In this document: piece after piece, positions 1 to 39,771 of the stretch | Position numbering within the stretch: position 1 is the first letter of the stretch | How the letters are laid out: each line of letters begins with the position of its first letter | Source of the DNA: Acidimicrobiales bacterium | Lineage (GTDB): Bacteria; Actinomycetota; Acidimicrobiia; Acidimicrobiales; Acidimicrobilacustridaceae | Length of the DNA stretch: 39,771 bases | Assembly: GCA_036520815.1 (NCBI GenBank) | Contig: DATDIY010000036.1 | Coordinates: 1 to 39,771 of the forward strand | Reading direction: 5' to 3' | Notes under the pieces: model-generated | What the model was told of the DNA's origin: nothing | Seen by the model: the letters and a program-made list of their open reading frames with translations, nothing else | Database searches by the model: none | Program-made: the position numbers and the translations under genes

Positions 1-78
1 GAGTCGCCATGCCGCCCATCCTATCGGCCGATTCAGAGGGGTAGGGGGTATGACGGGCCCGACGCGACGCTCGACCCC

Positions 79-285
79 ATGACGCTCCGCACCTACTCCG
101 TCCCCGGCATCTCCTGCACGCACTGCAGGGACGCCATCGAGTCCGAGGTCGCCGTGGTCACGGGAGTCGAGGAGGTCTACGTCGACGTCGACCACCGCAC
201 CGTCGCCGTCACCGGCGACGCAACCGACGATGACCTCCGCGCCGCCATCGACGAGGCCGGCTACGAGGTGGCCGGAGTCACCTGA
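79..285 (+). CDS. copZ: heavy-metal-associated (HMA) domain copper chaperone, CopZ-like
   Basis: 68-aa ORF with an N-terminal metal-binding loop GISCTHC (the CxxC of the GMxCxxC HMA motif) and a typical single-domain length. No P-type ATPase partner lies inside the window. The 3' end overlaps the convergent methyltransferase gene by 25 nt. Confidence 0.8.
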   Translation: MTLRTYSVPGISCTHCRDAIESEVAVVTGVEEVYVDVDHRTVAVTGDATDDDLRAAIDEAGYEVAGVT

Positions 286-1001
286 TCCGAGCCCGCGCCG
301 TCGACCGGGCCCGGGCCGGCGTGCTGTCGCACCCATGCGTGCATGGCGATGCCGGCCGCCACTCCCACGTTGATCGAGCGGGTCGACCCGAACTGGGCGA
401 TCGAGCAGACCACCTCGGCCGCCCCGCAGGCCTCCTCGGAGAGGCCCGGACCCTCCTGGCCGAACAACAGCACGCACCGCACGGGGAGCACGACCGACTC
501 CAGCGGCACCGAGCCGGGGACGATGTCGATGCCGATCACGGGCAGCTGCTGGTCGGCCGCCCAGTCGAGCAGGCCGGCCACCGTCTCGTGGTGGTGGAGG
601 TGCAGGTACCGGTCGGTGACCATCGCACCACGGCGATTGAACCGACGCCGACCGACGACGTGCACCCCTTCCGCGTTGAACGCGTTCGCAGTGCGGATGA
701 CGGTTCCGATGTTGAGGTCGTGCTGCCAGTTCTCGATGGCGACGTGGAAGCCGTGCCGGCGGGAGTCGAGGTCAGCGACGATGGCCTCGTTGGTCCAGTA
801 CCGATAGCGGTCGACGACGTTGCGACGATCACCGTCCGCCAACAAGGCAGGGTCGAGACGGGCGTCGTCGGGCCACGGCCGGGGGTACGGCCCGACGCCG
901 ACCGGGCGATCCTCATCGGGCGCCCGACCGGTCTCGGAGCTGGTCGTGCCCGTACCCTCGTCCGCGATGACGCGCCTCCCCCGTTCCGGTGACGCCGCCA
1001 T
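261..1001 (-). CDS. TrmH/SpoU-family RNA 2'-O-methyltransferase
   Basis: The C-terminal two-thirds of the 451-aa track ORF show SpoU motifs (HVAIENWQHDLNIGTVIRTANAF, LLFGQEGPGLS, SIAQFGSTRSINVGVAAGIAMHAW). They are preceded by the actinobacterial N-terminal pattern VGVGPYPRPWPDD...RYRYWT. The upstream part of the track ORF is Ser/Arg/Pro-rich GC-frame noise. The start is taken as ATG 1001 (MAASPERG), with ATG 1031 as an alternative. Confidence 0.8.
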   Translation of the reverse strand: MAASPERGRRVIADEGTGTTSSETGRAPDEDRPVGVGPYPRPWPDDARLDPALLADGDRRNVVDRYRYWTNEAIVADLDSRRHGFHVAIENWQHDLNIGTVIRTANAFNAEGVHVVGRRRFNRRGAMVTDRYLHLHHHETVAGLLDWAADQQLPVIGIDIVPGSVPLESVVLPVRCVLLFGQEGPGLSEEACGAAEVVCSIAQFGSTRSINVGVAAGIAMHAWVRQHAGPGPVDGAGSDQVTPATS

Positions 1002-2166
1002 GGTGGCACCGGCGACGGAGCCGTCCGACATCGACCCGACCGACCGCCGGGGCCGAAACCGCCGTCGGGGCGGTGGGCGCCCGCTTCTGACCGTTCTCGC
1101 GGCGCTGGCTCTGATGATCGGCGCCTGCGGCGGGAGCGGCGAGGACCGAGGGATCGAGCCCGACCCGACGGAGGTCGACGGCGGGGCTCCGGGCACGACG
1201 TACCCCCGCCCGACCCTCGAGCTCGTCGACGAGCTCCTGACGGAGCGGGTGGATCGGGACGGCCTGGTCGGGGCCGCTCTGATCGTCGAACCCGCCGACG
1301 GTGCACCACACCTGCACACCGTCGGCGCCGTCGGACCCGCCACACCGGTTCCGCTCGCCGAGACGTCGTTCTGGCTGGTGGCGACCGTGCTGCTGACCCT
1401 CGTCGACGACGGGTCCGTCGGGCTGGACGAACCCGTCGGCGCCCACCTGCCCTGGATGACGGGCACGGCGTCCACCATCACCCTGCGCCAACTCCTGTCG
1501 CACACGTCGGGACTCCCTCTCGCGGTCGAGTGCGACGACCCGACGCCGGCGGCGTGCGACGCCGCCATCGGTGCCTCGCCCCTCGTCCACCCGCCGGGCG
1601 GGGCGCTGACCGTCACCGCCCTCGACGCTCACGTGGCCGCCCGCCTGGCGGAGACCGTCACCGGGCGCCCCTGGGACCAGCTGTTCCGGGAACGCCTCGC
1701 CGACCCGACGACGATGACGGTCACCACCTTCGCCGACCCGTCGAGCACCGGCGGACTTCTCGCCACCGACGGGTCCACCACGGCCGACGACCTCGGCCGG
1801 TTCCTCGACGTCCTCCGCGACGACGGTCGGGCCGGGGACGTCGAGATCCTCAGCGCCGGATCGTGGCGGGAGATGCTGCTCGACCAGACCGTGCGCCTCG
1901 ACACCCACGACGAGCCGTGGGTCGCCGACACCGGCGTGCCCACGTTCGGGCTCGGCGTGTGGCGGGACCGGCTGCGCGGAGACGACGCCGCCGCCACCGT
2001 GTCGGCGCCGAACCGCTACGGCCTCTACCCCCTCGTCGACACCGCCCGCGACGCCTGGGCCATCGTCGTGATCGACGACCGGACCCTCCCCCGCCACGAC
2101 GTCGTGGGCGCGTCAGCCACCCTCGCCCAGCTCACCGCCGCCGCCCTCCGGGCGCCGCCGAACTGA
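1000..2166 (+). CDS. lipoprotein, beta-lactamase/serine-hydrolase fold, probably catalytically inactive (lysine-free)
   Basis: Signal peptide plus lipobox (LLTVLAALALMIGAC-GG). The family hallmark LRQLLSHTSGLP is present along with the overall class-C/esterase-like layout. There is no lysine anywhere after the start, so an SxxK motif cannot exist. Possible starts are ATG 1000, GTG 1003 or ATG 967. Confidence 0.65.
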   Translation: MVAPATEPSDIDPTDRRGRNRRRGGGRPLLTVLAALALMIGACGGSGEDRGIEPDPTEVDGGAPGTTYPRPTLELVDELLTERVDRDGLVGAALIVEPADGAPHLHTVGAVGPATPVPLAETSFWLVATVLLTLVDDGSVGLDEPVGAHLPWMTGTASTITLRQLLSHTSGLPLAVECDDPTPAACDAAIGASPLVHPPGGALTVTALDAHVAARLAETVTGRPWDQLFRERLADPTTMTVTTFADPSSTGGLLATDGSTTADDLGRFLDVLRDDGRAGDVEILSAGSWREMLLDQTVRLDTHDEPWVADTGVPTFGLGVWRDRLRGDDAAATVSAPNRYGLYPLVDTARDAWAIVVIDDRTLPRHDVVGASATLAQLTAAALRAPPN

Positions 2167-2186
2167 AGGGGGACCGGCCCGGGAAC

Positions 2187-3119
2187 TCAGCGGGTGAGGA
2201 GGGAGCTGCCGCCGGCGTCGTCGAGCAGGTGGCGGGCCACCGCCCGACCGGTCGCTGGGCCCTCGACGACGGGCACCGAGCGACGCTCCCGCAACACCAC
2301 ATGGCCGTCCATCGACGCCAGGAGGCCCTCGATGGTGAGCTGCCCGCCTTCGAGCGTGGCGTACGCGCCGGCGGGCAGGTCGCAGTCGCCGCCGAGCTCG
2401 GCCAGGAACGCCCGCTCGGCCTCCACCGCGGCCCGGGTGGTGTCGTGGTCGAGCGCCGTCAGCAGAGCGAGGGTCGTGCGGTCGTCGGCTCGGCACTCGA
2501 TCGCCAACGCGCCCTGACCGACCTGCGGGACCATGACGTCAGGGCCGAGCACCTCGGCAGTGCGGTCGCCGAGGTCGAGCCCGAGCCGGTCGAGGGCGGC
2601 GGCCGCCATCACGATGGCGTCGACCCCATCGGCCTTGGCCAGTCGGGTGGCGATGTTGCCGCGCAGTCCGACGAAGGTGAGGTCGGGCCGCAGCCAGGCC
2701 AACTGGGCCCTCCGCCGCACCGAGCCGGTGGCGACGAGGGCGCCCACACCGAGCCCGGCGAGGGTGGAGCCGATCAACACGTCGCGGGCATCGGCTCGCT
2801 CCGGCACGGCGCCGACGACCAGCTCCTCGGGTGTGATCGCCGGCAGGTCCTTGGCCGAGTGCACGGCGATGTCGGCTCGCCCGTCGAGCAACGCGGCCTG
2901 CACCTCCTTGACGAACACCCCCTTGCCACCCATCTCCCAGATGGGGATGTCGAGGCGGACGTCGGCCACGGTCTCGACCACGACCAGCTCGACGGTGACG
3001 TCGAGGTCGCGCTCCCGGCCCGCCGCCACCAGCGCGGCGGCCACGTGCTCGCTCTGCCAGAGCGCCAGGGCGCTGCCGCGCGTCGCCGCTCGGACGTGCA
3101 CCGCGCTCTCGCCGGTCAC
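2187..3119 (-). CDS. hemC: hydroxymethylbilane synthase (porphobilinogen deaminase)
   Basis: 310-aa ORF with the N-terminal RAATRGSALALWQSEHV pattern and overall HemC architecture. It lies 13 nt downstream of hemA on the same strand. Confidence 0.9.
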   Translation of the reverse strand: MTGESAVHVRAATRGSALALWQSEHVAAALVAAGRERDLDVTVELVVVETVADVRLDIPIWEMGGKGVFVKEVQAALLDGRADIAVHSAKDLPAITPEELVVGAVPERADARDVLIGSTLAGLGVGALVATGSVRRRAQLAWLRPDLTFVGLRGNIATRLAKADGVDAIVMAAAALDRLGLDLGDRTAEVLGPDVMVPQVGQGALAIECRADDRTTLALLTALDHDTTRAAVEAERAFLAELGGDCDLPAGAYATLEGGQLTIEGLLASMDGHVVLRERRSVPVVEGPATGRAVARHLLDDAGGSSLLTR

Positions 3120-3132
3120 CGCGGTCGGCCGG

Positions 3133-4392
3133 CTACAGATCGAAGAGGTCGCGCAGGGCCTCGGCCAGGCGCTCGCCCTTGGGCGTGCCGGCCGCCGACT
3201 TCAGGCCGACGGTCGGCTGGTGCAGCAGCTTGGCGACGATGCCGTGGGTCAGGGCCTCCACGGCATCGAGCTGACGCTCGTCGAGCTCGCCGAGCCGGGA
3301 GCGGAAGCGCTCGAGCTCGGCCCGACGGACGTCCTCACCCTCCTCACGGAGCGCCGCGACCAGCGGGGCGACCTCGCGGGCGGAGCTGACCGACAAGAAG
3401 CGCTCGACCTCGCCGACGATCATCGACCGCACAACGGCGACCTCACGGCGACGCTCGGCCTGGCCCGCCTCGGCGAAGGCCCGCAGATCGTCCATGTCGA
3501 GCAGGGTGACGCCGGCGAGGTCGGCGGCGGAGGGATCGACGTCGCGGGGGACGGCCACGTCGACCACCAGGATCGGACGACCGTCACGCCGTTCCATCAC
3601 GCGGGCCACATCGGAGTGCTCGATGAGCATCGAGGTGGCTCCGGTGCCGGTGAGCAGCAGATCGACCTCCACCAGCGAGGCGTCGAGGTCGACCAGGCGG
3701 ATCGCCTGCCCGCCGAGGCGCTCGGCCAGCTCCTCGGCCCGGGCCCAGGTGCGGTTGGCGATGCGGATGTCGGTCACGCCGTTGGTCGACAGGGCCTTCA
3801 CCATTCCCTCGCCCACCTCGCCGGCACCCATCACGAGGATGCTGCGGCCCTCCAGCGAGCCGAGCCGCTCGGCGGCCATCGCCACCGCGGCACTGGAGAC
3901 GGACGCGACGTGGCGCCCGATCTCGGTCTCGGTACGAGCCCGCTTGCCCACTTCGATGGCGTGGCGGAACAGGAGGTTCACCTGCGAACCAGCTGCCTCC
4001 TCCTCCTGGGCCCGCTCCCACGCGTGGCGGACCTGACCGAGGATCTCGGCCTCGCCGACGACGGCGGAGTCGATGCCGGCGGCGACGGCGAAGAGGTGCT
4101 GCGCGGCCTCGGCGCCGTCGTGGACGTAGAGATGATCGGCCAGCTCGTCGGGCGGCACCATGGCCAGCTCCGACAGGAAGTTGCGCAGTTCGGCGTAGGC
4201 CGGGTGGAACTTCTCGGCGACGACGTAGACCTCGGTGCGGTTGCAGGTCGAGAGGATGACCGCCTCACTGATGTGATCGCGGGACATCACGTCGTGCAGC
4301 GCCTTGGGCAGACGGGAGTCGTCGACAGTGACCCGCTCGAGCAGATCGAGGGGAACAGTCCGGTGGTTCAGTCCGAGGACGACGACAGACAC
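3133..4392 (-). CDS. hemA: glutamyl-tRNA reductase
   Basis: MSVVVLGLNHRTVPLDLLERV...LSTCNRTEVY (active-site Cys region) and a Rossmann segment ILVMGAGEVGEG. 419 aa. Confidence 0.92.
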   Translation of the reverse strand: MSVVVLGLNHRTVPLDLLERVTVDDSRLPKALHDVMSRDHISEAVILSTCNRTEVYVVAEKFHPAYAELRNFLSELAMVPPDELADHLYVHDGAEAAQHLFAVAAGIDSAVVGEAEILGQVRHAWERAQEEEAAGSQVNLLFRHAIEVGKRARTETEIGRHVASVSSAAVAMAAERLGSLEGRSILVMGAGEVGEGMVKALSTNGVTDIRIANRTWARAEELAERLGGQAIRLVDLDASLVEVDLLLTGTGATSMLIEHSDVARVMERRDGRPILVVDVAVPRDVDPSAADLAGVTLLDMDDLRAFAEAGQAERRREVAVVRSMIVGEVERFLSVSSAREVAPLVAALREEGEDVRRAELERFRSRLGELDERQLDAVEALTHGIVAKLLHQPTVGLKSAAGTPKGERLAEALRDLFDL

Positions 4393-5003
4393 GCCTGGAG
4401 GCGCTCCTTGGCTTCGGCGAGGTGACCCTCGCGGACGAGATCAAGCATCCCCGAATCGAGCGCTCGCTGCCAGTCGAGACCCTCGGTCGGCGATCCCGCC
4501 TCCTGGAGACGGACCCTCTCTTGTTCCAGCATCTCGAGCAGGGTGAGGTATTCCGGCCCGATCTCGGAGGCGAAGCGGCGCCGCATCCACTTTGACAACG
4601 CCGGCGAGCGCCCGCTGGTGGAGAAGGTCACGAGCAGCGGTCCCTGCCGCACTCGAGCCGGCAGGGTGAAGGTGCAGTTCTCCGGGTCGTCGGCGCTGTT
4701 CACCCACACCCCGGCCCCGTCGGCGTCGTGGCGCACCGTGCGATTCACGTCAGGGTCGTCGGTGGCAGCGATCACCAGCCGGTAACCGCCGGCCTCACCG
4801 GGCTCGTAGCGCCGCTCATGGCTGGTCACACCGGCCAGGGCGGCGACATCCGGGTCGATCCGAGGGGCCACCACGTCGACGAGGGCACCGCAGACCACCA
4901 GCTCCCGCACCTTCTGGAGCGCCACCCGACCGCCTCCGACCACGAGGCACCGCCGGCCGGCGACGACCAGGTTCACCGGGTAGAGCGGCGGGTCGAGGGG
5001 CAT
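4368..5003 (-). CDS. precorrin-2 dehydrogenase / sirohydrochlorin ferrochelatase (siroheme synthase N-terminal-domain type)
   Basis: 211 aa with an N-terminal Rossmann segment CLVVGGGRVALQKVRELVVCGALVDVVAP and a SirC/CysG-N-like length. Its ATG shares one base with the rex stop (TGATG at 5003). Its 3' end overlaps the hemA start by 25 nt. Confidence 0.8.
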   Translation of the reverse strand: MPLDPPLYPVNLVVAGRRCLVVGGGRVALQKVRELVVCGALVDVVAPRIDPDVAALAGVTSHERRYEPGEAGGYRLVIAATDDPDVNRTVRHDADGAGVWVNSADDPENCTFTLPARVRQGPLLVTFSTSGRSPALSKWMRRRFASEIGPEYLTLLEMLEQERVRLQEAGSPTEGLDWQRALDSGMLDLVREGHLAEAKERLQACLSSSSD

Positions 5004-5731
5004 CAGGCGACGGGCTCCGAGGCGTCGACCGACTGGGTGGGTCCGCCGGGGCCGGTGTCGGCGGGGTCGGACCCGGCACCGTCGCGCTGGCGGTAGAAGC
5101 TGAGGATCTGCAGCTCCAGGGCCAGATCGACCTTGCGGAGGGAGGCTTCGGGGGGCACCGACAGCACCGCAGGAGCGAAGTTGAGGATGGAGGTGATCCC
5201 CGCGCCGACGAGCCGATCGGCGACATCCTGGGCACCACCGGCGGGGGTGGCGATGATGCCGATGGCGATGCCCCGGCTGGTGACCAGCTCGGGTAGTTCG
5301 TCGACGTGGCGGATCTCGTGCTCGCCGAGCATGGTGCCGACCTTCTTCCGGTCGGCATCGACGAGCGCCGCCACCGGGAAGCCCCGTTCGCTGAAGCCGC
5401 CGTAGTTGGCGAGGGCGGCACCGAGGTTGCCCACGCCGACGATCACGACGGGCCAGTCCTTGGTGAGACCGAGCTCGCGGCTCATCTGGTAGAGGAGGAA
5501 CTCCACGTCGTAGCCGACACCTCGGGTGCCGTAGGAGCCGAGGTAGGAGAGGTCCTTGCGGACCTTGGCGGCGTTCACGCCCGCCATCTCGGCCAGACGC
5601 TCCGACGAGATCGTGGTCGTCTGCTCGGCATGGAGCTCCACGAGGGTGCGGAGATAGACCGGCAATCTGGCCACCGTGGCCTCGGGGATGCGTCGCCGGG
5701 AGCGGTCCACGACCCCCACGCTACCGACCAC
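5003..5731 (-). CDS. rex: redox-sensing transcriptional repressor Rex
   Basis: RIPEATVARLPVYLRTL...SSERLAEMAGVNAAKVRKDLSYLGSYGTRGVGY winged-helix region followed by the VIVGVGNLGAALANY Rossmann fold. GTG start at 5731. Confidence 0.92.
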   Translation of the reverse strand: MVGSVGVVDRSRRRIPEATVARLPVYLRTLVELHAEQTTTISSERLAEMAGVNAAKVRKDLSYLGSYGTRGVGYDVEFLLYQMSRELGLTKDWPVVIVGVGNLGAALANYGGFSERGFPVAALVDADRKKVGTMLGEHEIRHVDELPELVTSRGIAIGIIATPAGGAQDVADRLVGAGITSILNFAPAVLSVPPEASLRKVDLALELQILSFYRQRDGAGSDPADTGPGGPTQSVDASEPVA

Positions 5732-5834
5732 GTTCGTGCGTTCACAAAGTCACGAGGTCCGGTCCGCGGGAGCGTCGACCACTCCGCGAGACCGCCGATC
5801 GGGACCACCGCACCGGGCGCCCTACGCTGTCGCC

Positions 5835-6626
5835 ATGTCGCTGCACGCCGCGCTGGCCGCCTCGGCGACGCTGGTGTCGCTGGCGTTCGCGCTGTCCACA
5901 CTCGACCGGTGGCTGGCCCGGCGACGTCGCCACGAGGCGGCCTGGACGATCTCGTTGTTCCTGTTCGCAGCCGGTTCGGCGTCGTTGTGGCTGGGCGCCG
6001 CCGTCGGCTGGGGCGAGTGGTCGTTCAAGGCCTTCTACCTGTTCGGCGCCATCCTCAACGTGCCGTTCCTCGCTCTCGGCACCGTCGAGCTGCTCGCCGG
6101 ACCCAACCATGGACGACGGTGGATGGCGATCGTGGCCATGCTCTCGGCGTTCTGCACCGGTTTGGTGGTGAGCGCTCCGATCATCGGGCCCATCGAGCCC
6201 GACGTGCTGCCGCAGGGGAAGGACGTGTTCGAGGCCGGGCCACGCATCGCGGCCGCGGTGGCGTCGGGTGTGGCCGCCACCGTGATCTTCGTGGGGGCGC
6301 TCTGGAGCGCCTGGCGGCTGATCCGAGGACGGCGGCGCCCGGGCGCGCCGACCACCCTCCCCGCCGGACGCCTGGCCCTCGCCAACCTGTTCATCGCCCT
6401 CGGCACCATCGTGCTCAGCGCCGGCGGCGTGCTCAACTCCGTCGTCGACGAGATGGACGGGTTCGCCATCTCCCTCGTCGCCGGCATCTCGATCATCTTC
6501 GTCGGGTTCCTGATCACCAACGCCGGCTCCACGACCGTGGCCAGCCCACTACCCGAGCCGTTGGCCTGGCGTGCACCCGCTCCGGACGACGCCGCCGCCC
6601 CGAGGGAACGGGTGCTGGCGTCCTGA
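5835..6626 (+). CDS. hypothetical polytopic membrane protein
   Basis: ATG at 5835 (MSLHAALAASATLVSLAF...) opens a 263-aa product with about 7 hydrophobic spans. The upstream part of the track ORF is non-membrane, Arg-rich noise. I recognise no family. Confidence 0.6.
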   Translation: MSLHAALAASATLVSLAFALSTLDRWLARRRRHEAAWTISLFLFAAGSASLWLGAAVGWGEWSFKAFYLFGAILNVPFLALGTVELLAGPNHGRRWMAIVAMLSAFCTGLVVSAPIIGPIEPDVLPQGKDVFEAGPRIAAAVASGVAATVIFVGALWSAWRLIRGRRRPGAPTTLPAGRLALANLFIALGTIVLSAGGVLNSVVDEMDGFAISLVAGISIIFVGFLITNAGSTTVASPLPEPLAWRAPAPDDAAAPRERVLAS

Positions 6627-6637
6627 GCCGTCTCCCG

Positions 6638-6727
6638 TCAGCGGGCGAACACGAACAGCTGCAGGAACGCGGCGCCGAGGATGATCAGCAACAGCAGGCC
6701 GATGGTGATGACGGTTCCGGGTCGCAC
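6638..6727 (-). CDS. 29-aa single-pass hydrophobic micro-protein (candidate small ORF)
   Basis: A GTG at 6727 is preceded by AGGAG with a 5-nt spacer. This Shine-Dalgarno sequence overlaps the TAG stop of the upstream DUF62 gene (cagcagTAGGAGcatctGTG). The product is (M)RPGTVITIGLLLLIILGAAFLQLFVFAR, and the stop is at 6638-6640. Confidence 0.45.
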   Translation of the reverse strand: MRPGTVITIGLLLLIILGAAFLQLFVFAR

Positions 6728-6735
6728 AGATGCTC

Positions 6736-7641
6736 CTACTGCTGGCGGGTGCCGAGATCGACAGGACGGGGGCCGAGATCGACAGGACGGGGGCCGAGAT
6801 TGACAGGAGTCGTGGTCCCGGGGCGGCCCTGCTCGTCGAGGATCTCGATGGTCACCTCGGAGCCCGACGACAGCCCGAGCTCCTGAGCCGCCGATCGACG
6901 GTCGAGCACCACGGCCACCAGCCCGTAGGCATCGGTGATCAGGCCGAGCTCGTTCCGATCGAGCTCGGCGAAGGCGGCGACCCGGCGGGCACTGCGGGCC
7001 CCGTCGGCCATCACCAGGCGGACATCGTCGTCGAACGGAGCGAGCTCGTCCGGGTCGACGTTGAGCTGGGCGTTGCCGTAGCGGTCGACCCACAGCACCT
7101 CGGCGTGCAGGCGACCGTCCTCTTCGCGAGGCAGCGGCACCATGGCCGGAAAGAGCGACACCGGGTCGATGGCGGGACCGAGCTCGGCCAGGTCGACGCC
7201 GAGGCAGAGGTGGGCGGCGGCCGGGGCGAACACGTCGCGCCCGTCGAAGGTGGTGGCCTCGCCGGGAAGGAGGTACTCGGGCTCCGCGATGTGCACCGCT
7301 CGCGTCGCACCCCCGCACAAGGCGACCGCCGGGGCCAGCACTCCGTTGTCGGGACCGACCAGCACCGAGGCGCCGTCGCCGACCTCGACCGCGATCGGGC
7401 GCCGGGACGTACCCACCTGCGGGTCGACCACGGCCACGACCACACCGGGGCAGAGGTAGGGGGTGGCCCGGGCGAGAGCGAGCCCACCGGCGCGCACGTC
7501 GTAAGGAGGGATGTCGTGGGTGAGGTCGATCACCGCCACCTCGGGGGCGATCGAGCGGATCACCGAGTGGACCACCCCGACGAACTCGTCGGTCCGCCCG
7601 TAGTCGGACAGGAAGGTGATGGTCTCGTAGCGCGGCGCCAT
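6736..7641 (-). CDS. S-adenosyl-L-methionine hydroxide adenosyltransferase family protein (DUF62, SAM hydrolase/halogenase-like)
   Basis: MAPRYETITFLSDYGRTDEFVGVVHSVIRSIAP...DLTHDIPPYDVRAGG...TFDGRDVFAPAAAHL matches the DUF62 N- and C-domain hallmarks. The ATG is at 7641. The upstream part of the 498-aa track ORF is Arg/Gly noise. Confidence 0.8.
   Translation of the reverse strand: MAPRYETITFLSDYGRTDEFVGVVHSVIRSIAPEVAVIDLTHDIPPYDVRAGGLALARATPYLCPGVVVAVVDPQVGTSRRPIAVEVGDGASVLVGPDNGVLAPAVALCGGATRAVHIAEPEYLLPGEATTFDGRDVFAPAAAHLCLGVDLAELGPAIDPVSLFPAMVPLPREEDGRLHAEVLWVDRYGNAQLNVDPDELAPFDDDVRLVMADGARSARRVAAFAELDRNELGLITDAYGLVAVVLDRRSAAQELGLSSGSEVTIEILDEQGRPGTTTPVNLGPRPVDLGPRPVDLGTRQQ
6751..6813 (-). 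repeat. 21-bp tandem repeat (2 identical copies plus 1 diverged) encoding a C-terminal heptad PV[DN]LG[PT]R x3
   Basis: gccgagatcgacaggacgggg occurs at 6751-6771 and again identically at 6772-6792. The third copy, 6793-6813, is diverged (gccgagattgacaggagtcgt). The repeat is in frame and forms the last ~22 codons of the DUF62 gene (...TTPVNLGPRPVDLGPRPVDLGTRQQ*). Confidence 0.9.
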
Positions 7642-7664
7642 GGCGGGGGGCAGGGTACCGGGCG

Positions 7665-8456
7665 TCAGGCCCGGCCGAGCTCGGCCGAGCGCTCGGACGC
7701 GGCGACCACCGCGTCGAGCACCGCCGCCCGCAACCCGCCCACCTCGAGCGCCCGCAGCCCGGCGGCGGTCGTACCACCAGGCGAGGTGACCGCAGCCCGT
7801 AGGGCGGCGGCAGGCTCGTCGCTCGACTGGAGCAGCGCCCCCGAGCCGAGGATGGTCTGGACGGCGAGCACCTCGGCGACATCGCGCGGCAGGCCCACCA
7901 GCACACCGGCCTCGATCATGCTCTCGGCCAGCACGAACACGTAGGCGGGACCGGATCCGGAGAGCCCGGTGACGGCGTCGAGCTTGTCCTCGCCCACCCT
8001 CACCACCACCCCGACGGCCTCGAGCACGGATTCGGCCCAGTCGAGGTCGGCGTCGCCCGCGGTGGTGCCGGCGGCGATCGCCGAGGCCCCGGCGCCAACG
8101 ACGGCAGGGGTGTTCGGCATGGCCCGGACGACGGCGACGTCGGGTCCGACCGCCTCCTCGATGGCGGCGGTGGTGACACCGGCGGCGATGGACAGCACGC
8201 GGGGCACCCCGATCGCGCCCAGCGCGCGGCACGTGTCGACCACGTCACCGGGCTTCACCGCGATCACCGCGCCGTCGGCGGCCACCGGCTCGGCCAGGAC
8301 GTGCACCTCCGGGAAGGCCTCGGCCAGCTCCTTGCGACGGTCGTCGAGGCGCTCGACCACCGCCAGCTCGTCGGGGCGCGCCCACCCGGAGGCCACCAGG
8401 CCACCGAGCAGGGCCTCGCCCATGCGACCACCCCCGAGGATCTCCAGGCGCACCAT
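7665..8456 (-). CDS. proC: pyrroline-5-carboxylate reductase
   Basis: 263 aa with an N-terminal ILGGGRMGEALLGGL Rossmann segment and the C-terminal ProC signature VTSPGGTTAAGL. Confidence 0.9.
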   Translation of the reverse strand: MVRLEILGGGRMGEALLGGLVASGWARPDELAVVERLDDRRKELAEAFPEVHVLAEPVAADGAVIAVKPGDVVDTCRALGAIGVPRVLSIAAGVTTAAIEEAVGPDVAVVRAMPNTPAVVGAGASAIAAGTTAGDADLDWAESVLEAVGVVVRVGEDKLDAVTGLSGSGPAYVFVLAESMIEAGVLVGLPRDVAEVLAVQTILGSGALLQSSDEPAAALRAAVTSPGGTTAAGLRALEVGGLRAAVLDAVVAASERSAELGRA

Positions 8457-8681
8457 GGGCCTGACGCTAGTGCGTCACCCGCTCGGCGACGGCGCCGCAA
8501 ACCATCACGGCGACCGCCCCGACGAGGAGAGTTGGTGGCCCGGGCGTCCGGCGAGATGGCCCCACTTCCCCGATGGGTTCCTTGTCTGGCTCGGCCCGCC
8601 CGGGCTGAGCGCCACCGTACGGAGCGGGCGAGCGAAAAGCAATGAAAGTGAATGAAATAGGTCGAACGGCCCTCGGCCTGG

Positions 8682-9149
8682 TCAGGCGGTGCCGAACCGG
8701 GACGCGAAGCCGATGCGCAGCGCCGGACGGAAGCACAGCTCCACGTAGGCGTAGATCGACCCGAGGATGCGGTCGAGCTCGCCCCGGTCGACGGCGTGGA
8801 ACGGCAGGGACCCGGCGAGGAAGACCGCATCCTCCTCCCCGATGCAGAACGCCATGCCGTGCAGCTTGCGGTTGCGGCGCAGGAGGTGCTCGTAGAACGC
8901 CGAGGGGTTCTCCTCCGGCGCCGGCGTCACGTAGGTCTCGAACTGCAGCGACCGCTGCTCGAGCGTGAACCAGACCGTGTAGACGTCCTTGGTCTCACCC
9001 CGCACCCGCACGTACCACCGCCGCTCCCCCGGCTCGCCCCGCTCGACGGCGGCGACGACAGGGTTCTGCTCCAACTCGTCAGCGAGCCAGGCATCGATCA
9101 CGTCCGACAGGGCGTCGAGGGTCTGGGGGTCGGCGATCTCATCGGCCAT
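8682..9149 (-). CDS. YbjN-domain protein (putative sensory-transduction/chaperone-like)
   Basis: 155 aa. The pattern ...RRWYVRVRGETKDVYTVWFTLEQRSLQFETYV.PAPEEN....YEHLLRRNRKLHGMAFCIGEEDAVFL is typical of actinobacterial YbjN-family proteins. It lies 23 nt downstream of mshA. Confidence 0.7.
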   Translation of the reverse strand: MADEIADPQTLDALSDVIDAWLADELEQNPVVAAVERGEPGERRWYVRVRGETKDVYTVWFTLEQRSLQFETYVTPAPEENPSAFYEHLLRRNRKLHGMAFCIGEEDAVFLAGSLPFHAVDRGELDRILGSIYAYVELCFRPALRIGFASRFGTA

Positions 9150-9172
9150 GGCGGACTCCGCGGTTCGGGCGT

Positions 9173-10390
9173 TCAGCTGCAGGTGACAGGGGTCCGCGCC
9201 GTGAGGTCGGCGTAGAGGCGACGCAGACGAGCGGCTGTGGTCGACCAGGTGTAGCCCCGGGCCTCCGCCGCGGCGGCGCCGCTCATCCGTTCGGCCAGCC
9301 CGGGACGGTCGAGCACCTCGGCGACGGCACGGGCGTAGTCGCCAGGATCACGGGTGTCGACGAGGATGCCGGTGACGCCGTCATCGACCAGCGTGCGCAG
9401 TCCACCCACGGCCGCCGCCACGACCGGGATGCCGCACGCCGCCGCCTCGAGGGCGACGAGGCCGAACGACTCCGACCGGCTCGGCACGATGCACACGTCA
9501 GCGGCGCGGTAGTAGGTCGACAGCACGTGGTGGGGCTGGGGCGGGACGAACCGCACCCGTTCGATCAGCCCGTGCCGGGCGATGAGAGCTCGGGCGGCAG
9601 CCATCTCGGCTTCGCCGCCGGGGCCGCTCTGGCCACCGACGGCGACGAGCACCGCGTCGGGATGGGCCTCGGACAGCTCGGCCAGGGCCTCGATGGCGAC
9701 GGTGAGCCCCTTCAACGGCTGGATGCGACCCACGAACAGCAGGACAGGGTGCTCACCCAGACCGAGGGCGGCGCGGGCCCCGCCCCGGTGCCCCGGGGAG
9801 AAGAAGGCGTGGTCGACGCCGGGAGGCACGATCTCGATACGACCCGGATCGGCGCCGTACAACTCCACCAGCTGGGTGACCTCGGCGGCGCAGTTGGCGA
9901 GGATGGCGTCGGAGCAGGCGATGACCTCGGTCTCGGCCTCCACCCGCCGGTCGGGCTCGGGGTCGCCGGTCTCGGCCTTCACCCGGGCGAGGGTGTGGAA
10001 GGTCGACACCAGCGGCAGCGACAGCTCGTGCTTCAGGCGGTGCCCGGCCACGCCGGACAGCCAGTAGTTGGCGTGGATGGCGTCGGGGCCACCGCTTCGC
10101 CGCAGGTGGCGCCCAACCGCCTCGGTGTACTCGTCGACGAGCTCCGGGAGCTCTTCCTTGGCCAGCTCGGGCGGACCGGCGTCGACGTGCACGACCCGGA
10201 ACCCGGGCTCCACGTCGACCACGTCGGGCAGGTCCGGTGCCCACCGTCGCACGTAGACCTCGGAGCGCACTCCCGCCTGGGCGAGCGCGGCCACCAGCTC
10301 GCGCACGTACACGTTCATCCCCCCCGAGTCACCACTGCCGGGCTGGGCCAACGGCGAGGTGTGCATCGAGAGCACGGCGAGCGACCTCAT
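9173..10390 (-). CDS. mshA: D-inositol-3-phosphate glycosyltransferase (mycothiol biosynthesis)
   Basis: MRSLAVLSMHTSPLAQPGSGDSGGMNVYVRELVAALAQAGV is the characteristic MshA N-terminus. The GT4 C-terminal domain is present (PSRSESFGLVALEAAACGIPVVAAAVGGL). 405 aa. Confidence 0.9.
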   Translation of the reverse strand: MRSLAVLSMHTSPLAQPGSGDSGGMNVYVRELVAALAQAGVRSEVYVRRWAPDLPDVVDVEPGFRVVHVDAGPPELAKEELPELVDEYTEAVGRHLRRSGGPDAIHANYWLSGVAGHRLKHELSLPLVSTFHTLARVKAETGDPEPDRRVEAETEVIACSDAILANCAAEVTQLVELYGADPGRIEIVPPGVDHAFFSPGHRGGARAALGLGEHPVLLFVGRIQPLKGLTVAIEALAELSEAHPDAVLVAVGGQSGPGGEAEMAAARALIARHGLIERVRFVPPQPHHVLSTYYRAADVCIVPSRSESFGLVALEAAACGIPVVAAAVGGLRTLVDDGVTGILVDTRDPGDYARAVAEVLDRPGLAERMSGAAAAEARGYTWSTTAARLRRLYADLTARTPVTCS

Positions 10391-10446
10391 GACCTCACCA
10401 ACCTAGGGGCGCACCCGTCCACCGACACCCCGCGGCCCCGCAGGAG

Positions 10447-11019
10447 TCAGTCGGACTCGTGCGAGCTGTCGGCCAGGGCACCGTCGACGGTGACCTCGCC
10501 GCTGCCGTAGCGGTGGGCCAGCTCCCCGTTCAGGAGGTCGATCGTGCGATGCAGCACCCGGCGGCGGCGGGAGACCTTCCGCTCGAGGGTGTCGAGAGAA
10601 CCGGCCAGCTCCACGAGCTCCTCGTCGCTGGAGGTCGGAAGCAGGGCGACCCGCATGCCGCCGTCGGTGAGCAGATCGAGCTCGGCGGACAGCTCCGGGT
10701 CGACCTGGGTGGGCTCGAGGGTCTGGGGCTGGCGCCCACCACCGGGACCGGAGTGCTCGCTGAGTAGACGGGGCAGGTCCTCGACCAGCGACGCCAGGTC
10801 GCTCGTGTGACCGTTCGCCCGTTGCTCGAGCTCGCTGCGGACCACGTCGAGCGGGGTCTGAACCTTGCGCCGCAGGAACGACAGGCCGGTCTCGATCGAG
10901 ACCGCCTCGTCACGGGCGCCACGCAGTGCCTCGGGCCCGACCCCGGGGAGCCCTTCCGGCGTCAACCCGACGACCTCGAGGGCGGTCGTGTCGTCGATCG
11001 GTGCGTCGTTCTCGCTCAT
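10447..11019 (-). CDS. RsiG-like c-di-GMP-binding anti-sigma factor candidate
   Basis: 190-aa acidic protein predicted to be helical. It has two helix-borne motifs: E43-TGL-S-FL-R-RKV-Q-TPL-D58, which exactly matches E-x3-S-x2-R-x3-Q-x3-D, and E146-RKV-S-RR-R-RVL-H-RTI-D161, where Q is replaced by H. Size and motif spacing resemble Streptomyces RsiG. Confidence 0.55.
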   Translation of the reverse strand: MSENDAPIDDTTALEVVGLTPEGLPGVGPEALRGARDEAVSIETGLSFLRRKVQTPLDVVRSELEQRANGHTSDLASLVEDLPRLLSEHSGPGGGRQPQTLEPTQVDPELSAELDLLTDGGMRVALLPTSSDEELVELAGSLDTLERKVSRRRRVLHRTIDLLNGELAHRYGSGEVTVDGALADSSHESD

Positions 11020-11039
11020 GCCGGACCTGCTTCCTCATC

Positions 11040-11063
11040 GAGGTCTCCTCACCGTGAGACCTC
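11040..11063 (-). other. perfect 8-bp stem / 8-nt loop hairpin in the 136-nt gap upstream of the RsiG-like gene
   Basis: GAGGTCTC (11040-11047), loop ctcaccgt, then GAGACCTC (11056-11063). It lies 21-44 nt upstream of ATG 11019. There is no U-tract. Confidence 0.4.
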
Positions 11064-11112
11064 CACCGTCGATGGACCCATCGCCGGGCGTCGACGACGG
11101 CTCGCCGTAGGG

Positions 11113-11129
11113 CGGTCGGTCACCGACCG
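11113..11129 (-). terminator. candidate GC-rich terminator hairpin after the membrane-protein gene
   Basis: CGGTCG-gtcac-CGACCG lies 27 nt downstream of the stop at 11156. No U-tail, which is common in high-GC actinobacteria. Confidence 0.3.
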
Positions 11130-11155
11130 CACCCGGTGCGCCACAGGCTACCGGG

Positions 11156-11935
11156 TCATCCCAGGTAGTCCCAGAGAAGCCAGCACCACACCGGCGCCAG
11201 CACCAGCCAGGCGTCGAGACGGCGCAGGGCCGGAACCTTGGCATCGGCGGAGGGGGCGAGTGCCGATGCGATGGGCGCTCCGAGCGGAGCGAGGGCCGCG
11301 ACCATGCCCCCGAACACCCATGCCGCCCGGGCGTCGAAGGGCCCCAGCTGGAACACCGCCTCGGTGAAGGTGAGCACGAGCACCGCGGCGATGCCGGCGA
11401 TGGGACCCTCCACGACGCCGTTGGCGCCGGTACCGACGAGGTAGTCGCCCATCTCGTAGGCGCTCACCAGGACGAGCAAGATGACGAAGGCACCGAGGTC
11501 CTCTCGGGCGATGGCGACCACCGACGCCGCCGCGAGCGCGGGGAGCGCCCACGTGCGCACCGTCCGACCGGCTCGCACGACCACCGGCTCGGAACGCTCC
11601 GCCGCCACGGCGGCGGCCACGACCGACCCGACCGCACCGACGACCATGGCCAATCCGGCGGTCGCGGTGCCGAGCAGGGCGGCCAGCCCGACGAGGACCG
11701 TGGCGGCGCCGGCGACGAAGCGGTCGTCGTCGTGTCCGGCGCGGTGCCAGGCCACCGAGGTCTGCAGGGCGGCGACAGCGGCCACCGCCGTGAACAGCAG
11801 GCCGACCCCGACGTAGCCCCCGACACACGCGCCGACCGCGGCGAGGAACCAGAGCAGCCCGAGCCGGCCGTGGGGACCATCGACCTTCGGGACGTAGGCC
11901 AGGCGACTCGCCGCCGGCGCTGCGCTGACGGTCAC
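11156..11935 (-). CDS. hypothetical polytopic membrane protein (faint, unverified CdsA-like pattern)
   Basis: 259 aa with about 7-8 hydrophobic spans. Its GTG start at 11935 overlaps the stop of the MoaD-like gene (GTGA). The segments SAYEMGDYLVG...VEGPIAG...RRLDAW loosely recall phosphatidate cytidylyltransferase motifs, but the Lys/Asp-rich catalytic signature is absent. Confidence 0.55.
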   Translation of the reverse strand: MTVSAAPAASRLAYVPKVDGPHGRLGLLWFLAAVGACVGGYVGVGLLFTAVAAVAALQTSVAWHRAGHDDDRFVAGAATVLVGLAALLGTATAGLAMVVGAVGSVVAAAVAAERSEPVVVRAGRTVRTWALPALAAASVVAIAREDLGAFVILLVLVSAYEMGDYLVGTGANGVVEGPIAGIAAVLVLTFTEAVFQLGPFDARAAWVFGGMVAALAPLGAPIASALAPSADAKVPALRRLDAWLVLAPVWCWLLWDYLG

Positions 11936-12174
11936 CGGCAGCCGCCCGACACCGGGGGAAGGACGGCGACCTCGTCGGCGTCGGCGACGTCATCGGCCCT
12001 GTCGGCCGGTTCGCCGTTGCGCCACACCCGGCTCGACCCCAGCACGGCGGCGAACGAGGGACCATATCGACGGACCGCCTCGTCGAGCACGGCGCCGACG
12101 GTGGCGCCCGGCACGGAGTCGTGACCGGTCCCGGCGGCCTCCCGCGCGGCGGCGAACAGTCGGAGGGTGGCCAC
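11932..12174 (-). CDS. MoaD/ThiS-family ubiquitin-like sulfur-carrier protein with a 2-residue extension after the Gly-Gly
   Basis: The last 80 codons of the 282-aa track ORF read (V)VATLRLFAAAREAAGTGHDSVPGATVGAVLDEAV...DADEVAVLPPVSGG-CR*. This is MoaD-like in length and has the EVAxxPPVSGG terminus. The GTG at 12174 is the only in-frame start near the domain boundary. Confidence 0.65.
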   Translation of the reverse strand: MATLRLFAAAREAAGTGHDSVPGATVGAVLDEAVRRYGPSFAAVLGSSRVWRNGEPADRADDVADADEVAVLPPVSGGCR

Positions 12175-12264
12175 GACGCACCAGCGTAGTTCCGGGGTCG
12201 GATCAGGCCCCTGGGGCGTCGACGGTGGTCGAGGCCTGTCAGAGGGCGCGGGTACCGTCGCCCC

Positions 12265-12855
12265 GTGACCGAGATGCTGCTCGTCCGCCACGGCCAGTCG
12301 GAGTGGAACGCGGTCGGCCGCTGGCAGGGCCGGGCCGATCCAGCTCTCACCGAGCTCGGCCGCCTCCAGGCCCTCCACGCCGCCGGCAGGGTCGGCGCGG
12401 TCGACGTCATCGTCGCCTCTCCGCTCATCCGGGCCCTCGAGACGGCCCGGCTCATCAGCAACCACCTCGGCGTCGGTCCGGTCGTGCTCGAGGCCGACCT
12501 GGTCGAACGCGATGCCGGTGAGTGGGAAGGCCTGACCCGTGGGCAGATCGAGCAGCGCTGGCCCGGCTACCTCGCCGAGGAGAAGCGGCCGACCGGCTAC
12601 GAAGGCCACGACGACCTGATCCGGCGGGTGCGCGCCGCCCTCGACCGGGTGCACCTCACCTACGACGGTGCCGAGGTCCTGGTCGTCAGCCACGGCGGGG
12701 TGATCGGGGCCGTCGAGCGGGATGCCGGCCTGCCCTGGGAGCGCCTGCCCAACCTCGCCGGCCTGCGGGTCACCCACCATGGCGACGGCCTGGTGGTCGG
12801 TCCGCGTGTCGTGCTCGTCGACCCCGACGAGCTCACCATCCCGAGCCAGCTGTGA
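12265..12855 (+). CDS. histidine phosphatase family protein (phosphoglycerate-mutase-like)
   Basis: LLVRHGQSEWN (RHG catalytic motif), ...LTELGRLQA..., and C-terminal VVSHGGVI. 196 aa. Start at GTG 12265 or ATG 12274. Confidence 0.85.
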   Translation: MTEMLLVRHGQSEWNAVGRWQGRADPALTELGRLQALHAAGRVGAVDVIVASPLIRALETARLISNHLGVGPVVLEADLVERDAGEWEGLTRGQIEQRWPGYLAEEKRPTGYEGHDDLIRRVRAALDRVHLTYDGAEVLVVSHGGVIGAVERDAGLPWERLPNLAGLRVTHHGDGLVVGPRVVLVDPDELTIPSQL

Positions 12856-13490
12856 CGCCGCCGACCTACGCGCCGATGCCGGTCGAGGTGGTGTTCAGCG
12901 CCCGCCGGCGCAAGTCCGTGCAGGCAACCGTGGTCGACGGCGTGATCAGGGTGCAGGCCCCCGCCGGCATGGACCGGGACGAGCTCGACCGCCACATCTC
13001 GACGCTGGTCCCCCGGCTCGAGCGCAAGGTGCGCGCCGCCAGCGTCGACCTCGAGGCCCGCGCCGCCCAGCTCGCCCGCCGATACCGGTTCCCCGAGCCC
13101 GCCTCGGTCATCTGGGCCGAGCAACGCGCCCGCTGGGGGTCATGCTCGCCGTGGAAGGGTCACATCCGCATCTCCAACCGGCTGGCGGCGTGGCCGCCGT
13201 GGGTCCTCGACTACGTGCTCGTGCACGAGCTGGCCCACCTCGTCCACGCCGACCACTCCCCCGCCTTCCACGCTCTCGTCGCCCGCTACCCGCTGGCGGA
13301 GCGGGCCGAGGGGTTCCTGATCGCCACCCGCTTCCTCGACGACGCGCCGGCCTCACCTGAGGTGCTCGGCGCCGTCGGCAACGAGCCAGAACCCGAGCCG
13401 GGCGAGCCCGACCCGATCGAACCGGTCGAGCCCGAGGTCCCCGATCCGCTGCACCCAGAACCGCCCCCGCCGTCCGACACGCTCTTCTAG
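12852..13490 (+). CDS. YgjP-like M48-family metallopeptidase (DUF45)
   Basis: RARWGSCSPWKGHIRISNRL...DYVLVHELAHLVHADHSPAFHALV combines the RWGSC box with the HExxH motif. The GTG at 12852 overlaps the upstream stop (GTGA). The C-terminal tail is acidic and Pro-rich (EPEPEPGEPDPIEPVEPEVPDP). Confidence 0.8.
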   Translation: MTPPTYAPMPVEVVFSARRRKSVQATVVDGVIRVQAPAGMDRDELDRHISTLVPRLERKVRAASVDLEARAAQLARRYRFPEPASVIWAEQRARWGSCSPWKGHIRISNRLAAWPPWVLDYVLVHELAHLVHADHSPAFHALVARYPLAERAEGFLIATRFLDDAPASPEVLGAVGNEPEPEPGEPDPIEPVEPEVPDPLHPEPPPPSDTLF

Positions 13491-13497
13491 GGCTCGC

Positions 13498-14871
13498 TCA
13501 TCGAGCGCCGGGCCCGGCCCGACCCAGGCGCCAACGCTGCTCCTCCAGGCCCAGGTCGGTGACCGGGGCGGCGCCGTGGAGATACTCCTCGAGGATCCCG
13601 CGCCAACGGTTGTGCGCCTGCAGCCGCCCCAGCAGCGAGCTCACGCCCCACACCACGCGGTCCAGCAGCACGAAGCTCGGGGGCATGTCGAGCGCGGCGA
13701 GCACGTCGGCGTTGGGACCGCGCACGTCGAGCAGCGCCGTCATCGCCACCCGGGCGTAGTCCGGGGTGAACGTGTAGGCCTCGTCGAGGTAGGCGAGATA
13801 GGGGGCGCTGACCGTCTGGAAGACCCGGTCCGGGTCGAGGCCGTGGCCGGCGTGGAGGAACCCGGCGCGCTCCATCGCCACGACCAGCCCTGCGGCGTCG
13901 CCGGCGAGCACGTGGTCGATGGTGGGCACCAGCGCCTCGTACTCGGTGGGCGTGAACGACTTGACCAGGCCGAAGTCGAGGAAGGTGACGGTGCCGTCGG
14001 GATGGAAGCGGTAGTTGCCCGGATGCGGATCGGCGTTGAAGCTGCGGTGCTCGTGGAGCGACCCCTGCACGAACCGGAACACCACCTCGGCCACGTGCTG
14101 GCGCATGCCCGGCGTCGCCCCGTCGAACAGCTCGGCGAACGTGGCGCCGTCGACCCACTCGCTGGTGAGCACCCGACGGGCCGAGCGCTCGGGTACCACC
14201 CGGGGGACGCGCACGAAGGGGTGACCGCGGTAGCGATCGGCGAAAGCTTCCTGGGCGGAGGCCTCGTGGCGGTAGTCGAGCTCGTCGGCCATGCGGCGGC
14301 GGAGCTCGTCGACGAGGGCGTGGACGTCGATGCCCGGGAGGGTGAACGACGACAGCAGCGGGTAGAGGCGCTCGGCGTTGTCGAGGTCGCTGCGGATGGC
14401 CCGGTCGACGCCCGGGTACTGCACCTTCACCGCCACCCGTCGACCGTCGGCCAGCACGGCCCGATGGACCTGGCCGACCGACGCCGCCGCGACCGGCACC
14501 GGGTCCCATTCGAGGAAGAGCCGTTCGGGCGGTCGGCCCAGCTCCTCGAGCACCACCTGGGCGGCCAGGCTCGGCGCCATCGCCGGAGCGTCCTGCTGCA
14601 GCTGGGCGAGCGACTCCTGAGCTGCGGGCGGCAGTCCGTCGGCGATGAAGCCCACCATCTGGCCCAGCTTCATCACCGCGCCCTTCATCTGACCCAGTTC
14701 GCGTGCGACGTCCTCGGCCGAACGGATGGCGAAGTGCTCCTCGAGCTCGGCCCGGCGGGCGTCGTCCGCCCGCCGCCCGCGCACCTTGACCACCGCCCAG
14801 TGGGTTCCACGGCGGACGGTCAGGCGCAGGACCCGGGCCTGTCGGCGCCACCGGTCGAGTCGCTCACCCAT
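13498..14871 (-). CDS. ABC1/UbiB/AarF-family atypical protein kinase
   Basis: 457 aa with ...MKLGQMVGFIADGLP..., PVAAASVGQVHRAVLADGRRVAVKVQYPGV, and HADPHPGNY-type catalytic loop (FNADPHPGNYRF). Confidence 0.88.
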   Translation of the reverse strand: MGERLDRWRRQARVLRLTVRRGTHWAVVKVRGRRADDARRAELEEHFAIRSAEDVARELGQMKGAVMKLGQMVGFIADGLPPAAQESLAQLQQDAPAMAPSLAAQVVLEELGRPPERLFLEWDPVPVAAASVGQVHRAVLADGRRVAVKVQYPGVDRAIRSDLDNAERLYPLLSSFTLPGIDVHALVDELRRRMADELDYRHEASAQEAFADRYRGHPFVRVPRVVPERSARRVLTSEWVDGATFAELFDGATPGMRQHVAEVVFRFVQGSLHEHRSFNADPHPGNYRFHPDGTVTFLDFGLVKSFTPTEYEALVPTIDHVLAGDAAGLVVAMERAGFLHAGHGLDPDRVFQTVSAPYLAYLDEAYTFTPDYARVAMTALLDVRGPNADVLAALDMPPSFVLLDRVVWGVSSLLGRLQAHNRWRGILEEYLHGAAPVTDLGLEEQRWRLGRAGPGAR

Positions 14872-14880
14872 CCCGGTGCC

Positions 14881-15576
14881 TCAGACAGCGGGGGTGTCGA
14901 CCGGCTTGGTGCCGAGCACGACGCAGTGTGGGTGCAGGTAGCCGCGGTCGATGTGCTTGGCCATGGTCGACAGCCCCAGGCCGGCCACCACGCCTTCGAG
15001 CTCGACCGCGGATGGGAAATCGAGGGTCTCCCCGTCGGTGATCTTGAGCACCCGGGTTGCCAGCACCTCCTGCCACTGGGCCAGCTTGGCCTTGAGCGGC
15101 GGTGCGGTGTCGACCTCCTTCACCACCAGGAGCCCGCCAGGGGCGAGGGCCGTAGCGCACTCGGCCAACAACGCGTCCCGACGTTCCCTCGACAGCAGGT
15201 AGAGCACGTCGGCGAACACGATCGACCGCCATCCGCCGTCGATGGTGGGCACCTCCCCCGACGGGGACACCTCGAAGGACACGTCGCCCTCACCGGGCGC
15301 CAGTCGCTCGGCGGCATCGCGCGCCAGGGCGATCTTGTCGGCGTCGATGTCGACCCCGACGACGCGGCGAGCCCGGGAGGTGATGGCGAGGTAGGTCGAG
15401 AACACGCCGTGCCCGCACCCGACCTCGAGGATGTCGCCCGCCAGCGGGACCTCGTGCTCGAGAGCGGCGAACGGAGCGGTCCACCACCGCAGGGCGGTGT
15501 GGAAGCGGTCGCCGCTCGGCGCATCGTCCCAGAGCGACAGCACCCGGCGGGCCGCCGGCGAGCGGGGCGGCTTCAC
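14881..15576 (-). CDS. class I SAM-dependent methyltransferase
   Basis: Motif I is ILEVGCGHGVFSTYLA, followed by VVGVDID and LAPGGLLVVKE. The GTG at 15576 overlaps the upstream stop (GTGA). 231 aa. The upstream remainder of the track ORF overlaps the deacetylase gene. Confidence 0.8.
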   Translation of the reverse strand: MKPPRSPAARRVLSLWDDAPSGDRFHTALRWWTAPFAALEHEVPLAGDILEVGCGHGVFSTYLAITSRARRVVGVDIDADKIALARDAAERLAPGEGDVSFEVSPSGEVPTIDGGWRSIVFADVLYLLSRERRDALLAECATALAPGGLLVVKEVDTAPPLKAKLAQWQEVLATRVLKITDGETLDFPSAVELEGVVAGLGLSTMAKHIDRGYLHPHCVVLGTKPVDTPAV

Positions 15577-16451
15577 GCCGATCTCCGATCGAGCTCGGCG
15601 AACGTCCCGAGGCGGAAGCCCAGCTCGGCGATCGCGGTCTTCACCGTGGCGCTGCGCAGGGCGGCGTACTCGTCCTCCCAACGGTAGGACCAGCGGTACC
15701 GGTAGCGGTCGGGGTCGGAGGCGCCGCCGGGGTGGGTGGCCAGCTCCGCACTGCGGGCGCCGGTGGCGGCCAGTCGCTCGACAGCGGAGACCATGGCGCC
15801 GAGGTCGAGGCCGCCGGCCTCGTCGAGCCCGGTGGACGCCTCCGGCCAACGCCAGCCGCGCCGGGCCAGCTCTCCCTCGAGCCGGGTGGCGAGGCGCCGC
15901 ACGGTGAGGCCTACGGGGCCGGGCCCGATCGAGCGGGTGACCCGGATGGTGCGGACGTCGTGGGCCTCACCCAGGTCGAGCACGACATCGGCGACCATGG
16001 GCCACAGGTGCAGGTTCTGGTGGGTGTCGAGGTGGTCGACGTGGACCCCCGCCCCGAGGACGGCTTCGATCTGGGCACCGAACTCACGACGCAGGTCGTC
16101 CGGGTCGATACGGCCGGCCGCCGCTCGGGGGAGGAACACCCGCCACGACGACCACAGCCGACCCTGTCGATCGACGAGGGTCGGGACCTCTCGAGCAGAC
16201 AGAAGCGGCGGATCCTCCCCGACGGCGGCGAGGTGGGCACCGGTGCCGAGCTCGGGCGCGTCGTCGAGCCACCGGACCGAGGTGGCGAATCCGGGGGCGA
16301 GGGCCAGCACGGACGTGGAGGTGACGACGCCGTCGCGGTGGGCGTGGAGGATCGCTCTCGACACGCCTTCGGTCAACCCGTAGTCGTCGGCGTTCACGAC
16401 GAGCAGCGCCCCGCCGTCGGGGCGCCGTCCGGCGGCCCCGCTGCTCGTCAC
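15573..16451 (-). CDS. ChbG/HpnK (YdjC) family carbohydrate deacetylase
   Basis: LLVVNADDYGLTEGVSRAILHAHRDGVVTSTSVLA...GAHL...VDHLDTHQNLH matches the YdjC family pattern. The GTG at 16451 overlaps the GT2 stop (GTGA). Confidence 0.82.
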   Translation of the reverse strand: MTSSGAAGRRPDGGALLVVNADDYGLTEGVSRAILHAHRDGVVTSTSVLALAPGFATSVRWLDDAPELGTGAHLAAVGEDPPLLSAREVPTLVDRQGRLWSSWRVFLPRAAAGRIDPDDLRREFGAQIEAVLGAGVHVDHLDTHQNLHLWPMVADVVLDLGEAHDVRTIRVTRSIGPGPVGLTVRRLATRLEGELARRGWRWPEASTGLDEAGGLDLGAMVSAVERLAATGARSAELATHPGGASDPDRYRYRWSYRWEDEYAALRSATVKTAIAELGFRLGTFAELDRRSA

Positions 16452-17275
16452 GCGGCGCCGTCCGCGCCCGTGCGGCCGTCGGGGAGCTCGAGGTCGAGCT
16501 CCCCGAGGGCGAAGCCTCCGTCGCGGGACAACAGCTCGGGCGCCAGCGGCTCGATGGCCCGCAGCTCGGTGCGCAGCTCGAGCATCTCCCGGACGATCTT
16601 GGCGATGACGGCGTTGGACGACAGGGTCGAGATCCCGCGCGTGCGGGGGAAGTAGTCGACACCGAACTGCACGATCCCGAACCCGAGACGTTGGGCTCGG
16701 GCAAGCAGCTCGACATCGATGAACGACCCCTCGCTGCGCAGCTCGACGTGGTCGAACACCGACCTACGCACGAGCTTGAAGGCGAAGTTCATGTCGCGCA
16801 GGCGGAGGCCGAACATGGCCTGCACGAGGTGGTTGTACACGTAGCTGTAGACGAGCCGGCGGGCGCCCTCACCGGTGCGGTCGAAGCGGTAGGCGCTGAC
16901 GATGTCGGCCTCGTAGATGCGCATCAACCGAATGGCCTTGTCGGCCTCGACCATGTCGAACGGAAGGTCGGCGTCGGTGTAGAGGATCAGCTCGCCGGTG
17001 GCGTTGGCGAAGCCGGTCTTGAGCGCTCCGCCCAGCTTGCGGTTGGTGGGATGGTGCACCACCGAGACCCGCTCGTCGGTGGCAGACAGAGCATCGGCCA
17101 GGGCCCCGGTGGCGTCGGTGGACGCGTCGTCGACGATGAGAACGTCGTAGCCCTTGACCTGCCCGCTGGCGACGAGACGGTCTCCGGCGTCGAACGCGGC
17201 CGCAACGGCGCGCTCGATCGTCGCCTCCTCGTTCCACATCGGATAGAAGATCGTGACGCTCTCGAATGCCGCCAT
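16448..17275 (-). CDS. family-2 glycosyltransferase, polyprenyl-phosphate sugar synthase-like (DPM1/GtrB/ArnC type)
   Basis: VTIFYPMWNEEATIE...VLIVDDASTDATG...ILYTDADLPFD (DxD) ...FNFAFKLVRRSVF...SFIDVELL. 275 aa soluble GT-A domain. An in-frame TGA lies 3 nt upstream of the ATG. Confidence 0.82.
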   Translation of the reverse strand: MAAFESVTIFYPMWNEEATIERAVAAAFDAGDRLVASGQVKGYDVLIVDDASTDATGALADALSATDERVSVVHHPTNRKLGGALKTGFANATGELILYTDADLPFDMVEADKAIRLMRIYEADIVSAYRFDRTGEGARRLVYSYVYNHLVQAMFGLRLRDMNFAFKLVRRSVFDHVELRSEGSFIDVELLARAQRLGFGIVQFGVDYFPRTRGISTLSSNAVIAKIVREMLELRTELRAIEPLAPELLSRDGGFALGELDLELPDGRTGADGAA

Positions 17276-17524
17276 GCCTCAGGCAACGTAGTAGCCGCGA
17301 CCGAACGCGAACGCCCATGCCGGCAGGAGCGCGCCGCCGGAGCACCGAGCCACACCGCCACGGCGACGGCCACTGCGACGACCGCGAACGCGGCAACGCC
17401 TCGGCCCACGATGGCCACGGGGATCGCTGACGCGGCACCTCGACGCGTCGGATCGCGGCCATCGCCCGACCGCAATCGGGCCCCGTCGGAGTCAACAGTT
17501 CACCCCGGAGGGAGACCTGGCAGG

Positions 17525-18619
17525 ATGGCTCCGATGAACATCGGCGAACGGCTCCTCGGTGCGGTGATCAGTCCCGTGGTCGGCGCCGTGGACGTCGACC
17601 AGGTCGTCTCGAGGGTCGACGTCGAGCGGGTGCTCGACGAGATCGACGTCGACGCGCTCCTCCAGCGGGTCGATCTCGATGCCGTCCTCGCTCGGGTCGA
17701 CATCGACGCGTTGTTGCAGCGGGTCGACATCCAGGCCCTCCTCGAACGGCTCGACATCGACGAGATCGCCGCCCGCGTGGACATACAGGCCGTCGTCGAC
17801 CGGGTCGACGTCCAGGCCGTGGTCGACCGGGTCGACATCGACGCCGTGGCTTCCCGCCTCGACGTGGCCGCGCTGGCGGGGAGGGCCGGGATCGATGACA
17901 TCGTCGCCGACGCCACCCGGGGGGTGAGCACGCGGATCCTGGCCCTCGTGCGCCGCCAGCTCGTCGCCCTGGATCTGATCGTGAACGGCATCTGGGCCCG
18001 GTTCACCCGGCGGGCCCGTCCGGAACCGCCGACCAGCCACTCGGCGACCGGGCTCGTTGCGGGGCCGGTGAGCCGGCTGCTCGCCTACTTCGTCGACGTC
18101 GCCGTCCTGTCGGCCGGGTTCGCGGTCGTCACTGCGATCCTCACCTACCTCGTCGCCCTCTTCTCCGGCGACAACTACGACGTCAGCACCGACAGCAAGG
18201 GTCTCGGCTGGGGCCTCGGGTTCACCGGCGGCTACGTGCTGTTCGCCTTCCTCTACTGGTTCATCGGTCTGAGCATCGCCGGCAGCTCGATCGGCAAGGC
18301 ACTCATCGGGGTGCGCGTCCTCCGGCTCGACGGCACCCCGATCAAGGGTCGCCAGGCGCTCGTCCGCGTGCTGGTGTACCCGTTCAGCTTCATCCTCGGG
18401 CTCGGGCTCATCCCGATCGTCACCGCCCGCTCCCACCGCGCCCTGCACGACAAGGCCGCCAGCACGACCGTCCGCTACGACTGGGGTGACGACACCACGA
18501 CCACCCGGGCGCCGCTCACCGCCTGGCTCCGGGCCAAGGGCCCTCGCCAGTGGGAGATCGACGACAGCGCCACCCGATCGCAGCACGACGCGCTCGCGGC
18601 CATCTCGCCCGACGAGTAG
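17525..18619 (+). CDS. RDD-family membrane protein with an N-terminal acidic nonapeptide-repeat domain
   Basis: The ATG at 17525 is preceded by GGAGGGAG. The C-terminal half shows the RDD pattern (RLLAYFVDVAVLS..., GSSIGKALIGVRVLRLDGTPIKGRQALVRVLVYPFS). The N-terminal half is 12 tandem 9-aa repeats. Confidence 0.8.
   Translation: MAPMNIGERLLGAVISPVVGAVDVDQVVSRVDVERVLDEIDVDALLQRVDLDAVLARVDIDALLQRVDIQALLERLDIDEIAARVDIQAVVDRVDVQAVVDRVDIDAVASRLDVAALAGRAGIDDIVADATRGVSTRILALVRRQLVALDLIVNGIWARFTRRARPEPPTSHSATGLVAGPVSRLLAYFVDVAVLSAGFAVVTAILTYLVALFSGDNYDVSTDSKGLGWGLGFTGGYVLFAFLYWFIGLSIAGSSIGKALIGVRVLRLDGTPIKGRQALVRVLVYPFSFILGLGLIPIVTARSHRALHDKAASTTVRYDWGDDTTTTRAPLTAWLRAKGPRQWEIDDSATRSQHDALAAISPDE
17588..17911 (+). 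repeat. 12 x 27-bp in-frame tandem repeat encoding [VIL]-D-[VIL]-[DQE]-x-[VIL]-[VLA]-x-R
   Basis: VDVDQVVSR VDVERVLDE IDVDALLQR VDLDAVLAR VDIDALLQR VDIQALLER LDIDEIAAR VDIQAVVDR VDVQAVVDR VDIDAVASR LDVAALAGR AGIDDIVAD. The copies have diverged at the DNA level. Confidence 0.9.
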
Positions 18620-18646
18620 CCCGTCCGCGATCAGGAGGGTTCGGAT

Positions 18647-18719
18647 GCCCCTGTGGCCAAGTGGCCAAGGCAGCCCGGGGTCGCTTGATCCGACGATCGT
18701 GGGCTCCGCGTCCCCACCT
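18647..18719 (+). pseudogene. decayed tandem copy of the downstream tRNA-Lys gene (tRNA pseudogene)
   Basis: A 91-bp-period duplication. The 18-nt upstream flank (gatcag[g/t]agggttcggat) matches at 17/18. tRNA positions 1-28 match at 27/28 and tccgacgatcgtggg matches at 15/15. The anticodon loop, T-loop (ctccgcgt instead of ttcgaac) and 3' acceptor strand are destroyed. Confidence 0.55.
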
Positions 18720-18737
18720 GATCAGTAGGGTTCGGAT

Positions 18738-18813
18738 GCCCCTGTGGCCAAGTGGCTAAGGCAGCGGACTTTTAATCCGACGATCGTGGGTTCGAACCCC
18801 ACCGGGGGCACCA
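18738..18813 (+). tRNA. tRNA-Lys (anticodon UUU)
   Basis: 76-nt cloverleaf folded by hand. The acceptor stem GCCCCTG/CGGGGGC has 7 bp including one G-U. The D-arm is GCC..AGTGG..GGC. The anticodon stem is (G)CGGA/TCCG(A) with loop CTTTTAA (TTT at 18771-18773). There is a 5-nt variable loop, T-arm GTGGG-TTCGAAC-CCCAC, discriminator A, and an encoded CCA. Confidence 0.85.
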
Positions 18814-18838
18814 TGCCGACGGCCGTTCCTGGAATCGG

Positions 18839-20098
18839 TCAGTCGGTGCGTGCGCGTGAGCTCTGGCGAACCTCGCGGTACGGGACGTCGCGATCGGCCG
18901 CCAACTCGCGCGGGAGGCCCAACACGCGCTCGCTGATGATGTTGCGCTGGATCTCGCTGGTGCCGCCGGAGATGCTGTCGGCCTGACGGATCAGGTACTT
19001 GTCGGCCCGTTCCTGGGTCTCGACATCACCCGGCGACCACACGACGCCGCCCTCGCCGGCGAGGGTGGCGGCGATCTCGGTGCGACGAACGCTGGCACCC
19101 GCGGTGTACAGCTTGAGCAGCGCCGCCGCCGATGGAGGGAGCGAGCCGGTGCGCACGCCGACGCTCACCCTCTCGACCAGGCCGCGCTGCACCAGGTCGC
19201 TCATCCGCTGCTCGCCGACGAGCTGGCGGGCGACAGGATCGTCGGCGATGCCGAGCGACCGGGCCAGGACCGCGGCGGGATTGGTCCGCACGGTGGAGCC
19301 CGGTGCGAGGAGGTTGCGCCCGCTCACGTAGGGCGACGAGCCACCGACACCCTCCCGTTCATGGGTGAGCAGCGCGGTGGTGACCGTCCAACCCTGGTCG
19401 ACCTCGCCGAGCAGGGCGTCGAGTGGGAGCACGACGTCGTCGAAGAACTCCTGGCAGAAGGTGTGGTTGCCGTTGACCTGGGTGATGGGCTCGATGGTCA
19501 CGCCCGGGGCACGGAGGTCGAGGATGAACACCGACAGCCCACGGTGCTTGGGCACGTCCCAGTTCGTGCGGGCGAGGCACAGCGCGAAGTCGCACGCCTC
19601 GGCCGCCGAGCTCCAGATCTTGGCGCCGTTGAGCACCCACGTGTCCTCGCGCCGGTCGGCCCGGGTGAGACAGGCGGCGAGGTCGGACCCCCCGCTCGGC
19701 TCCGAGAGGAACTGGACCCAGATGGTGTCGCCACGCAGGATGCCCGGCACGTGGGCCAGCTTCTGCTCGTGGGTGCCGAAGTCGAGGAGAGTGGCGAGGA
19801 TGATGCTGAAGGTCGGAGTGCCCAGGTAGAAGGGCAGCTCGTAGGGCAGCGACTCCGCGGTGAACGCCCGCTGATACTCGACCGGCAACCCGAGTCCGCC
19901 GTAGTCACGTGGCACGCAGATGCCGGCGAACCCACCGTCCCAGAGCATCCGCTGGAGCTCGCGCTGGCGGTCCCAGATGTCATCTCGTCGCTCGTGCACG
20001 GGCTCGGACGTGAGCCGCGGCATGTTGGCGGCCAACCACTCGCCCGAGCGCCGGGCGAACTGCTCCACGCTCTCGCGCTGCTCCTCAGGCGGGCTCAT
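18839..20098 (-). CDS. acyl-CoA dehydrogenase, alpha-type subunit (retains C-terminal GGTSEIQRNI motif)
   Basis: 419 aa with ACAD N/M/C-domain patterns (...ICVPRDYGGLGL..., WVLNGAKIWSS, ...SISGGTSEIQRNIISERVLGLPRE). Its ATG overlaps the stop of the upstream ACAD gene (ATGA at 20095-20098). Confidence 0.85.
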   Translation of the reverse strand: MSPPEEQRESVEQFARRSGEWLAANMPRLTSEPVHERRDDIWDRQRELQRMLWDGGFAGICVPRDYGGLGLPVEYQRAFTAESLPYELPFYLGTPTFSIILATLLDFGTHEQKLAHVPGILRGDTIWVQFLSEPSGGSDLAACLTRADRREDTWVLNGAKIWSSAAEACDFALCLARTNWDVPKHRGLSVFILDLRAPGVTIEPITQVNGNHTFCQEFFDDVVLPLDALLGEVDQGWTVTTALLTHEREGVGGSSPYVSGRNLLAPGSTVRTNPAAVLARSLGIADDPVARQLVGEQRMSDLVQRGLVERVSVGVRTGSLPPSAAALLKLYTAGASVRRTEIAATLAGEGGVVWSPGDVETQERADKYLIRQADSISGGTSEIQRNIISERVLGLPRELAADRDVPYREVRQSSRARTD

Positions 20099-21222
20099 GA
20101 CGTCTCCAGCTGTTGCAGGCTCAGCTCGGCGAGACGCTCGAGGTGCTCCGCCGGTGTGCCGCCGAGGTTGCGGTTCAGCGAGACCCGGCGCAGGTAGAGG
20201 TGCAGGTCGTGCTCCCAGGTGATCCCGATGCCGCCGTGCAGCTGCACGGCCTTCTGGACCAGCTCGGTGCCGTGTTCCCCGACGTAGGCGGCAGCGGCAC
20301 GAACGAGCTCCTCGGCCTCATCGGTCTGATCGTGCACGGCGCGAGCGGCGAGCGCCGTGACCCCACGCGAGGCCTCGAGCCAGAGCTTCATGTCGGCGAG
20401 GTAGTGCTTGAGCACCTGGTACGACGACAGCGGACGCCCCGCCGCGTACCGATCGCCCAGGTAGTCGAGGGTGAACTCGAGGACCCGACTCATCGCCCCC
20501 GTGGTCTCCGAGCACTGCAGCACCAGTGCGACCAGGCGTTGGTGTTGGAGCGCCGGTCCGGCGCGACCGACCTGTCCGAGCACCGACGACCGATCGACGC
20601 GCACGTCCCCGAAGTCGAGTCGGGCGAAGCGGCGGACGAGGTCGATCCCGACGAGGGGGGTCACGGTGACGCCGGGGGCGTCGACCGGAACCAGGAACTG
20701 GGTCAGCCCGGCCGAGCCCGTGGCGGTGACGAGCACCTCCTGCGCCTGAGCACCCGCCTCCACCAGCGAGGCGCCGCCGCGGAGGACGAAGTGGTGGTCG
20801 TCGCCGTCGACCACGACTTCGACCTCGACACCGGAGCACCACCCGGGCACATGGTCTCCGCTGAGGATCCCCGGCAGCAGCCGTTCGCGCTGCTGCCGGG
20901 TCGCGCTCGTCGACACCGCACCGGCGACCACGTTCGCCGGAACGAGTGGCCCCGGCGAGACCAGCCGACCCATCTCCTCGGCGACGATCAGCAGGTCGTC
21001 CAAACCACGGCCGCTGAGGCTGCCCCCTCCGGCCTCCTCCGAGACGAGGAATGACGTGAAGCCGATCTCGGCCGCCTGGCGCCACCACCCCGCATCGAAG
21101 CCGTCAGGCCGGTCGATCCACGACCGCACGGTCGCGAGTGGCGCCTCTCGCTCCAGGAAGCTCCGGGCGGTGGCCCGGAAGAGCTCCTGGTCGTCGGTCG
21201 GTGCGAAGTCCACTGCCGTCAT
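20095..21222 (-). CDS. acyl-CoA dehydrogenase family protein, beta-type subunit (lacks the GGTSE-Q motif)
   Basis: The ATG at 21222 opens MTAVDFAPTDDQELFRATARSFLE.... The C-terminus reads ...VQLHGGIGITWEHDLHLYLRRVSLN. 375 aa. The upstream part of the 605-aa track ORF overlaps the crotonase gene in another frame. Confidence 0.8.
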   Translation of the reverse strand: MTAVDFAPTDDQELFRATARSFLEREAPLATVRSWIDRPDGFDAGWWRQAAEIGFTSFLVSEEAGGGSLSGRGLDDLLIVAEEMGRLVSPGPLVPANVVAGAVSTSATRQQRERLLPGILSGDHVPGWCSGVEVEVVVDGDDHHFVLRGGASLVEAGAQAQEVLVTATGSAGLTQFLVPVDAPGVTVTPLVGIDLVRRFARLDFGDVRVDRSSVLGQVGRAGPALQHQRLVALVLQCSETTGAMSRVLEFTLDYLGDRYAAGRPLSSYQVLKHYLADMKLWLEASRGVTALAARAVHDQTDEAEELVRAAAAYVGEHGTELVQKAVQLHGGIGITWEHDLHLYLRRVSLNRNLGGTPAEHLERLAELSLQQLETS

Positions 21223-21277
21223 CGTGGCATCGCGTGCGGGCCACCCACCTGCTCGTCGCTCCTCGCGTGGCGCGTCG

Positions 21278-22006
21278 TCATGGATCGAGCCTGCGCAGGC
21301 TCCACACCTGTGGGGCTCGCTCGATCTGCACGGCGGCGGCGTGGCGCGCCGTCGTGCCGTCGATGGTGCGGAAGCTGGCGGTGATCTGACGGGCCAACGC
21401 CGGGTCGCCCGCAGCCGCGGTTGCCACCCGCATGGCCTCGTCGAGCAGCGCATCGGGAGCGGTGACCGCCATCGCCAGCCCCAATCGCACTGCGTCGGTC
21501 CCGGCGATGGGCTGGTTGCAGAGCGCCAGCCAGGCTGCGACCTGCCGGTCGACGGCGCGCAGCAGCTCCAGATGTCCGCCACCGGGATGGACACCGGCCC
21601 TCCCGAACCCGATGAACTCGGCCTCCTCGGAGACGATACGGACGTCGCACGCCAGTGGAAGGTTGACCCCGGCGCCGACGCAGGGCCCCTGCACCGCCGC
21701 GATCGTCGGCACCGGGCAGGCGACGATGCGGCGGAAGAGGGTGTAGATCTGGCCGAGCCCGTCGAAGGCGGCCTCGGCCAACGGATCGGCCATGGCGGCG
21801 CGCACGATCCGAAGGTCAGCCCCCGAGCAGAACGACGCCCCTTCGGCCCGCAGCAGGATGGCACCGACGCCCGGATCGTCGCTGGCGCGGTCGAACAGCT
21901 CCATGAGGCCACGGGCGAGCTCTGGCGTGAGCGCGTTGCGCCGGTCCGGGGCGTCGACCGTGATGACGGCCACGTTCCCTTCCACCTCGTACCGGGCTTC
22001 GTCCAT
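21278..22006 (-). CDS. enoyl-CoA hydratase/isomerase (crotonase) family protein
   Basis: MDEARYEVEGNVAVITVDAPDRRNALT...ILLRAEGASFCSGADL...GPCVGAGVNLPLACD. GGAGGGAG lies 6 nt upstream of the ATG. Confidence 0.85.
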   Translation of the reverse strand: MDEARYEVEGNVAVITVDAPDRRNALTPELARGLMELFDRASDDPGVGAILLRAEGASFCSGADLRIVRAAMADPLAEAAFDGLGQIYTLFRRIVACPVPTIAAVQGPCVGAGVNLPLACDVRIVSEEAEFIGFGRAGVHPGGGHLELLRAVDRQVAAWLALCNQPIAGTDAVRLGLAMAVTAPDALLDEAMRVATAAAGDPALARQITASFRTIDGTTARHAAAVQIERAPQVWSLRRLDP

Positions 22007-22106
22007 CAGGAACTCCCTCCTCGCTCACGGCGGTCGGCTGCGGCGGGGCGCGTCGCCTTCGTACACCCTCGACGGCTGCCACGGCGGTCCGACGCCCCGA
22101 GAACTC

Positions 22107-22121
22107 CTACGCCGAGCGTAA
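22107..22121. promoter_or_regulatory. operator candidate, site 2: CTACGC-CGA-GCGTAA (minus strand TTACGC-TCG-GCGTAG)
   Basis: Perfect TACGC-N3-GCGTA palindrome in the 153-nt gap between the MarR stop and the crotonase start, 101-115 nt upstream of ATG 22006. The same 15-mer frame occurs at 27001-27015. Confidence 0.5.
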
Positions 22122-22159
22122 CAATGGGCGGAGACGTGGGTCGAACCCGTCGGCGCTGG

Positions 22160-22657
22160 TCAGCGGCGCTTGCGGGTCCCGGTCGGCGGCGCGGCGTCGA
22201 AGTCGTGGCTCACCGGGTCGGGCCCCGCACTCGCCCCGAGCGCCTCGAGGACCTCAACGGTGACAGCGAGGCGGGCCAGAGCCCCGTCGTCGCCGAGCCG
22301 GAGCTGTTCGGCCAACCAGACGTTCCGCTTCGATCGGTAGACCTCGATCGCCCGTCGGGCGCGACGGGTCATGCGGACCCGGTGCACGCGGCGGTCGGTC
22401 GGGTCGATCACGCGCTCCACCAGACCCCTGCGCTCGAGGCCCCTCACGACCCTCGTGATGGTCGACGGGGACACCTGCTCCGCCACCGCCAGCTCGCCGA
22501 GGGTGATCGGGCCCTGGGTGACGATCGTCGCCAGTGCGGCCGCCGCGGCCGGCGAAAGTCCCTTGGCCTCCTGCTGGCGCAGGAGGCGAGCCAGCCGCGT
22601 CACCGACAGGCTGAGCCGGGCGACGAGTTCGTCGTCGTCGGCCATGGGCTCGTTCAT
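22160..22657 (-). CDS. MarR-family transcriptional regulator
   Basis: LSVTRLARLLRQQ...LSPAAAAALATIVTQGPITLGELAVAEQVSPSTITRVVRGLERRGLVERVIDPTDRRVHRVRMT shows the winged-HTH with the DxR wing. Start at ATG 22657 or 22645. The GTG at 22717 in the track is less likely. Confidence 0.85.
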   Translation of the reverse strand: MNEPMADDDELVARLSLSVTRLARLLRQQEAKGLSPAAAAALATIVTQGPITLGELAVAEQVSPSTITRVVRGLERRGLVERVIDPTDRRVHRVRMTRRARRAIEVYRSKRNVWLAEQLRLGDDGALARLAVTVEVLEALGASAGPDPVSHDFDAAPPTGTRKRR

Positions 22658-22756
22658 CGCCAGCAACGTACTCGGCGACCGTCGCGCCGCCCGGCACTGA
22701 CGACCTCGGCGCTCCACGACCGCTCCCGACGCGGGATCGTGGTGGCGGCCACCTGC

Positions 22757-23944
22757 TCAGGGAAGGGTGATCGGCAGCTTCGAGTAGCCACGATTGTCCG
22801 TGTGGTACATGAACTCGGCCTGAGCGAGATCGACGTCCCACTCCGGGAAGCGGACCAGCAGCTCCTCGAGGACGACGCGGGCCTCGAGGCGGGCCAGGGC
22901 CTGCCCCAGGCAGTAGTGCGAGCCGAACCCGAACGACACGTGGTGGTCGATCTTGCGCTGCACGTCGAGCCGGTCGGGGTCGTCGAAGTGGCGCTCGTCG
23001 CGGTTGCCCGCAGGGGTGAGGGTGACCATGAAGCTGCCGGCGGGCACCACCTCGCCGTGGATCTCGACGTCGCTGGCCACGTAGCGGCAGTTCTGCAGCG
23101 TGTTGGGCTCGAAGCGGAGGATCTCCTCGATGGCGTTGTTCGAGAGCGACGGATCAGCGGCCACGAGCGCCCGCTGGTCGGGGTTCTCGGCCAGCAGCTT
23201 TCCGGTGTAGCCGATGAGGATCCGCGTGGTCTCGTTGCCGGCGGCAGCGACGATGTTGACGTAGGCGAGCAACTCGTCGCGCGTGAGCTTGGTGGGTTTC
23301 CCGTTCTCATCGTCGAACTCGGCGTTCAGCAGGTGGCTGATGATGTCGTCGGCCGGGTTCTCGGCCCGCCAGTCGACGTAGTCGGCGAAGATCGCACCGC
23401 TGAGCGCACCGTCCTCCAGATGGCGGCCGCCGTCATCCCGGGCGGAGAGGAACTGGTCGCGGACGCCCTCCTGGTCGGCCTCGGGGATGCCGACCAGCAT
23501 GCCGATCACCCGCATCGGCACCTGCGAGGCCACCTCGGCGACGAGATCGAAGCCGCCCGAGCCGACGAGCGGGTCCATGAGCCCGGCGCAGAGGTCGCGG
23601 ATCTCTGCTTCGAGGCCTCCGATGCGTCGGGGCGTGAACATGCGCGACAGCAGGGCCCGGTGGATGGTGTGGGTCGGCGGGTCCTCGAAGATCAGCGTTC
23701 CCGGGGGGATGTTCATCCCCGACTGCAGGATGCCGAGGGTGACGCCCTTTCGCGAGATGAAGGTCTCGCGGTTCAGCAGGACCTGGGTGATGTCGTCGTA
23801 GCGGCTGACCGCGTTGAAGTCCTGCGACTCGTGGTGGTAGAGCGGCGCCTCGTCCCGGAGCCGGGCGAAGAGCGGGTACGGATCCCGGATCGTCTCGGGA
23901 TCTGTGGGGTCGTAGATCAGCTCGCTGGACGTCGTGGAGGTCAT
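22757..23944 (-). CDS. cytochrome P450
   Basis: Heme-binding loop FGFGSHYCLG, I-helix AAAGNETT, and ExxR (EEILRFEP). 395 aa from ATG 23944, with ATG 23953 as an alternative. The upstream part of the 518-aa track ORF is Arg-rich noise. Confidence 0.9.
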   Translation of the reverse strand: MTSTTSSELIYDPTDPETIRDPYPLFARLRDEAPLYHHESQDFNAVSRYDDITQVLLNRETFISRKGVTLGILQSGMNIPPGTLIFEDPPTHTIHRALLSRMFTPRRIGGLEAEIRDLCAGLMDPLVGSGGFDLVAEVASQVPMRVIGMLVGIPEADQEGVRDQFLSARDDGGRHLEDGALSGAIFADYVDWRAENPADDIISHLLNAEFDDENGKPTKLTRDELLAYVNIVAAAGNETTRILIGYTGKLLAENPDQRALVAADPSLSNNAIEEILRFEPNTLQNCRYVASDVEIHGEVVPAGSFMVTLTPAGNRDERHFDDPDRLDVQRKIDHHVSFGFGSHYCLGQALARLEARVVLEELLVRFPEWDVDLAQAEFMYHTDNRGYSKLPITLP

Positions 23945-23979
23945 CCGCCTCATCTTCCCCTGGTCGGCTGCACCGGGCC

Positions 23980-25686
23980 TCAGAGGCTCGGAGTCGTGGT
24001 GTCGCGACCGGATCGCAGCACGCGCCCCGGCCGTCGGTCGGTCGACGCCCCGTCGACGACGATCTCCTCGCCGTTCACGAGGACGTGCCCGACTCCGGTG
24101 CTGCCGGCGAACAGGCGCCGGCCTCCGGCGGGCAGGTCGGCTCGGGTCTCGGGCGGCTCGCTCCCGACGGTCGCCTCGTCGAACACGACGACGTCGGCCC
24201 ACGCCCCCTCCCGGAGCACGCCGCGATCGCGCAGGCCGTGGAGCTCGGCCGGCACCTGGGTGATCAGGCGCACGGCTTCCTCGGTGGAGAGCAGGCCGTG
24301 CTCGCGAACGCAATCGGAGAGAAGCGAGGTGGTGTACCGGAAGGTGTCGATCATGTCGAGGTGGGCGCCTGCGTCGGAGGCGCCGACGACGACGCGGGGA
24401 TCGCGCAGGACCTTGCCCCGGGCCTCCCAGTCCTCGCGGGCGTCACCGGACGGCGGCGGGCCGAACGAGGTGCGCAACTCGTCGGCGACGGCGAGGTCGA
24501 CGAGGGTGTCGAACGGGTCCTTGCCCTCCTCAGCCGCGATGTCGGCGACGGCGCGACCCTCGTAGCGCTGCAGCTCGGGCGAGCTGCACTCCTGGATGAC
24601 GAAGCGACCCCAGTGGTTCCAGTGGGACGGCTGCGACTCGGCCAGCTCGCGCATGTGGGCCCGCCCTTCCGGGCTCCGGAGCATCTGGAGCTTCTCCGGC
24701 GCCGGGAGAGCCATGAGCTTGTCCCAGCCCGGCATCATGTCGAGCACGAACCCGCTCAGGAAGTTGAGCCGCAAGTGGATCGGCATGGGCATGAACAGCG
24801 CCGCGATCCGGCCGCCCCGGGCCCGAGCCCGATCGGAGACCGCCAGCTTCGCCTCGACGGAATCGAGGTTGGCCGCGGTGACGTTGACGATGTTCCAGTT
24901 CAGCGAGCGTCCGGACCGCACCGTGAGGTCGATCATGATCTGCTCGATCGGCTCGGGGAACGGCCCGGGCCCGACGAAGGGCACCATCTCCAGGCAGGTG
25001 CCGGGGAACTCTCCACACACCTCGGCCAGGGCCATCAACTCCTCGACCGATGCGCACCGCGACGGGACAGGGTCGCCGGCGGCGTCGTTGTGGCTGCGGG
25101 CGAGACTCGACGAGAAGCCCAGGCCACCGGCGCCCAGGCCGGCGCGCAGCATCGCCTTCATGGCGTCGAGCTCGGTGGGCGTCGACTCCCGCTCCTTGGC
25201 CGCCTCGCCCATCACCACCCGACGGATGGCCGAGTGCCCCACCATGAAGCCGATGTTCGGGGCGACCGCTCCCTCGATGCGACCGAGGTACTCGTCCGTG
25301 GTGCCCCAGTCCCACGACGACGACGCCTCCAGCGAGGCGAGCGGCATGCCCTCGACCCGGGCCAGCATCGTCATGAGGTAGGAGGCGGCGTCGCCGTCGA
25401 GCGGCGCCACGCTGAAGCCGCAGTTCCCGCCGACCATCGACGTGATCCCGTGAAGGGTGGACGGAGCCAACGTGGGGTCCCACAGGACCTGGGCGTCGTA
25501 GTGCGTGTGCACGTCGACGAAGCCGGGCGCGACGATGCGACCCTCGGCGTCGATCACCTTGGCGGCGGGCTCGTCGACCTCGCCGATGGCGACGATGCGC
25601 CCGTCGCGGATGCCGACATCGCCATGGCGTCGAGGCGAACCGGTGCCGTCGACGATGGCGCCGTCCTTGACGATGGCGTCGAGCAT
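23980..25686 (-). CDS. N-acyl-D-amino-acid deacylase (D-aminoacylase)-family amidohydrolase
   Basis: MLDAIVKDGAIVDGTGSPRRHGDVGIRDGRIVAIG...IDAEGRIVAPGFVDVHTHYD, and C-terminal ...GASDAGAHLD...LREGAWADVVVFD. GAGGAGG lies upstream. The ATG shares a base with the upstream stop (TGATG at 25686). 568 aa. Confidence 0.8.
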   Translation of the reverse strand: MLDAIVKDGAIVDGTGSPRRHGDVGIRDGRIVAIGEVDEPAAKVIDAEGRIVAPGFVDVHTHYDAQVLWDPTLAPSTLHGITSMVGGNCGFSVAPLDGDAASYLMTMLARVEGMPLASLEASSSWDWGTTDEYLGRIEGAVAPNIGFMVGHSAIRRVVMGEAAKERESTPTELDAMKAMLRAGLGAGGLGFSSSLARSHNDAAGDPVPSRCASVEELMALAEVCGEFPGTCLEMVPFVGPGPFPEPIEQIMIDLTVRSGRSLNWNIVNVTAANLDSVEAKLAVSDRARARGGRIAALFMPMPIHLRLNFLSGFVLDMMPGWDKLMALPAPEKLQMLRSPEGRAHMRELAESQPSHWNHWGRFVIQECSSPELQRYEGRAVADIAAEEGKDPFDTLVDLAVADELRTSFGPPPSGDAREDWEARGKVLRDPRVVVGASDAGAHLDMIDTFRYTTSLLSDCVREHGLLSTEEAVRLITQVPAELHGLRDRGVLREGAWADVVVFDEATVGSEPPETRADLPAGGRRLFAGSTGVGHVLVNGEEIVVDGASTDRRPGRVLRSGRDTTTPSL

Positions 25687-26969
25687 CAGGCCTCCTCTGC
25701 GTTCTGGTGTGCAACGTGCTCGGACGTCCGAGCAGATCGCATACCGGAACGGGGGATGGACTGGCGGAGATCGGGTTCGAGACCGAGCATACGGATGGCG
25801 TTGCCCCGGGTGATCTTGTACACCTCGTCCTCGGGCAGCCCGGCCAGCGCCTTCGACAGGTACTCGTGGGTGTGGGGCCAGGTGGAGTCCTGGTGGGGGA
25901 AATCGGACTCGAAGGTGATCTGGTCGATCCCGACGGCCTCGCGCACCTCGATCCCGAAGTCGTCCTCGAAGAAGCACCCGAACACCCGACCGGCCATCTG
26001 GGCACTCGGGGGCTCCACGAAGACGTCGCCGACCTTGGAGATGGCGTTGCCCACCCGCCAGATCCGGTCCATCCGCTCGAGGGCGTACGGCATCCAGCCG
26101 ATCTGGCTCTCGGAGAACGCCAGCTTCACGTTGGGGTACTTCACCAGCAGGCCCGAGAACAACCAGTCGACGAACGACAGCTGGGCGTTGAAGTTGATGG
26201 TCGCCTGCCGGATCCGTCCTGGCGCGTCGTTGCCGGTCGATGGGACCGTCGACGACGAGCCGATGTGCATGCAGATGACCGTGCCGGTCTCGTCGCAGGC
26301 CTGGATGAACGGGAGCCAGTGGCCGTCGGCGGCGTGGATGCTCGGGAGATCGAGCATGGCGGGCAGCTCGGTGAACGAGACGGCCCGCACTCCCCGGGCG
26401 GCGTTGCGGCGGACCTCGACCGCGGCCAGGGCAGGATCCCAGAGAGGCACGAGGCACAGCGGCAGGAGCCGGCCTCCGCTCTCCCCGGCCCACTCTTCGA
26501 CCATCCAGTCGTTGTACGCGCGCAGGTAGGCGAGGGCGAGCTCCTTGTCCTCCATCCACAGGAAGAGCTGGCCGGCGAACCGGCAGGTGTTGGGGAAGCA
26601 CAGCGACCGCTCGATCTTCGCCCGGTCCATGTCGGCGAGGCGTGCCGGAACCTGCCAGCACCCGGGCCGCATCTCCTCGAACGTGATCGGGTCGTGGGTG
26701 ACCTCCTCGGGCGGCAGGCCGGCGGCGGCCTCCACCTTGGGGATGGCGAGGCGGAACTCACCGATCTCCCAGAACTCGGTGATCGGGCCGTCGCTCGCCG
26801 GCTCGAAGCCGTGGCTTCGCATGCCACCGCCACGCTGCCAGGGCAGACGCACGATCTTCGGGCCCTGCTCCCGGAGGGCGGCCGGCAGCCACGTCTGCCA
26901 CAGGTGTGGCGGCTCCATGATGTGGTCGTCGACCGAGATGATCCACGGGATCTCTTGGGCTGTGGTCAC
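25686..26969 (-). CDS. amidohydrolase-2 (ACMSD/LigW-like TIM-barrel metal hydrolase/decarboxylase) family protein
   Basis: WIISVDDHIMEPPHLW... and ...ITFESDFPHQDSTWP are hallmarks of the PF04909-type family. GTG start at 26969 is preceded by GGGGGGA. 427 aa. Confidence 0.75.
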   Translation of the reverse strand: MTTAQEIPWIISVDDHIMEPPHLWQTWLPAALREQGPKIVRLPWQRGGGMRSHGFEPASDGPITEFWEIGEFRLAIPKVEAAAGLPPEEVTHDPITFEEMRPGCWQVPARLADMDRAKIERSLCFPNTCRFAGQLFLWMEDKELALAYLRAYNDWMVEEWAGESGGRLLPLCLVPLWDPALAAVEVRRNAARGVRAVSFTELPAMLDLPSIHAADGHWLPFIQACDETGTVICMHIGSSSTVPSTGNDAPGRIRQATINFNAQLSFVDWLFSGLLVKYPNVKLAFSESQIGWMPYALERMDRIWRVGNAISKVGDVFVEPPSAQMAGRVFGCFFEDDFGIEVREAVGIDQITFESDFPHQDSTWPHTHEYLSKALAGLPEDEVYKITRGNAIRMLGLEPDLRQSIPRSGMRSARTSEHVAHQNAEEA

Positions 26970-27000
26970 ACGTCCCCCCGGAGGTGCTCGTCAAGCACTC

Positions 27001-27015
27001 TTACGCTATGCGTAG
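27001..27015. promoter_or_regulatory. operator candidate, site 1: TTACGC-TAT-GCGTAG
   Basis: Perfect TACGC-N3-GCGTA palindrome in a locally AT-richer patch of the 104-nt gap, 32-46 nt upstream of GTG 26969. An adjacent small hairpin GTGCT-cgtca-AGCAC lies at 26984-26998. Confidence 0.55.
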
Positions 27016-27073
27016 CTTTGTGTCGGATGCGGCGGACGTCAACTCGGTCGGATGGACCCGCCGGAGCGACCGC

Positions 27074-28192
27074 TCACATCCCCACCAGATCCGCCAGCCG
27101 TTCGCGCCACGCCGACGGAACGCCGAACAGCAGCTCGGACGAGGTGGCGCGCCGGAGATAGAGGTGCGCGGGATGCTCGTAGGTGAAGCCCATCCCTCCA
27201 TGGATCTGGATGTTCTCGGACGCCACCGAGACGTAGGCCTCCGAGCAGAACGACCTCGCGATGGCAGCCGCTTCGGACAGCTCCCCCGGCGCCTCGGCGG
27301 CGGTCCACATCGCGTTGTACGCGGCGGTCTTCGCCAGCTCGACCTCCATCAACATGTCGGCGCACTTGTGCTTGATGGCCTGGAAGCTGCCGATGATGCG
27401 GCCGAACTGAACCCGCTCGGAGGCGTAGGCCACCGCCATGTCGAGGACGCACTGCGATCCGCCGGCCTGCTCGGCCGCCAGACCGGTGACGGCGAGGTCG
27501 AACACCTCTGTGAGCAGCGCCCAGCCCTGCCCGTCGGTGCCGACCAACGTCGCCGGCACCCCGTCGAGCTCGAGGCGGGCCTGGGCCCGGGTGAGATCGA
27601 GGGTCTGCATCCGGGTCCGCACGAGCCCCGGCGCGTCACCCCGTACCGCGAAGAGCGACACGCCGGCAGCGGTGCGGGCGGCGACGAGCACGAGGTCGGC
27701 GATGTGGCCGTCGATCACGTACGACTTCGTTCCGGTGATCGCCCAGCCGTCGCCCACCGGTGATGCCCCGGTGGCGATCCCGGCTTCATCAGCACCGCCC
27801 GAGTCCTCGAGGTACGCCAGCGAGCCGATCACCGAGCCGTCCGCGATGCCCGGCAGCCACTCCCCCATCGCCGCCTCGTCGCCCGAGCAGAGCAGCGTGT
27901 TGGCGGCGAGCACGACGCTGGAGAGGAACGGGGCGCAGAGGAGGCTGCGGCCCATCTCCTCCAGCACGATTCCCAGCTCGACGAAGGAGTACCCCGAGCC
28001 GCCGTAGGCCTCGGGGATGGCGAGGCCCTGCAATCCGAGCTGCTCGGCCATCTGGCCCCAGACCGCCGGGTCGTAGCCCTCCACGGTCTCCATCAGCCGC
28101 CGCACCTCGGCCTCGGGCGACTTCTGCTCGAGGAAGGCGCGGACGGTGCGCCGCAGCTCGTCCTGCTCCTCGGTGAACACGATGTCGGTCAC
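27074..28192 (-). CDS. acyl-CoA dehydrogenase family protein, beta-type subunit
   Basis: The GTG at 28192 overlaps the upstream stop (GTGA). The product begins VTDIVFTEEQDELRRTVRAFLE... and continues ...IPEAYGGSGYSFVEL.... The C-terminus IQIHGGMGFTYEHPAHLYLRR lacks a GGT-E-Q motif. 372 aa. Confidence 0.82.
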   Translation of the reverse strand: MTDIVFTEEQDELRRTVRAFLEQKSPEAEVRRLMETVEGYDPAVWGQMAEQLGLQGLAIPEAYGGSGYSFVELGIVLEEMGRSLLCAPFLSSVVLAANTLLCSGDEAAMGEWLPGIADGSVIGSLAYLEDSGGADEAGIATGASPVGDGWAITGTKSYVIDGHIADLVLVAARTAAGVSLFAVRGDAPGLVRTRMQTLDLTRAQARLELDGVPATLVGTDGQGWALLTEVFDLAVTGLAAEQAGGSQCVLDMAVAYASERVQFGRIIGSFQAIKHKCADMLMEVELAKTAAYNAMWTAAEAPGELSEAAAIARSFCSEAYVSVASENIQIHGGMGFTYEHPAHLYLRRATSSELLFGVPSAWRERLADLVGM

Positions 28193-29784
28193 GAGCCCTC
28201 CCCGATGTCGCCCTTCGGATCGGCGAGCCCGAACGCGTCGCGAGCCAGCTCGCCGGCCCGACGGCGGTCGACCTTGTCCCGGGGCGTGAGTGGCACCGCG
28301 TCGATTGCGAAGAACCGGCGGGGGACCTTGTAGGCGGCGAGCTGCCCCCGCATCTCGTCGACGAGGGCCTGCTCGTCGGGCTCGCCGACCCACGCGACCC
28401 CGGCCACCGGCAGCTCGCCGAGGCGCTCGTCGGGCAGGGCCACGACGACGACGTCGTTCACGAGCGACGAGGCGCGCGCGACCTCCTCGACCTCGGCCGG
28501 GTAGACGTTGAACCCGCCCACGATCATCTTCTCCTGCACCCGCCCGGTGATGTAGAGGATCCCGTGCTCGTCGATGCGGCCGACGTCGCCCGTGGCGACG
28601 AAGCCGTCGGCGTCCACCGGCACGGCCTCGCCGCCGATGAACTCGGTCGAGGCCCCGTCGGTCCGCACCATGATCTCGCCCTCACCTTCAGGGCGGTCGT
28701 CGTCGAGGTGGCGGATGCGCACCTCGACTCCGGCGGCGAGCCGTCCGACCGAGCCCGGGCCACGGAGGCCGGCACGAACGTCGTCGAGGCGCTCCTGGGC
28801 GACGGCACCCACCTCGGTGTTGCCGTAGGCCTGCATCACCGGGATGCCGTAACGCGCTTCGAAGCGCTCGCGCACCGCTGTCGCCAGGGGCGCGGTGCCC
28901 GACGTGGCGAACGTGACGCTGCTCAGGTCGAGGACCTCGTCGGTGTCGGCGAGCGCGTGGATCATCGCCGGCGTGAGCTGCAGCGAGTCCATCGGGTAGT
29001 TGGAGAGCAGGGCGCGTACCGCCGGCACGGTGAACCTCGGGACCAGCAGCGTGGGGCGGCCGATCCAGAGTCGGAACGCCACCCGGACGAAGCCCGTCAT
29101 GTGGCCGAACGGGTTGAAGATGACCCCGGGCGGGAGATGGGCCGGCGCCGGATCGGGCCGGTACGAACCGCTGCGGGCGTAGCCGGCGGCGATCCCGCTG
29201 CCCTCGGCGATCAGATCGGCGTGCGTGTGGGGGATGCCCTTCGGTCGGCCGGTGGTGCCGGACGTGAAGATGGCGACAGCCAGGTCGTCGGGATCGGGAG
29301 TGGGCAGCACTGCGGTCGTCCACCCGTCGGCGCCCGGATCGGCGGCGCCGACGAGCACGCCCGACCCGTCGACCTCGATCACCCTGACGTCGCCACCCAG
29401 CGACGGGGCACCCTGGCGGCGAACGACGACGTCCACCTCGGCCAGGTCGAAGAGGCGGTCGGCCTCGTTGGCCGGCAACAGCGTGCCCACCGCGGCGACG
29501 GCGCCGCCGGCGAACCACACGCCCAGCGACGCCACGACCCAGCACGGCTCGTTGGTCAGATAGCAGCCGACCCGATCGCCCGGTCCGACCCCGGCGTCGC
29601 GCAGGGCGCCGGCGAGGGCCGCCGCCCGGGAGAGCACCTGGCCGTAGGACAGGGCGTGAGTCGTGTAGGGCTCGTGCTCGTCGACGGTGACGAGGAACGG
29701 CGCGGTGGCGTCGCTCCGGGCCCGGCGCAGCGCCATCTCGGGGACGGTGACCGGAGGGGCCTCGACCTCCGCTGCCGCGGTCAC
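28189..29784 (-). CDS. AMP-dependent acyl-CoA synthetase/ligase
   Basis: AMP-binding motif IFTSGTTGRPKGIPHTH, and ...TGDVGRIDEHGILYITGRVQEKMIVGGFNVYPAEVEE. The GTG at 29784 overlaps the upstream stop (GTGA). An internal ATG (MALRRARS) is an alternative start. Confidence 0.85.
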   Translation of the reverse strand: MTAAAEVEAPPVTVPEMALRRARSDATAPFLVTVDEHEPYTTHALSYGQVLSRAAALAGALRDAGVGPGDRVGCYLTNEPCWVVASLGVWFAGGAVAAVGTLLPANEADRLFDLAEVDVVVRRQGAPSLGGDVRVIEVDGSGVLVGAADPGADGWTTAVLPTPDPDDLAVAIFTSGTTGRPKGIPHTHADLIAEGSGIAAGYARSGSYRPDPAPAHLPPGVIFNPFGHMTGFVRVAFRLWIGRPTLLVPRFTVPAVRALLSNYPMDSLQLTPAMIHALADTDEVLDLSSVTFATSGTAPLATAVRERFEARYGIPVMQAYGNTEVGAVAQERLDDVRAGLRGPGSVGRLAAGVEVRIRHLDDDRPEGEGEIMVRTDGASTEFIGGEAVPVDADGFVATGDVGRIDEHGILYITGRVQEKMIVGGFNVYPAEVEEVARASSLVNDVVVVALPDERLGELPVAGVAWVGEPDEQALVDEMRGQLAAYKVPRRFFAIDAVPLTPRDKVDRRRAGELARDAFGLADPKGDIGEGS

Positions 29785-31010
29785 GATCGCTTCACCTGCG
29801 ACCACGGCACACCCTTGTCGGCCGATGGCTCCTTGGGGAGGCCGAGCACCCGTTCGCCGAGGATGTTGCGCTGCACCTCCGAGGTACCCCCGGCGATGGT
29901 CTTCGAGCGTCCCCGGAGGTAGGCCCAGGCCGTGCCGCGGTGCCAGCGGTCGTCCTCGACCCACGCCTGGCCGGCCGGGCCCTCGAGCTCGAGGGCGAAG
30001 GCCTGAAGGCGCTGGGAGTGCTCGCTGTAGAAGAGCTTGGTGATCGACCCCTCCGGTCCTGGCTGCTGACCGGCCCGTCGCTTGGCTGCGGCCCGCTGGT
30101 TGGTGAGCGACACCAGGCGGTCCTCGATGTAGAGCTCGGCCAGGCGCTGGCGCAGCAACGGGTCGCCGACGGGGGCGTGCCGCTTGATGAGCGCCCTCAC
30201 CGACCGGCCGGTGGTGGTGCCCGGCAGCGACGCACCGCTGCCGGCGACGGCCTGACGCTCGCTGGCCAGGATGGAGGTGCTGACCTTCCACCCCTCACCG
30301 ATCGGGCCGAGGCGCAGCGAGTCGTCGACCCGGGCGTCGTCGAAGAAGACCTCGTTGAACTCCGGATCCCCGGTGATCTGCGGCAGGGGCCGGATGGTCA
30401 CCCCGGGTTGGTCCATCGGCAGGAGGAACGCCGTGATCCCCTGGTGCTTGGGCACATCGGGGTCGGTGCGAGCCAGCAGAAGCCCGAACGACGACTCGTG
30501 AGCCATGCTCGCCCACACCTTCTGCCCGTTGACGATCCACGTGTCGCCGTCGCGAACGGCGCGGGTGGCGAGGCTGGCGAGATCGGAGCCGGCACCGGGC
30601 TCGGAGAAGAGCTGGCACCAGATCTCTCGATGCTGGGCGATGGGGCGGAGGAACCGCTCCTTCTGGTCGTCGGTGCCCCACCGGAGGATGGCGGAACCGG
30701 CGAGGTCGACGCCGATCGGGTTGGTGAAGCGGGGAACCTTGTAACGGCCGAGCATCCGGGCGATGCCGGACGCGACCTTCGGGGCGAGTCCGAGACCGCC
30801 GTACTCGACCGGCCACGTGGGCGTGACGTAGCCGGCCTCGGCCAGATCGAGCCACCACTGGTCGAGCTCGAGCTCCTCCCGTGCCGACGAGAGCGCGTCG
30901 GCATCGTCCTCGTCGATCGCCTTCACCCAACGGGCCGGGAGTCGGCCCCGGAGGAACCGCTCGGCCTGCGCGGCGAGCTCGTCGGCGCCGACCGGGTCGC
31001 TCACTGCCAC
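29781..31010 (-). CDS. acyl-CoA dehydrogenase, alpha-type subunit
   Basis: 409 aa with ...TPTWPVEYGGLGL..., WIVNGQKVWAS, and C-terminal IAGGTSEVQRNILGERVLGLPKE. It is a paralogue of the 18839-20098 product. Confidence 0.85.
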   Translation of the reverse strand: MAVSDPVGADELAAQAERFLRGRLPARWVKAIDEDDADALSSAREELELDQWWLDLAEAGYVTPTWPVEYGGLGLAPKVASGIARMLGRYKVPRFTNPIGVDLAGSAILRWGTDDQKERFLRPIAQHREIWCQLFSEPGAGSDLASLATRAVRDGDTWIVNGQKVWASMAHESSFGLLLARTDPDVPKHQGITAFLLPMDQPGVTIRPLPQITGDPEFNEVFFDDARVDDSLRLGPIGEGWKVSTSILASERQAVAGSGASLPGTTTGRSVRALIKRHAPVGDPLLRQRLAELYIEDRLVSLTNQRAAAKRRAGQQPGPEGSITKLFYSEHSQRLQAFALELEGPAGQAWVEDDRWHRGTAWAYLRGRSKTIAGGTSEVQRNILGERVLGLPKEPSADKGVPWSQVKRS

Positions 31011-31780
31011 CGGGGCTCCCGCTTCTCTGCGAACGCCAGCGGCCCCTCTTTGCAGTCAGGGTGGTCCCGGAAGGCCCGCAGGAGCTCCCAACCATGCTGC
31101 ATGGCCTCCGACATCGGCCGCTCGAGCGACGCCCGTATCGCCCGCTTCGACGCCTCGATGGCCCCCGGGGAGCCGCTCGACGCCAGCTCGGCCAGCTCGA
31201 TGGCGCGATCGACGAGCCGCTCGGGCTCCACGACCTCGTCGACGAGCGAGATGCGGTGGGCCTCGTGGACGTCGATCCGCCCGTGCCGGCCCAGCACGGC
31301 GAGGCGGAGGGCGTTGCCCAGACCGATGCGGGGCACGAGCGTGATCGGCTCGATGGCGGCCACCTGGCCGACGCTCACGTGGGTGTCGAGGAAGGAGGCG
31401 TTGGTCGATGCGACGATCACGTCGGCGTCGGCGAGGAAGTGGAGCCCGGAGCCTGTGCACACCCCATTGACCGCCACGATGGTGGGCAGCCAGCAGTCGC
31501 ACTCGAGCGGCGTGGTCTGCAGGTGGTCACTGACCTTCGGCACGACCGGGCGCGGCCCGCCCTCCTCGGCTGCGTCCTTGAGGTCCATCCCGGTGCAGAA
31601 CGCACGCTCCCCGGTACCGGTGACCACGATGGCACGGACGCTCGGATCGTCCTTCAGCGATCGCCACGTGTCGCGGAAGCCCTCGTGCACGGCGCGGCTG
31701 AGCGCGTTCATGCGTTCCGGGCGGTCGATCGTCGCCACGAGCACGTGGCCTCGCCGCTCGATCCTGAGTCCGTCGATCAT
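31001..31780 (-). CDS. enoyl-CoA hydratase/isomerase (crotonase) family protein
   Basis: VLVATIDRPERMNAL...IVVTGTGERAFCTGMDLK...VNGVCTGSGLHFLADAD. The ATG overlaps the upstream stop (ATGA at 31777-31780). Confidence 0.85.
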   Translation of the reverse strand: MIDGLRIERRGHVLVATIDRPERMNALSRAVHEGFRDTWRSLKDDPSVRAIVVTGTGERAFCTGMDLKDAAEEGGPRPVVPKVSDHLQTTPLECDCWLPTIVAVNGVCTGSGLHFLADADVIVASTNASFLDTHVSVGQVAAIEPITLVPRIGLGNALRLAVLGRHGRIDVHEAHRISLVDEVVEPERLVDRAIELAELASSGSPGAIEASKRAIRASLERPMSEAMQHGWELLRAFRDHPDCKEGPLAFAEKREPRWQ

Positions 31781-33012
31781 GGGGCAGCCGCCTCGGGGTC
31801 GTCCTCTGGGTCGTACTCGGGGATGACGGCCGGGCCACCGTCGGACCCAGCCAGGATCACGACGATCCGGGCGGTGCAGGTCGTCTCGCCCCGCTGGTTG
31901 ACGCCCTCAGCGTCGACGGTGACCGTGCCACGGTCACGATCGACCTCGGACACCACCCCGGACACGACGTGGGCGTCGCCCAGATAGTCGAACTTCCGGG
32001 CCGTCGCCGTGATCTTCCAGATCCAGGCGCCGTCGCCCATCCAGTTCCCGACGAGCTGCGCCATCCACGCCGTGCGCATGACGCCGTAGTCGTAGGCGGC
32101 GGGATGGCCCATGCGCTGAGCCCACTCGTCGTCCCAGTGGCAGCGCTGGACGGTGTCCCAGAACCCCTGCTCGTTGCGTGTGTAGAACTTCGGGATCCTC
32201 TGGCGGTTCTGGTACGCGATCTTCGACGGGCCGCCCCCGAACATCCCCCAGCCCGTGCCCGTGTGCCAGCTCAGGATGTCGGTGACGCTCAGCGGTCCCT
32301 TGGCGATGGGCCCGAGGCGCGCACCGACCTCGACCTCGTCGATCGAGAGGTGCTCGGCGCCACGCACGCTCTCCGCCGCGTAGAGAGCGTCGAGGCGCTC
32401 GACGTCGTCGTCGGTGTAGGTGGCCCGCTCGACCACCCGCTTCTCGCCGGCCTTCTTCGACTTGTCGCGGTCGACGTGCATGTAGTCGAGGTAGCGGAAC
32501 CCGAGGAGGCGGCCGTCGCCCGCCTCCCATCGCACGCGGTGGGTGACGAGGGCCCCCACGCCGTCACCGAGCCGGCTGCTCTTCAGCTCGGCGCCGTAGA
32601 GCGACTGCGAGCGGTACATCACGTCGCCGGGGCGCACGGGGCTGGCGAACAGCCACCGTTCGCCACACATGTACTGGCCGATGCCGGCGAGCGGGTCACC
32701 ACCCGACATGGCCTCCTTCTCGGCGTCGGACCACTCGACCGGCCGGCTGATGCCGGCCGAGAACAGGTAGACCGGGGGGGCGATCGGGCCGCTCCACGAC
32801 GACGACGCCGCGTACTCGGGGTCGCCGTAGAGCGGGTTGTCGTCGCCGTAGCCGCGGGCGAAGTGCCGGAACGAGTCCGTCGATGCGACCTCGTTGTGCT
32901 CCCGTGGGGAGAAGCGCACCGGGATGCCGATGCGCCGGCGCACCAGATCGAGGGTCTCCTCGTTCAGCTCCCTGGGTGCGTTGGAGGTGCGCGCTCGCTC
33001 CCCGGTGGTCAC
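31777..33012 (-). CDS. fused double hot-dog (MaoC-like N- and C-terminal domains) hydratase/dehydratase
   Basis: The GTG at 33012 is preceded by GGAGGAAG. The N-terminal half reads RHFARGYGDDNPLYGDPEYA...GPIAPPVY (MaoC-dehydratase-N type). The C-terminal half ends in a hot-dog-like ...DAHVVSGVVSEVDRDRGTVTVDAEGVNQRGE. 411 aa. The upstream part of the track ORF overlaps the amidohydrolase gene. Confidence 0.65.
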   Translation of the reverse strand: MTTGERARTSNAPRELNEETLDLVRRRIGIPVRFSPREHNEVASTDSFRHFARGYGDDNPLYGDPEYAASSSWSGPIAPPVYLFSAGISRPVEWSDAEKEAMSGGDPLAGIGQYMCGERWLFASPVRPGDVMYRSQSLYGAELKSSRLGDGVGALVTHRVRWEAGDGRLLGFRYLDYMHVDRDKSKKAGEKRVVERATYTDDDVERLDALYAAESVRGAEHLSIDEVEVGARLGPIAKGPLSVTDILSWHTGTGWGMFGGGPSKIAYQNRQRIPKFYTRNEQGFWDTVQRCHWDDEWAQRMGHPAAYDYGVMRTAWMAQLVGNWMGDGAWIWKITATARKFDYLGDAHVVSGVVSEVDRDRGTVTVDAEGVNQRGETTCTARIVVILAGSDGGPAVIPEYDPEDDPEAAAP

Positions 33013-33037
33013 GATCTTCCTCCGCCCACTCCGGCCC

Positions 33038-34231
33038 TCACGCCCCGAGCTTGAGGACGTCGGCCAGGTTGCCGCCCATGATGCGGGCGATGTCGTCGTG
33101 GGGCAGGCCCTCGAGCTGTTGGGCGTAGGAAACCGGGTCGGCCAGGCCCTCGGGGTGCGGGTAGTCCGAGCCGAACAACACGCGGTCGGTGCCGACGATC
33201 TCCGCCAGCCCGATCGGGTCCTCCTCATGGAACGGATGCACCCACACGTTGCGCTTGAACGCCGCGACCGGATCCTCCTCGTAGAGGTGGGGCTGCTGGG
33301 CATAGGCCCTCCCCATGGCGTGGAGCAGCGGTCGCACCCAGTCGGTGCCGTTCTCGACCGGCATCACGCGGAGGGTAGGGAACCGGGTGAACAGGCCTTC
33401 GGTCACGGCCGACGCCATGGCGTCGAAGATGCCCCGCCGCTCGTGGCGCAGGAGCTCCTCGAAGGCGCTGAAGCCCCCGAAGGGGAGGAACTCGCCGCGC
33501 TGGCCCCGCCACCGGTTGATGTACGAGGTCATGCCGTCGTCGGACGAGTGCATCCCGACGGCGATGTCGGCCTCGACGACCTTCTCCCAGAACGGATCGA
33601 ACTCGGGAAGGGCGAACGACCGGGTTCCCATGAAGCCGGGCACCGGAGCCGGGCGGATGAGGATCGCCTTGGCCCCGCGCTCGACCACCCACTCGAGCTC
33701 GTCGATCGCCTTCTCGACGATCGGCAGGGTGATCACGGGCACTGCGTAGATGCGATCCACGTAGTTGAACGACCAGGTCTCGTGCATCCACTGGTTGAGC
33801 GCGTGGATCACCACGTGGGTCGCCTCGGGATCATCGCCGATCCGCTCCTCGAGCAGGCTCGCCAGCGTCGGCCACATGAGGGTGCGGTCGATGCCGAGCT
33901 CGTCGAGCAGCTTGATGCGCGGCTCGGGCTCGAAGAACGCCTCGGGCGAGCGCATGGGCTCGCCCATGATCTCTCGGCGCGTCTTGCCCTCGGGGTTGCC
34001 CTTGGCGAAGTAGTCCTCCTGGGCCCCCGGGCGGGCGACGACCTCGAAGGTGGGGTTCGGGATGTAGTCGGAGATGACGTTGCGCAGCGCGATCTTGGTG
34101 CGCCCGTTCACCTGGACGTACTTCACCAGACCCTTCCACTGGTCCGGCAGGTACCGGGTGAAGGCGGCCTCCGGCTCGTACAAGTGGTTGTCGGCATCGT
34201 TGACCGGAAAGTCCAGCGTCACGTTGGCCAT
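33038..34231 (-). CDS. amidohydrolase-2 family protein
   Basis: DFPVNDADNHLYEPEAAF... and ...VLFGSDYPHPEG. I prefer ATG 34231 (MANVTL) over the track start at 34258. The extra 9 codons (ATG AAA ATA TCT...) lie in an AT-rich promoter-like patch and contain the likely GGGGG Shine-Dalgarno sequence. Confidence 0.78.
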   Translation of the reverse strand: MANVTLDFPVNDADNHLYEPEAAFTRYLPDQWKGLVKYVQVNGRTKIALRNVISDYIPNPTFEVVARPGAQEDYFAKGNPEGKTRREIMGEPMRSPEAFFEPEPRIKLLDELGIDRTLMWPTLASLLEERIGDDPEATHVVIHALNQWMHETWSFNYVDRIYAVPVITLPIVEKAIDELEWVVERGAKAILIRPAPVPGFMGTRSFALPEFDPFWEKVVEADIAVGMHSSDDGMTSYINRWRGQRGEFLPFGGFSAFEELLRHERRGIFDAMASAVTEGLFTRFPTLRVMPVENGTDWVRPLLHAMGRAYAQQPHLYEEDPVAAFKRNVWVHPFHEEDPIGLAEIVGTDRVLFGSDYPHPEGLADPVSYAQQLEGLPHDDIARIMGGNLADVLKLGA

Positions 34232-34245
34232 GCCATTACCCCCAG

Positions 34246-34277
34246 GAGATATTTTCATAGCGGTACTAATTCACATG
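34246..34277. promoter_or_regulatory. AT-rich (about one-third GC) island in the divergent intergenic region; candidate promoter of the minus-strand operon
   Basis: gagatattttcatagcggtactaattcacatg contains 11 G/C of 32 nt inside an otherwise very GC-rich window. It lies 15-46 nt upstream of ATG 34231. Confidence 0.35.
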
Positions 34278-34326
34278 CCACCACGGCCGGCCCGCCGACA
34301 GCAAGACGGCGGCGTTGGTCTCGAAG

Positions 34327-34341
34327 GTACGCCCCGCCTAG
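34327..34341. promoter_or_regulatory. operator candidate, site 3 (one core mismatch): GTACGC-CCC-GCCTAG
   Basis: It matches TACGC-N3-GCGTA at 9 of 10 core positions and shares the 3' flank G. It lies 20-34 nt upstream of ATG 34361 of the divergent acyl-CoA synthetase. Confidence 0.4.
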
Positions 34342-34378
34342 GTTCGTCGCTGTCTGCACCATGGAGACGAGGGGAACA

Positions 34379-36001
34379 GTGAGCGAGACCGAGCCGCACC
34401 ACGCGACGATCCTGGAGGGGATCGCCGACCGCATGCAGCAGCGGCCGGCGCTACGCCACGGTGACCGGGTCGTCTCGTGGACCGAGTTCGACGACCGGGC
34501 CGCCCGGCTGGCCAGCGCGCTCCTGGCCCACGGCGTCGGGCGGGAGGACTCCGTCGGGCTCTACCTCTACAACGGCCCGGAGTACCTGGAGGCGTTCCTC
34601 GCGGCGCTCAAGATCCGGGCCCGGATGTTCAACGCGAACTACCGATACCGAGGCGGCGAGCTGCACCAGCTGCTCGACAACGCCCAGGCCCGGGCTCTCG
34701 TCTACTCCGCCGCCCTGCGCGACAGGGTGGCCTCCGCCATCGATCACCTTCCCGACCTGCGCCTACTCGTCGAGGTCGGCGACGACGAGACCAGCCCACC
34801 CATCCCCGGGGCGCTCCGCCTCGACGACCTCCTGGCCGAGTTCGAGCCGGCCCCTCGAATCCACCGCCCCGGCACCGACACCTACCTCAACTACACGGGG
34901 GGCACGACCGGCGTGCCCAAGGGCGTCCTCATCGAGGTCCAGCGCCACCTGGGCACCGTCGCCTGGCTCCGCGACCAGTACGTCGGCCGGCCGCTCGAAG
35001 GCGACATGGTCGACGTCGCCCTCGAGCTCGCGGAGCAGGGCGAGTCGCTCGATGTGATCCCGGCGTCGCCGTTGATGCACGGCGTCGGTTTCACCTTCTC
35101 CTCGATGCCCGGTCTGATGACAGGCGGTGTCGTGACCACCCTGGTCGGTCGATCGTTCGACCCCGAGGAGCTGCTGACCACGATCGCGGCCACCCGTCCC
35201 CGCGTCGTGGCCATCGTCGGCGACGCCTTCGGTCTCCCGATCGTGCGGGTCCTCGACGACGCCAGCGCCGCCGGGATCAGCTACGACACCAGCTCCGTGC
35301 AGGTCCTCTGCTCCGCCGGCGTGGCCTGGAGCGCCCCGATCAAGCAGCGCCTGCTCGACCACATGCCGCACGTGGCCCTCGTCGACGCCTGCGGGTGCAC
35401 CGAGGGCGTGTCCTATGGCACTCGTACGGTGCGGCGGGGCGACCCACTGACCACGGCGAACTTCGACGCCGCGCCAGGCATCAAGGTTCTCTCGCCCGAG
35501 GGCGCCGAGCTGCCGCCGGGCGAGATCGGCCTGCTCGCCGGGCCCACCCAGGGCAACGGCTTCTTCCGCGACCAGGAGAGCACCGCGGCCACCTACCTCC
35601 GGCTCGACGGTGCCCAGTACGCCGTCCCGGGCGACCTGGGCCGCATCGAGCCGGATGGCACCGTGACCCTGATCGGGCGAGGGATGGCAACGATCAACAC
35701 GGGCGGGGAGAAGGTGTACCCGACCGAGGTGGAGGACGCCCTCAGGGCCCTCCCGGAGGTCGACGACTGCCTGGTGCTCGGCGTGCCCGACGAGCGCCTC
35801 GGGCAGCGAGTCGCCGCCCTCATCGTGGCGTCCCCCGACGCGGTCGTCGACTTCGGCGACCTCGTTCGCCGGCTCCGTGAGGAGCTGGCCGGCTACAAGG
35901 TGCCCAGCCGGATCCGACTCGTCGACGAGGTGCCCCGGGCCGCCAACGGCAAGACCGACTATCCCACCGCCTCGGCCCTCGCCGAGGCGACATCTGGCTA
36001 G
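34379..36001 (+). CDS. AMP-dependent acyl-CoA synthetase/ligase
   Basis: LNYTGGTTGVPKGV AMP motif, and ...VPGDLGRIEPDGTVTLIGRGMATINTGGEKVYPTEVEDAL. GTG 34379 is preceded by GAGGGGAA, and ATG 34361 is an in-frame alternative. Everything upstream in the 1035-aa track ORF is antisense to the amidohydrolase gene. Confidence 0.85.
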   Translation: MSETEPHHATILEGIADRMQQRPALRHGDRVVSWTEFDDRAARLASALLAHGVGREDSVGLYLYNGPEYLEAFLAALKIRARMFNANYRYRGGELHQLLDNAQARALVYSAALRDRVASAIDHLPDLRLLVEVGDDETSPPIPGALRLDDLLAEFEPAPRIHRPGTDTYLNYTGGTTGVPKGVLIEVQRHLGTVAWLRDQYVGRPLEGDMVDVALELAEQGESLDVIPASPLMHGVGFTFSSMPGLMTGGVVTTLVGRSFDPEELLTTIAATRPRVVAIVGDAFGLPIVRVLDDASAAGISYDTSSVQVLCSAGVAWSAPIKQRLLDHMPHVALVDACGCTEGVSYGTRTVRRGDPLTTANFDAAPGIKVLSPEGAELPPGEIGLLAGPTQGNGFFRDQESTAATYLRLDGAQYAVPGDLGRIEPDGTVTLIGRGMATINTGGEKVYPTEVEDALRALPEVDDCLVLGVPDERLGQRVAALIVASPDAVVDFGDLVRRLREELAGYKVPSRIRLVDEVPRAANGKTDYPTASALAEATSG

Positions 36002-37098
36002 AAGCGCTCGATCTCGACGGTGCGGTTCTCCGCCGACGAGGTCTCGATCGCGGCGAAGATCATCTGGAGGGTCACACCGTCAGTGAAGCTCGAGAGGACC
36101 TCCTCGCCCTCGGGCTCCTCGCCGAGGATGCGGGCCCGCATGGCCCGGTACATGCGGGAGCTCGTGAGCACCTCGTTGCCGGTCTGGTGCCAGGCCTCGT
36201 AGGGAGTGGTGACCAGCTCGGGCGGCGCGGGAACAGGTGGCGGGTTGACGAGGTCGGGCGGCACCGGCACCCGGCGGGCTCCTGAGCCGTCGTCGACGAA
36301 CACACCACGAGTCATCGGGTCGATCCACGCCGTGCCACCGGTGCCGACGACCTTGGTGATGAGCGCTCCGGGCCCGAGCACGGCGGAGGAGCTCTCGATC
36401 AGTCCGCGCACGCCCGAGGCGAGGGTGAAGACGCAGGTGAACGAGTCGTCGGCCTCGCCCGGTCGCAGGCTCAGACGCTGCACCGAGGCGGACACAGAGG
36501 CGAACTCGCCGACGACGGTCCGTACGAGGTCGATCTGGTGCGAGCCGGCGCCACGCAGCCAGCCGCCGCCTTGCGCCGGGTCGTCGAACCACGCCGGTGC
36601 CCCGGGGTCTCCGGCGGCGAGAGTGCCGAGCTGCATCATGGCGATGGCGAACTTCGGCGCACCGATCTCCCCTCCGCGGACCACCCGCCGGAAGAGGGCC
36701 TGGGCGCTGTCGAAGCCGAACTCGGTGTGGAGGGCGTGGACCACGCCGGCCCGCTCGGCGGCCCCGTGCATCCGGCGGGCCTCGTCCAGGTCGAGCCCGA
36801 AGGGCTTCTCGCACACCACGTGCTTGCCGGCGGCGACCGCCTGCAGGACGAGCTCGGCGTGAGCGGCGGGTGGAGTGGCCACCACCACGACGTCGACGCC
36901 GGGGAGGGCCAGCGCCTCCTCGAGCGAGCCGAACCCGTGCGGTACGGCGAGGAACGCCGCTCGCTCCTCGGCCTTGGTCCGGTCGCGCCCGACCAGCGCC
37001 TCGACGCGGAAGCCGGCTCCTCGTAGCGCGGGCACGTGCAGCAGCACACCGACACTCGTCCCCACCACCACCGCGCCGAGCTCCGCTCCGTCTCCCAT
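35998..37098 (-). CDS. Gfo/Idh/MocA-family NAD(P)-dependent oxidoreductase
   Basis: The ATG at 37098 is preceded by GGGGGTGAGG. GAVVVGTSVGVLLHVPAL Rossmann segment and VVVATPPAAHAELVLQAVAAGKHVVCEKPF (EKP motif). 366 aa. Its stop overlaps the convergent synthetase stop within CTAG (35998-36001). Confidence 0.82.
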   Translation of the reverse strand: MGDGAELGAVVVGTSVGVLLHVPALRGAGFRVEALVGRDRTKAEERAAFLAVPHGFGSLEEALALPGVDVVVVATPPAAHAELVLQAVAAGKHVVCEKPFGLDLDEARRMHGAAERAGVVHALHTEFGFDSAQALFRRVVRGGEIGAPKFAIAMMQLGTLAAGDPGAPAWFDDPAQGGGWLRGAGSHQIDLVRTVVGEFASVSASVQRLSLRPGEADDSFTCVFTLASGVRGLIESSSAVLGPGALITKVVGTGGTAWIDPMTRGVFVDDGSGARRVPVPPDLVNPPPVPAPPELVTTPYEAWHQTGNEVLTSSRMYRAMRARILGEEPEGEEVLSSFTDGVTLQMIFAAIETSSAENRTVEIERF

Positions 37099-37228
37099 GT
37101 CCTCACCCCCGGGTCGAGTCGGCGAGGACCCTATCCGGGGCCCGATCTGCCACCGGCCGCCGGCCGGGACCGCCCGTCGCAGCGAGCGGCTGATCGCAGC
37201 CACCACCCTGTGCGACTCTGGGGTCGAG

Positions 37229-37591
37229 ATGTGGATCCACACGACGTTCCAGTTCGAGGCGGCCCACCGCCTGCCCAACGTGGCTCCCGACCACAAGTGC
37301 GCCCGCCTCCACGGCCACTCGTTCCAGGCGACGGTCTGGGTACGGGGCGAGATCGGGGCCGAGAGCGGCTGGGTCATGGACTTCGCCGACGTGAAGGCGG
37401 CGTTCGCCCCGCTGCACGACCAGCTCGACCACCGTTACCTCAACGAGGTCGACGGCTTGGAGAACCCCACCAGCGAAGTGTTGGCCCTGTGGATCTGGGA
37501 ACGCCTCGCCCCCACCCTCCCGGGCCTGGCTCGCGTCGCCGTCGACGAGACCTGCACCTCGGGGTGCCGCTACGACGGCCCCGCCGACTGA
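37229..37591 (+). CDS. queD: 6-carboxy-5,6,7,8-tetrahydropterin synthase (PTPS/QueD family)
   Basis: 120 aa: FQFEAAHRLPNVAPDHKCARLHGHSFQATVWV...GWVMDFADVK...LDHRYLNEV, containing the Cys/His-x-His zinc and catalytic motifs of QueD. Confidence 0.85.
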   Translation: MWIHTTFQFEAAHRLPNVAPDHKCARLHGHSFQATVWVRGEIGAESGWVMDFADVKAAFAPLHDQLDHRYLNEVDGLENPTSEVLALWIWERLAPTLPGLARVAVDETCTSGCRYDGPAD

Positions 37592-37631
37592 CTCCTCCCT
37601 GTTCTGGTACGGAGCGAGGGCGCGGCCAGGC

Positions 37632-38375
37632 TCAGGTGCTGTCGGCCTGGCCGGTGCGGGCCGCCTCCAGCAGGGCGTCCCACTGGCTGCGGTCGAGCTC
37701 ACCGCTGGTGCGCTCCACCACCTTCCCGTCGGCGTCGACCACCACGAAGAAGGGGTAGGCCGAGGTGCCGACCGCCAGGGCAGCTGTCTGCTCCTGGTCG
37801 TCGAGCATGGTCGGGACGCTCCAGCCCTCCTCGCGCAACCAGTCACCGGCCGGGAAGTTGACCGCCGTCGGGTCGTTGGCGGTGGCGACCGTCGTGAGCG
37901 TCACGTCGTCGGGCATGCCGTCCTCGTCGAGCCAGCTCTGGATGCGGGGCACCTCGGCCTGGCAGTGCGGACACCAGTGGGCGACGACCATGATCACCTG
38001 GCCCTTGCCCCCGCCCGGGGCGATGGTGACCGCACTCCCGTCGAAGGCCTCACCCTTGATGGTCGGGATCGTCTCCCCCACGCCCTCGTCGCTGCCCGTC
38101 CCCCTCGGCGCCGGCGGCAGGTCGGAGCCCTCCACGGTCACCGTGCCGTACTCGAGGTCGCCGTTGGGCACCACCGTGCCGCCGCTGGACGACGCGGCAC
38201 CCCCGTCGTCGGAGCCGCTGCTGGAGGAACGACCGACCGCGATGGCGACGACGCCCACCACGACGATGAGGGCCGCCAGGCCGATCCAGATCCACAGCGT
38301 CGAGCTGCGGCCGCCCTTGGAGGCCGTTCTCACGCGCTGGGCGCTCGAGGTCTGACGGGACGGACGGTTGCTCAC
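37632..38375 (-). CDS. membrane-anchored thioredoxin-fold thiol:disulfide oxidoreductase with a CPHC active site
   Basis: The GTG at 38375 overlaps the dsbB-like stop (GTGA), with CAGGAG upstream. An N-terminal TM anchor (LWIWIGLAALIVVVGVVAIAV) and Ser/Gly linker precede a redoxin domain with VVAHWCPHCQAEVP. Confidence 0.8.
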   Translation of the reverse strand: MSNRPSRQTSSAQRVRTASKGGRSSTLWIWIGLAALIVVVGVVAIAVGRSSSSGSDDGGAASSSGGTVVPNGDLEYGTVTVEGSDLPPAPRGTGSDEGVGETIPTIKGEAFDGSAVTIAPGGGKGQVIMVVAHWCPHCQAEVPRIQSWLDEDGMPDDVTLTTVATANDPTAVNFPAGDWLREEGWSVPTMLDDQEQTAALAVGTSAYPFFVVVDADGKVVERTSGELDRSQWDALLEAARTGQADST

Positions 38376-38977
38376 GAGGACTCCTGGAGGGCCGAGGGCC
38401 GAGGGGTGGGACGGGCGACGAGCAGCAGCGCGGTCATGATGACGAAGGCCGACAGCGCCATGAACGGTAGGGAGACGAACTCGAACTCCCACACGTAGCG
38501 GGTGGTGCAGGGGACGTCGGCAGTGCAGAACGAGGTGCCGTTCGAGGGCGGATAGGCCTGTATCCACGCGTGGTAGGCGGAGATCACCATGCCCACGGCG
38601 AAGACGGGGATGGCATACACGCGGATGGCCGAATCGCGCCGCCAGGCGGCGATGCCGAGAATCACAGCGAACGGATAGACGCAGACCCGCTGGTACCAGC
38701 ACAGCTCGCAGGGCACGAACGGCTGCACCTTCGAGTAGTACAGCGAGCCGAGGGTGGTGACCACCGCGACGAGCCATGCCAGCGGGAGCGCCATGCGTCC
38801 CACGTCGTCGCGCAGGGTCTCGAGGCGACCCGGGCGTCCCCGCTGCGCGCGCCGCACCAGCCAGCCGACCAGCAGCGCCGCCGAGGCCGCCCAGCAGAGC
38901 AGCGCCAGGATGGCGAAGAACGGCGACATCGTCTCGATCGGCAGCAGCCGCCTGAGGAAGGGTTCGTCCGAGGCCAT
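38372..38977 (-). CDS. disulfide bond formation protein B (DsbB/BdbC family)
   Basis: The first-loop motif PCELCWYQRVCVYP (CxxC-WYQR) and a second Cys pair FCTADVPC sit between hydrophobic spans. An extra N-terminal hydrophobic span gives about 5 TM in total. 201 aa. Confidence 0.8.
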   Translation of the reverse strand: MASDEPFLRRLLPIETMSPFFAILALLCWAASAALLVGWLVRRAQRGRPGRLETLRDDVGRMALPLAWLVAVVTTLGSLYYSKVQPFVPCELCWYQRVCVYPFAVILGIAAWRRDSAIRVYAIPVFAVGMVISAYHAWIQAYPPSNGTSFCTADVPCTTRYVWEFEFVSLPFMALSAFVIMTALLLVARPTPRPSALQESS

Positions 38978-39002
38978 CGGGCGGTCATCCTCGCACGGCG
39001 AG

Positions 39003-39025
39003 GGCGCGCGGCCCCGGCGCGCGCC
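39003..39025 (-). terminator. candidate GC-rich terminator hairpin downstream of the PPOX-family gene
   Basis: GGCGCGCG (39003-39010) pairs with CGCGCGCC (39018-39025) around a 7-nt loop. It lies 7 nt after the stop at 39032. No U-tract. Confidence 0.3.
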
Positions 39026-39031
39026 GAGGGT

Positions 39032-39466
39032 TCACCCGCCCGTCAGGTCCTCCTGGGGAACAAGTCGGCGGCCGCTGATGCGCTCGGGGTGCACCACGAT
39101 CCAGTCATCGCTGTCGTCATCGGCCCAGGCCGGCAGGCCGAGGGTCGCGAAGTGGTCGGCTTGAGCGGGCGTGGTCGCCACCCGCGCCCAGCCGGTGACG
39201 ATGACGCTCCACCCGGTCCCGGCGGCCAGATCGGCGTCGTCGATCTCGAACGACACCGGGCCACCCCGCAGGGCCCGATCCAGCTTGCTGCCCTTGGCGA
39301 TGCGGAAGACGATCAGCTCGTCGGTCACGGCGTAGGTGATCGGCGAGAGCACCGGGTGGCCCTCGATCACGACCGCTACCCGTCCGAGCTTGTTGGCCCG
39401 AAGCCGTTTCAGGCACTCCGGGCGATCCATCGCCTCGATCCCGATCCGACCGTCCAACCCTCGCAT
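39032..39466 (-). CDS. pyridoxamine 5'-phosphate oxidase-family (flavin/deazaflavin split-barrel) protein
   Basis: MDRPECLKRLRANKLGRVAVVIEGHPVLSPITYAVTDELIVFRIAKGSKL...SFEIDD...GWSVIVTGWA is typical of the Pyridox_ox_2/NimA-like family. Start at ATG 39466 or ATG 39430. The upstream part of the track ORF is unsupported. Confidence 0.6.
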   Translation of the reverse strand: MRGLDGRIGIEAMDRPECLKRLRANKLGRVAVVIEGHPVLSPITYAVTDELIVFRIAKGSKLDRALRGGPVSFEIDDADLAAGTGWSVIVTGWARVATTPAQADHFATLGLPAWADDDSDDWIVVHPERISGRRLVPQEDLTGG

Positions 39467-39580
39467 GTCGGTCCCTTCGCACGCCGCCGCGGCCCACCGC
39501 CGCGTGCTCACAGCGTGCACCTCATCGCCGCCGAGGGGAAGAGGACGGAGCGAGCCCCGACCCCGCCGTACGCTCTGGCC

Positions 39581-39771
39581 ATGACCGAGGCCAACATCGT
39601 CGGCGACGTCCTCGCGGCGATCGACTTCTCCGACCGAACCGATGACATCCTCGCCGAGGGGCTTGCCCTCGCTCGGGCGTCCGGCGGGGTGCTGCACCTC
39701 GTCCACGTCGCCGCCGGGGAGCCCGATCTGGCCGGCTACGACAAGGACGACATCAGCCCGTTCACCCGCCA
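39581..39771 (+). CDS. universal stress protein (UspA family), 5' partial, runs off the window
   Basis: My own translation from ATG 39581 is MTEANIVGDVLAAIDFSDRTDDILAEGLALARASGGVLHLVHVAAGEPDLAGYDKDDISPFTR..., which is Usp-like in its first strand, helix and HV segment. It is open to the window end, so it is absent from the ORF track. Confidence 0.45.
   Translation, partial: MTEANIVGDVLAAIDFSDRTDDILAEGLALARASGGVLHLVHVAAGEPDLAGYDKDDISPFTR

Follow-up and report, generated by a model that had tools for sequence, protein, structure and literature searches.

A TACGC-N3-GCGTA palindrome as the putative operator of a MarR-family regulator encoded in an actinobacterial catabolic cluster

We examined a short palindrome, TACGC-N3-GCGTA, that recurs in the promoter gaps of a catabolic gene cluster in a 39,771-nucleotide stretch of Acidimicrobiales DNA (hereafter the window). 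The motif is real, non-random and intergenic, and across genomes it is found strictly alongside one MarR orthogroup and one recurring set of target genes. Comparative genomics strongly supports its assignment as the putative operator of the dimeric MarR-family regulator encoded inside the cluster, the two together defining a cluster-specific regulon. A sequence-only reading of the window had already proposed the operator of a dimeric regulator, with this MarR as the candidate, and the distribution of the motif over ortholog and control loci, together with the recurrence of the same two target sets, argues for that proposal.

The window was scanned on both strands with the pattern TACGCNNNGCGTA, allowing at most one mismatch. 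Two perfect copies of the 13-bp palindrome were found, at 27002-27014 and 22108-22120, along with a third copy carrying one mismatch at 34328-34340; no further match exists anywhere in the window under these settings, as the sequence-only reading had claimed when it listed the same three sites with the coordinates and sequences that our scan recovered. Dinucleotide-preserving shuffles yield a mean of 0.42 matches per window, and none of 100 shuffles reaches three. Site 1 scores 23.7 bits against a weight matrix built solely from sites outside the window, compared with 19.8 bits for site 2 and 4.8 bits for site 3.

Gene calls based on Pfam place all three sites between genes (Table 1). Site 1 lies 32 nt upstream of the GTG start of an Amidohydro_2 gene at 26969, in a 104-bp gap that follows an acyl-CoA dehydrogenase (ACAD) stop at 27074; site 2 occupies the gap between the MarR stop at 22160 and the start of an enoyl-CoA hydratase (ECH) gene at 22006; and site 3 sits in a 102-bp divergent gap bounded by an Amidohydro_2 start (34258, minus strand) and the ATG of an AMP-ligase (34361, plus strand). 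The distances to the start codon given earlier, 32 nt for site 1 and 20 nt for site 3, are correct. The accompanying statement that the sites fill the only sizeable gaps of the cluster holds as far as their intergenic position goes, but two further gaps exist without the motif, namely the 99 bp from the P450 stop to the MarR start (22658-22756) and the 250 bp after the last ACAD gene (18587-18838).

Table 1. Putative operator sites, promoter-like elements and genes of the cluster, in window coordinates
Feature	Position	Strand	Sequence or assignment
Site 1	27001-27015	.	TTACGCTATGCGTAG; perfect palindrome TTACGC-TAT-GCGTAG
Site 2	22107-22121		minus-strand reading TTACGCTCGGCGTAG; perfect palindrome TTACGC-TCG-GCGTAG
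Site 3	34327-34341		GTACGCCCCGCCTAG; variant GTACGC-CCC-GCCTAG; minus strand TAGGC-GGG-GCGTA; one core mismatch
-35-like hexamer TCGACC	22139-22144	-	18 nt upstream of TACGCT (left half of site 2)
MarR-family regulator	22160-22657	-	165 aa; candidate binder of the palindrome
Conserved element before MarR	22658-22672	-	AGTACGTTGCTGGCG; directly before the MarR ATG; without operator
Unit downstream of site 1	22757-26969	-	Amidohydro_2, Amidohydro_3, cytochrome P450 (Pfam)
Amidohydro_2	25686-26969	-	Pfam
Amidohydro_3	about 23980-25689	-	Pfam
Cytochrome P450	22757 to about 23980	-	Pfam
Unit downstream of site 2	18839-22006	-	enoyl-CoA hydratase and two acyl-CoA dehydrogenase subunits (Pfam, NCBIfam)
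Enoyl-CoA hydratase (ECH)	21278-22006	-
Acyl-CoA dehydrogenase subunits	20095-21279 and 18839-20098	-
Unit downstream of site 3	27074-34258	-	Amidohydro_2, MaoC/FAS1-type hydratase, ECH, ACAD, AMP-ligase, ACAD (Pfam)
Divergent acyl-CoA synthetase	34361-36001	+	AMP-binding (Pfam); PRK07798, 495 bits vs cut-off 543 (NCBIfam)

For the site-2 unit NCBIfam gives PimD/IpdE2-like and PimC-like best matches, all under cut-off, and a comparison of gene order found the same arrangement on the contig of P0002. MarR is the sole transcription factor in the cluster. Its winged-helix domain scores well above the Pfam cut-offs (PF01047, 60 bits vs 24.6; PF12802, 48 bits vs 27), and every PDB match of the protein belongs to the MarR family.

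To follow the motif across genomes, as the sequence-only reading had suggested for orthologous clusters, we took as testable those lineages with a MarR ortholog of at least 58% identity and enough flanking DNA. Of the 14 testable lineages, whose MarR proteins share 58-84% identity with that of the window, 12 have one or more perfect copies; these loci (154 kb) hold 14 non-redundant perfect sites, all intergenic. Control DNA, 1.97 Mb in all, contains none; it comprises 71 loci with MarR paralogs of at most 55% identity and 80 loci with amidohydrolase homologs and no MarR. The difference between ortholog lineages (12/14) and paralog loci (0/71) is significant (Fisher p = 7e-13). At the 80 loci with homologs of the site-1 Amidohydro_2 protein (AH2; 50-63% identity), neither a MarR homolog nor the motif was found; they include locus L002, which has the pair of AH2 and Amidohydro_3 (AH3) genes.

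The gene downstream of the motif is in every case an ortholog of either the window's ECH_22006 (79-83% identity) or its AH2_26969 (63-74%). Sites of the first type stand about 100 nt upstream of the ECH ortholog in L094, L102 and L088, and orthologs of the site-2 unit follow the motif in L094 and L088 at 77-85% identity. Sites of the second type precede AH2 orthologs in L082, L088, L089, L091, L097, L098, L101 and L179, with AH2 and AH3 orthologs (63-74%) following the motif in at least eight lineages. The motif tracks its target gene, not the 3' end of MarR: in L102 the site is still about 100 nt upstream of ECH despite the insertion of a 1-kb gene behind MarR, and in both L088 and the window site 1 comes after an ACAD gene. 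The two exceptions are L081, where the site is degenerate and its right half lost, and L096, which has no site; both keep MarR beside ECH despite the absence of an intact site.

These two loci are also an argument for a different binder. The palindrome could be a genuine operator recognised by another dimeric regulator encoded outside the cluster, with MarR merely linked to it, and the promoter region of MarR itself, which carries no copy of the motif, points the same way. Set against this, the motif has a single constant neighbour, MarR, at loci that otherwise vary in gene content (sulfotransferase, cyclase, response regulator and aldehyde dehydrogenase genes all occur), no other regulator family recurs at them, and the motif and the MarR orthogroup come and go together, in 12 of 14 ortholog lineages as opposed to none of the 71 and none of the 80 control loci. 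We regard an outside regulator as unlikely and infer that MarR is the binder.

The form of the motif suits a homodimer, the inverted repeat being perfect in its 5-N3-5 arrangement both at sites 1 and 2 of the window and at 12 sites outside it. MarR proteins act as homodimers on inverted repeats and are mostly repressors (PMC4737184). The half-site centres are separated by only 8-9 bp, a short spacing for a MarR operator. None of the ten core bases changes between the diverged lineages, while flanks and spacer do, a pattern that fits base-specific protein contacts, and on the protein side the recognition helix VSPSTIT[KR] and the wing DRRVHR are nearly invariant across the orthologs (58-84% identity).

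Most sites read TGnTACGCT in the direction of the gene and resemble an extended -10 element. TG occurs at -3/-2 in nine of the 14 sites, its mirror CA in one; 13 of the 14 have T as the first spacer base, and five have the mirror A. Such a directional bias agrees more closely with TGnTAnnnT than with symmetric protein contacts, with the qualification that orientation and flanks are inherited per target class, so that few independent events underlie it. Site 2 reads TGT-TACGCT on the minus strand, and a -35-like hexamer lies upstream of it (Table 1); aligning the loci by register puts TCGACC (window), TCGACT (L081), TCGCTC (L102) and TCGCCC (L094) at this position, with spacers of 17-18 nt. TCGACC and TACGCT are a candidate promoter of the ECH-ACAD-ACAD unit. 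TACGCT agrees with TATAAT at three of six positions, and a consensus promoter scan called no sigma-70-type promoter at any site, the hexamer at 22139-22144 included. At site 1 the sense strand reads TACGCA, so the -10 overlap fails there as it stands. The TGnTACGCT pattern of most sites suggests repression through promoter occlusion.

The mechanism that we propose, and consider probable as a whole, is the following. The palindrome would be the operator of the homodimer of the cluster MarR, with one TACGC half-site contacted by each winged-helix domain of the unliganded protein. The half-site on the left and the first spacer base would form the -10 hexamer (TGnTACGCT) of two promoters, from which the Amidohydro_2/Amidohydro_3(/P450) unit and the ECH/ACAD/ACAD unit would be transcribed; since the half-site would be part of the hexamer, a bound dimer would exclude RNA polymerase and repress both units. 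Through the weaker TAGGC-N3-GCGTA at site 3, the third operon, the acyl-CoA ligase or both probably come under the same control. The repressor would be freed from DNA by a metabolite of the pathway, perhaps a CoA thioester, and MarR itself would probably be expressed from its own small leaderless promoter.

MarR might instead bind the palindrome and activate, roadblock or act dually, without occluding a -10 element. Some MarR proteins do activate (PMC4737184), and the empty promoter scan, the lack of TACGCT on the sense strand of the window's site 1 and the roughly 100 nt between ECH-class sites and the start codon, which leave room for a promoter downstream of the site, would all agree with such a role. 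However, the TG and T bias lies on the gene-proximal side and fits an extended -10 element, ECH-class loci have no conserved block between site and start codon, and characterised catabolic MarRs are mostly repressors. We give activation, roadblock or dual action little credence, and prefer repression by occlusion.

It is very improbable that the palindrome works as an RNA hairpin, terminator or attenuator in place of protein-binding DNA. A terminator scan flagged site 1 on the plus strand, and the L082 copy lies inside a 27-bp extended palindrome with strong folding (z = -4.5). The stem is nevertheless only 5 bp with a loop of 3 nt, and folding is no better than in shuffled sequence for site 1 (z = +0.44), site 3 (z = +0.9 and +1.5) and the L088 copy (z = +1.0). 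The sole terminator call falls on the non-transcribed strand, the T-run after site 1 being on the non-coding strand and unconserved in orthologs, and the ten paired bases are strictly invariant, with zero compensatory changes and no conservation of the next outer pair. With the strand wrong, z-scores near or above 0 for most copies and no covariation, an identity as intrinsic terminator or structured RNA was rejected.

Site 3 departs from the palindrome at a core base that is otherwise invariant, and its weight-matrix score is no better than that of some matches in coding regions; in the controls a score of 4.8 bits occurs at a rate of 0.004 per 102-bp gap. Its variant, TAGGC-N3-GCGTA, recurs in L179 between MarR and the next gene and has no match in the 1.97 Mb of controls. 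Judged from its intergenic position and this single recurrence, site 3 is probably a weaker operator. Chance in a GC-rich window has a negligible claim on the matches as a set: site 3 taken alone would allow it, with about 1.6 matches of 4.8 bits expected per 40 kb, but for sites 1 and 2 the shuffles and the control DNA already refute it, as does the exclusively intergenic placement of the perfect sites in the ortholog loci.

Further links to the third unit come from L088, where orthologs of the window's ECH_31780 (68%) and ACAD_31010 (71%) belong to a unit behind a perfect site, which connects genes of the minus-strand unit downstream of site 3 with the regulon. By its position, the divergent acyl-CoA synthetase is possibly under site-3 control as well.

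Among known systems the best functional analogue is CouR from Rhodococcus jostii RHA1 (PDB 3FM5, 5CYV), a MarR repressor of p-hydroxycinnamate catabolism that is freed by a CoA thioester of its pathway (PMC4737184). Both are actinobacterial MarR proteins encoded in a catabolic cluster with CoA-dependent enzymes, and in both one short inverted repeat recurs at several cluster promoters and overlaps, or in the window would overlap, a core promoter element. By analogy with CouR, the ligand of the window MarR may be an acyl-CoA. The two differ in that their sequence similarity is marginal (5cyv, E = 1.6e-4, 25 bits), in that the CouR box ATTGA-N5-TCAAT overlaps the -35 element whereas TACGC-N3-GCGTA seemingly overlaps the -10, and in that CouR is autoregulated through a shared divergent operator, no operator being seen here at the MarR promoter.

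The solved structure and the named family nearest in sequence are both those of Rv0880/AcasR of Mycobacterium tuberculosis (MarR family; PDB 4YIF, E = 7e-14), whose model NF052438 is also the best NCBIfam match of the window MarR. AcasR is a reported repressor of the acyl-CoA-ligase-type gene fadD9, with the reported motif TAATATATTTACTTT (PMC13491442). This motif is AT-rich and non-palindromic, unrelated to the palindrome of the window, and the genomic context differs too. The window MarR reaches 72.4 bits against an equivalog cut-off of 220 and is thus not an Rv0880/AcasR member; that identity was rejected on the score and on the unshared binding motif.

The TetR repressors KstR and KstR2 of actinobacterial steroid and lipid catabolism likewise control regulons that span several operons, with ACAD, ECH, acyl-CoA ligase and P450 genes, and do so by way of a short palindrome in promoter gaps. 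Their boxes are TnnAACnnGTTnnA and AnCAAGnnCTTGnT, respectively. The earlier view that the palindrome is neither of these is correct by sequence, and the regulator family differs: there is no TetR gene in the cluster, and Pfam finds no TetR_N domain there or elsewhere in the window. A KstR/KstR2 regulon was rejected on both counts.

The kind of system described here is already known: a MarR repressor paired with its operator in a catabolic cluster is an ordinary gene switch, and the understanding of MarR regulation is unchanged. The work provides a well-supported predicted assignment of regulator, operator and target genes for an uncharacterised MarR subfamily of uncultured soil actinobacteria. 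The predicted regulon joins genes of unassigned joint function, namely the Amidohydro_2/Amidohydro_3 pair, the enoyl-CoA hydratase and the two-subunit acyl-CoA dehydrogenase, and probably also includes a second beta-oxidation-like operon. With the 13-bp box the regulon can be traced in metagenome-assembled genomes, and operator and repressor form a compact candidate pair for EMSA, ligand screening and biosensor construction. A bolder and more doubtful reading holds that this orthogroup, found so far only in uncultured soil Acidimicrobiia-like actinobacteria, senses a CoA thioester of an undescribed pathway combining the Amidohydro_2/Amidohydro_3 pair with a heteromeric PimCD/IpdE-like acyl-CoA dehydrogenase, with its operator inside the -10 hexamer. 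Promoter and operator would then co-evolve as one 13-bp unit, and the motif would be the marker of a new regulon specific to this pathway and would supply a ready-made orthogonal biosensor part.

Autoregulation is common among MarR-family regulators, albeit not universal. The sequence-only reading had MarR autoregulated through site 1; this is possible by read-through in the window, and read-through from site 1 into MarR is possible only there and in L088, and autoregulation by this route is not conserved. A promoter-like element of its own precedes MarR: its 99-bp upstream gap has no operator, only a conserved -10-like block without the palindrome. This block, AGTACGTTGCTGGCG, contains the hexamer TACGTT (22665-22670), 7 nt ahead of the start codon, and is probably MarR's own promoter, which would yield a leaderless mRNA. 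L081, L095 and L096 share this block despite different upstream genes, and in L082, L088, L089 and L179 analogous hexamers, GAGACT or TACCGT, stand 5-8 nt before the MarR start; a -10-like element about 6-8 nt before the start codon is kept across lineages while the gene upstream of MarR varies.

The window is a metagenome contig of 39.8 kb with a G+C content of about 71%, and protein homology searches place the nearest relatives of its proteins among uncultured Acidimicrobiia/Acidimicrobiales. Scanning the whole window on both strands for TACGCNNNGCGTA with at most one mismatch returned three matches, two perfect (22108-22120 and 27002-27014) and one with a single mismatch (34328-34340), where dinucleotide-preserving shuffles predict 0.42 and none of 100 shuffles reached three. 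The three 15-mers quoted in the sequence-only reading read exactly as written there, and its observation of a repeated palindrome is confirmed. From the gene positions in the Pfam-based map, all three sites are intergenic (see table). That reading had placed them in the only sizeable gaps of the cluster; two further cluster gaps, 22658-22756 and 18587-18838, were searched and are free of the motif.

Features of the catabolic cluster and of the MarR-start block
Feature	Coordinates	Strand	Source or position
Amidohydro_2	34258-33038	-	Pfam
MaoC/FAS1-type hydratase	to 31777	-	Pfam
Enoyl-CoA hydratase (ECH)	31780-31001	-	Pfam
Acyl-CoA dehydrogenase (ACAD)	31010-29781	-	Pfam
AMP-ligase	to 28189	-	Pfam
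ACAD	to 27074	-	Pfam
Site 1	27001-27015		between ACAD and Amidohydro_2
Amidohydro_2	26969-25686	-	Pfam
Amidohydro_3	to 23980	-	Pfam
P450	to 22757	-	Pfam
99-bp gap	22756-22658		P450 to MarR
MarR	22657-22160	-	Pfam
Site 2	22107-22121		between MarR and ECH
ECH	22006-21278	-	Pfam
ACAD	to 20095	-	Pfam
ACAD	20098-18839	-	Pfam
AMP-ligase	34361-36001	+	Pfam; divergent from Amidohydro_2 34258
Site 3	34327-34341		102-bp gap between Amidohydro_2 (-) and divergent AMP-ligase (+)
MarR-start block, window	22658-22672	-	
MarR-start block, L081	3112-3129		
MarR-start block, L095	967-985		
MarR-start block, L096	320-338		

The MarR gene encodes the sole transcription factor of the cluster, the remainder of the window holding housekeeping genes, one Rex-like protein and one RsiG-like protein. 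The Rex-like redox regulator (Put_DNA-bind_N and CoA_binding domains; 5003-5731, minus strand) and the RsiG-like protein (10447-11019, minus strand) are encoded in the housekeeping half, near hemA and hemC-like genes, and are not related to the cluster. Directly downstream of the cluster, beyond the second of the motif-free gaps (250 bp), lies a 364-aa ORF (17492-18586, minus strand) without any Pfam match, which is a candidate gene only.

The comparative test relied on loci retrieved from relatives (L numbers). Eighty loci from reference genomes, fetched with the window Amidohydro_2 protein (50-63% identity, 1.46 Mb), contained no perfect motif, showed one-mismatch matches at background level and encoded no MarR homolog; L002, which carries an Amidohydro_2/Amidohydro_3 pair at 63%, likewise lacks both MarR and motif. 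On account of their identity range and the absence of MarR and motif, these loci were dropped as orthologs and kept as negative controls. MarR-ortholog loci were gathered by direct MarR homolog search, exact-protein contig look-up and a metagenome scan with the ortholog alignment, the closest ortholog being P0002 (81% identity). A lineage counted as testable when its MarR was at least 58% identical and enough flanking DNA was available, which left out L095, whose DNA ends 28 bp past the MarR stop. At least one perfect TACGC-N3-GCGTA occurs in L082-85, L088 (two sites), L089/90, L091-93, L094, L097, L098/99, L100, L101, L102 and L179, that is, in 12 of 14 testable lineages versus none of 71 loci with MarR paralogs of at most 55% identity (Fisher p = 7e-13 at the lineage level); the target-gene orthologs are not adjacent to these paralogs. 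In terms of DNA, 14 non-redundant perfect sites fall in 154 kb of ortholog loci versus none in 1.97 Mb of controls.

The two exceptions are L081, where TTACGCTTAGCCAAA at 3745-3760 retains the left half only, the right half being lost, and L096, where MarR abuts ECH with zero gap (800-850) and no site is present; operator loss in both may represent regulon decay or rewiring. L081 also has a CMD-family gene where the ACADs stand in the window. The motif is intergenic, conserved and specific in sequence, and it strictly co-occurs with one MarR orthogroup. The 12 of 14 ortholog lineages versus 0 of 71 paralog loci support the main proposal of the sequence-only reading, a cluster-specific operator probably recognized by MarR.

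Target genes, identified by tblastn with window proteins, always belong to one of two classes. The gene after the motif is either an ortholog of the ECH starting at 22006 (79-83%), followed by two ACADs, or an ortholog of the Amidohydro_2 starting at 26969 (63-74%), usually followed by Amidohydro_3. The position of the site is tied to the target gene and not to the 3' end of MarR: L102 has a gene of about 1 kb inserted after MarR (ORF at 330-1303) and its site still lies about 100 nt upstream of ECH; L179 has an aldehyde dehydrogenase between MarR and the perfect site preceding Amidohydro_2-Amidohydro_3; and both L088 and window site 1 have an ACAD upstream and Amidohydro_2-Amidohydro_3-(P450)-MarR downstream. 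The third operon of the window is linked to the regulon because L088 orthologs of its ECH (31780) and ACAD (31010) sit in a unit behind a perfect site. L088 also encodes a 788-aa protein (4577-6943) that fuses two ACAD subunits corresponding to separate adjacent window genes (20095-21279 and 18839-20098), which supports the two ACADs probably acting as one heteromeric enzyme. The cluster enzymes match NCBIfam models below cut-off only (PimC/PimD- and IpdE2-like ACADs, PRK05870-type ECH, PRK07798-type ligase), and no pathway substrate is therefore assigned.

The reading of the palindrome as an RNA hairpin or terminator was rejected. RNA fold z-scores against shuffled controls are near or above zero (+0.44 at window site 1, +0.9 and +1.5 at site 3, +1.0 in L088), with the sole exception of L082 (-4.5), and the one terminator-like prediction falls on the non-transcribed strand, with a T-run that is not conserved. 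The ten core bases are invariant in all 14 non-redundant sites while spacer and flanks vary; no compensatory changes occur in the arms across these sites, and the pair just outside the core is not preserved. The L082 site lies within a 27-bp near-perfect extended palindrome (AGAGATGTTACGCTTGGCGTAGCATCTCC, 8704-8736) not seen in other lineages. Taken together, these data are consistent with a symmetric protein that reads specific bases rather than with RNA structure, and the ortholog alignment shows a nearly invariant recognition helix (VSPSTIT[KR]) and wing (DRRVHR), which fits a fixed DNA specificity of the MarR orthogroup. We infer that a MarR dimer binds the motif.

Read towards the gene that follows, most sites have the form TGnTACGCT: 9 of 14 carry TG at -3/-2, against 1 of 14 with the mirrored CA, and 13 of 14 have T as the first spacer base, against 5 of 14 with the mirrored A, with few independent events behind this directional bias, as site orientation is inherited within each target class. 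Such asymmetry would be unexpected for symmetric protein contact and fits an extended -10 element, TGnTAnnnT; the ECH class has a -35-like TCGACC 17-18 nt upstream. Window site 1 deviates, reading TACGCA on the sense strand, and a consensus promoter scan called no promoter at any site. Under this mechanism, the bound MarR dimer would occlude the -10 and repress transcription until released by a pathway metabolite.

The MarR/motif pair belongs to a well-known kind of system and would hardly be unexpected to a specialist; its use lies in annotation of, and experimental access to, a regulon that is so far uncharacterised. By sequence, the regulator closest to the window MarR is Rv0880/AcasR (PDB 4YIF, E = 7e-14), of whose NCBIfam equivalog it is not a member because its score, 72 bits, falls far short of the 220 required; the motif reported for AcasR, TAATATATTTACTTT (PMC13491442), is unrelated to TACGC-N3-GCGTA. 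In function, the best analogue is the MarR repressor CouR from Rhodococcus jostii RHA1, which belongs to a catabolic cluster with CoA-dependent chemistry; its box, ATTGA-N5-TCAAT, occurs at four promoters and overlaps the -35 element, and CouR is released by p-coumaroyl-CoA (PMC4737184). Its similarity to the window MarR is marginal (5cyv, E = 1.6e-4), and box, box position and autoregulatory arrangement all differ. The statement that the motif is neither a KstR nor a KstR2 box was borne out, with no TetR regulator present, and the motif string occurs in none of the papers in the library that was searched.

Among the three sites, confidence is lowest for site 3. With a weight matrix built from 11 external sites only, none from the window, sites 1 and 2 score 23.7 and 19.8 bits, and 14 bits was reached nowhere in the 1.9 Mb of control DNA; at 4.8 bits, site 3 is on a par with two matches inside coding regions, a level expected about 1.6 times per 40 kb and 0.004 times per 102-bp gap. 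Among relatives of the adjacent Amidohydro_2 (34258) whose contigs were looked up, the contig of P0121 (90% identity) alone shares the window gene order, and L174-L178 show different gene contexts and no motif. On the minus strand site 3 reads TAGGC-GGG-GCGTA. Because L179 has the same variant, as TAGGC-AGT-GCGTA, between its MarR gene and the one that follows, within a 10-3-10 inverted repeat, and TAGGC-N3-GCGTA has no match in 1.97 Mb of controls, site 3 is a probable weaker operator. The L179 repeat (713-745) has arms GATACTAGGC and GCGTAGTATC. The called GTG start (729) of the aldehyde dehydrogenase that follows falls inside the variant site; an ATG with TAGTAT in front of it, about 11 nt past the variant site, appears to be the true start, possibly leaderless.

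Autoregulation through site 1, also put forward from the sequence alone, needs qualifying: read-through is possible in the window and in L088, where MarR lies downstream of the Amidohydro_2 unit, but it does not stand as a conserved feature. Elsewhere the gene upstream of MarR varies: L081 has a response regulator there, L096 an ACAD, L082 a sulfotransferase, L089 a divergent cyclase and L091 an SGL-family gene. At the MarR start, AGTACGTTGCyGGCrATG is shared by the window, L081, L095 and L096, with the TACGTT hexamer 7 nt before the ATG in the window; other subclades have GAGACTG-N5-start (L082, L088, L089) or TACCGT-N8-ATG (L179). In every case examined, the start codon follows a -10-like hexamer with A2 and T6 at a distance of 5-8 nt, an arrangement expected for leaderless mRNA in actinobacterial promoters, and the MarR mRNA is probably leaderless. 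This promoter-like block contains no palindrome; MarR therefore seems to be transcribed from a promoter of its own, and conserved autoregulation is not indicated. The MarR-start element GTACGTTGC was rejected as an operator half-site, having no second half-site and being replaced by an unrelated hexamer in the 62-68% subclade. L089 also carries a dCTP deaminase gene (957-3005) interrupted by an intein (Intein_splicing, Hom_end and LAGLIDADG matches).
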